Assembly (NCBI GenBank): GCA_036375355.1
Contig: DASURX010000051.1
Location: 1-44,381, forward strand
Length of the DNA: 44,381 nt
DNA from: Candidatus Limnocylindria bacterium
GTDB taxonomy: Bacteria; Chloroflexota; Limnocylindria; QHBO01
Reading direction: 5' to 3'
Each line of letters begins with the position of its first letter. Position 1 is the first letter of the stretch. A program made the translations under genes and the position numbers. The notes beneath the pieces were generated by a model. It did no database searches. It was not told where the DNA came from and saw only the letters and a program-made list of their open reading frames with translations. Positions 1-44,381 of the stretch are shown one piece after another.

Positions 1-334
1 GGCCGGCTCGGGGGCAACCCCGGCCGCCGTGGACGGCGTGGAGCCGAGCATGGTCGTGGCGGAGCGCGTCCGGCGCGCCTGGGAGCGTCAGCTCGAGCGA
101 CAGGGGAGCGCCAACGGAGAGCTGCGCGTGGCTCCGCACGAGCCGATCCTCGGCGCGGCGCCCGGCGTGCTGGATCGCCTGGAACGCCGCGGTCGGCGCT
201 TCAAGCTGGCGCCGCGACGCCTGCATCGCGCCATGCGCATCGCCCGCACCATCGCCGATCTCGACGGCCGCGACGCGATCACCGGGCCCGACGTGGATGA
301 GGCGCTGCTGTACCGGCCGGAGCTGGCCGCATGA
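1..334 (+). CDS. YifB/ComM-type Mg-chelatase-like AAA+ protein, C-terminal end only (5' part lies outside the window)
   Basis: The frame is open from the window edge (same frame as ORF 29..334). The tail RLHRAMRIARTIADLDGRDAITGPDVDEALLYR resembles the conserved C-terminal region of YifB/ComM. Its stop overlaps the dprA start in ATGA (331-334). Confidence 0.75.
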   Translation, partial: AGSGATPAAVDGVEPSMVVAERVRRAWERQLERQGSANGELRVAPHEPILGAAPGVLDRLERRGRRFKLAPRRLHRAMRIARTIADLDGRDAITGPDVDEALLYRPELAA

Positions 335-1581
335 TCGGCGTGAGCGCCGCCGGTCCGCTCGGCGCAGACGCGGACGGCTTCCTGCCCGACGAGCGCGCGC
401 CGTTGCGCCTGCGCCCGTCCAGCGAACCCGCGCGAGAGCGGGTGTCGGACCTCCTCGATCCCGAGGAGGAGCGGCAGTACTGGATTGCGATCTCGCTGAT
501 CCCGGGTATCGGCCCGGTCTCCTTCACGCGCATCCTCGAGCGATTCGGCAGCGCCCGCGCAGCGTGGGTTGCGGGAACGGCCATGCTGTCGGGCCTTGCG
601 CGCCTGCCCGCGGAAGCGCCGGAAGCGCTCCATCGCCTGCGCCGACGGGGCGCGGCGGCCACAGCCGCCCGGGTCGAGCGCCGCACGCGCGCGGCTGGCG
701 GGCGCGTGGTCACCGCCATCGATGCGGATTACCCGCCTGCGCTGCGCGACGCCGTGCCAGCGCCTGCGGTGCTCTACCTCGCCGGCGATGCGGACGCCTT
801 TGCGCTGCCGGGAGTGGCCGTGGTGGGGACGCGCAGGGCGAGCGGCTACGGGCGTTCGTGCGCCAGCGAGATCGCCGATGAGCTCGCGCGCGCCGGCGCG
901 GCAGTGGTCTCGGGCCTGGCCCTGGGCATCGACGGCGAGGCGCATCAGGCGGCACTCGCCGCCGGCGGGCGCACCATCGCGGTCCTTCCCTCGCCGATCG
1001 ACCGCGTCTATCCGCCCCGGCACCGGACCCTGGCGCAGCGGATCGTGGCCTCGGGAGGAGCGCTCGTCAGCGAGCTGCCGCCGGGGCTCGTTCCCGGCCG
1101 CCCCGACTTCGCGCGACGCAACCGGATCATCGCCGGTCTCGCATCGGCCGTGGTCGTGGTCGAGGCTCCTGATCGATCCGGCGCGCTCCTGACCGCCGCT
1201 GCGGCCGTGCAGCTGGGCAGGGAGCTGTACGCCGTACCGGGACCGATCGACGCGCTCGCGTCGCGCGGCTGCAACCGGCTGATCGCCGACCAGCTGGCGA
1301 CGATCGTGACGTCGTCCGTGGGCCTGCTGGGCAGCATCGGCCTCGGACGCGTCGAGCGCCCGCTCAGCGTGGCCAACCTGTCGGACAACGAGGCGCTGGT
1401 GCTCGCGACGCTGCTCAAGCGGGTCGGGTCGGTCGAAGAGCTGATGACTCGCACGCAGCTGGCCACGTCCTCGCTCGCGAGCGCGCTCACACTCCTCGAG
1501 GCTCGGGGCCTGGTGACCTCCTACGGCGGCGCGACGTTCCATCCGACGCTCGTCGCGCGACGCCTCGGCTGGACGCCGTGA
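331..1581 (+). CDS. dprA: DNA-processing protein DprA (Smf)
   Basis: 416 aa. It has an HhH-like N-terminus (IPGIGPVSFTRILERFGS) and a Rossmann DprA core (VVGTRRASGYG, SGLALGIDGEAHQAAL, RNRIIAGL). A C-terminal winged-helix-like tail is also present. Confidence 0.93.
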   Translation: MIGVSAAGPLGADADGFLPDERAPLRLRPSSEPARERVSDLLDPEEERQYWIAISLIPGIGPVSFTRILERFGSARAAWVAGTAMLSGLARLPAEAPEALHRLRRRGAAATAARVERRTRAAGGRVVTAIDADYPPALRDAVPAPAVLYLAGDADAFALPGVAVVGTRRASGYGRSCASEIADELARAGAAVVSGLALGIDGEAHQAALAAGGRTIAVLPSPIDRVYPPRHRTLAQRIVASGGALVSELPPGLVPGRPDFARRNRIIAGLASAVVVVEAPDRSGALLTAAAAVQLGRELYAVPGPIDALASRGCNRLIADQLATIVTSSVGLLGSIGLGRVERPLSVANLSDNEALVLATLLKRVGSVEELMTRTQLATSSLASALTLLEARGLVTSYGGATFHPTLVARRLGWTP

Positions 1582-1626
1582 GGCGACCATGGTTCGCCGG
1601 CGCGACTCGACTGCGGCGATCCCGGC

Positions 1627-1632
1627 TATACT
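1627..1632 (+). promoter_or_regulatory. Candidate -10 hexamer TATACT upstream of the CAP-domain gene
   Basis: GGCTATACT lies 70 nt upstream of the start. The identical 9-mer GGCTATACT occurs upstream of dxs at 39105-39113. Confidence 0.3.
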
Positions 1633-1701
1633 GCGCGCGCCCAACAGGCTCTCCGACGTCGTGCCCGGCGATCGGTCCGCCTCGCAGGAGTCAACGGTCT
1701 A

Positions 1702-3327
1702 TTGCATTCGATCCGAACATTCCTGGCGGCCATGACCGCCAACCCCTCGGTCACCCAGCACCTTCGGAGCCGCCAGGCTCTGGCCAGGGTCGGTATCGCC
1801 ACCCTCGTCCTGGGGATCGCCTTTGCAAGCTCCCTGAGCGGAGCGTCAGCCAAGCCCACACCGGCACCGGTCCGGCCGATGTCGCTGCTGCCACAGAACG
1901 TCGGCGTCGGCATCCGGACGGTCGAGCCCGTCACCATCGCCTTCCCGGAGCCGATGGACACCGCGTCGGTCGTGGCCGACCTCGTGCTCCTGCCGCGGAC
2001 GCAGGTGAGCGTCGGCTGGAGCGCCGACGGGCGGACGGCCAAGATCTATCCGGTCGACCGCTGGCGGACCGATGCGCGCTACACGCTGACCGTTCCCGCC
2101 TCCGCGCGACTCGCCAGCGGCAAGGCCGCGGGCCAGCCGGTGCAGGTCAGCTTCACCACGGAGACGGCGCCGGTCATCAGCGACTTCCAGGTCCACTACG
2201 TCGGACAGACGGACGAGGACCGGATCCACGCCGTGCAGGCGCCGGCGACCGATGGGGCCGCGGCCACGACGCTCACCACGCCGGCAGACACCACCGCCGA
2301 CGTCAGCGCCAGGACCACGATCACGATCGGCTTCTCGAAGCCGATGGACCAGGCCGATGTCGAGAAGCACTTCCTGGTCACCCCGGCCGTGGACGGCGCC
2401 ATCGCGTGGGAGGGCAATGCACTGGTCTTCACCCCGTCCGAGCGTCTCAAGCCGAACGCCCGCTACGGGATCAGCCTGGTCGGCGCGCACGACAGCCAGG
2501 GCAACCGGCTGGGTGGTGACCTGGCCTTCTCGTTCACGACGCGGCCGGGCGCGCAGCTGGTCAAGGTCTCCCCCGCGAAGGGAGCCCGCGACGTGACCGA
2601 CACCACCGTGGCGCTCTGGTTCAGCCAGCCGATGGACCGCGACGCGACGACCGCGGCGCTGAAGGTGACCGACGCGACGACGAAGGCCGCCCTTGCCGGC
2701 AAGCCCTCGTGGAACGCGAATGGCACGCAGCTGAGCTTCGTCCTCGATGCCGCCCTCACGTTGGGGCACGCGTTCACGGTGGAGCTCGGCGACGGCGCGC
2801 GCGACGTGGACGGCAACGCGATCACGGCGAGCTGGTCCTACAGCAGCAAGGCGGCACCACGTCCGCGGGCGGCCGTGTCGCGGCCGACCACGCGCGCCGT
2901 CAGCGGGCCGCCGGCCCCGGCCGACGCACTGGCCTATGCCCTGTGGCAGATCAACCAGGACCGGGCAGCCTACGGCCTCGGCCCGCTGGTCCTGGACTCG
3001 GCGATCAGCGGAGTGGCATCGGGGCATGCCTGGGACCAGATGACGTACGGCTACTTCTCGCACACCGGCCGGGACGGTTCGCGCGTGAGCGACCGCCTGC
3101 GCGCCGCTGGGATCAGCTTCAGCTGGTCCGGCGAGAACATGTGCTACCTGAGCGGGCAGGGACTGACGGCCACGCTGAACTGGTGCAACAGCACGTTCAT
3201 GGCCGAGCCCTACCCGGGCTACGCGAACCACATCGGCAACATCCTGAGCACGCACTTCACGCGGGTCGGGGTGGGCATCGCGCAGAGCGGCGCGAAGATC
3301 ATCGTCGTCTGGGACTTCGCCGGCTGA
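1702..3327 (+). CDS. Secreted protein with three SbsA/Big_5-like Ig repeats and a C-terminal CAP/SCP (PR-1-like) domain
   Basis: TTG start with AGGAG 12 nt upstream; an alternative ATG lies at 1732. The signal-like segment is RVGIATLVLGIAFASSLSGASA. Three repeats carry the motif (I/L)xFSxPMD (IAFPEPMDTASV, IGFSKPMDQADV, LWFSQPMDRDAT). The C-terminus YGYFSHTGRDGS...WSGENM...GYANHIGNIL...FTRVGVG is typical of the CAP domain. Confidence 0.8.
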   Translation: MHSIRTFLAAMTANPSVTQHLRSRQALARVGIATLVLGIAFASSLSGASAKPTPAPVRPMSLLPQNVGVGIRTVEPVTIAFPEPMDTASVVADLVLLPRTQVSVGWSADGRTAKIYPVDRWRTDARYTLTVPASARLASGKAAGQPVQVSFTTETAPVISDFQVHYVGQTDEDRIHAVQAPATDGAAATTLTTPADTTADVSARTTITIGFSKPMDQADVEKHFLVTPAVDGAIAWEGNALVFTPSERLKPNARYGISLVGAHDSQGNRLGGDLAFSFTTRPGAQLVKVSPAKGARDVTDTTVALWFSQPMDRDATTAALKVTDATTKAALAGKPSWNANGTQLSFVLDAALTLGHAFTVELGDGARDVDGNAITASWSYSSKAAPRPRAAVSRPTTRAVSGPPAPADALAYALWQINQDRAAYGLGPLVLDSAISGVASGHAWDQMTYGYFSHTGRDGSRVSDRLRAAGISFSWSGENMCYLSGQGLTATLNWCNSTFMAEPYPGYANHIGNILSTHFTRVGVGIAQSGAKIIVVWDFAG

Positions 3328-3338
3328 GCGTGGTGGCG

Positions 3339-3366
3339 GGACCTCGCGCGAGCGCGCGCGAGGTCC
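3339..3366 (+). terminator. GC-rich hairpin after the CAP-domain gene (12-bp perfect stem, 4-nt loop, no U-tract)
   Basis: GGACCTCGCGCG-AGCG-CGCGCGAGGTCC begins 12 nt after the stop at 3327. Confidence 0.45.
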
Positions 3367-3398
3367 TCATCGGGCCATCCGGAAGCCCGGAAGGCCGG

Positions 3399-3407
3399 TG
3401 CTACACT
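3399..3407 (+). promoter_or_regulatory. Candidate extended -10 (TGcTACACT) for topA; near-leaderless
   Basis: TGnTAnnnT ends 9 nt before the topA ATG. No Shine-Dalgarno sequence lies between. Confidence 0.35.
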
Positions 3408-3416
3408 CCCTGACCG

Positions 3417-5675
3417 ATGCCCCCCAAGAAGAAGGCCGCGGGCGACCTCGTCATCGTCGAGTCGCCCGCCAAGGCGAAGACCATCGAACGCTACCTGGGC
3501 CCCGGGTACACCGTGCTGGCCTCGTACGGCCATGTCCGTGATTTGCCGCAGCGTGCCCTGGGAGTCGATGTCGACCACGACTTCGCGCTCCGCTACGAGC
3601 CGCTGAAGGAGCGCCGCCGCGAGCTGGAGAAGCTCGCCGACCAGGCGCGTCGGGCCGACCAGGTGTGGCTCGCCACCGACCTCGACCGGGAGGGTGAGTC
3701 GATCGCCTGGCACATCGCCGAATACGCGCACCTGCCCGAGGACCGCGTGCGGCGGGTGACCTTCAGCGAGATCACCCGGCCCGCCATCGAGCAGGCCTTC
3801 GCCAACCCGCGGAGCATCAACCAGGACCTGGTCAATGCCCAGCAGGCGCGTCGCGTGATCGACCGGCTGGTGGGCTACAAGCTGAGCCCGCTGGTGAGCA
3901 GCAAGATCCGGCGTGGTCTCTCCGCCGGCCGCGTGCAGAGCGTGGCGGTGCGCCTGGTCGTCGATCGCGAGCGAGAGATCGAGGCGTTCACGGCGGAGGA
4001 GTACTGGACCATCGCCGCCGAGCTGCGCCGGCAGGGCGTTGACGCGCGCTTCACCGCCGAGCTGACGCGCATCGACGGGGAGAAGGTGCGCATCGGCAGC
4101 GAGGCCGAGGCGCGCGAGCACGAGGAAACGCTGCGCACGGCGAGCTACCGCGTCAGCAAAGTCACCCGCACGCAGCAGAAGAAGGGGCCGCCGCCCCCGT
4201 TCACGACCAGCACGCTCCAGCAGGAGGCGTCGCGAAAGCTGGGCTTCGGCGCTCGCCGCACGATGAGCGTGGCGCAGAGCCTGTACGAGGGCGTGTCGCT
4301 GCCCGATGGCCAGGTCGGTCTCATCACCTACATGCGCACCGATTCGGTCGCCATGGCCTCCGGAGCGGTGGCCGATGCTCGCAAGCTGATCGCGGCGCGG
4401 CATGGCGACGCGTTCGTGCCGGAGCGGCCGAATGCCTACCGCACCCGCACCCGCGGGGCGCAGGAGGCGCACGAGGCGATCCGGCCGTCGAGCTTCGCGC
4501 GCACCCCCGATTCGGTGCGTGCGCACCTCAAGCCCGACGAGCTGCGCCTGTACGACCTGATCTGGCGCCGCGCGCTAGCCTCGCAGATGGCACCGGCGCG
4601 CTTCGACCAGGTCGGCGTCGACGTGGAAGCCGGCAGCTACACGCTGCATGCGGGCGCCCGGAAGCGGGTCTTCGACGGCTACCAGGCGCTCTACGTGGAG
4701 GGCCGCGACGACGAGGAGGACGAGCGCCTGGCGGTCCTGCCCGAGCTGGGCGAGGACGAGCCGCTCGACCTGGTCGGGGTGAGCTCCGAGCAGCACTTCA
4801 CGCAGCCGCCGCCGCGGTACACCGAGGCGACCCTGATCCGGGCGCTGGAGGAGCACGGCATCGGCCGGCCGTCGACCTACGCGCCGACGCTCGAGACCAT
4901 CCGTCAGCGCGGCTACGTGACGATCAAGGACCGGCGCCTCTTCCCGGAGGAATCGGCCTTCCGCGTCACCGATCTGCTCAAGGAGCACTTCCCGGAGATC
5001 GTCGACCTGCAGTTCACGGCGCGGATGGAAGACCAGCTGGACGAGGTCGCGCGCGGCGAGCACGAATGGGTGCCGATGGTTCGCGAGTTCTGGGTCCCGT
5101 TCAGCGAGCAGGTGTCGCGCGGCCGCGAGACGATCGAGAAGCAGGTCGAGCGCACGGACATCCCGTGCCCGATCTCCGGCGAGAAGGGCGACGTGCTGGT
5201 GAAGCGCTTCGGGCGCAACGGCTGGTTCTACGGCTGCTCGGGCTATCCGGAGTGCAAGTACACCCAGCCGCTGCCCGGCGAGGAGCCGGAGGCGCCCGCC
5301 GATCTCCCCGGCGTGGGCGAGGTCTGCCCGCTGTGCAACCAGGGCACGCTGGTGGCGAAGCGCGGCCGCTTCGGCCCGTTCGTCGGCTGCGACCGCTACC
5401 CGGAGTGCAGGTACATCAAGAAGGACGCGCAGCCGGCCGCGGAGCGCTTCGGCACCTGCCCCAAGTGCGGCAAGGGGACGGTCGTCACCAAGCGCGCCCG
5501 GCGCGGCCGCCGGCCGTTCTGGGGCTGCGATCGCTACCCCGACTGCGACTACGCCACCTGGACCAGGCCGGCGCCCGACGGACAGGCGCCCGGCGACGCC
5601 GAGCCGAGGCATGTCGAGCCGGGGGCGGCGAAGGATGGTGAGCCCGCGGTCGCCGCGGGCGCGACGCGTGACTGA
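3417..5675 (+). CDS. topA: DNA topoisomerase I with three C-terminal C4 zinc ribbons
   Basis: 752 aa. TOPRIM N-terminus [18 protein letters not shown] and active-site region [10 protein letters not shown]. Three CxxC...CxxC ribbons are present (CPISG...CSGYPEC, CPLC...CDRYPEC, CPKC...CDRYPDC). Confidence 0.97.
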
Positions 5676-6636
5676 CGAGCCGCTGGAGCGCTTCCTGTCA
5701 CACATGGCGGCCCGGAATGCGTCGCCACGCACGATCGTGGAGTACCGGCGCAACGCGGGCGAGTTCCTGGAGTTCCTGTCGCGGCGGGGCGTGGATTGGC
5801 GCACTCCGGATCGCGGCGCCGTGCGCGCGTACCTTGCCGGCCTGGCCGACCGCGGCCTGAGCGCCTCCTCCGTCGGCGGACGGCTGGCCGCCATTCGCAG
5901 CCTGTACCGGCACGCCACCCGCCAGGGCTGGATCGACGCCGATCCGCTGGCCGGCGTCCGCTCCCCACGCCGACCCGGGCGCCTGCCGCGAGTGCTGTCG
6001 GTCGAGGATGCCGCCCGGCTGGTAGAGGCGCCGGCCCGCGTCCCGCGCCGCACCCGGCGACGGGTGGATGCCGAGCTGGCCGATGCGCTCGCGCGCCGCG
6101 ATGCTGCCCTGCTGGAGCTGCTGTACGCCACCGGCATGCGCATCAGCGAGGCGGCCTCGCTGACTCTCGATCGCGTGGACGTCGGGCGCCGCCGCCTCCG
6201 CGTGGTGGGTAAGGGGTCCAAGGAACGCGAGCTGATCTTCGGGCACGCGGCGCAGTCGGCGCTGGAGGCCTACCTGCGCGCAGGACGGGCGACGCTCGCC
6301 GCGCACGCCGGCGCTCCCTCGCCGGCGGTGTTCCTGAACGCCAACGGTGGGCCGCTCTCCGCGCGCGGCGCCCGGCTGGTGGTAGACCGATGGGTCGAGG
6401 CCGCCGGCCTCGCCAACCGGACCTCGCCGCACACGCTGCGCCATTCGTTCGCCACCCACCTACTCGAGGGCGGCGCCGACCTGCGCAGCGTGCAGGAGCT
6501 GCTGGGCCACGCGAACCTGGCCACGACCCAGATCTACACCCACCTCTCCGACGCAGCTCTGCGCAGCGCCTACCGCACCGCCCACCCGCGCTCGCGGGAT
6601 ACCTCCCGCGCGGCGCGGACCGACGCGGAGCGGTGA
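5668..6636 (+). CDS. xerC: Tyrosine recombinase XerC/XerD family
   Basis: Core motifs: N-terminal SAM-like domain ([18 protein letters not shown]) and [39 protein letters not shown] chose the GTG at 5668, which overlaps topA by 8 nt. The in-frame ATG at 5611 would overlap topA by 65 nt and remains an alternative. Confidence 0.88.
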
Positions 6637-8306
6637 GCGGCCCGCTGGAGGGGACCCCGCCGGTTCCGCCGGCGGATCCCGGTCCCCGGCTCGACGACGC
6701 TCCGCGGCGGGCGCAGGAGGAGGAGAGCCAGGCGCCATCGGTGGCGCGGGTGCTCGCCCAGGCCAGCCTGGTGCTCACCGTCGCGGCGCTGGCCAGCCGG
6801 CTGCTGGGATGGGTGCGCCTGCTGGTCATCGGCTCGCAGTTCGGTGCGACCAGGGAGCTGGATGCCTACTTCGCCGCCTTCCGCATCCCGGACGCGATCT
6901 TCCAGCTGGTGGTGGCCGGCGCGCTGTCGGCGGCGCTGATTCCCGTCTTCTCCGGCTACCGCGCCCGCGAGCAGGAGCGCGAGGCGTGGGCACTGGCCAG
7001 CAGCGTGATCAACCTGGTGGTCATCACCCTGGCCGCCCTGTCGCTGCTGATGGCCATCTTCGCGCCGATGCTGGTCCCGATCGTGGCGCCCGGCTTCGAC
7101 GCTCCCACCACGGAGCTGACGGTACGCATGACGCGGGTCATGCTGCTCAGCCCCGTGCTCATCGGCATGGGCGCGGTGGTGAGCGGGATCCTCAACTCCT
7201 ACGAGCGTTTCACGGTGCCCGCCTTGGCGCCGCTGGCCTACAACCTGGCCATCATCGCCGCCGCCATCGTGCTGGCGCCGCTGATGGGCGTGGAGGGCCT
7301 GGCCGTGGGCGTGGCGGTCGGCTCGCTGCTGCACCTGGCCATCCAGCTGCCGGCGCTCGGCCGGGTGGGACAACGCTACGACCTGACCATCGGCCTTTCG
7401 CACCCCGGCGTGCGCAAGGTGGCCTGGCTGATGGGGCCGCGAATGCTGGGCCTGGCGGCCGGCCAGCTGAACTTCATCGTCTCGACCGTGCTGGCTTCCG
7501 GCCTGCCGGAGGGCAGCATCACCGCCTACAACTACGCGTTCCAGCTCAGCCAGATCCCCGTCGGCGTCCTGGGCGTGAGCGTCGCCACCGCGCTCTTCCC
7601 GACGCTGAGCCGCGACGCGGCACTCGGCCGCGTGGGCGAGATCCGGCGCCAGGTGGCCAACAGCCTGCGCCTGCTCATCTTCCTGGCCGCGCCGCTGACG
7701 GCCACGATGGTCGTCCTGGCCGGGCCGATCGCATCGGTCTTCTTCCAGTACGGCCTCTTCAGCGAGCGCTCCGCGGAGCGCACCGCCGGGGCGCTCGTCT
7801 TCTTCGCCCTGGGCCTGGGCGGGCACATCGTGGTCGGCGTCCTGACCCGCGCCTTCTACGCCATGCAGGACACCCGCACGCCCGTGCTGTGGGCGGTGAT
7901 CGCGGTGGCCATCAACGTCCCCCTGATGGCCTGGCTGGTCGGACCGATGGGGGTGGAGGGGCTCGCGCTGGCCCTGTCCATCAGCGCCGTGCTGGAGGTG
8001 ATCGGCCTGGTCTGGGCGCTGCACCGTCGGATCGAGTCGGTGGAGGAGCGCGACGTGCTGCGCTCGGCGGGTCGCTCGCTGGTGGCAGCCGCCGCGGCCG
8101 CGCTGGTCATGCTCGGCGGGCTGACGCTCACCAACGCATGGCTGCCGGGAGTGCTGGACAACGGGCTCGGCCGCCTGGTTGCCGTTGCGGCCCTGGCCGC
8201 CGCCGGGTGGGCCCTGTACCTGCTGGTCGCCACGGCCCTGCGCGCGCCGGAGGTGGCACAGCTCCGCTCGCTGCTGTCGCGCCGGCGCCGGCGATCGGAA
8301 CCATGA
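6633..8306 (+). CDS. murJ: Lipid II flippase MurJ (MviN)
   Basis: Polytopic membrane protein with the MurJ N-terminal signature [33 protein letters not shown]. The GTG at 6633 overlaps the xerC stop (GTGA). An alternative GTG at 6741 lies after a GGAGGAGGAGAG run. The upstream part of ORF 6390.. is an out-of-frame shadow of xerC. Confidence 0.9.
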
Positions 8307-9403
8307 TCCGGCTCCGCCGGGCCGTCGACGCCGATCGCGAGGCGTGGCAGTCGTTCCTGGCCGTCACCGCCTCCGGCGACTTCCTGCACGACTGGGCCTG
8401 GGCCGATGTCGCTGCCTTCGACGGGCAGCCGCAGCTCCGCTGGATCGCGGAGGAAGGTGAGCGGTTGGTGGCCATCGTCGCGGCGCAGGTCAGGTCCCTG
8501 CCGCTCGGGCGCAGCTTCTGGTACGTGCCCCACGGCCCGGTGATGGACTACGCCCACCCCGCGGCGAACGAGCGGCTGCGGGCGCTGGCGATGGGGCTGC
8601 GCGAGATGGCGCGCCGCGAGCGCGTGATCGCCATCAAGCTCGAGCCGCGGCTGGAGCGCGGCGACCCGCAGGCTGCGGCCTTCGCGCGGCTCGTCCACGA
8701 CCCGCGCACGCTGCAGGTGGGGCAGACGCGCCTGGTCGAGCTGGGCGACGACGATGCGATGCTCGCGGCGCTCGACAAGGACACCCGCTACGCGGTGCGC
8801 CGCGCGGAGCGGGAAGGCGTGAGCGTGACCCGCACGACCGACGCCGCGGACCTGCGCGCCATCGACGAGCTGCACGCGCTCGTGCTCGAGACGCAGGCGC
8901 GCGCGGGCTTTCCGCGACCCGCGCTGCAGCGCTACCGGGTCGCCTGGCGCGGCCTGGCGGCCGCCGGCCGCGCGGCGATCTTCGAGGCGCGGCACGAGGG
9001 CAGGCTGCTGGCCAGCGGCATGCTGGTTCGCGAGGGAGACCGCTCGTTCTACCTGTTCGCCGGCTCGATCCGCGAGGAGCGCGGCGAGCCGAAGCGCTAC
9101 GCGTCGTACGCGCTCCAGTTTGCGATGATGCAGCACGCCCGCGATTCCGGGGCGCGGGTCCATGACCTGTGGGGCATCGCGCCCGAGGGCGCCGGTCCAG
9201 AGCATCCGTGGCACGGTGTCGGGCTCTTCAAGAAGGGCTTCGGCGGGCGGCCGGTGACGTGGGCCGGCACCTGGGACATCGTGGTGGACCCGGCGCTGTA
9301 CCGGCTGCGAGGCGTGCTGGCCGAGGGGCGAGCGGCGGTGCGATCGACCGGGGGCGCGGCACTGCGCACGGTCCGGCGGTGGACGACGGGGAGAAGCGGA
9401 TGA
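8303..9403 (+). CDS. FemAB-family aminoacyl-tRNA-dependent peptidoglycan bridge-forming transferase, paralogue 1
   Basis: 366 aa. The ATG overlaps the murJ stop (ATGA, 8303-8306). The sequence shows FemX-like features (DREAWQSFL...DFLHDWAWADV, WYVPHGPV, DKDTRYAVRRAEREGV, FYLFAGS...YASYALQFAMM, LFKKGFGG). It has no long coiled-coil insert. Confidence 0.85.
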   Translation: MIRLRRAVDADREAWQSFLAVTASGDFLHDWAWADVAAFDGQPQLRWIAEEGERLVAIVAAQVRSLPLGRSFWYVPHGPVMDYAHPAANERLRALAMGLREMARRERVIAIKLEPRLERGDPQAAAFARLVHDPRTLQVGQTRLVELGDDDAMLAALDKDTRYAVRRAEREGVSVTRTTDAADLRAIDELHALVLETQARAGFPRPALQRYRVAWRGLAAAGRAAIFEARHEGRLLASGMLVREGDRSFYLFAGSIREERGEPKRYASYALQFAMMQHARDSGARVHDLWGIAPEGAGPEHPWHGVGLFKKGFGGRPVTWAGTWDIVVDPALYRLRGVLAEGRAAVRSTGGAALRTVRRWTTGRSG

Positions 9404-10920
9404 CGGTCCTGCAACGGCGGATGGGGCTCGGGGAGCTGACGGACATCATCGGTCCCGAACGGGTGGTCGGCATGCCGGTGGGCGAGGTGACGGCGCTGGC
9501 CTACGACTCGCGCGCAGTGACGGAGGGAACCCTCTTCTTCGCCGTGCCGGGCGTACACGTGGACGGCCACGACTACGCGCGCGAGGCAGCGCAGCGCGGT
9601 GCGCTGGCCGTCGTGGCGGAGCGCGAGATCGAGGGTCTGCCCATTCCCCAGCTGATCGTGGAGCGCACCCGCAACGCGCTGGCCGATGCGGCTGATGCCT
9701 GGTTCGAGCATCCCTCGCAGCACCTGCACGTCATCGGCATCACCGGGACCGACGGAAAGACCACGACCGCGTTCCTGGCCAATGAGGTGCTGCGCGCCGG
9801 TGGCCATCGGCCGGGGATGATCGGCACCGTGGCGCTCCTGGTCGGCGACGAGATGGTGCCGAACCCCAACCGCAACACCACCCCGGAGGCGCTGGAGCTG
9901 CAGCAGCTGCTGGCGCGGATGGTTGCCGCCGGCAATGACGGGGTGGTGATGGAGGCCACCTCGCACGGCCTCGCCCAGGCCCGCGTGCGCAACGCCCGCT
10001 TCGCGGTCGGCATCCTGACCAACCTCACCAGCGAGCACCTGGAGTTCCACGGCTCGCTCGACAACTACCGGGCCGCCAAGGCAATGCTGTTCGAGGAGGC
10101 GCCGATCTCGATCCTGAACGCCGACGACCCCTCGTTCGACTACTTCCGCGGCCGCGCCCGCGACCGGGTGCTGACCTACGCGCTGGAGGCCGATGCCGAC
10201 CTGCGCGCGACCGAGGTCGACGCGCGCGGCGACGGCACCACCTTCACGCTCCACGCGCCCGGCTGGTCGGGACGCGTGCATGTCCCGATCCCCGGGTCGT
10301 TCAACGTGCACAACGCGCTGGCGGCGATGGCGCTGGCCCATGTCGAAGGGGTCGACCTGGCCGTCGCGGCGGACGCGATCGCGCGCATCCGGGGCGTGCC
10401 GGGGCGGATGGAGACCGTCGATCTCGGCCAGCCATTCAGCGTGGTGGTCGACTACGCCCACACCGCCGACTCGCTCGGCAAGGTGCTCCGTGCCCTCCGC
10501 CCGCTGGCCACGGGCCGCCTGATCGTCGTCTTCGGCTCGGCCGGTGAGCGCGACCCGACCAAACGGGCGCCCATGGGCCGCGTGGCGGCCGAGCTGGCCG
10601 ACGTCGTGGTCGTGACCGACGAGGATCCCCGGCTGGAGGACCCGCGCACCATCAACGAGCAGATCGCCGCCGCCGCCCGGGCGGCCGGAGCCCGCGACGG
10701 CGAGGACCTGTTCGTCATCGACGACCGCCCCGCCGCGATCGCCCACGCGGTCGACCTGGCCGGTGAGGGCGACGTCATCCTGCTCGCCGGCAAGGGCCAC
10801 GAGAAGACCATCATCTACGGCAGCGAGGGCCGATGGTGGGACGAGAAGGAGGTCGCGCGGCGCGCGCTGCGGGCGCGCGGCTTCGAAGGAGAGACAGCGG
10901 TGCCCGGCTCACATGCCTGA
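9400..10920 (+). CDS. murE: UDP-N-acetylmuramoyl-L-alanyl-D-glutamate:diamino-acid ligase MurE
   Basis: 506 aa. The ATG overlaps the stop of fem paralogue 1 (ATGA, 9400-9403). Motifs: LAYDSRAVTEGTLFFAVPGVHVDGHDY, P-loop GITGTDGKTTT, EATSHGL, DYAHTADSL, and the specificity region TDEDPR. Confidence 0.95.
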   Translation: MTVLQRRMGLGELTDIIGPERVVGMPVGEVTALAYDSRAVTEGTLFFAVPGVHVDGHDYAREAAQRGALAVVAEREIEGLPIPQLIVERTRNALADAADAWFEHPSQHLHVIGITGTDGKTTTAFLANEVLRAGGHRPGMIGTVALLVGDEMVPNPNRNTTPEALELQQLLARMVAAGNDGVVMEATSHGLAQARVRNARFAVGILTNLTSEHLEFHGSLDNYRAAKAMLFEEAPISILNADDPSFDYFRGRARDRVLTYALEADADLRATEVDARGDGTTFTLHAPGWSGRVHVPIPGSFNVHNALAAMALAHVEGVDLAVAADAIARIRGVPGRMETVDLGQPFSVVVDYAHTADSLGKVLRALRPLATGRLIVVFGSAGERDPTKRAPMGRVAAELADVVVVTDEDPRLEDPRTINEQIAAAARAAGARDGEDLFVIDDRPAAIAHAVDLAGEGDVILLAGKGHEKTIIYGSEGRWWDEKEVARRALRARGFEGETAVPGSHA

Positions 10921-11986
10921 GCTGCGCGCCTGGCGCATGACCGATCGCGCCGCATGGGACGCCTTCGTCGAGTCAGCGCCGTACCGCTCCTTCCCGCAGC
11001 TGTGGGCCTGGGGCGAGCTGCGCGAGTCGTTCGGCTGGCGGCCGCTGCGGATCGCGGTTGGCGACGATCCCGATCGCCCGCCGCTGGCGGTGGCGCAGGT
11101 CCTCCTCCGGCGCGTGCCGGCGCTCGGCTGGCAGCTCGCCTACGTGCCGCGCGGGCCGGTCGGCCACCTGGACGAGGCGCCCGTGCGTGACGCAATGGTC
11201 GCCGCGCTCCGCTCGCTGGGACGCAGCGACGGGGTCGCGACCCTCAAGCTCGACCCGGAGGCCACTCCCGATTCTGGGTTCGGCGCCGCGCTGCTCGCGC
11301 CGCCGTGGCGGGCGGCCGCCAAGGTGCAGCCGCCGCGCACCCGGGTCGTGGACCTGGCGGCGGGGGAGGAGGAGCTGCTGGCCGCGCTCAGGAAGAAGCA
11401 CCGCCAGTACGTCCACAAGGCGGAGCGCGCCGGGATCGGCGTGGAGCGGCTGGACGGCAGCACCGACTCCGCCACCGCGCGGCAGGCACTCGACGATTTC
11501 CACGCGATCTACGCCTATACCGCCGAGCGTGCAGGATTCGTCGCCCGGGCGCGCCACTACGACGACCGAGTTTGGTCGCTCTTCGCCCCGTCGGGCCACG
11601 CGCGCCTGGCGTTCGCCACGCTGGATGGCCGGCGCGTCGCCACGCTCTTCCACTTCACCTGCGGCGACCGTGCCGCGGAGGCGTTCGGCGGCATGACCGA
11701 CGACGGCGCCGAATCGCGGGCGAACTACCTCCTGAAGTGGGCGTCGATCATCGGCTTCAAGCAGGAGGGCTTCGCGGTCTACGACCTCTGGGGCCTGGCC
11801 ACCGGCGGGATCGCGCAGTTCAAGGAGGGGTTCGGCGGCCGGCACGTCGATTACGTCGGTGCGCGCGACCTTCCGCTGCGGGCCGCCGAGGACGCGGCCC
11901 TGCGGCTGCTGCTCCCCGCCTACGGCATCGCCCAGCGCACGCGGCTGCGGCTCATCGGCCGCCGGCTGGCAGGGAGCGAGGACTGA
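10913..11986 (+). CDS. FemAB-family transferase, paralogue 2
   Basis: 357 aa. The start overlaps the murE 3' end by 8 nt. It aligns with paralogues 1 and 3 (DRAAWDAFV...QLWAWGEL, AYVPRGPV, RKKHRQYVHKAERAGI, QFKEGFGG). Confidence 0.85.
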   Translation: MPELRAWRMTDRAAWDAFVESAPYRSFPQLWAWGELRESFGWRPLRIAVGDDPDRPPLAVAQVLLRRVPALGWQLAYVPRGPVGHLDEAPVRDAMVAALRSLGRSDGVATLKLDPEATPDSGFGAALLAPPWRAAAKVQPPRTRVVDLAAGEEELLAALRKKHRQYVHKAERAGIGVERLDGSTDSATARQALDDFHAIYAYTAERAGFVARARHYDDRVWSLFAPSGHARLAFATLDGRRVATLFHFTCGDRAAEAFGGMTDDGAESRANYLLKWASIIGFKQEGFAVYDLWGLATGGIAQFKEGFGGRHVDYVGARDLPLRAAEDAALRLLLPAYGIAQRTRLRLIGRRLAGSED

Positions 11987-12016
11987 TGCCCGTGGCGCGG
12001 GATCCGCATCTGTGCC

Positions 12017-12045
12017 GGCCCGCAGAACGTGAACGTTGACGGGCC
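12017..12045. terminator. Possible bidirectional hairpin between convergent fem paralogue 2 and the APH-like gene
   Basis: GGCCCG...CGGGCC encloses the inner palindrome AACGT-GA-ACGTT. Confidence 0.3.
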
Positions 12046-12067
12046 TGACCCGGCGGTAGCCTAGGCT

Positions 12068-13078
12068 TCAGAAGGTGCCATCGTCCCAGCTGCCCCACGG
12101 CCCGTCGAGCAGGTAGAGGCGCAGGCCGTAGGGGACCGAGTCGACATACTCGTCACGGAGCGCCGCGGGCATGCCGAGCACGCTGCGCCGCCAGGCGAGG
12201 GAGCGCTGGACGGTCCCTGTTCGGCGGGCGACCGATGCAGCATCCCGGAGCACCGCGCGGCTCCCGTGGCGGCTCCAGGGCTCGAGGTACGCATCGAGCA
12301 GCCGCGTGACCTCCGAGCCGTTCGGCGCCCAGCCGTTTCGATACGCCAGCGAGCGCAGCGCCACGACGAGCGAGTGGAACGGGTGCGCGATGCAGGCGTC
12401 GCCCCAGTCGAATACGACGTGGTCTTCGCCGCGCAGGAACGCGTTCCCGTCGTTGAGGTCGTCGTGCTGGAGCGTCTCGGGGATCCCGGCAGACGCCAGC
12501 CGCTCGCACTCCGCGGCGAACCTCGCCAGGCCTTCGCGCAGACGGCCGCGCTGATCCTCACCCACGCCGCCCTCCTGGCCCAGCATCAGCAGCTCCGGCT
12601 CCTCCACGAGCGCGGCCAGCTGCCCGGGAAGCGTGGCCAGCCGCAGGTCGGGAACGCCCATCGCCAGCAGCTGGTCAATCCTGCCGGCGAAGGCGACCTG
12701 GATCTCCGCGTAGCGCGGCAGCAGCGCCTCCCAGTGCTCGACAACGCGTCCGTCGTCCAGCTCGCGCAGCTTGATCCCCGCATCGCGGGTCAGCGCCCAG
12801 CCGCGACCCGGATCGGTGGCCACGACCTCGACCGTCCGGTCCGGCCACGAGGCGGCGAGGAGCGGCGTCAGGCGCGCCTCGAAGGCGCCCTCCGGCTGCG
12901 TTCCCTTGAACCACAGCACGCCGGCATCGGTCGGGATTCGCCAGGCGGTCGACCACCAGAAGACATGCGGCCGCTCGATCGGGCCGCGCTGGCGCAGGCC
13001 CGCGTCCGCAAGCGAGCCGTGAATCCAGGCCTCGGCATCGGCCTGGAAGGCAGGGTCATGCCAGGGCAGATCGGTCAT
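12068..13078 (-). CDS. Aminoglycoside/choline-kinase-like phosphotransferase (APH family), substrate unknown
   Basis: 336 aa from the ATG at 13078. Catalytic loop LQHDDLNDGNAF, metal-binding VVFDWGDACIAHP, and a putative ATP lysine in VLWFKG. The longer ORF to 13291 is Arg/Pro-rich and has no homology-like features. Confidence 0.8.
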   Translation of the reverse strand: MTDLPWHDPAFQADAEAWIHGSLADAGLRQRGPIERPHVFWWSTAWRIPTDAGVLWFKGTQPEGAFEARLTPLLAASWPDRTVEVVATDPGRGWALTRDAGIKLRELDDGRVVEHWEALLPRYAEIQVAFAGRIDQLLAMGVPDLRLATLPGQLAALVEEPELLMLGQEGGVGEDQRGRLREGLARFAAECERLASAGIPETLQHDDLNDGNAFLRGEDHVVFDWGDACIAHPFHSLVVALRSLAYRNGWAPNGSEVTRLLDAYLEPWSRHGSRAVLRDAASVARRTGTVQRSLAWRRSVLGMPAALRDEYVDSVPYGLRLYLLDGPWGSWDDGTF

Positions 13079-13087
13079 GGGTGGCGA

Positions 13088-13093
13088 ATCGTA
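13088..13093 (-). promoter_or_regulatory. Candidate -10 (TACGAT on the minus strand) for the APH-like gene; near-leaderless
   Basis: The hexamer lies 9 nt upstream of the ATG at 13078. It sits back-to-back with the fem paralogue 3 promoter candidate. Confidence 0.3.
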
Positions 13094-13113
13094 CGCCCTC
13101 CGGCCCGGTCGTC

Positions 13114-13119
13114 TAGGCT
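13114..13119 (+). promoter_or_regulatory. Candidate -10 (TAGGCT) for fem paralogue 3; near-leaderless
   Basis: The hexamer ends 8 nt before the ATG at 13128. There is no SD. Confidence 0.3.
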
Positions 13120-13127
13120 CTGGCCCG

Positions 13128-14177
13128 ATGCCTCCCATCGTCCGCCGCGCCACCGATGCCGACCGCCCCGCCTGGGATGCCTTCGTCGCCTCCCGCCCCG
13201 AGGCCGACCTGCTCCAGGCGTGGGCCTGGGGCGAGTGCACCGCCCTGGCCGGCGAGCCTCCGATTCGCATCCTGGTGGAGGATGGCGGCACGATGCGCGG
13301 CGTGGCCCAGGCGCTGATGCGCCCGGCCGGCTTCGGGAAGCAGGTCGCTTACGTGGCACACGGTCCCGTCTGGGAGCGATCGGCGCCCGACGCCGAGCGC
13401 GTCTTCGCATGGCTGACCCAGGGCCTGCGCTCCCTGGCCCGCAAGGAATCGGCGCTGGTCGTGAAGATCGACCCGCGCAACGAGCCGGGCCAGCCGCTCG
13501 AGGTCGCCGCGCTGGTCGCGGAGCACGGCCTGCGCCGCGCGCCGGACCTGCAGGCGCCCACCACCCGTATCGTCGACCTGCTCGACGGCGGCGAGCAGCT
13601 CGAGGCGTCGTGGCATGCCGACGCCAGGCGGCTGATGCGCCGCGCCGAGCGCGAAGGCACCGAGGTGAGCATCGGCCGCAGCGCCGACCCGGAGCAGATC
13701 GAGGTCCTGCACGACCTGCTGGCGCGCACCGCGGAGCGTTCCGAGTTCCGCGTCCGCGCACCGGAGTTCCTCTCGCGGCTGGCCGAGGAGCTCAGCGCGA
13801 CAGGGGGCTGGTACCTGGGCATCGCCCGCGTCCAGGGCACCCCGATCGCGGCGATGGCCTTCCCACGCGTCGGAGACCGCGCCTACTACCTGTACGGCGC
13901 CCTCCTGCGCGACGAGCGCTACAAGCACAACTACGGCGCCCACGCGACGATGGCCGCCATGCTGAAGGCGCTGGCCGCCGATGGCTGCCGCTCGGTCGAC
14001 ATGTGGGGCGTGGTCGAGCCGGACGATCCCGATGCCGACCCCGCCTGGAAGGGCTTCTCCGACTTCAAGCGCACGTTCGGCGGCGCTCCGCTGCGCCACC
14101 CCGGCCTGTTCGACCTCGTCACCGATCCGTTCTGGTACCGGCTCCGCTCGCTCCGCGAGCGCCTCCTGCGCCGCTAG
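13128..14177 (+). CDS. FemAB-family transferase, paralogue 3
   Basis: 349 aa. It aligns with the other two paralogues (DRPAWDAFV...LLQAWAWGEC, AYVAHGPV, HADARRLMRRAEREGT, YYLYGAL...YGAHATMAAML, DFKRTFGG). Confidence 0.85.
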   Translation: MPPIVRRATDADRPAWDAFVASRPEADLLQAWAWGECTALAGEPPIRILVEDGGTMRGVAQALMRPAGFGKQVAYVAHGPVWERSAPDAERVFAWLTQGLRSLARKESALVVKIDPRNEPGQPLEVAALVAEHGLRRAPDLQAPTTRIVDLLDGGEQLEASWHADARRLMRRAEREGTEVSIGRSADPEQIEVLHDLLARTAERSEFRVRAPEFLSRLAEELSATGGWYLGIARVQGTPIAAMAFPRVGDRAYYLYGALLRDERYKHNYGAHATMAAMLKALAADGCRSVDMWGVVEPDDPDADPAWKGFSDFKRTFGGAPLRHPGLFDLVTDPFWYRLRSLRERLLRR

Positions 14178-14887
14178 GCCACCTCGGACGAGGAGCGCAG
14201 GACGCCCACCGCGGCGACGATGCCGATCGCCATGCCGATCCCGAACATCGGCCACATGAAGTCGGTCGGCACCCGGCCGGCCAGGACGACCTCCGCGTTG
14301 AGCAGGAAGCTGCCGATCACCACCACTCCGCCGAGCAGCAGAGTCCCCAGCTGCGCCCGCGACATGCGCGGTCGGGCGCCGCGCCGGATGCGGCCGATCA
14401 GCGCCAGGCCGAAGCCGATCAGCGCCAGGCTGACTGCCAGCGGCGCCCACACCGGCCCGGCCCAGGGCAGCGGGATGAGGAAGAGCAGGTCCCAGGTGGT
14501 CAGGCCGCCGGGCCAGCCGGAGAAGACCCACAGCCAGAAGTAGTAGGCGATGTCCCAGGCGCCGAAGACGACCGCGGCCCAGGCCAGCCGCTCGAGGCCG
14601 CCCCGCCCGGCGATCCAGCCCACGGCGGCGATCATCACCAGCGTCGCGATCTCGCGGCCGAGCTCGAGCCAGCCGAGCAGGCCCGCGTTCCGGCTGGTCA
14701 TGTCCAGCGGGAAGACGTCGCCGGTGGCGGCGTCGAGCGCGTGACGCAGGTACACGACCGATGCGGACTCGAGGTAGGCCATCGCCACCGCGTAGGCCAG
14801 CACCGAGGCCGTGAGCCCCAGCAGCGCACGGCGCCCGGTGGGCGGCCGCGGCATCGGGTCAGATGCCTCGAGCTCGCTCCACGTCAT
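14174..14887 (-). CDS. Hypothetical polytopic membrane protein (about 6 TM helices), Trp-rich
   Basis: This is only the 3' third of the 1025-aa minus-strand ORF. It starts at MTWSELEAS and has six hydrophobic segments, including WDIAYYFWLWVFSGWPGG and LLFLIPLPWAGPVWAPL. The rest of that ORF is antisense to relA. Confidence 0.6.
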   Translation of the reverse strand: MTWSELEASDPMPRPPTGRRALLGLTASVLAYAVAMAYLESASVVYLRHALDAATGDVFPLDMTSRNAGLLGWLELGREIATLVMIAAVGWIAGRGGLERLAWAAVVFGAWDIAYYFWLWVFSGWPGGLTTWDLLFLIPLPWAGPVWAPLAVSLALIGFGLALIGRIRRGARPRMSRAQLGTLLLGGVVVIGSFLLNAEVVLAGRVPTDFMWPMFGIGMAIGIVAAVGVLRSSSEVA

Positions 14888-14953
14888 CGGCTCATCTTGG
14901 CAGCAGAGCGCGGCTGCCTGCCAGGGGCATCGGTCCAGCGGCGGCGAGCGAGG

Positions 14954-14962
14954 TGATACCCT
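14954..14962 (+). promoter_or_regulatory. Candidate extended -10 (TGaTACCCT) for relA
   Basis: The element ends 9 nt before the ATG at 14972. Confidence 0.3.
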
Positions 14963-14971
14963 CTCTTGACC

Positions 14972-17188
14972 ATGGATCTGGCTCGCCTGCGGGCGGCCCC
15001 GGCCGCCGTGGTGCAGCGCATCGCGCGCACCCAGCCAGCGGCGGAGCCGTCCCACACGATCACCGACGTCGTCGAGGAGGCGCGTCGCCACCGGCCGAGC
15101 ATCAACATCGGCCTGATCGAGCGTGCCTACGACTACGCGCAGCAGGCGCACGAGGGCCAGATGCGCGCATCGGGCCTGCCCTACGTCACCCATCCGGTCG
15201 AGACGGCGTACTACCTCGCCACGCTGCAGATGGACGCGGAGACGATCGCGGCCGCGCTGCTGCACGACGTGCCGGAGGACACCGAGCTCACCATCGCCGA
15301 TATCGAGAAGCGCTTCGGGCGCGAGGTGGCGCGGCTGGTGGACGGCGTCACCAAGCTGTCCAAGTTCGGCAGCGCGCGGTCGATGGAGGAGCAGCAGGCC
15401 GAGAACATCCGGAAGATGTTCATGGCCATGGCCGAGGACGTGCGGGTGGTCATCATCAAGCTCGCCGATCGGCTGCACAACATGCGCACCCTGGGCTTCC
15501 TGGCCGCGGAGAAGCAGCAGCGCATCGCCCGCCAGACGATGGAGATCTACGCCCCCCTGGCCCACCGGCTGGGGATGTGGCAGATCAAGTGGGAGCTGGA
15601 GGACCTGTCCTTCAAGTACATCGAGCCGGACAAGTACCGCCAGCTGGTCGAGATGCTCGCCGACCGTCGCAAGGTGCGCGAGAGCTTCATCAACAAGAGC
15701 ATCAGCATCCTGCGCAAGGAGCTGGGCAAGGTGGCCATCGAGGCCGAGATCAGCGGCCGACCCAAGCACCTGTACTCGATCCACAAGAAGATGGAGCGCA
15801 AGGGCGCCGAGTTCAGCGAGATCTACGACCTGCACGCCATCCGGGTGCTGGTCGAGGACGTCAAGGACTGCTACGCGGCGCTGGGCGTGGTGCATTCCAT
15901 CTGGAGGCCGATCCCGGGGCAGTTCGACGACTACATCGCCATGCCCAAGGCAAACATGTACCAGTCGCTGCACACCGCCGTGATCGGGCCGGACGCCAAG
16001 CCGCTGGAGGTGCAGATCCGGACGCGCCACATGCACGACGTGGCCGAGGCAGGCATCGCCGCGCACTGGCGCTACAAGGAGGGGTCTCGCGGGGATCGCC
16101 GCTACGACGAGAAGCTCGCCTGGGTGCGCCAGCTGATCGACTGGCAGCGCGAGGTTGCCGATGCCACCGAGTTCGTCGAGGGCCTCAAGCTGGAGGTGTT
16201 CCAGGACCAGGTTTTCGTGTTCACGCCCAAGGGCGACGTCAAGGACCTGCCCGCCGGCGCAACACCGCTCGACTTCGCCTACCGGATTCATACCGACGTC
16301 GGGCACCGCACCATCGGCGCAAAGGTCAACAACCGGCTGGTCCCGCTGGACTACAAGCTGCGCAACGGCGACATCGTCGAGATCATCACGACCAAGGCCG
16401 CGCACGGGCCGAGCCGGGACTGGCTGAACATCGTCCAGACCAATGCCGCGCGCGAGAAGATCCGGCAATGGTTCAAGCGCCAGCAGCGGGACGAGAACAT
16501 CAGCCAGGGCAAGGACCTGCTCGACCGGGAGCTGAGGCGCCTGGCGCACGAGACGCTGGCCTCGACCGACACGACCCGGCTGGAGGCGATCGCCCAGCAG
16601 GCGCACTACCGCGAGCTGGACGACTTCTACGCGGCGATCGGCTATGGCGCGGTCTCGCCCGCGTCGGTCGTCTCGAAGCTGGAGATCCACGACGACGCCG
16701 CCATCGCCCTGCCCGAGGTGGCGCCGCCGGCCGAGTCGGTGTCGACCACCGGCGTCCGGGTGAAGGGCGTCGGGGACCTGCTGGTGCGCTTCGCCAACTG
16801 CTGCTCGCCGATCCCGGGTGACTCGATCACCGGCTACGTGACCCGGGGCAAGGGCGTGACGGTGCACCGCGCCAACTGCCCGTCGGTCCTGTCCGAGCGG
16901 GACATCGAGCGGCTGATCGACGTGGAGTGGGAGAAGGTCGACCAGGCCACCTATCCGATTACGGTGCGCATCGAGGCGCTGGATCGTCCCGGCGTGCTCA
17001 ACGAGATCACGAACGTGGTCGCCGAGCACAAGGTGAACATCGTGGCCGCCTCCATCGGGACGCACCCCGACGGCACGGCCACGGTCACCGCCACGCTGAA
17101 GGTCACCTCGCTCCAGCAGCTCTCCAAGGTGCTGACCCGCATCGAGCGCATCCGGGACATCACCTCGGTCACCCGCGAGGCGCGCTAA
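14972..17188 (+). CDS. relA: Bifunctional (p)ppGpp synthetase/hydrolase Rel (RelA/SpoT homologue)
   Basis: HD hydrolase domain (HPVETAYYLA...LLHDVPEDT), synthetase domain (RPKHLYSIHKKMERK, YQSLHTAV), TGS domain and C-terminal ACT domain. I prefer the ATG at 14972 because an extended -10 lies just upstream. A TTG at 14966 is an alternative. Confidence 0.96.
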   Translation: MDLARLRAAPAAVVQRIARTQPAAEPSHTITDVVEEARRHRPSINIGLIERAYDYAQQAHEGQMRASGLPYVTHPVETAYYLATLQMDAETIAAALLHDVPEDTELTIADIEKRFGREVARLVDGVTKLSKFGSARSMEEQQAENIRKMFMAMAEDVRVVIIKLADRLHNMRTLGFLAAEKQQRIARQTMEIYAPLAHRLGMWQIKWELEDLSFKYIEPDKYRQLVEMLADRRKVRESFINKSISILRKELGKVAIEAEISGRPKHLYSIHKKMERKGAEFSEIYDLHAIRVLVEDVKDCYAALGVVHSIWRPIPGQFDDYIAMPKANMYQSLHTAVIGPDAKPLEVQIRTRHMHDVAEAGIAAHWRYKEGSRGDRRYDEKLAWVRQLIDWQREVADATEFVEGLKLEVFQDQVFVFTPKGDVKDLPAGATPLDFAYRIHTDVGHRTIGAKVNNRLVPLDYKLRNGDIVEIITTKAAHGPSRDWLNIVQTNAAREKIRQWFKRQQRDENISQGKDLLDRELRRLAHETLASTDTTRLEAIAQQAHYRELDDFYAAIGYGAVSPASVVSKLEIHDDAAIALPEVAPPAESVSTTGVRVKGVGDLLVRFANCCSPIPGDSITGYVTRGKGVTVHRANCPSVLSERDIERLIDVEWEKVDQATYPITVRIEALDRPGVLNEITNVVAEHKVNIVAASIGTHPDGTATVTATLKVTSLQQLSKVLTRIERIRDITSVTREAR

Positions 17189-17206
17189 TCCGCCTCGCCG
17201 CGCCGG

Positions 17207-17212
17207 TACACT
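17207..17212 (+). promoter_or_regulatory. Candidate -10 (TACACT) for hisS; leaderless
   Basis: The hexamer ends 7 nt before the GTG at 17220, inside the 31-nt relA-hisS spacer. Confidence 0.35.
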
Positions 17213-17219
17213 CACCGGC

Positions 17220-18494
17220 GTGAACCGCCAGATCAGCGCCGCTCGCGGCACGCGCGACCTGCTGCCCGAGGAGGGGCCAGCCTGGAACGCGATGGAGGCG
17301 CTGGCCCGCGACCTGTCGCGCCGCTACGCGCTGGACCGGGTGGACACGCCGCTGTTCGAGAGAGTGGAGCTCTTCGCGCGCGGCCTGGGCGAGTCGTCGG
17401 ATGCCGTGGAGAAGGAGATGTTCCGGGTCGCCGGGGCCGCCGGATCCGAGGAGGAGCGCGCCGAGTGGGCGCTGCGGCCGGAGCCCACGGCGGGCATCGC
17501 GCGGGCCTACGTGGAACATGGCCTGCACGTCCGCCCCGGGCCGCTGCGGCTCTGGATGCTGGGGCCGATGTTCCGCTACGACCGCCCGCAGGCGGGTCGC
17601 TACCGCCAGTTCACGCAGTGGGACGTCGAGGTCGTGGGCGACCCGGGGCCGATGGTCGATGCCGAGGTGATCGAGCTCGCGGCGCGCTTCTTCGCCGAAG
17701 CGGGGATCGCCGGCGTGATCGTGCACCTCAACTCCATCGGCGACGGCACCTGCCGTCCCGGCTACCGCCAGGCATTGATCGACTACTTCGCCGGCCACGA
17801 GGCGCGCCTGAGCGAGGACTCGCGCCGTCGCCTCCGCGTCAACCCGCTCCGGGTCCTGGACGACAAGCTGCTCGACCCGGATCTCGCCGCCGGTGCTCCG
17901 CGCAGTGCCGACCACCTGTGTGCGGCCTGTGCAGAGCACTTCGCGGTCGTGCGCGAGCTGCTCGATGGGCTGAAGGTCAACTACGTCATCGACCATCGGC
18001 TGGTGCGCGGCCTCGACTACTACACGCGTACGACGTTCGAGCTCTTCGTCGCGGGCCGGGAGGGACAGCAGCAGGCTCTCGCCGGCGGTGGCCGCTACGA
18101 CGGCCTGATCGAGCTGCTCGGCGGACGTCCGACCCCGGGCATCGGCTTTGGGCTGGGCATCGACCGTGCCGTGCTGGCGGCCGAGGAGCAGGAAGCGCCG
18201 TTGTCCGCCGCGGAACCGCTGGTGGCCCTTGTCGGCGCCACTCCCGACGACTTTGCCCAGCGCCTGCGGGTGGCCTCGAGCCTCAGGGATGCCGGCGTGC
18301 GGGTGCGGCCCGACGGGAGCCGTCGCAGGCTCGGCAAGCAGTTGGAGTCGGCTGTCAAGGCCGGGGCACGCTGGGCCGTCATCGTCGGCGAGGAGCTCGG
18401 GCGTGGCGCCGTCGTGCTGCGGGACCTGGAGCGGGGTGAGCAGCGCGAGACAGCCCTCGTCGACGTGCCCGCGGTACTTGCGCGGGAGCGCTAG
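17220..18494 (+). CDS. hisS: Histidine--tRNA ligase
   Basis: GTG start. Class II motifs: GTRDLLPEE, FRYDRPQAGRYRQFTQWDVEVVG, GGGRYDGL. A C-terminal anticodon-binding domain is present. Confidence 0.95.
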   Translation: MNRQISAARGTRDLLPEEGPAWNAMEALARDLSRRYALDRVDTPLFERVELFARGLGESSDAVEKEMFRVAGAAGSEEERAEWALRPEPTAGIARAYVEHGLHVRPGPLRLWMLGPMFRYDRPQAGRYRQFTQWDVEVVGDPGPMVDAEVIELAARFFAEAGIAGVIVHLNSIGDGTCRPGYRQALIDYFAGHEARLSEDSRRRLRVNPLRVLDDKLLDPDLAAGAPRSADHLCAACAEHFAVVRELLDGLKVNYVIDHRLVRGLDYYTRTTFELFVAGREGQQQALAGGGRYDGLIELLGGRPTPGIGFGLGIDRAVLAAEEQEAPLSAAEPLVALVGATPDDFAQRLRVASSLRDAGVRVRPDGSRRRLGKQLESAVKAGARWAVIVGEELGRGAVVLRDLERGEQRETALVDVPAVLARER

Positions 18495-18506
18495 CGCACG
18501 TCGGGA

Positions 18507-19781
18507 TCAGACGCGGACTCCGCCGCTCCCGAGCAGGACCAGGCCGGCGAGGGCCAGGCCGATGATGATCGTCACGCGAAGGCGCCGGCTGAGGATGTCT
18601 CCCAGGAACCAACGGCGGGCGATCGGCCCGACCGCCTCGCGGTGGGCGACGAGCGGCGCCATCCAGTCGCCTCCCACCGCGGCCGCCGCGCGCGCACGCA
18701 TCACCGCCACCCTGCCACGCGCGAGCTGACGCTCGGGCGAGTCCGGAAGGCCCACCGCCTCCGCCGCGGCCGCCAGGGCTGTGACGTCCGGGTCGTGGCC
18801 CTCGATCCAGTCGATGTAGGCGAGCAGCGATGCCTGCTCGTGTCGGTCCCTGGCGTCCCGCACCAGCATGCGTTGCGCGGCGTTGCGGGCGGCCACGAGG
18901 TCGCCGGTCACGGCGTGCAGCTCGGCATGGGCCCACAGGGCATCGGCACGTTCGGCGTGTTCGCGCAGCCAGCGTCGCATCCGCGGCAGGGTGTCCGGCA
19001 CCTGCGTGCCGGTGACCTGTCGCCATCGCTCCATCTCGGGATGGCCGACGGAGGCGAATCCTTCCCATGCCGCCCGCACCCGGCGGGGGATGGCGGGGTA
19101 GAAGAGGAACGTCGACACCAGCCCGAACGCGGCCGCCGCGACCGGCAGCGCCACGGGCCACGGCACGCCGCGAGCCAGCATCAGCGGCAGCCCGAAGATG
19201 ACGAGCGCCGCCGCAAGCCCCACGGACACGACGTTGGGGAGGTCGAACGGGCCGAGCCGGATCGCGCCGGAGATTCCGTTGGCGAGGATCAACGGGTCGC
19301 GGGCGAGCTCGCGCGGCTTGGGAATCATCGGCACTGGGGCCCGCACGTCACCGATCACGATGAGGCCGATGGCAACCAGGAGCCCGACCATCTCCGGCAG
19401 CCACCACAGCCACAGCGACCGGTCGTAGTTCACGACCGGGTCGAGGGCGTCGGCGATCAGGAAGCGGCCCCACCAGGCGGCGCCTGGCAGGAAGAGCCCG
19501 ACCAGCAGGATTCCGGCAGCCGCGAAGCGCCGGTAACGAAAGAGGGCCACGGCCAGGATGGCCGGCATGATGAGGCTAGATGCCAGGACGAACGGCTCTG
19601 CGATCGCCACGATGAAGGTGACGCTCACACTCAGTCCGGCGAGCAGGGCGCCGAGGCGGACGAGCCAAACGGGGACCGGCAGCTGTCGGTAGCGTCGCAC
19701 CACCGCGACCGCGCAGATGACCACCAGCGCCAGCAGGCTGGCGACGGTGAGCCAGGCCATGAACACGACCGGATCAGGCAT
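18507..19781 (-). CDS. Hypothetical membrane protein: N-terminal multi-TM bundle, helical soluble domain, C-terminal TM
   Basis: 424 aa with about 7 hydrophobic segments in the first 230 aa. An Ala/Arg-rich helical region follows (ADALWAHAELHAVTGDLVAARNAAQRML), then a terminal TM (VTIIIGLALAGLVLLG). I recognised no family. Confidence 0.6.
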   Translation of the reverse strand: MPDPVVFMAWLTVASLLALVVICAVAVVRRYRQLPVPVWLVRLGALLAGLSVSVTFIVAIAEPFVLASSLIMPAILAVALFRYRRFAAAGILLVGLFLPGAAWWGRFLIADALDPVVNYDRSLWLWWLPEMVGLLVAIGLIVIGDVRAPVPMIPKPRELARDPLILANGISGAIRLGPFDLPNVVSVGLAAALVIFGLPLMLARGVPWPVALPVAAAAFGLVSTFLFYPAIPRRVRAAWEGFASVGHPEMERWRQVTGTQVPDTLPRMRRWLREHAERADALWAHAELHAVTGDLVAARNAAQRMLVRDARDRHEQASLLAYIDWIEGHDPDVTALAAAAEAVGLPDSPERQLARGRVAVMRARAAAAVGGDWMAPLVAHREAVGPIARRWFLGDILSRRLRVTIIIGLALAGLVLLGSGGVRV

Positions 19782-19896
19782 CGCGCCGATGATCGCAGCC
19801 GGCGCAACCGTCGCGGCATGGGCCGATGGTCCGCGGACCGTGTCGGGCCGTTCAGCGAGGGACCAACCCAGGCGCTCGAGCGCGGCGGTGCTCCGC

Positions 19897-19902
19897 TACC
19901 AT
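19897..19902 (+). promoter_or_regulatory. Candidate -10 (TACCAT) for aspS
   Basis: The hexamer ends 9 nt before the ATG at 19912. There is no SD. Confidence 0.3.
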
Positions 19903-19911
19903 TCGCGTCCC

Positions 19912-21708
19912 ATGGGTCAGGCATTCCGCACCCACACCTGCGGCGAGCTGGGCGCGATCGACGTCGGTCAGCGCGTGACGCTGGCCGGCTGGGTGCACCG
20001 GCGACGCGATCACGGGCACCTGACCTTCATCGACCTGCGGGATCGCTACGGCATCACCCAGGTGGTGACCAACGCCGAGGACGCGCCGGAGGCGCACGCG
20101 GCGGCGGAGGCGGCCCGCAACGAGTGGGTGGTGCAGGTCGATGGCAGCGTGAGGCATCGGCCCGAAGGCACCACCAACCCGCAGCTGGCCACCGGCGAGG
20201 TCGAGGTGGCGGTCGATCGGTTCACCGTCCTCAACCCGAGCAAGGTGCCGCCGTTCTACGTCAACGAGGAGCAGCCCGGGCTGGACGAGAGCCTGCGGCT
20301 GAAGCACCGCTACCTGGACCTGCGCCGGCCGCCGGTCCAGCAGCGCATGCTGATGCGCTCGCGCCTGGCAAGCGCGATCCGCCGCGCACTCGACGACGAG
20401 GGCTTCGTCGAGATCGAGACGCCGACCCTGATTCGTTCGACGCCGGAGGGGGCGCGCGACTTCGTGGTCCCCAGCCGCCTGAAGCCCGGCGAGTTCTACG
20501 CGCTACCGCAGAGCCCGCAGGTGCTCAAGCAGCTGCTGATGGTCGCCGGCTTCGACCGCTACTACCAGCTCGCCCGTGCCTGGCGCGACGAGGACCTGCG
20601 CGGCGACCGGCAGCCGGAGCACACCCAGGTCGACATCGAGATGAGCTTCGTGTCCGAGGAGGACGTGCTGCAGACGGTGGAGCGCGTCGTGACCCGCGTG
20701 GCGAACGAAGTGCTCCCGGATCGGCCGCTGCTGCACGAGCCCTTCCCGCGGCTGACCTACGAGGAGGCCATGGACCGATATGGATCCGACAAGCCGGACA
20801 TCCGCTTCGGGTTGGAACTGGTCGACCTGACCGATGCCGTCCGCGCCGTGGACTTCCGCGTGTTCGCCGAGCCGATCGCGGCCGGCGGCCGGGTGCGGGG
20901 GATCGTGGCGCCCGGCTGCGGCGGCTACTCGCGCAGGCAGCTGGACGAGATAACCGACCTGGCCCGCCGCCACGGGGCTGGCGGCCTGGTGCACCTGTCG
21001 ATCGGCGACGACGGCGCACTCGCCGGCCCGGCTGCCAAGTTCCTGGAGGATGACGTCGCGGCGCGATTGCGCCAGGAGACCGGCGCCGGACCGGGGGACC
21101 TGATCCTGATCGTGGCCGACGCCGACCCGATTCGCGCCGCCGAGGCGCTGGGCCGGGTGCGACTGGAGATGGGCGAACGGCTGGGCCTGCGGACGCCCGG
21201 CGTGCTCGCCTACGCCTGGGTCCGCTTCTTCCCGATGTTCACCTGGGACGACGAGAACCAGCGCTGGGACGCGACCCACAACCCGTTCAGCGCCCCGATC
21301 TGGGAGGAGGCGGATCGCATGGAAGCCGATCCGGCCTCGATCCATGCACAGCAGTACGACCTTGTGCTCAACGGCTGGGAGGCGGGCGGCGGCTCGATCC
21401 GGATCCATCGGCGCGACCTGCTGGAGCGGGCCTTCGCGCTGATGGGGCACACCATGGAGAGCGCGCGCAGCCAGTTCGGCGCGCTGCTCGACGCCCTGGA
21501 GTACGGGGCACCGCCGCACGGCGGCATCGCCATCGGCCTGGACCGGTGGGCTGCCCTGTACGCCGAGGTCGACAACATCCGCGAGGTGATGGCCTTCCCG
21601 AAGACGCAGTCCGGGACCGATCTCATGCTCGACGCGCCCTCGACCATTGGGCCCGCCCAGCTCGACGAGCTGCACCTGCGCATCGTCGAGCCCGTCGAGG
21701 ATCGCTGA
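19912..21708 (+). CDS. aspS: Aspartate--tRNA ligase (bacterial type)
   Basis: 598 aa from the ATG at 19912. Motifs: RTHTCGEL...GWVHRRRDHGHLTFIDLRDRYG, FYALPQSPQ, RDEDLRGDRQPEHTQVD, GGGSIRIH, PPHGGIAIGLDR. Confidence 0.96.
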   Translation: MGQAFRTHTCGELGAIDVGQRVTLAGWVHRRRDHGHLTFIDLRDRYGITQVVTNAEDAPEAHAAAEAARNEWVVQVDGSVRHRPEGTTNPQLATGEVEVAVDRFTVLNPSKVPPFYVNEEQPGLDESLRLKHRYLDLRRPPVQQRMLMRSRLASAIRRALDDEGFVEIETPTLIRSTPEGARDFVVPSRLKPGEFYALPQSPQVLKQLLMVAGFDRYYQLARAWRDEDLRGDRQPEHTQVDIEMSFVSEEDVLQTVERVVTRVANEVLPDRPLLHEPFPRLTYEEAMDRYGSDKPDIRFGLELVDLTDAVRAVDFRVFAEPIAAGGRVRGIVAPGCGGYSRRQLDEITDLARRHGAGGLVHLSIGDDGALAGPAAKFLEDDVAARLRQETGAGPGDLILIVADADPIRAAEALGRVRLEMGERLGLRTPGVLAYAWVRFFPMFTWDDENQRWDATHNPFSAPIWEEADRMEADPASIHAQQYDLVLNGWEAGGGSIRIHRRDLLERAFALMGHTMESARSQFGALLDALEYGAPPHGGIAIGLDRWAALYAEVDNIREVMAFPKTQSGTDLMLDAPSTIGPAQLDELHLRIVEPVEDR

Positions 21709-21833
21709 GGGCATCGCCACTCGGACCGCCGAATGGGGCCGATCGGACCTCGCATCCCGCGCAGGCCGTGCGAGACTGGTGGCATGGCGCACCGGAGCGC
21801 GTCCTGCATCGGTGCCTGGCTGAGGTCTGAACC

Positions 21834-22562
21834 ATGAACGTGCGCGACGTGATGACCAGCGAAGTCCTCACCGTGAACCCCGAAACGCCCATGAAGGAGG
21901 TCGCGCGCCTGCTGGCCGAACACGGCGTCAGCGGCGTGCCAGTCGTCGACGATGACGGCGCGGTGCTCGGCATCATCTCCGAAGCCGATTTCGTGCTGCG
22001 CGAGAGCGGCCTGGGCTCCGAGCGGCCGACGATCCTGGACGAGGTGTTCGGCGATGCGGGGGCGGTGCGCGCCGAGTCGGCGCGGATGCATGCCGTCACC
22101 GCCGGGGCCGCCATGAGCTCGCCGGCGATCACCATCGGCGCCGACCGCTCGATCCGGGAAGCGGCGGTGGCCATGGCCCGCAACGCCGTCAACCGCCTGC
22201 CCGTGGTCGACAAGAACCGGATGGTGGGCATCGTCTCGCGGGCCGACCTGGTCGGCGCGTTCCTGGTCAGCGACGAGCAGCTGCGAACCACGATCAACGA
22301 CGACATCCTGCGCGACACCTTCTGGATGGAGCCAGACGAGGTGCAGGTGAGCGTCGACGAGGGCGTCGTCCGCCTGAGCGGGACCGTGGACCGCCGCTCG
22401 ACGGCGATGATCTTGGCCCGCATCGTTGGCCAGGTGGAGGGCGTCCTGGGGGTTCGCTCCGAGCTCCGCTGGGACCTGGACGATCGCGATATCGAGCCGG
22501 TCGGCGACGTGTACCACGAGCCGACCTCGGCCTCGGTCACCGCCCGCGAGCGACCGCGCTGA
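21834..22562 (+). CDS. CBS-pair plus BON domain protein
   Basis: Two CBS motifs (VMTSEVLTVNPETPMKEVARLLAEHGVSGVPVVD; AMSSPAITIGADRSIREAAVAMARNAVNRLPVVD). The C-terminal BON-like segment is VQVSVDEGVVRLSGTVDRRSTAMILARIVGQVEGVLGV. Confidence 0.85.
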   Translation: MNVRDVMTSEVLTVNPETPMKEVARLLAEHGVSGVPVVDDDGAVLGIISEADFVLRESGLGSERPTILDEVFGDAGAVRAESARMHAVTAGAAMSSPAITIGADRSIREAAVAMARNAVNRLPVVDKNRMVGIVSRADLVGAFLVSDEQLRTTINDDILRDTFWMEPDEVQVSVDEGVVRLSGTVDRRSTAMILARIVGQVEGVLGVRSELRWDLDDRDIEPVGDVYHEPTSASVTARERPR

Positions 22563-22568
22563 CCCTGC

Positions 22569-22955
22569 TCAGTCGGCCGGCGCGGGAAAGGAGCCGCTGT
22601 CGTCGTGCGTTTCCGACCCGCTCAGTGCCGGGTTGAAGACGCAGACCAGCCGCAGGTTGGACGTCGCCCGCAGGATGTGGCGGTCATGCCGGTCCAGCGC
22701 GTAGACCGTGCCCGGCCGGATGCGATGCGTGGAGCCGGTGGACAGCTCGGTGATCTGCGCCTCGCCCTCGACGCAGTAGCACGCCTCGAGGTGGTGGCGA
22801 TACTCCAGGGTCAGTTCGGCGCCGGCGTCGACGGTCGTGTCATGCAACGAAAAGCCCATCCCGTCGCGTCGTAGCAACAGCCGGCGGCTGCGCCAGCCGT
22901 CTCCCGCCACGTCGCGATCGCCACCGAGCACCTCCTCCAGGGAACGAACGATCAT
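22569..22955 (-). CDS. ectC: Ectoine synthase-like cupin (EctC family), solitary
   Basis: 128 aa from the ATG at 22955, with GGAGGTG just upstream on the minus strand. MIVRSLEEV...LEYRHHLEACYCVEGEAQI...GTVYALDRHDRHILRA...LVCVFNPALSGSETHDDSGSFPAPAD aligns end to end with my recollection of Halomonas EctC. Confidence 0.85.
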   Translation of the reverse strand: MIVRSLEEVLGGDRDVAGDGWRSRRLLLRRDGMGFSLHDTTVDAGAELTLEYRHHLEACYCVEGEAQITELSTGSTHRIRPGTVYALDRHDRHILRATSNLRLVCVFNPALSGSETHDDSGSFPAPAD

Positions 22956-23025
22956 GATCACCTCCACGTCCTTGCCGCGGTCCTTGGCGCAGCCGATCGC
23001 CGTGCGCTCGGCGACCGACCAAGGG

Positions 23026-23031
23026 TAGACT
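23026..23031 (+). promoter_or_regulatory. Candidate -10 (TAGACT) for the LCP gene; leaderless
   Basis: The hexamer ends 6 nt before the GTG at 23038. Confidence 0.35.
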
Positions 23032-23037
23032 CCGGGC

Positions 23038-24537
23038 GTGGCTACCCGAGCCGCCGCACCACCGGCACCACCCCCTGCTGCATCTGGCCTCGCGACCGAC
23101 CGAGCCCCATCCTTCTCGCTCCGCCGCTCCGCCGTGCTGGCCGCGGTCCTGTCGTTCCTGCTACCCGGCCTGGGGCATGGCTTCCTTGGCGCCACGCGCC
23201 GCGGGCTGGTCCTGGCGCTGCCGGTGCTGGTGCTGGCCGGCTACGTCATCGGCACCGTGGTCGTGGAGGGCCGCTTCCGCGCCCTTGGCCTGCTGCTGCA
23301 GCCGGGCGTGCTGATCGCGCTCCTCGTGCTGAACCTGGCCCTGCTCGGCTGGCGGATCGGCGCGATCGTGGATGCCTTCCTGCTTGCCCGCCGTCGCTGG
23401 CCGGCTGCCCGCCGGCGCGGTCAGCGCATCGTCGCCGGCGTGGTGCTCGGCGCCCTGCTGGCCACGACCTTCGGCATGCACGTCGGCCTGGGCTACCTGG
23501 GCCTGAAGACGTACGACACGGTCGGCGCCATCTTCGCCACGCCCCAACCGACGGCGTCTCCCACATCCGGAGCCTCGCAGGGGGACGGCGCCTCCCCGAC
23601 GGCCACCCCGGTGCCGACGCCGCTGCCCACGCCGGTGCCCGCCTGGTCGGACGACGGGCGCCTGGACCTGCTCCTTGTCGGCGGCGACGCGGGTCCCGGG
23701 CGCTGGAGCCTGCGCACCGACACGATGATCGTGCTGAGCGTGGATATCGCGAGTGGCCGGGCGGCGATGTTCGGCATCCCGCGCAACATGAAGAACGTCC
23801 CGCTGCCCGATGGTCCGGCCGCCGCGTTCCCCGCCTGCGACTGCTACCCGGATCTGATCAACTCGCTGTACGTCTACGCAGGGCAGCATCCCGAGCTGTT
23901 CCGTGGCGGGGAGGACCGCGGCTACTACGCGCTGCAGGACGCCGTCTCGGAGCTCGTCGACCGCCAGCTGGACGGCATGGTGGTGGTGACCCTCAACGGC
24001 TTCGTGCGGCTGGTCGACGCGCTGGGTGGGCTGGACATCTACACGCCATATAACCTGTACGACGCGTCGTATCCGCACGAGGATGGCGTGCACCACGAGG
24101 TCGTCTGGATCCCCGCCGGCCAGCATCATTTCGATGGCCACACCGCGTTGGCCTTCGCACGCTCGCGCCACCAGGATTCGGACTACGACCGCATGTACCG
24201 CCAGCAGCTGGTGCTGACCGCCATGCGCCGCCAGGTCTGTCCCTCGGACCTGGTGCTGCGCATCCCCGAGCTGCTCGATATCGCGCGCGACTCGCTTTGG
24301 ACGAACGTGCCTGTCGACCAGATGCCGGATCTGCTGGAGCTGGGCAGCCACGTGCGCGTCGACAGGATCAGCACCAACCAGTTCTGGCCGCCGGACATCC
24401 CGGAAACGTTGACGCCGGCCGGGATCGGGCTCATCCGCCAGATGGTGGCCGACGCGTTCGCGCGCGGTGCCGGCGGCTCGTCGGCAGGGGCATCCGGCTC
24501 CGCGCCGCCAACCGCGACTCCGCCGGACGGCTGCTAG
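23038..24537 (+). CDS. LytR-CpsA-Psr (LCP) family cell-wall glycopolymer transferase with a multi-TM N-terminus
   Basis: GTG start. The N-terminal TM region carries LLPGLGHGFLG. A Pro/Thr-rich linker follows, then the LCP core (LLLVGGD...RTDTMIVLSVD...FGIPRN, LNGFVRLVDALGGLDI, ALAFARSRH). Confidence 0.88.
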   Translation: MATRAAAPPAPPPAASGLATDRAPSFSLRRSAVLAAVLSFLLPGLGHGFLGATRRGLVLALPVLVLAGYVIGTVVVEGRFRALGLLLQPGVLIALLVLNLALLGWRIGAIVDAFLLARRRWPAARRRGQRIVAGVVLGALLATTFGMHVGLGYLGLKTYDTVGAIFATPQPTASPTSGASQGDGASPTATPVPTPLPTPVPAWSDDGRLDLLLVGGDAGPGRWSLRTDTMIVLSVDIASGRAAMFGIPRNMKNVPLPDGPAAAFPACDCYPDLINSLYVYAGQHPELFRGGEDRGYYALQDAVSELVDRQLDGMVVVTLNGFVRLVDALGGLDIYTPYNLYDASYPHEDGVHHEVVWIPAGQHHFDGHTALAFARSRHQDSDYDRMYRQQLVLTAMRRQVCPSDLVLRIPELLDIARDSLWTNVPVDQMPDLLELGSHVRVDRISTNQFWPPDIPETLTPAGIGLIRQMVADAFARGAGGSSAGASGSAPPTATPPDGC

Positions 24538-24588
24538 GGCGGTTCGGCTCGGCCGGCGGGCCACGGCCGGTTCCGTCCGGCGGTGGGG

Positions 24589-24594
24589 CATAAT
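24589..24594 (+). promoter_or_regulatory. Candidate -10 (CATAAT) for the desulfurase-mnmA operon
   Basis: The hexamer ends 10 nt before the ATG at 24605. It is the only AT-rich patch in the spacer. Confidence 0.3.
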
Positions 24595-24604
24595 CGGTCC
24601 CGCC

Positions 24605-25783
24605 ATGAGCGTCTACCTCGATCACGCCGCCACCACGCCGCTGGCGCCCGAGGTGCTCGAGGCCATGACGCCCTACCTCAGCGAGCACTTCGGCAACCCC
24701 TCGAGCATCCACGCCCGCGGCCGCCGCGCGCGCCAGGGGCTCGACGAAGCGCGCGAGACGGTGGCGCGCCTGCTGGGGGCCAAGCCGCGGGAGATCGTCT
24801 TCACCGCGAGCGGCAGCGAGGCCGACAACCTGGCCGTCAAGGGCGTTGCCTGGGCGTCGAGCGCTCGCGGGCGGCGAATCGTCACGAGCAGCATCGAGCA
24901 CAAGGCGGTGCTTCACGCGTGCGCCGTCCTGGAGCGGTTCGGCTTCGAGATCACCTACCTGCCGGTTGATCGATACGGCCGGGTCGACCCGGCCGACGTG
25001 GAGGCGGCCATCACCGAGCACACCACGCTGGTGAGCGTGATGTACGCCAACAACGAGGTGGGCACGTTGCGGCCGATCCGGGAGATCGGCGCCATCTGCC
25101 GCGCGAAGCGCGTGCCCTTCCACGTCGATGCGGTGCAGGCCGCCGGGTTCCTGCCGCTCGATGTCGACACCCTGCAGGTGGACCTGCTGAGCCTGGCGGC
25201 ACACAAGCTGTACGGGCCGAAGGGAGTCGGCGCCCTGTTCGTGCGGCAGGGAACGGCGCTGCTGCCGCAGGTCTCGGGAGGCTCCCAGGAGCGCCAGCGC
25301 CGCGCCGGCACGGAGAACGTGGCCGGTGTCGTGGGCCTGGCCGCCGCGCTCAGCCTGGCCCAGGCCGATGCCGCGGCGCGCGATGCCGAGAACGCGCGCC
25401 TGGCGGGGCTGCGCGATGCGCTGGTCGTCGGGCTCACCGCCATTCCCGGCGTCACCCTCACCGGTCACCCGACCGAGCGCCTGCCGAACAACGCCAGCTT
25501 CGTGGTGGAGGGCGTGGAGGGCGGCGACCTGGTCGCCGCGCTCGACCTGGAGGGCATCGAGGCTTCCACCGGCAGCGCCTGCACCACCGGCTCGGCCGAG
25601 CCGAGTCACGTGCTGCTGGCGATGGGCCTCGATCCTGCGCGGGCCCACGGCTCGCTGCGGCTGACCGCGGGCCGGGGCACGACCGAGGCCGACGTGGCGA
25701 CGACGCTCGACGCGGTGCGCCGCGTGCTCGGCCGCCTGCGCGCGACCGCCCCGCAGCCATCGGAGGCGGCCACGGTCGCATGA
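24605..25783 (+). CDS. Cysteine desulfurase (NifS/IscS/YrvO class)
   Basis: 392 aa. Motifs: VYLDHAATTP, FTASGSEADN, PLP lysine in LAAHKLYGPKG, catalytic Cys in STGSACTTG. It is translationally coupled to mnmA. Confidence 0.93.
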   Translation: MSVYLDHAATTPLAPEVLEAMTPYLSEHFGNPSSIHARGRRARQGLDEARETVARLLGAKPREIVFTASGSEADNLAVKGVAWASSARGRRIVTSSIEHKAVLHACAVLERFGFEITYLPVDRYGRVDPADVEAAITEHTTLVSVMYANNEVGTLRPIREIGAICRAKRVPFHVDAVQAAGFLPLDVDTLQVDLLSLAAHKLYGPKGVGALFVRQGTALLPQVSGGSQERQRRAGTENVAGVVGLAAALSLAQADAAARDAENARLAGLRDALVVGLTAIPGVTLTGHPTERLPNNASFVVEGVEGGDLVAALDLEGIEASTGSACTTGSAEPSHVLLAMGLDPARAHGSLRLTAGRGTTEADVATTLDAVRRVLGRLRATAPQPSEAATVA

Positions 25784-26868
25784 GCCGCATCGTGGCCGCC
25801 ATGAGCGGCGGCGTTGACTCCAGCGTGGCGGCGGCGCTGCTGGCGCAGGAGGCGACGGCCGGCGGGGACGAGGTCATCGGCGTCTGGATGCGCCTGCACG
25901 GCGACGCCGGCGAGGGTTACGAGCTGTCGCGCAGCTGCTGCTCGCCGGACGCCGCCGACGACGCGCGCCGAGTGGCGCAGATCGCGGGCATCCCGTTCTT
26001 CACGCTGAACCTGGAGCGCGAGTTCGGCGCGCGGGTCATCGACGAGTTCGCCGACGCGTACCTGGCCGGCGCCACGCCCAACCCGTGCCAGGCCTGCAAC
26101 CAGTTCATCAAGTTCGACGAGCTGCAGCGACGCGGGCTGGCGGCCTACGACGCCGACCGGGTCGCCACCGGGCACTACGCGCGTCTCGAGCGGCGCGACG
26201 GTGGCTGGGAGCTGCTGCGGGCCGTCGACCGCCAGAAGGACCAGACGTACTTCCTGTGGTCGCTCGACCAGGGCCAGCTGGCCCGCACCCGCTTCCCGCT
26301 GGGCGAGCTCACCAAGCCGGAGGTGCGCGATATCGCCGCGCGGCTCGGCCTGCCGACCGCCGCGAAGCCTGAGAGCCAGGAGATCTGCTTCGTCCCCGCC
26401 GGCGACTACCGGGCGCTGCTGGAGGAGCGGCGCGGCTACGCCGGCGAGGCGGGGCCGATCGTCGACGGCAGCGGGAAGCCGCTCGGCACCCACTCGGGCT
26501 ACGCGCACTACACCGTCGGGCAGCGCCACGGCCTGGGGCTGGCGCTCGGCGAGCCGGTTTATGTGCGCGAGGTGCGGCCCGATACGAATACGGTGGTCGT
26601 CGGTCCGCGGCACGAGATCGCGGGGCATCGGTTCAGCGCCGATCGTCGCAGCTTCATCGCCGGCGAGCCGCCGGCCGATCGGTTCACGGCGTCGGTCCGC
26701 ATCCGGCACCGGGCGCCGGACGTCGCCTGCGAGGTGACGCTGGTTGGTGACGACCGCCTGCAGATCGAGACCGAGGATGCGGTGTGGGCGCCGGCGCCGG
26801 GCCAGGCCGCCGTGCTGTATGACGGCGAGCGCTGCCTGGGCGGCGGGCGCATCGCGCGGGTGCGATGA
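25780..26868 (+). CDS. mnmA: tRNA-specific 2-thiouridylase MnmA
   Basis: PP-loop AMSGGVDSSVAA, catalytic NPCQACNQFIKF, and KDQTYFLW. The ATG overlaps the desulfurase stop (ATGA). Confidence 0.95.
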   Translation: MSRIVAAMSGGVDSSVAAALLAQEATAGGDEVIGVWMRLHGDAGEGYELSRSCCSPDAADDARRVAQIAGIPFFTLNLEREFGARVIDEFADAYLAGATPNPCQACNQFIKFDELQRRGLAAYDADRVATGHYARLERRDGGWELLRAVDRQKDQTYFLWSLDQGQLARTRFPLGELTKPEVRDIAARLGLPTAAKPESQEICFVPAGDYRALLEERRGYAGEAGPIVDGSGKPLGTHSGYAHYTVGQRHGLGLALGEPVYVREVRPDTNTVVVGPRHEIAGHRFSADRRSFIAGEPPADRFTASVRIRHRAPDVACEVTLVGDDRLQIETEDAVWAPAPGQAAVLYDGERCLGGGRIARVR

Positions 26869-27152
26869 CGCCGTGGATGCTCCTCGTGGTGCTGCTGGCG
26901 GCCATCAACCTGGCGGGCTTCGTCGCGGTGCGCGGGCGCTGGGGTCGCGTCGTGGGCGCGCTGGCGCTGGCCTCGCTGTTGGGGACGGTGGCCGGCGACG
27001 CGGCGGGAGCGGCGACCGGCCTGGAGCTGTTCCAGCTGGGCGACTTCCACGTCGTGGCCGCCTCGGTCGGCGCGCAGCTGGCAATGCTGGCCACGCTGCT
27101 CGGCACCGCCCTGCTGCCGGCGGCGAACGATCGCCCGGACGCGCGCGGCTGA
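26865..27152 (+). CDS. Small hypothetical membrane protein (2-3 TM)
   Basis: 95 aa with an ATGA overlap with the mnmA stop. Hydrophobic segments: WMLLVVLLAAINLAGFVAV and AQLAMLATLLGTALL. Confidence 0.5.
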   Translation: MTPWMLLVVLLAAINLAGFVAVRGRWGRVVGALALASLLGTVAGDAAGAATGLELFQLGDFHVVAASVGAQLAMLATLLGTALLPAANDRPDARG

Positions 27153-27165
27153 TGGAGAGGCGCTG

Positions 27166-27507
27166 ATGGATCCGGCCGTGACCATCTTCCGCCTCGGCGT
27201 GGGGATCGGCGTGCTGCTGGTCGGCATCGGCGTCATCGTCGCCGTGCTGGCCCTGCGTCCGGCGGCTCGCGAGGCGCGCGCCCTGGCCCGCGATGCCCGC
27301 CGCCTGCTGCGCCAGGCCGAGGAGGAGCTGCCCGCGATCCTGGAGCACGCTCGCCAGGTGTCCGGGAATGCGGAGGAGCTGTCGGAGGACGTCGCGCTGG
27401 TCGTGGCCCGGCTCGATGCGGCGGCCGACGCCCTGGAGGGTCGGGGACGCAGGCCGATCGGGTCGGTACAATCGGGCGACGCACGGGAGGACGAGCGGAT
27501 CGCATGA
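27166..27507 (+). CDS. DUF948-like membrane-anchored coiled-coil protein
   Basis: GGAGAGG lies 5 nt upstream of the start. An N-terminal TM (VGIGVLLVGIGVIVAVLAL) is followed by a helical segment typical of DUF948. Confidence 0.65.
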   Translation: MDPAVTIFRLGVGIGVLLVGIGVIVAVLALRPAAREARALARDARRLLRQAEEELPAILEHARQVSGNAEELSEDVALVVARLDAAADALEGRGRRPIGSVQSGDAREDERIA

Positions 27508-27773
27508 AGGAATCGGGCATCGGAAGCTTCCTCGCGGGAGCGATGATCGGTGGGCTGATCGGCGCAGCCATCGGCCTCCTGCTGGCCCCGGCCACCGGGG
27601 AGGAGCTGCGAGGGCAGGTGGGCGAGTTCGTGGACGGCCGCAAGGCGGCATGGGACGACGCCATCAACGAGGGGCGTGCCGCTGCCGACCGGGCTCGGGC
27701 CGAGCTCGTCACCGAGTACGATGCCGATGCCGACGCCATGACCGGCGGAGCTGCGCCGGAGGGCGCTTTCTGA
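27504..27773 (+). CDS. YtxH-like general-stress-type protein
   Basis: ATGA overlap with the preceding gene. The sequence GSFLAGAMIGGLIGAAIGLLLAPATGEELR matches the YtxH N-terminal signature. Confidence 0.7.
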   Translation: MKESGIGSFLAGAMIGGLIGAAIGLLLAPATGEELRGQVGEFVDGRKAAWDDAINEGRAAADRARAELVTEYDADADAMTGGAAPEGAF

Positions 27774-27801
27774 CCACCCGTCTCTCCCGCACAGGCGCGC
27801 A

Positions 27802-27828
27802 CGAGAGCCGGTGGGTCGCCGGCTCTCG
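27802..27828 (+). terminator. Hairpin (10-bp perfect stem) between the ytxH-like gene and alaS
   Basis: CGAGAGCCGG-TGGGTCG-CCGGCTCTCG. It could be a terminator for the upstream operon or an operator for alaS. Confidence 0.35.
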
Positions 27829-27873
27829 CCGTGCACGGCGCACCGCCACGACCAGGAGCGACAGGACCGATCC

Positions 27874-30513
27874 ATGCAGCCGATGAGCGCGGCCGAGATC
27901 CGCGAGCGCTTCCAGCGCTTCTTCGAGCAGCGCGGGCACACCCGTGTGGCCCCGGCGCCGCTGCTCGCCCGTGACGATCCGACGCTGCTCTTCACCAACT
28001 CGGGCATGGTCCAGTTCAAGCGGGTGCTGACCGGCGAGGAGAAGCGCGACTACGTGCGCGCAGTGGACGCGCAGCCCTGCCTGCGTGTGGCCGGCAAGCA
28101 CAACGACTTCGAGGAGGTCGGCCGCACGCCGCGCCACCAGACTCTGTTCGAGATGCTCGGCAACTGGAGCTTCGGCGACTACTTCAAGGCGGATGCCATC
28201 CGCTGGGCCTGGGAGCTGCTGACCGATGAGTTCGGCATCCCGCCGGAGCGCCTGGCGGCGACGGTCTACACCGATGACGAGGAGGCGGCCCGGATCTGGA
28301 CCGACGAGATCGGCCTCCCTCCCGAGCGGCTCGCCCGTTGGGGAAACATCGCCGAGGGCGACTTCCACAACTTCTGGCAGATGGCGGACACCGGTCCCTG
28401 CGGGCCGTGCAGCGAGCTGCATTACGACCGCGGCGCGCACCTGTCGGAGGGCGAACTCTGCGTGCCGGACCACTCCGAGCACTGCCCGCGCTGGCTGGAA
28501 GTCTGGAACCTGGTCTTCATGGAGTTCGATCGCGCGGCCGACGGGACCCTCACGCCGCTGCCGTTCAAGAGCGTCGACACGGGCATGGGCCTGGAGCGGA
28601 TCGCCAGCGCCCTGCAGGGCGTCGACTCGAACTACCGCACCGACCTGTTCGTGCCGATCATCGAGCGCCTGGCGGCGTTCATCGGCCATGACCCGGACAC
28701 CGTCGAATCGGAGCGATTCAGCTACCAGGTGGTGGCCGATCACTCGCGAGCGATGACCTTCCTCCTCGCCGAGGGCCTGCGGCCCTCGAACGAGGGAGCC
28801 GGCTACGTCCTGCGCCGGATCATGCGCCGCGCGGTGCGCCACGGCCGGCTGATGGGCATCACCCGCCCCTTCCTGGGCGAGACGTGCGCGGTGGTCGTGG
28901 AGCTGATGGGCGAGGCGTACCCCGCCCTGCGCGACGGGCGTGAGCGGATCCTGGCCGAGGTCGTCGCCGAGGAGGCGAAGTTCGCACGGACGCTGCAGGC
29001 CGGCAGCGAGCGGCTGGCGGCCCTCGTCGAGGGCGCCGGCGCGGGGGGCGTCATCCCCGGGGAGGAGGCGTTCCGTCTGCACGACACCTTCGGCTTTCCG
29101 ATCGACCTCACCGTGGAGATCGCCGGCGAGAGCGGGATCGGGGTCGATCGCGCCGGATTCGACGCCGCCATGGCCGAGCAGCGCGAGCGCTCGCGCGGTG
29201 GACGGGCCGGGCGCTTCGCGCCGGAGCCCGCCCTTGCCGGGCTGGCCAGCGAGTTCGTCGGCTACCCGAACCAGACGCGGGCCGATGGCCTCAGCGTCCT
29301 CGGTGCGGCGCGGGTCGGCGACGAGGTCCAGGTCGTCCTGGACCGCACGCCGTTCTACGCCGAGGGCGGCGGCCAGGTCGGCGATCGTGGCGAGCTGCGC
29401 GGACCCCGAGGTCGCGTGGTGGTGACCGACACGCAGCGCGCCGGCGATGCGATCGTGCACATCGGGCGGCTGGAGGGTGAGCTGGCGCCTGGCGAGGTCG
29501 TGAAGGCAGTTGTCGACGAAGAGCGGCGCTGGGCGGCGGCGCGGAACCACACCGCCACGCACCTGCTGCACAGGGCACTGCGTGACGTCCTGGGCGAGCA
29601 GGCCAAGCAGGCCGGCTCGTGGGTCGGTCCCGAGGGGCTGCGGTTCGACTTCCCGGCGACCTCCGCGACGTCGCGCGACGCGCTGCGCGAGGTCGAGCGG
29701 CGCGTGAACGATCAGATCCGGCGCGACGCATCGGTCCAGCCGGAGTGGATGTCGCTGCGTGAGGCGCAGGCCGCCGGTGCCGACATGTTCTTCGGCGAAA
29801 AGTACGCCCCAGAGTCGGTGCGAGTGGTGCGGGTGGACGGCTACTCGCGCGAGTTGTGCGGCGGCACCCACGTTGAGCGCACCGGCCAGATCGGCTCATT
29901 GCGGATCACCGGCGAGGCGAGCATCGGCACCGGCATGCGGCGCATCGAGGCGGTGACCGGGTCCGGTGCCGATGAGCTCGTCACGCGTCGGCTGGAGGCG
30001 CTGCACGAGGTGGCGCTGCAACTGGGCGTGGCCGACGAGGAGGTGCCGACCCGCGTGGCGGCGCTGGCTACGCGCCTGCGCGAGGCCGAGAAGGCCGCAC
30101 GCACTCCCCGCGCCGCGGCTGCGACGGGTCTGGACGCGGCCGGAGCCCTGGCCGCTGCGCAGCGGGCGGGCGAGGCCCGGATCGTCGTGCAGCACTACCC
30201 CGAGGCCGATGCCGCGGCGTTGCGGACCTGGGTCGATCAGCTGCGCGGCCTGACCGGCCGCTTCGTGGCGGTCGCGGGCGGAGCGGGCGGGGGGTCCCCG
30301 TCCCTGATCGTGGCCGCCAGCCGTGACCTGGCCGCCGAGGGCTTCGACGCGGCGGCCATCGTGCGCGCCGCGGCACCGATGATCGGCGGCGGGGGAGGCG
30401 GACGCCCCGACCTGGCCCAGGCCGGGGGACGCGACGCGTCGCGCCTGGAGGAGGCACTCGCCGAGGCGACGCGACTGGCGCTCGAGGCGCTCCAGCCGCT
30501 CGAGTCGGGCTGA
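27874..30513 (+). CDS. alaS: Alanine--tRNA ligase
   Basis: 879 aa. Motifs: AEIRERFQRFFEQRGH, LLFTNSGMVQFK, RHQTLFEMLGNWSFGDYFK, editing-domain HTATHLLH...CGGTH, and a C-terminal DHHA1-like region. Confidence 0.97.
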   Translation: MQPMSAAEIRERFQRFFEQRGHTRVAPAPLLARDDPTLLFTNSGMVQFKRVLTGEEKRDYVRAVDAQPCLRVAGKHNDFEEVGRTPRHQTLFEMLGNWSFGDYFKADAIRWAWELLTDEFGIPPERLAATVYTDDEEAARIWTDEIGLPPERLARWGNIAEGDFHNFWQMADTGPCGPCSELHYDRGAHLSEGELCVPDHSEHCPRWLEVWNLVFMEFDRAADGTLTPLPFKSVDTGMGLERIASALQGVDSNYRTDLFVPIIERLAAFIGHDPDTVESERFSYQVVADHSRAMTFLLAEGLRPSNEGAGYVLRRIMRRAVRHGRLMGITRPFLGETCAVVVELMGEAYPALRDGRERILAEVVAEEAKFARTLQAGSERLAALVEGAGAGGVIPGEEAFRLHDTFGFPIDLTVEIAGESGIGVDRAGFDAAMAEQRERSRGGRAGRFAPEPALAGLASEFVGYPNQTRADGLSVLGAARVGDEVQVVLDRTPFYAEGGGQVGDRGELRGPRGRVVVTDTQRAGDAIVHIGRLEGELAPGEVVKAVVDEERRWAAARNHTATHLLHRALRDVLGEQAKQAGSWVGPEGLRFDFPATSATSRDALREVERRVNDQIRRDASVQPEWMSLREAQAAGADMFFGEKYAPESVRVVRVDGYSRELCGGTHVERTGQIGSLRITGEASIGTGMRRIEAVTGSGADELVTRRLEALHEVALQLGVADEEVPTRVAALATRLREAEKAARTPRAAAATGLDAAGALAAAQRAGEARIVVQHYPEADAAALRTWVDQLRGLTGRFVAVAGGAGGGSPSLIVAASRDLAAEGFDAAAIVRAAAPMIGGGGGGRPDLAQAGGRDASRLEEALAEATRLALEALQPLESG

Positions 30514-30542
30514 GCGCGGCGATCACGGGGAGGCGAAAGCGG

Positions 30543-31844
30543 GTGCAGCGCTTCGGAGAGATCCTCGCCCGGTTGCGTCGCGCCGGCGGCAACGGCGCCG
30601 GCCAGCGGGGACTGGCGGCGCTCACCGCCCTGGACGTCGGCACCGAGTTCGCCAAGGCGCTGGTGGTCGCCGTCGAGCCCGGCTCGGGAAACCTGGTCGG
30701 CACGGTGCGCGGCGCGGGCCGCCAGCGGCAGGGGCTGACCCACATGCAGTCGGGCACGGTCAGCGACATCGACGCCGTGGTGGCCAACTGCCGGCGAGCG
30801 CTGGACGCCGCCGAGGAAGCCGCCGGCCTGCGTCCGGTGGCGGCGGTGATCGGCATCGCCGGTGAGCTGGTGAAGGGCACCACGTCGGTCGTGACCGTGC
30901 GCCGCGACGTCCCGCAGCGGCCGATGAGCGAGGCGGAGCTCGAGCGGCTGGTGCAGCGCGTCCAGTCCGAGGCGCTGGACGACGCCGAGAAGCGCATCGC
31001 GTGGGAGAGCGGCGTCGAGCGCCTGGACGTGCGCCTGGTGCACGCCGCCATCGTCGAGATGAAGATCGACGGCTACCCGGTCAGCAATCCCATCGGCTTC
31101 ACCGGCGCGCAGGTCGAGCTGGCGGTCTTCAACGCCTTCGCCCCGATGGTCCACCTCGGGGCGCTGCAGTCGGTCGCCGCGCAGCTTGGCCTGGAGCTGC
31201 TGGGCGTTGTCGCCGAGCCGTACGCGGTGGCCACCTGCCTGGATCCGGGCGAGCTCGGCGACTCCGGGGCCGTCTTCATCGACGTCGGGGGCGGCACGAC
31301 CGACGTGGCGCTGGTGCGCCATGGCGGCGTGTCGGGCACCAAGATGCTGGCGCTGGGCGGTCGTGCCTTCAGCAAGGGCCTGGCCGAGCGGTTCGGGCTC
31401 TCCTTCACGCGGGCCGAGACCCTGAAGCTGGCCGCCGCGGCCGGCGCCCTGCCGGAGGACGTGCCGCAGAAGGCCCTGCTCGCCGCCCTGGAGGAGGATG
31501 CCGGCATCTGGCGGCGCGGCGTGGCGCTCATGATCGGCGACCTGGCGGAGGGCGAGCTGCTCCCGGGGCGCATCTACCTGTGCGGTGGCGGCGCCGAGCT
31601 GCCCCAGATCGCCGCTTCCCTGGCCGACGAGGCCTGGTGGCGGCGTCTTCCCTTCGCGCGCAAGCCGCAGGTGGTCGCGCTCAAGCCCGGCGACGTCAGC
31701 GGCATCTCGGACGCGACCGGCGCGCTGACCAGCCGCCAGGACGTGACGCCGATGGCCCTCGCCCACCAGGCCCTGATCCTGGATGCGCAGGCCGGCGCCA
31801 CCGACCAGGCCATGCGACGCGCCGTGCGCGCCATGCGTCTGTGA
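30543..31844 (+). CDS. FtsA-like actin-fold (ASKHA) ATPase, not adjacent to ftsZ or ftsQ
   Basis: GTG start with GGGGAGG 9 nt upstream. The motif order is FtsA-like: LDVGTEF (phosphate 1), an inserted SHS2-like segment, AEPYAVATCL, FIDVGGGTTDVALV (phosphate 2), LGGRAFSKGLAERF...AETLK, IYLCGGGAELPQI (adenosine). The C-terminal tail is basic and amphipathic. Confidence 0.8.
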   Translation: MQRFGEILARLRRAGGNGAGQRGLAALTALDVGTEFAKALVVAVEPGSGNLVGTVRGAGRQRQGLTHMQSGTVSDIDAVVANCRRALDAAEEAAGLRPVAAVIGIAGELVKGTTSVVTVRRDVPQRPMSEAELERLVQRVQSEALDDAEKRIAWESGVERLDVRLVHAAIVEMKIDGYPVSNPIGFTGAQVELAVFNAFAPMVHLGALQSVAAQLGLELLGVVAEPYAVATCLDPGELGDSGAVFIDVGGGTTDVALVRHGGVSGTKMLALGGRAFSKGLAERFGLSFTRAETLKLAAAAGALPEDVPQKALLAALEEDAGIWRRGVALMIGDLAEGELLPGRIYLCGGGAELPQIAASLADEAWWRRLPFARKPQVVALKPGDVSGISDATGALTSRQDVTPMALAHQALILDAQAGATDQAMRRAVRAMRL

Positions 31845-31849
31845 GCCCG

Positions 31850-33487
31850 ATGGCTGCCGAGACCGAGCTCCTCTACCTGGAGCCGGACGACGAGATCACC
31901 ACCGTGGTCCGTCGCCTGCGCGAGACCGATGCCCCCCGCATCGTCCTCGTCGCCCCTGGCCGGTCGAAGGCGACCACCAGCGCAGTCGCCCTGCGCCTGC
32001 TCGCCGAGCTGGCCGCCGAGGAAGGGCGCGAGATCGCCCTGGTCGCCGATCCTGCTGCCCGAGCGCTGGCGGCCGAGGCTGCCATTCCGGCCTTCGCCTC
32101 GGTCGCCGAGGCGAGCGGGAACGGCACTTCACCGGCGGTGGCGCCGCCGGCCCCGCGCCGTGCACCGATCCATGTCGTCCGCGGCGAGCCGGAGGGAGCG
32201 GCGCCCGCTCCGCTGGCGCCGCCGACGCTGCCCAGCGACGAGACGCGCACGATCAGCGTGCCGGTGGCGCAGCCCGAGCCACGGGCCCCGCGCCCGCTGA
32301 AGCGGACTCGTACCCGGCCGGCCGCTGCGCGCCGGCTGCCGCCCGCGGCGTTCGGCGCACTCGTCGCCATGATCCTGCTCGCCGGTGCGCTGCTCGCCGG
32401 CGTTGCGCCGGCGGCGAGCGTCGTCATCCGCCCCGCCACGGTGGACGTCGGCCCGGTCGCGTATGACGTGGAGGTCGACGTCGCGGGCACAGACAGTGGC
32501 GAGCTGCAGTCGACCCAGCCCGGCACGGCCACCGGCGTCCACCAGGACCCGTCACCGGCGAGCGGCACGGTGGTGTTCCTCAACTACGGATACGTGACGG
32601 TGGAGATTCCGCAGGGGACGACCGTGTCCGCCTCCGGCGAGGTCCTCTTCACCACGGTGGAGACGGTGGTGGCGCCCGCCGGTGAGCTGCAGGGGTTCGG
32701 CATCAACCCCGGCCAGGCGAGCGTGGGCGTCGTGGCAGTCGAGCCCGGGCCGGGCGGGAATGTCGCGGCGGAGGCGATCGACACCGTCGAGGATCGCCAG
32801 GTCGAGCGCTACCTGCGCGGCTTCCCGAACCAGACCGGGCGCCGCGTGATCAACCCCGAGGCGACGAGCGGCGGGTCCCTGAACGAGCAGCCGGAGATCA
32901 CCCAGGCCGACGTCGATGCCGTGAAGCAGGCGATCACCCAGGATCTCGCCGCACAGCTGGCGGAGCGCATGGCCCAGGATCCGGCCCGTGTCTACCCGCC
33001 GGCGGAGAGCGCCGAGCCGACCATCACCGTCCCGGAGGGCCTTGTCGGCAGCGTGGGACAGGCCACCTTCGAGCTCAGCGGCAGCCTGCCGTACTCGCGG
33101 CCCTACGGCACCCGGGCCGATGCCGAGGCGGCCGCGCGCGCCCGCCTGCTCGACGATCCGGCGGCGGCGCCGGCCGGCACCGTCATCCTGGAGGAGAGCA
33201 TCGCCGTCGAGATCGGCGACGCCGTCCTGGCGGGAGATCGGCTCCGGGTCGCCACCAGCGTCCGGGCCACGGCCGCGACGAGCATCGACCCCGACGCGGT
33301 GCGCGCGCGAATCGCCGGCATGACCGTTCCGCAGGCCCAGGCGGCGCTGGCCGACCTGGGCGCCGTCCAGGTGGACCTGTGGCCGGACTGGGTCGACCAC
33401 GTCCCGGGGCTGACCTGGCGCATCGACGTCCGGATCGAGACCACCGAGGCGCCGAGCCCCGTCCCGACCGGGAGCGAGGGCGGATGA
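31850..33487 (+). CDS. Bitopic membrane protein: cytoplasmic N-domain, Pro-rich linker, one TM, large beta-rich ectodomain with a baseplate-J/gp47-like segment
   Basis: 545 aa from the ATG at 31850, 5 nt after the upstream stop. N-domain: LYLEPDDEITTVVRRLRETDAPRIVLVAPGRS. TM at about aa 164-188 (AFGALVAMILLAGALLAGVAPAA). Ectodomain segment: GTVVFLNYGYVTVEIPQGTTVSASGEVLFTTVE...VGVVAVEPGPGGNVAAEAIDTV. The upstream part of ORF 31001.. is a shadow frame of the FtsA-like gene. Confidence 0.7.
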   Translation: MAAETELLYLEPDDEITTVVRRLRETDAPRIVLVAPGRSKATTSAVALRLLAELAAEEGREIALVADPAARALAAEAAIPAFASVAEASGNGTSPAVAPPAPRRAPIHVVRGEPEGAAPAPLAPPTLPSDETRTISVPVAQPEPRAPRPLKRTRTRPAAARRLPPAAFGALVAMILLAGALLAGVAPAASVVIRPATVDVGPVAYDVEVDVAGTDSGELQSTQPGTATGVHQDPSPASGTVVFLNYGYVTVEIPQGTTVSASGEVLFTTVETVVAPAGELQGFGINPGQASVGVVAVEPGPGGNVAAEAIDTVEDRQVERYLRGFPNQTGRRVINPEATSGGSLNEQPEITQADVDAVKQAITQDLAAQLAERMAQDPARVYPPAESAEPTITVPEGLVGSVGQATFELSGSLPYSRPYGTRADAEAAARARLLDDPAAAPAGTVILEESIAVEIGDAVLAGDRLRVATSVRATAATSIDPDAVRARIAGMTVPQAQAALADLGAVQVDLWPDWVDHVPGLTWRIDVRIETTEAPSPVPTGSEGG

Positions 33488-33945
33488 GCCGCAGCATCGG
33501 CCTCGACCACGGCAGCCGGCGGATCGGCGTGGCCGTTGGGGATTCAGAGACGGGCCTGGCCTTCGCCCGCGACGCGCTGCGGCGGGGCCGCAGCGCCGAG
33601 GCCGACGTCGCCGCGGTGCTCGCCCTGGCACGCCGCGAGGGCGCCGGCGAAGCGATCGTCGGGCTGCCGCGCAACATGGACGGCACCGAGGGTCCCCAGG
33701 CGGCGGCGGCGCGCCGGTTCGGGGATCGACTCGCCGCGGCGGGGCTCGCGGTACGCTACGTCGACGAGCGCTTGACGACCTGGCAGGCGGGCGAGCAGCT
33801 GGCGGAGGGGGGACGCCGTCCGGATCGGCGCAGCGGGGAGCTCGATTCGGCGGCGGCCCGGCTGATCCTGCAAGAATACCTGGACGCCCAGCGCAGCCAT
33901 CCTCGCCCGGCCATGCCCGATAGCACGATCCAGGAGACTGAATGA
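33484..33945 (+). CDS. ruvX: YqgF/RuvX putative pre-16S rRNA nuclease (Holliday-junction-resolvase-like)
   Basis: 153 aa. Motifs: IGLDHGSRRIGVAVGD, GLPRNMDGTEGPQA, DERLTT. ATGA overlaps are present at both ends. Confidence 0.9.
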   Translation: MSRSIGLDHGSRRIGVAVGDSETGLAFARDALRRGRSAEADVAAVLALARREGAGEAIVGLPRNMDGTEGPQAAAARRFGDRLAAAGLAVRYVDERLTTWQAGEQLAEGGRRPDRRSGELDSAAARLILQEYLDAQRSHPRPAMPDSTIQETE

Positions 33946-35270
33946 CCGGTCCTGCCGATCCGCGCTGGGAGCGCGAGTCCCGACGAAATGCCCGGATCCG
34001 CGAGTTGCGCGCCCAGCGCGAGGCGCCGATCAGGCGCCGGCGCACGTTCCAGCCGCTGGTGGTCATCGGCTGGTTCGCGGCCGTGATCGCCCTGGTGGGG
34101 GTCCTCATCTTCGTCGGCTTCCTGGCATTCGCGCCGACGCTGATGGCCTGGGTCGAGGACCACCCCGGGGCGATCGAGCACGGCGTCGTACAGGACTTCG
34201 TGGAGTGGTTCCGGCCCGGCACGCTGGCCGACACGCCGGCGGGCGACGACGGCCGGCGCATCACGGTCACGGTCGAGACGGGCGCCAGCGACACGGAGAT
34301 CGCCCAGCAGCTGGCCCAGGAGGGCGTCGTGCGCAGCGCCATCGCCTTCCAGTACGCCGTCCTGCAGGCGGGTCGCGAGGGGACGCTGCAGGCCGGGACG
34401 TACGACCTCTCGCCGTCGATGCGCCCCTCGGAGATCGTCGCCGCCCTGCGCCAGGAGGCTGGGCCGGAGGTGACGGTCACGATCCGCGAGGGCTGGCGGC
34501 TGGAGGAGGTGGTCGGCTACCTGGGCAGCACCGATCTGACCATGAACCTGGAGGAGTTCGCCGACCTGGCGCAGCACCCGCCGGCCGACCTGCTCAACGA
34601 GTTCGACTTCCTGGCCGACCTGCCCGCCGGACGCACGCTGGAGGGGTACCTCTACCCCGACACCTACCGTCTGGACGGCAACTCGAGCGCGCGGGAGGTG
34701 CTCGAGCGGCTGCTGACCACCTTCGGCGAGCGCCTCACCCAGGAGATCCGGGACGGTATTGCGGCGCGTGGCATGCGCGTCGACGACGCCGTGAACCTGG
34801 CCAGCATCGTGGAGCGCGAGGCGGTGCTCGACGAAGAGCGACCGCTCATCGCCGGCGTCTACCTGAACCGGATCAACAACCCCCAGGCCGAGACGGTGGG
34901 GCTGCTGAACGCCGACCCGACGCTGCAGTACGCCCTGGCCACCGCCGAGCACGGTACCGCGCCGGTGGACGAGTGGGGCACCATCGAATGGTGGCCGCCA
35001 CTGCAGACCGGCGGCGCGGACGTGCAGCTGCCCGAGGAGCTTGCCGGCTATCAGACCTACGTCAACAAGGGCCTGCCGCCGACGCCGATCGCGTCGCCGC
35101 GCATGCTATCCATCCAGGCGGTCGCGTTCGCCGACACCGCCAGCGGCTACTACTACTTCGTGGCCGCCTGCCCCGGCGGGAACCGCGACGGCTCGCACTA
35201 CTTCGGGCACACCTTCGGCGAGCACCAGGCCAACATTGCCAAGGCCAACGCCGAGTGCCCGGCGGGCTGA
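33942..35270 (+). CDS. mltG: Endolytic murein transglycosylase MltG (YceG-like)
   Basis: N-terminal TM anchor, then TIREGWRLEEV, ASIVEREA (catalytic Glu region), AGVYLNRI and YQTYVNKGLPPTPIASP. Confidence 0.93.
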   Translation: MTGPADPRWERESRRNARIRELRAQREAPIRRRRTFQPLVVIGWFAAVIALVGVLIFVGFLAFAPTLMAWVEDHPGAIEHGVVQDFVEWFRPGTLADTPAGDDGRRITVTVETGASDTEIAQQLAQEGVVRSAIAFQYAVLQAGREGTLQAGTYDLSPSMRPSEIVAALRQEAGPEVTVTIREGWRLEEVVGYLGSTDLTMNLEEFADLAQHPPADLLNEFDFLADLPAGRTLEGYLYPDTYRLDGNSSAREVLERLLTTFGERLTQEIRDGIAARGMRVDDAVNLASIVEREAVLDEERPLIAGVYLNRINNPQAETVGLLNADPTLQYALATAEHGTAPVDEWGTIEWWPPLQTGGADVQLPEELAGYQTYVNKGLPPTPIASPRMLSIQAVAFADTASGYYYFVAACPGGNRDGSHYFGHTFGEHQANIAKANAECPAG

Positions 35271-36361
35271 CGCACCCGGCGCGACTGGACGCGGCCCGGG
35301 CGATCCTGGATCGCGGGGACCTTGACGCGCTGCTCGTCAGCCGCACGGCCAACAAGCGCTGGCTCTCCGGGTTCGTGCTGCTGCCCGGCGAGGAGCCGAC
35401 CGCGCGCTGGTCGGGCACGCTCCTGGTCACACGCGACCGGGCGATCGTCCTCGCCGATGCCCGCTACACCGAGCAGGCGGGGGGCCAGTGCCCGGGCTGG
35501 GAGGTGCGCCTGGCGCAGGGCGAGATGCACGTCGAGGTGCCGTCGCTGGCCAGGCAAATCGGCGTGCGACGGATTGGGGCCGAGGCATCGGTCCTGAGCC
35601 ATGCGCAGTGGGCCGCGCTGGAGGCGGCGGGCCTGGAGCTGGTGCCGGAGGATTCCGGGCTGGACGACCTGCGCATCCGCAAGGACGCCGACGAGCTGGG
35701 TGCCATCGAGCGCGCCTGCGCGCTCACGGATCGCTGCTTCGCGCACCTGCTGGAAACGGTCCGCCCGGGCATGACCGAGCGCGAGGTGGCCTGGCAGATC
35801 GAGACGTTCTTCCGGGCCAGCGGGGCCGATGGCGCCGCCTTCACCCCGCTCGTCCTGGTCGGGGCGCGGGCGGCCATGCCGCACGGCCACGCCTCAGATG
35901 TCCCGGTGCGGCCCGATGCCCCGCTGCTGCTGGACTTCGGCTGCCAGGTGGACGGGTACCGGAGCGACATGACCCGCACCATATTCTTCGGCGAGCCCGA
36001 CGCCGAGGCGCGACGTCGGTACGAGGCGGTGCGGGAGGCCCAGCAGCGCGCCTTCGAGGCCGCTGCGGTCGGCGTCACCGGACGCGACGTCGACGCCGCG
36101 GCGCGCGACTGCCTGGCCGAGGGCGGCCGTGGAGAGGCGTTCACCCACGGGCTGGGCCACGGCATCGGCCTGGAGACCCATGAAAGCCCGATGCTGAAGT
36201 CCTGGGATCGCCCGCTGCAGGCCGGGATGGTCTTCACCCTGGAGCCCGGCGTGTACCTGCCGGGAGAGATCGGCATCCGGATCGAGGACACCGTGGTGCT
36301 GGAGGCGGCCGGCCCGCGCCGGCTCACGCATTCGCCGCGGGAGCTGCTGCTCTCTGCGTGA
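35255..36361 (+). CDS. Xaa-Pro aminopeptidase/dipeptidase (M24B family)
   Basis: I chose the GTG at 35255, which overlaps mltG by 16 nt; the exact start is uncertain. Motifs: creatinase-like N-domain, LLLDFGCQVDGYRSDMTRT, HGLGHGIGLETHE, FTLEPGVY, IRIEDTV. The earlier part of ORF 34205.. is a shadow of mltG. Confidence 0.88.
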   Translation: MPGGLTHPARLDAARAILDRGDLDALLVSRTANKRWLSGFVLLPGEEPTARWSGTLLVTRDRAIVLADARYTEQAGGQCPGWEVRLAQGEMHVEVPSLARQIGVRRIGAEASVLSHAQWAALEAAGLELVPEDSGLDDLRIRKDADELGAIERACALTDRCFAHLLETVRPGMTEREVAWQIETFFRASGADGAAFTPLVLVGARAAMPHGHASDVPVRPDAPLLLDFGCQVDGYRSDMTRTIFFGEPDAEARRRYEAVREAQQRAFEAAAVGVTGRDVDAAARDCLAEGGRGEAFTHGLGHGIGLETHESPMLKSWDRPLQAGMVFTLEPGVYLPGEIGIRIEDTVVLEAAGPRRLTHSPRELLLSA

Positions 36362-36429
36362 GGCGGGGGGCCGCGGTGCCCTAGACTTGGGCGCTGCGGG
36401 AAGAAGGATCGGTCCCGGGAGGCACGTGG

Positions 36430-36990
36430 TTGATCGACACCGGTGACATCAAGAAGGGCGTGATCATCGAGCTGGACGGGCAGCTCATGAAGGTGCTCGA
36501 CTGGACGCACATCAAGATGGCGCGCGGATCGGCGCAGGTCCGGATGAAGCTGCAGAACGTGCGGAAGGGCGACATCGTGGAGCGCACCTTCCAGGCCGGC
36601 ACGCGCTGGCCGCGCGCTCGCGTCGAGCAGCGCAAGGTGATGTTCCTCTACTCGGATGACGACGCGTACCACTTCATGGACAACGAGACCTACGACCAGT
36701 TCGCCGTGTCGGCGCAGATGCTGGGCGACGACGCGCGCTACCTGAAGGACAACACCGAGGTCTTCGTCTCGATGTACGAGGGCGAGGTCCTCGGCGTGGA
36801 CCTGCCCGTGACCGTGGACCTGCGGGTGACCCAGACCGATCCCGGCTTTGCGGGCGACACCGCCACCGGCGCCAAGAAGGCAGCCACGGTCGAGACCGGG
36901 CTGGTGGTCCAGGTTCCGCTCTTCGTCAACGAGGGCGACCTGCTGCGCGTCGACACCCGCACCGGCGAGTACGTGACCCGGCTCCAGTAG
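36430..36990 (+). CDS. efp: Translation elongation factor P, with Arg32 at the loop tip
   Basis: TTG start with GGGAGG upstream. 186 aa: DIKKGVIIELDGQLMKV...HIKMARGSAQVRMKL...VETGLVVQVPLFVNEGDLLRVDTRTGEYVTRL. It sits in the conserved pepP-efp position. Confidence 0.93.
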   Translation: MIDTGDIKKGVIIELDGQLMKVLDWTHIKMARGSAQVRMKLQNVRKGDIVERTFQAGTRWPRARVEQRKVMFLYSDDDAYHFMDNETYDQFAVSAQMLGDDARYLKDNTEVFVSMYEGEVLGVDLPVTVDLRVTQTDPGFAGDTATGAKKAATVETGLVVQVPLFVNEGDLLRVDTRTGEYVTRLQ

Positions 36991-37047
36991 CACACCGGGA
37001 GTCGCGAGGCAGCCGACCGGTGATCGCGACTGCTGACCGCGACGGCG

Positions 37048-37053
37048 TAAGGT
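37048..37053 (+). promoter_or_regulatory. Candidate -10 (TAAGGT) for xseA; leaderless
   Basis: The hexamer ends 7 nt before the ATG at 37061. Confidence 0.3.
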
Positions 37054-37060
37054 AGGGCCA

Positions 37061-38386
37061 ATGGACGACCAGCCAACGCTGTGGGACGTCGGTCGCATCC
37101 GGGAGCCTGCGGCGGAACCGCCGGCACGACCGGTGGCCGAGGCCGATCCCGGAACCGCGCCCGCGCGACCGATGCCGCGCATCCTGCGCGTCAGCGACCT
37201 CAACCGCCGGGTGCGCGCCCTGCTTGACGGTGACCCCACCCTCGCCGACGTGTGGGTCGAGGGCGAGGTCAGCCAGCCGTCCTTCCCGCCATCGGGCCAC
37301 TGCTTCTTCACCCTGAAGGACGCCGCCAGCCAGGTGCGGGCGGTGCTCTTCCGCGAGGAGCTGGCGCAGGCCAACGTCCGCCCCGAGCACGGCATGCAGG
37401 TCATCTGCCACGGGCGGCTGCGAGCCTACGAGCCGCAGGGCGTGTACCAGCTCTACGTCTGGACGCTGACGCCCGCCGGCGCCGGGGATCTGCACCAGCG
37501 CTACGAGGCGCTGCGCGCGAAGCTGGCCGCCGAGGGTCTGTTCGAGGCCGCGCGCAAGCGGCCGCTGCCGCGCTGGCCACGGCGCATCGGCGTGGCCACG
37601 TCGCCGGTCGGCGCGGTGTGGCGCGACATCGGCAACGTCATGCGGCGCCGCTACCCGCTGGCCGAGCTGATCCTGTCGCCGACCATCGTGCAGGGCGCCA
37701 CCGCGGCCGGCGCCATCGTGCGCGCCCTCAACCGCCTCTACGCGCAGCCGGACCTGGACCTGGTGATCCTGGCGCGCGGCGGCGGGTCGCTGGAGGACCT
37801 GTGGTCGTTCAACGACGAGCAGGTGGTCCGTGCCGTGGCCGCCTCGCCGGTCCCGATCATCGTGGGGGTCGGGCACGAGAGCGACGTGACGCTCGCCGAT
37901 TTCGCCGCGGACGTCCGCGCTCCCACGCCGTCGGCGGCCGCTGAGCAGGCGGTGCCTGACACGACCCAGCTGCCCGCCATCCTGGCCCGGCTGCGCGATC
38001 GCGCCTCGAGCGCCCTGCTGGCGGCGGTTAACGCGCGCCAGCGGCAGGTGGAGGCAGAGGCACGCGCGCTCGCCCGCCTGACGCCCGACGCCGGCGCCGC
38101 GCGCCAGCGCGCCGCGGACCTGCTGGACCGCGCACATCGCGCCCTGGCGGCCCGCGCGGCGCAGCAGCGCATGACCCTCGACGCCCTGCGCGACGCGCTC
38201 CGAACCCTCTCGCCGGCCGCCACGCTGGAGCGCGGCTACGCGGTCGCGCGCCTCGGCGACGGGACGGTCGTCCGCGACCCCGAGCAGGCACCGCCGGGCA
38301 GCGGCGTCAGCGTGACGGTCGCTCGCGGCGTGCTGCAGGCCCGCGTCGAAGGCAGCACCAGGACCGAGCAGCAGGAGGACCGATGA
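37061..38386 (+). CDS. xseA: Exodeoxyribonuclease VII large subunit
   Basis: OB-fold N-terminus (VSDLNRRVRALLDGDP...VWVEGEVSQ...GHCFFTLKD), then IGVATSPVGAVWRDI, RGGGSLEDLWSFNDE, VGHESD. Confidence 0.94.
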   Translation: MDDQPTLWDVGRIREPAAEPPARPVAEADPGTAPARPMPRILRVSDLNRRVRALLDGDPTLADVWVEGEVSQPSFPPSGHCFFTLKDAASQVRAVLFREELAQANVRPEHGMQVICHGRLRAYEPQGVYQLYVWTLTPAGAGDLHQRYEALRAKLAAEGLFEAARKRPLPRWPRRIGVATSPVGAVWRDIGNVMRRRYPLAELILSPTIVQGATAAGAIVRALNRLYAQPDLDLVILARGGGSLEDLWSFNDEQVVRAVAASPVPIIVGVGHESDVTLADFAADVRAPTPSAAAEQAVPDTTQLPAILARLRDRASSALLAAVNARQRQVEAEARALARLTPDAGAARQRAADLLDRAHRALAARAAQQRMTLDALRDALRTLSPAATLERGYAVARLGDGTVVRDPEQAPPGSGVSVTVARGVLQARVEGSTRTEQQEDR

Positions 38387-38616
38387 GCGAGCAGGACCTG
38401 GCCGGGCGGCCGTTCGACGACCTGGTCGGCGAGCTGCAGCAGATCGTGCAGGCGCTGGAGGCCGGCAACCTGCAGCTCGAGGAGAGCATCACGCTCTACC
38501 GCCGCGGCCTGGAGCTGCACGCGGCGTGCGAGCAGCGCCTGCGCGAGGCCGAGCTGACGATCACGCAGCTCGGCCGGGGCGTCGTCGACGACGCGGTACA
38601 GGAGGCGGATGGCTAG
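38383..38616 (+). CDS. xseB: Exodeoxyribonuclease VII small subunit
   Basis: 77 aa. FDDLVGELQQIVQALEAGNLQLEESITLYRRGLELHAACEQRL. ATGA overlap with xseA. Confidence 0.92.
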   Translation: MSEQDLAGRPFDDLVGELQQIVQALEAGNLQLEESITLYRRGLELHAACEQRLREAELTITQLGRGVVDDAVQEADG

Positions 38617-39058
38617 GCCGATGACCAGGCCCGTCCGCGCCCCGCGCGGCTCGGACGCAGCCGCGCTGGCGGAGCTCAGCCGGCAGCTCGGCTACGAGGT
38701 TGGCGACGACGAGGCGGGGGAGCGGCTGCAGGCCGTGACCGCCAACGGCGATGCCGCCCTCCTGGTGGCCACCGACGATGGGGATCGGCCCATCGGCTGG
38801 GTGCACGTGGAGCTGAAGCGCAGCCTGCTGGCGCCGCTGAGCGCCCAGGTCATGGGCCTGGTAGTGGACGAACGCTTCCGCAACGACGGGATCGGGCGGG
38901 ACCTGCTGGTCGCCGCCGAGGCCTGGGCCGTGGAGAGGGGTTGCGTGGCCATGCTGGTCGGCTCGCGGGTGACCCGCGAGCGGGCCCATCGGTTCTACCA
39001 GCGCGAGGGGTACGAGATCCAGAAGACCTCCTACTTCTTCCACAAGCCGCTGGCGTGA
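38609..39058 (+). CDS. GNAT-family N-acetyltransferase, substrate unknown
   Basis: 149 aa with an 8-nt overlap with xseB. Acetyl-CoA motif GLVVDERFRNDGIGRDLLVAAEAWA and the terminal RAHRFYQREGY. Confidence 0.85.
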   Translation: MARPMTRPVRAPRGSDAAALAELSRQLGYEVGDDEAGERLQAVTANGDAALLVATDDGDRPIGWVHVELKRSLLAPLSAQVMGLVVDERFRNDGIGRDLLVAAEAWAVERGCVAMLVGSRVTRERAHRFYQREGYEIQKTSYFFHKPLA

Positions 39059-39063
39059 CATCG

Positions 39064-39090
39064 GCCAGAGCTCTGGCGTCCCGAAGGGAC
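39064..39090 (+). terminator. Palindrome plus small hairpin after the GNAT gene
   Basis: The perfect 14-nt palindrome GCCAGAGCTCTGGC is followed by GTCCC-GAA-GGGAC. Confidence 0.3.
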
Positions 39091-39107
39091 CCTCGCATGC
39101 ATCGGGC

Positions 39108-39113
39108 TATACT
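39108..39113 (+). promoter_or_regulatory. Candidate -10 (TATACT) for dxs
   Basis: GGCTATACT lies 25 nt upstream of the ATG at 39138, followed by a GGAGG ribosome-binding site. Confidence 0.35.
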
Positions 39114-39137
39114 TTCGCCCGCCCTTTCACGGAGTCA

Positions 39138-41108
39138 TTGGAGGCGATGCTCGATACCCTGAACGACCCGGCGCAGCTGCGCGGCCTGAGCGCCAGCGAG
39201 CTCGAATCGCTGGCCGCCGAGCTGCGCGAGAAGATGATCCGGACCGTCCATCGAACCGGCGGCCACCTCGCCAGCTCACTCGGGACGGTGGAGCTGACGC
39301 TCGCGCTGCACCGCCTCATGGACTCGCCGCGCGACCGGCTGGTGTGGGACACCGGCCACCAGGCGTACGCGCACAAGCTGCTCACCGGACGCCGCGACAG
39401 CTTCGACAGCCTGCGCCAGGTGAACGGCGTGGGCGGCTTCCCGCGGCGCAGCGAGAGCGAGCACGACGTGTTCGACGGCGGACATGCCGGCACGGGTGTG
39501 AGCATCGGGGTCGGCCTGGCGGCAGCGCGCGACCTGCGCCCGGCAGGGGACCCGCTGCGCCGGCAGCGCATCGCGGTGGTGGTCGGCGACGCCGCGCTGC
39601 AGAGCGGGCTGACCCTGGAGGCGCTGAACCACCTTGGGCACGTGCGCCACCCGCTGCTGATCGTCCTGAACGACAACGAGATGAGCATCAGCCCCTCGGT
39701 TGGCGGCCTTTCGACGCGGCTCAACAAGCTGCGCCTGACGCGCGCCTACCAGGAGACCAAGTCGGCGACCCAGCGGCTGCTGCCCAGGGTGCCGCTGGTC
39801 GGCAAGCCTGCCTTCGAGGTGCTGGGCTGGGCCAAGGAGGGCTTCAAGCGCACCTGGGCCTCGGTCGGCTTCTTCGAGGACATGGGGATCACCTACATCG
39901 GCGTCCTCGACGGCCACGACATCGGCGAGATGGAGGAGACCTTCGAGCGTGCCTTCGCGCTGCGGGCGCCGGTGCTGGTGCACGTCAAGACCGTCAAGGG
40001 GCGCGGCTACGCGCCGGCCGAGCGGGACAGCGTGTCGTTCCACGGGGCCAGCCTTCCGCCCATCGACCTGTGCCTGATCGACCCGACCGAGGAGCCGCTG
40101 CCGGCCGAGACGGAGCCGAGGCGCAAGCCCAAGACCTACACCCAGGCCTTCGTCGAGGAGCTGGTGCATCTGGCGGAGGCCGATGCGCGCATCTGCGCCA
40201 TCACCGCCGGCATGCCGACCGGCACCGGGCTGGCCCGCTTCTGCGAGCGCTTCCCGGACCGATTCTTCGACGTCGGCATCGCCGAGCAGCACTCGGTCAC
40301 CATGGCCACCGGCCTGGCGCTGGCCGGCCTGCGTCCGGTGGTGGCGCTGTACTCCACCTTCAGCCAGCGCGCCTACGACCAGCTGGTCCACGACGTCTGC
40401 CAGAACGACGCGCCGGTGGTCCTGGCGCTCGACCGATCCGGGCTGGTGGGCGAGGACGGCACGAGCCACCAGGGCATGTTCATGCTGCCGGCCATGCGAG
40501 CGCTTCCGAACCTGGCCATCGCCTCGCCAAAGGACGAACAGGAGCTGCGCGACCTGCTCGCGACGGCCATGGCCCATCCGGGACCGATGGCGCTGCTCTA
40601 CCCGCGCGACGCGGGCGAGGATCTCCCGGACCGGGCCGGCACCCCGCTCGAGGTCGGACGCGCCGAGCTGCTGCGCGGCGGGGACGACGTCCTGCTCATC
40701 GGCCTGGGGCCGATCGTGCAGCGCCTGCTGGTGGTCGCCGAGCGGCTGGCGCGCGAAGGCGTGTCGGCAGCCGTCGTCAATGCGCGCTGGGCGAAGCCGC
40801 TCGACGAGGCCAGCGTGGCCGAGCACGCCGCGGGCAAGCGGCTGGTCGTCACCGCCGAGGAATCGGCGGCGATGGGTGGCTTCGGCGACGGCGTGCTCGA
40901 TGCCCTCAACCGCGCCGGCATCCATGCACCGATGCTGAAGGTGGCGCTGGCCGACGGCTTCGTGCACCACGGCGCGGTCGAGGACCTGCGCCGCCAGCAG
41001 CGCATCGACGCGGAGGGCATCCACGAGCGCGTGCGCGAGGCGCTGGGCCTGGGTGGCGCTGCCGAGCCCCGGCCCGATCGCGTGCCAACCGAGCCGGCCG
41101 CCTCCTGA
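39138..41108 (+). CDS. dxs: 1-deoxy-D-xylulose-5-phosphate synthase
   Basis: Motifs: LRGLSASELESLAAELR, GGHLASSLGTVELTLALH, WDTGHQAYAHKLLTGR, ThDP motif VGDAALQSGLTLEALNH, DVGIAEQHSVTMATGLA. GGAGG lies upstream. An in-frame ATG at 39147 is an alternative start. Confidence 0.95.
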   Translation: MEAMLDTLNDPAQLRGLSASELESLAAELREKMIRTVHRTGGHLASSLGTVELTLALHRLMDSPRDRLVWDTGHQAYAHKLLTGRRDSFDSLRQVNGVGGFPRRSESEHDVFDGGHAGTGVSIGVGLAAARDLRPAGDPLRRQRIAVVVGDAALQSGLTLEALNHLGHVRHPLLIVLNDNEMSISPSVGGLSTRLNKLRLTRAYQETKSATQRLLPRVPLVGKPAFEVLGWAKEGFKRTWASVGFFEDMGITYIGVLDGHDIGEMEETFERAFALRAPVLVHVKTVKGRGYAPAERDSVSFHGASLPPIDLCLIDPTEEPLPAETEPRRKPKTYTQAFVEELVHLAEADARICAITAGMPTGTGLARFCERFPDRFFDVGIAEQHSVTMATGLALAGLRPVVALYSTFSQRAYDQLVHDVCQNDAPVVLALDRSGLVGEDGTSHQGMFMLPAMRALPNLAIASPKDEQELRDLLATAMAHPGPMALLYPRDAGEDLPDRAGTPLEVGRAELLRGGDDVLLIGLGPIVQRLLVVAERLAREGVSAAVVNARWAKPLDEASVAEHAAGKRLVVTAEESAAMGGFGDGVLDALNRAGIHAPMLKVALADGFVHHGAVEDLRRQQRIDAEGIHERVREALGLGGAAEPRPDRVPTEPAAS

Positions 41109-41128
41109 GCGTGGCGCACCCGGCGCCG

Positions 41129-41245
41129 ATGAGCGAGCACAAGCGCCGGATGATCGCCGGCGAGCCCTACCTCGCCGACGATCCGCAGTTCGGTGACGGC
41201 ACCTGGCTGGGCGGCAACCCCGCCCGCGTCCTCCGCGGGCTGTAG
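41129..41245 (+). pseudogene. Relic of a maltose/galactoside O-acetyltransferase (Maa/LacA-type) with an in-frame internal deletion; 38 codons remain
   Basis: MSEHKRRMIAGEPYLADDPQF resembles the Mac N-terminus (E. coli Maa begins [21 protein letters not shown]). It is fused directly to GDGTWLGGNPARVLRGL*, which resembles the Maa C-terminus (...VVVGGNPARIIKKL*). The whole hexapeptide-repeat core is missing. Confidence 0.6.
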
Positions 41246-41250
41246 CGCCG

Positions 41251-42063
41251 ATGACTCGCCCCGGTCGCGTGCGGCTCGACCAACTCCTGGTCGAGCAAGG
41301 TCTGGCGGCCTCGCGCGCGCAGGCGCAGGCGCTCCTGCTCGCCGGACAGGTCGAGCTGGCGGGGGCTGCCGACCGGAACCTCAAGCCGGGCCAGCTGGTG
41401 GCCCCGGATGCCGCGCTGACGCTGGTGTCCCGGCCGCGATGGGCGTCGCGTGCCGGCGAGAAGCTCGAGGCCGCGCTGGATGCCTTCGGCGTGGACCCTG
41501 CGGGGCAGGCCTGCCTGGATGCGGGCGCCTCGACGGGGGGATTCAGTGATGTCCTGCTGAGCCGCGGCGCGCGCGTCGTCTACGCGGTGGACGTCGGGCG
41601 CGGGCAGCTGCTCGAGCGCCTGCGCGCGGATCCGCGGGTGGTCAGCATGGAGCGCACCAACCTGCGCACGCTCGCGGGGCTGCCGGAGCCGATCAACTTG
41701 GCCACGCTGGACCTGTCGTTCATCTCGCTGCGGCTGATCCTTCCCGCGGTGCGTTCCTTGCTGACGCCGGACGGCGGGGTCGTGGCCCTGGTCAAGCCGC
41801 AGTTCGAGGCGGGGCGCGGCAGCGTGCCGCGCGGCGGGGTGGTGCGCGATCCGGAGGTGCATCGCGGCGTGCTGCTGCGCTTTAGCGACGACGCACGCCG
41901 CGCGGGCTTCGGGCCGATGGCGCTCATTCGCTCGCCGCTGGCCGGCGGGGACGGGAACGTCGAGTTCCTGGCCCTGCTGGGCGCGCCCGAGCGGGCGGCG
42001 GACCCGACCGCCTGGAGCGAGGCGGTCGAGCGGGTGACGGGCGCATCGGGCGTCTCGGGGTAA
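41251..42063 (+). CDS. tlyA: TlyA-family rRNA (cytidine-2'-O)-methyltransferase with S4 domain
   Basis: S4-like VRLDQLLVEQGLAASRAQAQALLLAGQV. FtsJ/SAM motif CLDAGASTGGFSDVLLSRGA, and DLSFISL. Confidence 0.92.
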   Translation: MTRPGRVRLDQLLVEQGLAASRAQAQALLLAGQVELAGAADRNLKPGQLVAPDAALTLVSRPRWASRAGEKLEAALDAFGVDPAGQACLDAGASTGGFSDVLLSRGARVVYAVDVGRGQLLERLRADPRVVSMERTNLRTLAGLPEPINLATLDLSFISLRLILPAVRSLLTPDGGVVALVKPQFEAGRGSVPRGGVVRDPEVHRGVLLRFSDDARRAGFGPMALIRSPLAGGDGNVEFLALLGAPERAADPTAWSEAVERVTGASGVSG

Positions 42064-42074
42064 CCGTCGCGTAC

Positions 42075-42080
42075 TACGAT
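42075..42080 (+). promoter_or_regulatory. Candidate -10 (TACGAT) for the RHH-nadK-recN unit
   Basis: The hexamer ends 9 nt before the ATG at 42090, inside the 26-nt tlyA-RHH spacer. Confidence 0.3.
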
Positions 42081-42089
42081 GCACGACGA

Positions 42090-42482
42090 ATGAGAAAGCG
42101 GAACGCGTCGCCGCGCACCGAGCAGCTGAGCGTCGGGTTCGAAGGGCTCGACGTCCTGCCACCGCCCATGCACGAGCCGGCGCCGGACACCATGCGCCAG
42201 ATCGTGTCGCTGCGCATGCCGGACGCCCTGATGGAGCGGGTCGAGGCGGCGGCACACGCGCGTGGCGTCTCGCCGTCGAGCCTGATGCGCGCGCTGATCG
42301 CCGCGGGGCTGGACCGCTCCTACGCGGCGGTGCAGGAGGACGTGGGTTCCGAGATCGTGGCGCTGCGGCGCGAGGTGGCGGAGATCGCCGCCCGCCTCGG
42401 CATCGGTCCAACGGCTCAAGGGGTGGAGGCCGCAAGCACGGGCAACGGCAGCGTGGGTGTCGAGCGCACGGCGGACGCCTAG
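42090..42482 (+). CDS. Hypothetical ribbon-helix-helix (CopG/Arc/MetJ-like) protein
   Basis: 130 aa. It has a disordered N-terminus, then an RHH-like segment IVSLRMPDALMERVEAAAHARGVSPSSLMRALIAAGL, then a helical tail. The TAG stop abuts the nadK ATG (TAGATG). Confidence 0.6.
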   Translation: MRKRNASPRTEQLSVGFEGLDVLPPPMHEPAPDTMRQIVSLRMPDALMERVEAAAHARGVSPSSLMRALIAAGLDRSYAAVQEDVGSEIVALRREVAEIAARLGIGPTAQGVEAASTGNGSVGVERTADA

Positions 42483-43316
42483 ATGCGCATCGGCTTCGCC
42501 TACAACCCCACCGATCCCGACGCTGCCGCCGTGCTCGAGCGTGCCCTGGCCTGGTGCGCCGCCCACGGCGTGGACGCCTGGCAGAGCGCTGCCGAGGAGA
42601 AGGAGGCGATCGGGGCTGCGTCGGCGGAGACCGACTTCATCTGCGTCCTGGGCGGTGACGGCACCTTCCTGCGCACGGCGGGCGCGATCGGCGACTCCGG
42701 CGTGCCGACGCTGGGCGTCAACCTGGGCCGGGTCGGCTTCCTGGCCAAGGTGGAGACCGATGGGCTGGAGCGCGCCCTCGACCAGCTGGCGAGCGGCGAC
42801 TTCAGCCTGGAGGAGCGCTTCCGCATTGCCGCCACGCTCGTCACCGGCGACGGCCGAAGCGAGACGCACGCATGCCTGAACGAGGTCGTGCTCGCGCGCG
42901 GGCAGCACGTGCGCATGATCCAGGTCGAGGTCGACGTCAGCGGCAGCCACCTGGCCACCTACGTGGCCGATGGCGTGGTGGTCGCCACGCCGACCGGCTC
43001 GACCGCCTACTCCTTCTCGGCCGGCGGCTCGATCCTGGACCCGCGGCTGCGCAACATGGTGATCACCCCGGTTGCCGCCTACCTCACCGCGCTGCACAGC
43101 GTGGTCGCCGGCGAGGACCACGTCGTGAGCCTGCGGCTGCGGAACGCGGGAAGCGGCGCGGTGGTCTCATTCGACGGTCAGGGCGACATTCCGCTGCGCG
43201 ACGGCGATCGCGTGGAGGTGCGCGCCCTGGCGAAGCCGCTGCGCCTGGTGGAGCCGACCGGCTCGACGCCCTTCTACGACCTGCTGCGGACCAAGGCGTC
43301 CCGGCTGCCGTACTGA
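42483..43316 (+). CDS. nadK: NAD kinase
   Basis: Motifs: ICVLGGDGTFLRTA, GVNLGRVGFLA, DGVVVATPTGSTAYSFSAGG. Confidence 0.95.
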   Translation: MRIGFAYNPTDPDAAAVLERALAWCAAHGVDAWQSAAEEKEAIGAASAETDFICVLGGDGTFLRTAGAIGDSGVPTLGVNLGRVGFLAKVETDGLERALDQLASGDFSLEERFRIAATLVTGDGRSETHACLNEVVLARGQHVRMIQVEVDVSGSHLATYVADGVVVATPTGSTAYSFSAGGSILDPRLRNMVITPVAAYLTALHSVVAGEDHVVSLRLRNAGSGAVVSFDGQGDIPLRDGDRVEVRALAKPLRLVEPTGSTPFYDLLRTKASRLPY

Positions 43317-43329
43317 GCCCGCCCACCGC

Positions 43330-44381
43330 ATGGCGCTGCTCGAGCTGACCGTCGAGAACCTGGCGGTCATCGAACGCGCCCGCCTGGCCCTGGCACCGGG
43401 CTTCACGGTGCTCACCGGGGAGACGGGCGCCGGCAAGTCGCTGGTGGTCGACGCGCTGGCGCTCGCGCTCGGCGCGCGGGCGACGAGCGAGCTGGTCCGG
43501 GCGGGGACCGATGCCGTTCGCGTCGAGGCCGTCTTCGACGCGGTCGCAGCGGCCGACGACGACCCGCTGGCCGACGCGATCGCCGCGGGCGAGGGCCAGG
43601 CCATCGTGCGGCGCGAGGTGAGCGCCGACGGCCGCTCCCTGGTGCGCGTCAACGATCGCAGCGTGACGGTCGGCGGCCTCGCCTCGCTCGGAACGCGGCT
43701 GGCGGAGATCCACGGCCAGCACGAGCAGCAACGCCTGCTGGAGCCGGACCGGCAGCTGGCGCTGCTCGACCGCTTCGGCGAGCACGCCGCGCTGGTGAAT
43801 GCCGTCGGCGACGCGCACCGCGCCTGGCGCGCGGTCGTGGCCCGGGCGTCCGAGCTGCTCACCGACGCGCACGAGCTCGCCAGGCGCACGGAGCTGCTGC
43901 GCCACCAGGCCGACGAGATTGCCGCAGCGCGGCTGCGGCCGGGGGAGGATGAGGAGCTCGAGCGCCAGCTGCGCGCCGCCGTGCACGCCGAGACGATCGC
44001 CCGGGCAGCCGCGGACGCGCTCGCCGCGCTGCGCGACGACGAGGCCGGGCTGGACGCCCTGCGCCGGGTGCGCGCCTCGCTGGGTGCCGCGGCCGCGCAC
44101 GATGAGCGCTTCGCCGCGCTGGAGGAGCGCGCCGCCGGCCTGGAGGCCGAGGCGGGCGAGCTGGCGCGCGACATGGCGGATGCCGCGGAGCGGATCGACC
44201 TCGATCCGGCCACACGAGTGGCGGCCGAGGAGCGCCTGGCCCTGCTCTACGACCTGAAGCGCAAGTACGGGGAGAGCCTCGACGCCGTCATCGCCTTCGG
44301 GGAGGAGGCGGCCGGCGAGCTGGTGCGGCTGGAGGACCAGGAAGGGATGCGCGTGCGGCTGCGCGCCGACGAGCTGAGCCT
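43330..44381 (+). CDS. recN: DNA repair protein RecN, N-terminal about 350 codons (3' end lies outside the window)
   Basis: This gene is not in the ORF track because it runs off the window. My own translation from the ATG at 43330 gives MALLELTVENLAVIERARLALAPGFTVLTGETGAGKSLVVDALALALGARA. That contains the Walker A motif and is followed by a coiled-coil region. Confidence 0.92.
   Translation, partial: MALLELTVENLAVIERARLALAPGFTVLTGETGAGKSLVVDALALALGARATSELVRAGTDAVRVEAVFDAVAAADDDPLADAIAAGEGQAIVRREVSADGRSLVRVNDRSVTVGGLASLGTRLAEIHGQHEQQRLLEPDRQLALLDRFGEHAALVNAVGDAHRAWRAVVARASELLTDAHELARRTELLRHQADEIAAARLRPGEDEELERQLRAAVHAETIARAAADALAALRDDEAGLDALRRVRASLGAAAAHDERFAALEERAAGLEAEAGELARDMADAAERIDLDPATRVAAEERLALLYDLKRKYGESLDAVIAFGEEAAGELVRLEDQEGMRVRLRADELS

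Follow-up and report, generated by a model that had tools for sequence, protein, structure and literature searches.

The analysed DNA, a window of 44,381 nucleotides, belongs to the MAG of an uncultured soil Candidatus Limnocylindria bacterium (Chloroflexota, class Limnocylindria). The gene content of the window is of a housekeeping kind, including topA, xerC, relA, hisS, aspS, alaS, efp, and dxs. Next to xerC lies murJ, and around murJ and murE are three genes for members of the Fem transferase family, denoted Fem1, Fem2, and Fem3 (Table 1). All three reading frames had been proposed in the original prediction and translate cleanly over their full length. Existing annotation agrees with the assignment, as PGAP names all three as FemA/FemB family proteins and IMG also lists them as Fem transferases. 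No dedicated tRNA genes were found near the Fem locus.

Table 1. Peptidoglycan-related genes of the Fem locus, in window coordinates.
Feature	Product	Position	Strand	Length	Model match	NCBI protein
murJ	Lipid II flippase	6633..8306	+		Pfam MurJ, E 5e-103; TIGR01695, 372 bits (cutoff 235.6)	
Fem1	Predicted Weissella-FemX-type transferase	8303..9403	+	366 aa	PF02388, 90.6 bits	HEX6139285.1
murE	Ligase for the third stem-peptide residue	9400..10920	+	506 aa	TIGR01085, 518.6 bits	
Fem2	Predicted FemX-type transferase	10913..11986	+	357 aa	PF02388, 92.7 bits	HEX6139287.1
Fem3	Predicted FemX-type transferase	13128..14177	+	349 aa	PF02388, 64.4 bits	HEX6139289.1

The Fem1 gene is joined to its neighbors at both ends. 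Direct reading of the sequence finds one ATGA (8303-8306) that holds the murJ stop and the Fem1 start, a second (9400-9403) that holds the Fem1 stop and the murE start, and an 8-nt overlap (10913-10920) between the murE stop and the Fem2 start. The proposed start/stop fusion of two Fem genes to murJ and murE is therefore borne out at the nucleotide level. The beginning of murJ is uncertain; the GTG at 6633, which forms a GTGA overlap with the xerC stop, is likely, and GTG codons at 6741 and 6750 are alternatives. For Fem2, the ATG at 10937 is an alternative start. Because xerC, murJ, Fem1, murE, and Fem2 overlap one another by 4-8 nt, these five genes look like one translationally coupled operon. 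Fem3 lies outside this operon in the window, where it is transcribed alone and the start of a divergent APH-like gene is about 50 bp away.

Fem1, Fem2, and Fem3 are FemABX-family enzymes with a double-GNAT fold of the Weissella FemX type, and transferase activity is predicted for each. Their matches to the FemAB family model PF02388 (E 1.3e-25, 2.8e-26, and 1.1e-17, respectively) all exceed the gathering score of 24 bits, and each also matches the Pfam family Acetyltransf_6. The three align with one another over their full length at 34-36% identity and carry the motifs that had been quoted for them, DADRxAW, WAWG/A, YVPxGPV, RAEREG/KAERAG, and FKxGFGG. Among NCBIfam models, the best for each protein is the Weissella FemX equivalog (NF047883). 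The scores of 79.6, 66.2, and 47.9 bits for Fem1, Fem2, and Fem3 are far under its cutoff of 500, so none is an equivalog and the donor and acceptor specificity of Weissella FemX is not transferable to the Fem proteins.

Searches against PDB sequences rank FemX enzymes first for all three proteins, with Staphylococcus aureus FemX (6snr) the best or co-best match (E 1.6e-15 for Fem1, 7.8e-20 for Fem2, and 2e-18 for Fem3). The FemX of Weissella viridescens (FemX_Wv) is matched at E 9e-16 by Fem1 and 2.4e-08 by Fem2, and matches of Fem1 and Fem2 to S. aureus FemA are marginal (E 0.2-0.5). The AF2 model of Fem1 (pLDDT 88.5) gives the same picture in three dimensions. Its top Foldseek matches are FemX_Wv and S. 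aureus FemX (TM 0.73-0.83), with TM 0.75/0.83 for the former and a TMq of 0.80 for the latter, and the fit is weaker to FemA (0.64), the streptothricin enzymes Sba18/Sbb17 (0.63/0.79), and MprF C-domains (~0.5). The double-GNAT fold is thus seen in the Fem1 model; for Fem2 it is supported by sequence alignment to Weissella FemX (residues 15-297), and for all three by their alignment with one another.

The double-GNAT fold is common to tRNA-dependent transferases that work outside peptidoglycan, such as PacB, VlmA, DhpH, Sba18/Orf11, and aa-PG synthases. At least one paralogue might accordingly work on a lipid, on some other polymer of the envelope, or in a natural-product pathway, and the structural resemblance of Fem1 to Sba18/Sbb17 and MprF, together with its loss of several FemX_Wv precursor-binding residues (below), is in keeping with such a role. 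This explanation is nevertheless very improbable. Similarity to FemX is far stronger than to Sba18, which is matched in sequence by Fem1 only (E 1.5e-05, against about 1e-15 for FemX enzymes), and the model for PEP-CTERM-associated FemAB proteins (TIGR03019, cutoff 260.35) gives Fem1 31.2 bits, Fem2 39.9 bits, and Fem3 no match. The grouping with non-peptidoglycan transferases that would have spoken against a cell-wall role is thus not seen. The window holds housekeeping genes instead of a biosynthetic cluster, and the paralogue whose pocket diverges most, Fem1, overlaps murJ and murE at its two ends.

The coiled-coil arm of about 60 residues is absent from Fem1, Fem2, and Fem3, which at 349-366 aa are shorter than staphylococcal FemA and FemB (~420 aa). 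Residues 13-333 of Fem1 align end to end with residues 12-329 of the 335-aa Weissella FemX with no long insertion, and the Fem1 model has no helical hairpin where the coiled coil would be. In the matches of Fem1 and Fem2 to 6snr, the alignment ends at chain residue 237 and restarts at 295, skipping the coiled coil. The original prediction had taken the missing arm to make the proteins FemX-like. The absence stands, but a coiled coil is also present in S. aureus FemX (residues 235-297) and in Streptococcus pneumoniae MurM (residues 242-293) (PMC8280954), and the proteins are therefore Weissella-FemX-like rather than FemX-like in general.

The catalytic residues of the family are kept. In FemX_Wv, Phe304 stacks on A76 and is followed by Lys305, and equivalents of this pair are present in 81/81 Fem1, 61/62 Fem2, and 24/25 Fem3 orthologues, being F309-K310 in the Fem1 of the window. 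K305 is the catalytic lysine (PMC12945691). D108 of FemX_Wv is Glu in Fem1 and Asp in Fem2 and Fem3.

The three paralogues differ in the pocket that holds the acceptor. The acceptor site of FemX_Wv, a cavity for the precursor, is lined by K36, W39, R211, and Y215 (PMC8280954). The equivalents of K36 in Fem1, Fem2, and Fem3 are Ala, Arg, and Thr; those of W39 are Gln, Trp, and Glu; those of R211 are Pro, Arg, and Arg; and those of Y215 are Arg, Tyr, and Phe. Fem2 is therefore the paralogue that retains most of the acceptor-site residues of FemX_Wv and MurM, Fem3 retains part, and Fem1 has lost all four. In Fem2, the set equivalent to K36/W39/D108/R211/Y215/F304-K305 reads R/W/D/R/Y/FK in 61-62 of 62 orthologues, and the residues retained correspond to those with which MurM contacts lipid II, namely K35, W38, R215, and Y219 (PMC8280954). 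At many positions, conservation reaches at least 90% inside each orthologue group, yet the residue differs between the Fem1, Fem2, and Fem3 groups. The loss of the four acceptor-site residues in Fem1 may point to an acceptor of another kind.

The arrangement of the locus is strongly conserved. The order murJ-Fem1-murE-Fem2 is kept in every one of 80 Limnocylindria loci with enough sequence to reveal it, and in distant lineages murJ, murE, and three Fem domains still lie between xerC and relA, with the order shuffled or the Fem proteins fused. The fusions include a 706-aa Fem2-Fem1 protein and a 711-aa tandem. With this conservation across the class and beyond, and the translational coupling to murJ and murE, the peptidoglycan context first proposed for the three genes holds. 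The three-paralogue set is present in the window as described, but across class Limnocylindria universal presence is limited to Fem1 and Fem2. Fem3 is patchy, being found in 27 of 51 informative loci. It is at the locus in 18 of the 42 that span Fem2 to relA and missing from the other 24, which means that a third step is not universal.

Patchy presence, separate transcription in the window, and a divergent APH-family phosphotransferase next door are what might be expected if one paralogue, most plausibly Fem3, were a protective or resistance Fem (Lif/Epr or VanK-like) that alters the bridge against an endopeptidase or antibiotic. An immunity role of the Lif/Epr kind had been offered as an alternative for one of the paralogues and fares poorly, and a protective Fem3 is quite improbable. 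The APH gene adjoins Fem3 here and in one other locus only (L008). The usual neighbors of Fem3 are Fem2 and relA; in 14 loci it lies 8-70 bp beyond Fem2 in the same orientation, with relA immediately downstream, and in three distant lineages (L081, L084, and L086) Fem3-type genes are found within the murJ/murE block itself. Among the scanned open reading frames of the window there is no peptidase for a Lif/Epr-type linkage, neither of the M23 type nor another bridge-cleaving endopeptidase, and there are no van genes.

In the phylogeny, Fem2-type proteins form a clade with bootstrap 100/100, and Fem1 and Fem3 are sister subfamilies within a Fem1+Fem3-type superclade (79/100). Both clades hold members from distant lineages, so the split between them is old. 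A sister relationship of Fem1 and Fem3 is what a duplication followed by a change of donor specificity would leave, and the paralogues could then act in parallel, using different aminoacyl-tRNAs to modify one common target, either the unbranched precursor or a single position of the branch. Precedents are the S. pneumoniae MurM alleles, which add Ala or Ser, and the Fmh proteins of staphylococci. All three Fem proteins are of the FemX_Wv type, with none FemA/FemB-like, and Fem3 is dispensable at the locus in over half of the class, both of which agree with parallel action. If true, the bridge would be short, heterogeneous, or condition-dependent, not longer. Parallel action is still unlikely, because the systematic differences between the paralogues line the acceptor cavity (K36, W39, R211, and Y215 of FemX_Wv) and because two to three Fem domains kept together in distant lineages, some of them fused, fit consecutive pathway steps better.

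MurE adds the third residue of the stem peptide. The motif of the window MurE is EDPR (context TDEDPR) instead of the DNPR of meso-DAP ligases, in which Asn and Arg bind the distal DAP carboxylate (PMC3829189). In PDB alignments, meso-DAP enzymes have DNPR and the Thermotoga maritima Lys ligase has DDPR; the window MurE keeps the Arg and replaces the Asn with Asp as in the latter, departing from the meso-DAP type. EDPR is kept in about 70 related loci and, beyond these, in distant lineages. In cultured Chloroflexota the diamino acid is Orn, alone or together with Lys, and not meso-DAP (PMC6210107, PMC3504966, PMC3035262, PMC3236041). For stem residue 3, L-Orn or L-Lys is thus more probable than meso-DAP. 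However, the window MurE also scores above cutoff with two equivalog models for DAP ligases (NF001126, 484 vs 373; NF001124, 476.9 vs 476), and with the Arg kept, residue 3 may yet be meso- or LL-DAP.

The best reading of the locus, and a likely one, is that it encodes the sequential, tRNA-dependent building of a side chain of two to three residues on an Orn/Lys-type stem. The module would be the interpeptide-bridge part of peptidoglycan synthesis in a monoderm Limnocylindria bacterium. In this scheme, MurE would supply the diamino acid for position 3 of the stem. Fem2 and Fem1, joined by Fem3 in the loci that have it, would then draw aminoacyl groups from charged tRNA and pass each one to an amino group that is free on the precursor. 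The side-chain amine of residue 3 would accept the first of these groups and the N-terminus of the lengthening branch those that follow, so that the branch comes to hold two to three residues. The branched lipid II would be flipped by MurJ, and transpeptidases would take the branch N-terminus as acceptor to form an A3-type indirect cross-link. All three Fem enzymes probably act on peptidoglycan, sequentially and on different acceptors. Fem2 is suggested to act first because it keeps the precursor-binding residues of FemX_Wv and MurM, residue retention being the single basis for this order. Three Fem copies therefore predict a branched, bridge-linked wall, made by enzymes that are ordinary members of a known family.

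Known Fem systems resemble the locus in part. FemX_Wv, the UDP-MurNAc-pentapeptide:L-Ala transferase of W. viridescens (1NE9, 4II9), is alike in size (~335-366 aa), in the double-GNAT fold without a coiled-coil arm, in the F304-K305 pair of all three Fem proteins, in D108 as Asp or Glu, and, for Fem2, in the K36, W39, R211, and Y215 equivalents. It is unlike in sequence identity, which is only ~21-23%, and in the precursor-binding residues, several of which Fem1 and Fem3 are without. It differs, too, in that the locus described here has three paralogues set in a murJ/murE operon. To our knowledge, neither femAB nor fmhB of S. aureus is joined to murE or murJ. The logic proposed here is similar to that of S. 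aureus FemX, FemA, and FemB, which build pentaglycine sequentially on lipid II, in that several paralogues with their own acceptors make a multi-residue bridge, but the staphylococcal enzymes all have the ~60-residue arm (PMC8280954). In S. pneumoniae MurM/MurN and Enterococcus faecalis BppA1/BppA2, two enzymes add the first and second residue of a short branch, and the universal pair of Fem2 and Fem1 would be their analogue. As far as we know, neither a third paralogue nor coupling to murE and murJ is a feature of these two systems.

We know of no cultured member of class Limnocylindria, and the suggestion that bridge chemistry is undescribed in this lineage holds for these uncultured bacteria. 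It does not extend to the phylum, where a multi-residue bridge is known from Ktedonobacter. Sphaerobacter has an A3beta peptidoglycan with Orn-beta-Ala (PMC3035262), Herpetosiphon and Nitrolancea have Orn (PMC6210107, PMC3504966), and Ktedonobacter racemifer has Orn peptidoglycan with a Ser/Gly bridge (PMC3236041). These chemotypes share the monoderm envelope, the non-DAP diamino acid, and indirect cross-links with what is proposed here; they are chemical data from other classes. A bridge of about three residues with Ser and Gly, as in Ktedonobacter, would be the expected product of a system with three Fem enzymes.

The three FemAB-family proteins of the window, termed Fem1, Fem2, and Fem3, are encoded next to murJ and murE. 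The original prediction of three such reading frames was borne out as written, with coordinates, uninterrupted translations, quoted motifs, and gene junctions all checked. Read from the sequence, the murJ/Fem1 and Fem1/murE junctions are ATGA overlaps and the murE/Fem2 junction is an 8-nt overlap. Upstream, the probable GTG start of murJ lies on the xerC stop (a probable GTGA overlap, 6633–6636), which suggests translational coupling of the site-specific recombinase gene xerC with the cell-wall operon. A 4-nt xerC/murJ overlap is also called in L081, a locus from a more distant lineage. Fem3 is set apart in the window, about 50 bp from the start of a divergent APH-like phosphotransferase gene. 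The GC content is 70–75% along the whole window, and a promoter and terminator consensus scan of 11900–14400 for the Fem3 transcription unit found none, which is expected at 72% GC and uninformative. Staphylococci possess non-proteinogenic tRNA-Gly as a dedicated tRNA type; ARAGORN detected no dedicated tRNA genes in the window.

Features of the window and of related loci (L-numbers, loci; P-numbers, proteins from the cluster search)
Feature	Locus	Position	Strand	Remarks
Big_5/CAP protein	window	1702-3327	+	
topA	window	3417-5675	+	
xerC	window	ends 6636	+	
murJ	window	about 6633-8306	+	probable start GTG 6633
Fem1	window	8303-9403	+	366 residues, uninterrupted
murE	window	9400-10920	+	
MurE motif TDEDPR	window	10615-10632		
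Fem2	window	10913-11986	+	357 residues, uninterrupted
APH-family phosphotransferase	window	13078-12068	minus	PF01636, E 4e-11; convergent with Fem2, divergent from Fem3
Fem3	window	13128-14177	+	349 residues, uninterrupted
Membrane protein, polytopic	window	14174-14887	minus	roughly 235 aa; convergent with Fem3; no Pfam match
relA	window	14966-17188	+	
hisS	window	17220-18494		after relA
424-aa ORF	window	18507-19781	minus	no Pfam match
aspS	window	19717-21708		
LytR-CpsA-Psr (LCP) family protein	window	23038-24537	+	
alaS	window	27811-30513		
YceG/MltG-like protein	window	33942-35270	+	
Fem3, apparently truncated or split	L022	15261-15797		
Fem3, apparently truncated or split	L037	15364-16224 (and about 15808 onward)		
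Extra Fem subfamily	L081	9122-10225		
Extra Fem subfamily	L084	3890-5290; 6916-8004		
P0135	L086	3195-5330		two Fem domains; second of the extra Fem subfamily
P0128	L087	784-2904		706 aa

All three proteins match PF02388, with scores of 90.6, 92.7, and 64.4 bits for Fem1, Fem2, and Fem3 (E 1.3e-25, 2.8e-26, and 1.1e-17) against a gathering score of 24, and their pairwise identity of only 34–36% marks them as old paralogues, not recent copies. The top NCBIfam model for each is the Weissella FemX equivalog (79.6, 66.2, and 47.9 bits, far under the cutoff of 500), with lower scores for the PEP-CTERM FemAB model. Against PDB sequences, Fem1 aligns end to end with Weissella viridescens FemX (FemX_Wv; 13–333 against 12–329, E 9e-16) and also matches S. 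aureus FemX (E 1.6e-15), Fem2 matches the same two proteins (E 2.4e-08 and 7.8e-20, respectively), and Fem3 matches S. aureus FemX (E 2e-18). FemA matches are marginal (E 0.2–0.5), and the streptothricin enzyme Sba18 is matched by Fem1 only (E 1.5e-05). Evidence for the fold comes from an AlphaFold2 model of Fem1 (mean pLDDT 88.5, pTM 0.82), which superposes best on the FemX enzymes of Weissella (TM 0.75/0.83) and S. aureus (TMq 0.80), and less well on FemA (0.64), Sba18/Sbb17 (0.63), and MprF-type domains (about 0.5). Automatic annotation is already right at the family level: the NCBI entries HEX6139285.1, HEX6139287.1, and HEX6139289.1, from a MAG contig of 44,381 bp, are each named [quoted passage not shown] by PGAP, and orthologues in IMG carry FemX-type names.

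The alignment with the 335-residue Weissella FemX contains no long insertion, so the coiled coil is absent. Alignments to S. aureus FemX are interrupted between its chain residues 237 and 295, which flank the coiled coil of that enzyme at 235–297 (PMC8280954). A FemX-like character had been deduced from the missing coiled coil; this holds for Weissella FemX and fails for S. aureus FemX, which itself possesses a coiled coil, as does MurM (PMC8280954).

Functional residues were mapped by a full realignment of the Weissella sequence with 81 Fem1, 62 Fem2, and 25 Fem3 orthologues from the related loci; near D108 and R211, the pairwise HMMER alignment with FemX_Wv shows local shifts. Virtually all Fem1–3 orthologues retain the catalytic K305 of FemX_Wv (PMC12945691) and the F304 before it, and the D108 equivalent is Glu in Fem1 and Asp in Fem2 and Fem3. 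With the catalytic residues retained, all three proteins look catalytically competent. In Weissella FemX the precursor is bound by K36, N38, W39, Y103, T209, R211, Y215, and Y256, and the lipid II contacts K35, W38, R215, and Y219 of MurM occupy the same positions as K36, W39, R211, and Y215 (PMC8280954). The equivalents of these last four are Ala, Gln, Pro, and Arg in Fem1; Arg, Trp, Arg, and Tyr in Fem2; and Thr/Ser, Glu, Arg, and Phe in Fem3. Each is fixed inside its own orthologue group, and about 40 more positions are at least 90% conserved inside each group and different between groups. Such pocket differences would be expected under purifying selection for three different acceptors, and residue retention suggests that Fem2 is the paralogue still resembling a “first-residue” enzyme. 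Parallel action, in which the enzymes would use different donors on one acceptor, is weakened both by this divergence of the acceptor pockets and by the existence of Fem-Fem fusions.

The wider occurrence of the locus was followed in 80 loci of about 21 kb from GTDB species representatives, scanned with a Fem1 profile. Most belong to MAGs labelled Candidatus Limnocylindria, Chloroflexota, or Chloroflexia, and a few carry other labels. Those labelled Zixiibacteriota, Steroidobacteraceae, or Binatia (L019, L020, L032, L045, L052, L065, and L066) have the typical Limnocylindria gene order and a Fem1 identity of 65–73%, and are probably mis-binned or mislabelled. When the window proteins were searched against the 80 loci by tblastn, the order topA-xerC-murJ-Fem1-murE-Fem2 on a single strand was kept in every sufficiently long locus. 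The housekeeping context in the window, together with a Fem1 gene fused at both ends to murJ and murE, weakens the alternative of a role outside peptidoglycan. As to family and pathway, the functional reading originally given, a dedicated cross-bridge locus, is sound.

Of the 51 informative loci, 27 have Fem3, as do 18 of the 42 that extend from Fem2 to relA. In 14 loci it begins just 8–70 bp after Fem2, in others 0.4–4.6 kb is inserted between the two genes, and in 24 loci relA comes after Fem2 with no Fem3 between (a gap as short as 98–128 bp). In two long-read MAG loci, L022 and L037, Fem3 is apparently truncated or split across ORFs, which could be pseudogenisation or assembly indel errors. 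The APH-like gene next to Fem3 raises the alternative of a protective, Lif/Epr- or VanK-like enzyme, a reading weakened by the usual position of Fem3 within the operon and because no endopeptidase was found among the scanned ORFs of the window. Among the 80 loci, an APH-like gene stands between Fem2 and Fem3 only in the window and L008; it therefore looks like a local insertion outside the system, and Lif/Epr immunity was rejected for Fem3 on the same ground. This gene has no NCBIfam match. For the membrane protein encoded on the other side of Fem3, no counterpart could be detected among the 80 related loci.

Searching 1.84 billion cluster representatives with a profile gave 17,908 members of the family at a threshold of E ≤ 1e-3 and 1,861 at one of E ≤ 1e-30. 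In a neighbour-joining tree of the best matches of this search only, Fem2 falls in one clade (100/100 bootstrap), and Fem1 and Fem3 are sister groups within a second (79/100). Contigs of the nearest outgroup members (L081–L086; assemblies GCA_021790715.1 and GCA_936419345.1) carry the same chromosomal block, with 44–49% identity to the window for murE and 64–68% for relA, and with xerC upstream and relA downstream wherever the contig reaches. Each of these distant lineages has murJ, murE, and three Fem domains, rearranged: murJ, Fem2-type, murE, Fem3-type, third Fem, relA in L081/L082; Fem, murJ, Fem, Fem3-type, murE, relA in L084; and murJ, a 711-aa tandem Fem-Fem protein, Fem3-type, murE in L086. 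In the distant lineages, the extra Fem belongs to a separate subfamily, which is sister to the Fem2 type and includes the second domain of P0149. It was not detected in the Limnocylindria loci examined, where the third enzyme is a Fem1/3-type duplicate, and the lineage of the window reached three Fem proteins by duplication of this type.

Fusion is also found within Limnocylindria, on a contig (L087) whose relA is 87% identical to that of the window. Directly after murE, one continuous ORF encodes a single protein, P0128, in which a Fem2-like domain (54% identical) is joined to a Fem1-like domain (60% identical). Two complete Fem domains in one polypeptide of about 700–970 aa also occur in P0133, P0134, P0140, P0148, and P0149, as in P0135. 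To our knowledge, tandem Fem-Fem fusions have no earlier description. In view of the rearranged blocks and the fusions, what persists is a block of murJ and murE together with two or three Fem activities. Fusion, shuffling inside a fixed block, and 4-nt overlaps are strong indicators of one shared pathway for these proteins.

The MurE of the window is a clear family member (TIGR01085, 518.6 bits) and scores above the cutoffs of two equivalog models of DAP type, NF001126 and NF001124. It has the motif EDPR where mDAP enzymes in PDB alignments have DNPR; among characterised enzymes, the closest variant is the DDPR of the Lys-adding T. maritima ligase. The motif is DNPR in E. coli and DNPA in S. 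aureus, and the Asn and Arg of DNPR bind the distal carboxylate of DAP (PMC3829189). EDPR is kept in about 70 Limnocylindria loci and in L087, recurs as (D/N)EDPR in the distant L081, L084, and L086, and may mark specificity for Orn or Lys. A literature search for sequence determinants of Orn-adding MurE gave nothing usable. Cultured Chloroflexota contain Orn (or Orn with Lys) and not mDAP in Herpetosiphon (PMC6210107), Oscillochloris (bioRxiv 10.1101/2025.08.19.671072), and Nitrolancea (PMC3504966), and Sphaerobacter is Orn-type, A3beta, with a beta-Ala bridge (PMC3035262). From the motif and these chemotypes, we infer that position 3 more probably carries Orn or Lys than DAP, and the assignment stays at that strength since the protein keeps the Arg and scores above the DAP-type cutoffs. 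Bridge chemistry had been thought undescribed in the lineage, but the phylum already has an example of a mixed bridge of about three residues: Ktedonobacter has Orn:Ala:Glu:Ser:Gly of about 0.7:1.8:1.0:0.8:1.9, with Ser as the bridge N-terminus (PMC3236041).

Upon the demonstrated fold, catalytic residues, operon coupling, and conservation, a sequential mechanism can be proposed, the sequential action and the step order both being part of the proposal. MurE would add the diamino acid, and a Fem enzyme, most likely Fem2, would aminoacylate its side-chain amine from aminoacyl-tRNA. Fem1, plus Fem3 where present, would lengthen the branch; MurJ would then flip the branched lipid II, and transpeptidases would cross-link via the branch N-terminus. 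For Limnocylindria, this predicts A3-type, indirectly cross-linked peptidoglycan whose branch has two residues across the class and three in a subclade, and probably a non-DAP diamino acid in the stem. It seems rather unlikely, taken as a whole, that Limnocylindria and allied Chloroflexota build the entire two- to three-residue branch with only coiled-coil-less, Weissella-type Fem enzymes, perhaps entirely on soluble UDP-MurNAc-pentapeptide before the lipid stage, upon a stem residue added by an EDPR, possibly Orn-specific, MurE, with all encoded in one coupled murJ-fem-murE-fem unit and fused as Fem-Fem in some lineages. If true, the multi-step bridge synthesis known in staphylococci would have been solved a second time, with an independent organisation.

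The 16 kb downstream of the Fem genes include hisS, aspS, and alaS, with aspS and alaS 5 kb or more beyond Fem3, and hisS and aspS also follow relA in L081. As a clue to the donor they were rejected as housekeeping synteny, being found also in loci without Fem3. A tblastn search of plasmids with Fem2, for cultured relatives, gave no match above 30% identity; those in Azospirillum, Streptomyces clavuligerus, and Aerococcus are of no use for specificity.

Limnocylindria, once called Ellin6529 and treated in PMC10608941, are a widespread class of soil and freshwater in which no cultured member is known to us, and the literature searched held no relevant description of its cell wall or Fem genes, or of Fem in Chloroflexota. 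The locus is not a new kind of system, consisting of further FemABX members in a phylum with known bridged Orn-type peptidoglycan, and the understanding of Fem enzymes is not changed by it. Modest but concrete novelties are the class-wide murJ-fem-murE-fem operon; the two to three paralogues, all without a coiled coil and with distinct acceptor pockets; the natural Fem-Fem fusions; and the EDPR motif in MurE. Genomes with two Fem genes, genomes with three, and the fused Fem-Fem proteins, in all of which the coiled coil is missing, offer a natural series for the evolution of Fem acceptor specificity.

Elsewhere in the window, the protein encoded between dprA and topA is predicted to carry three Big_5 Ig-like domains and a C-terminal CAP (cysteine-rich secretory protein) domain, and an ORF with no Pfam match lies further downstream, after hisS. 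The YceG/MltG-like protein is a further cell-envelope gene product, and the LCP family protein, of a type that attaches wall polymers, fits a monoderm envelope.
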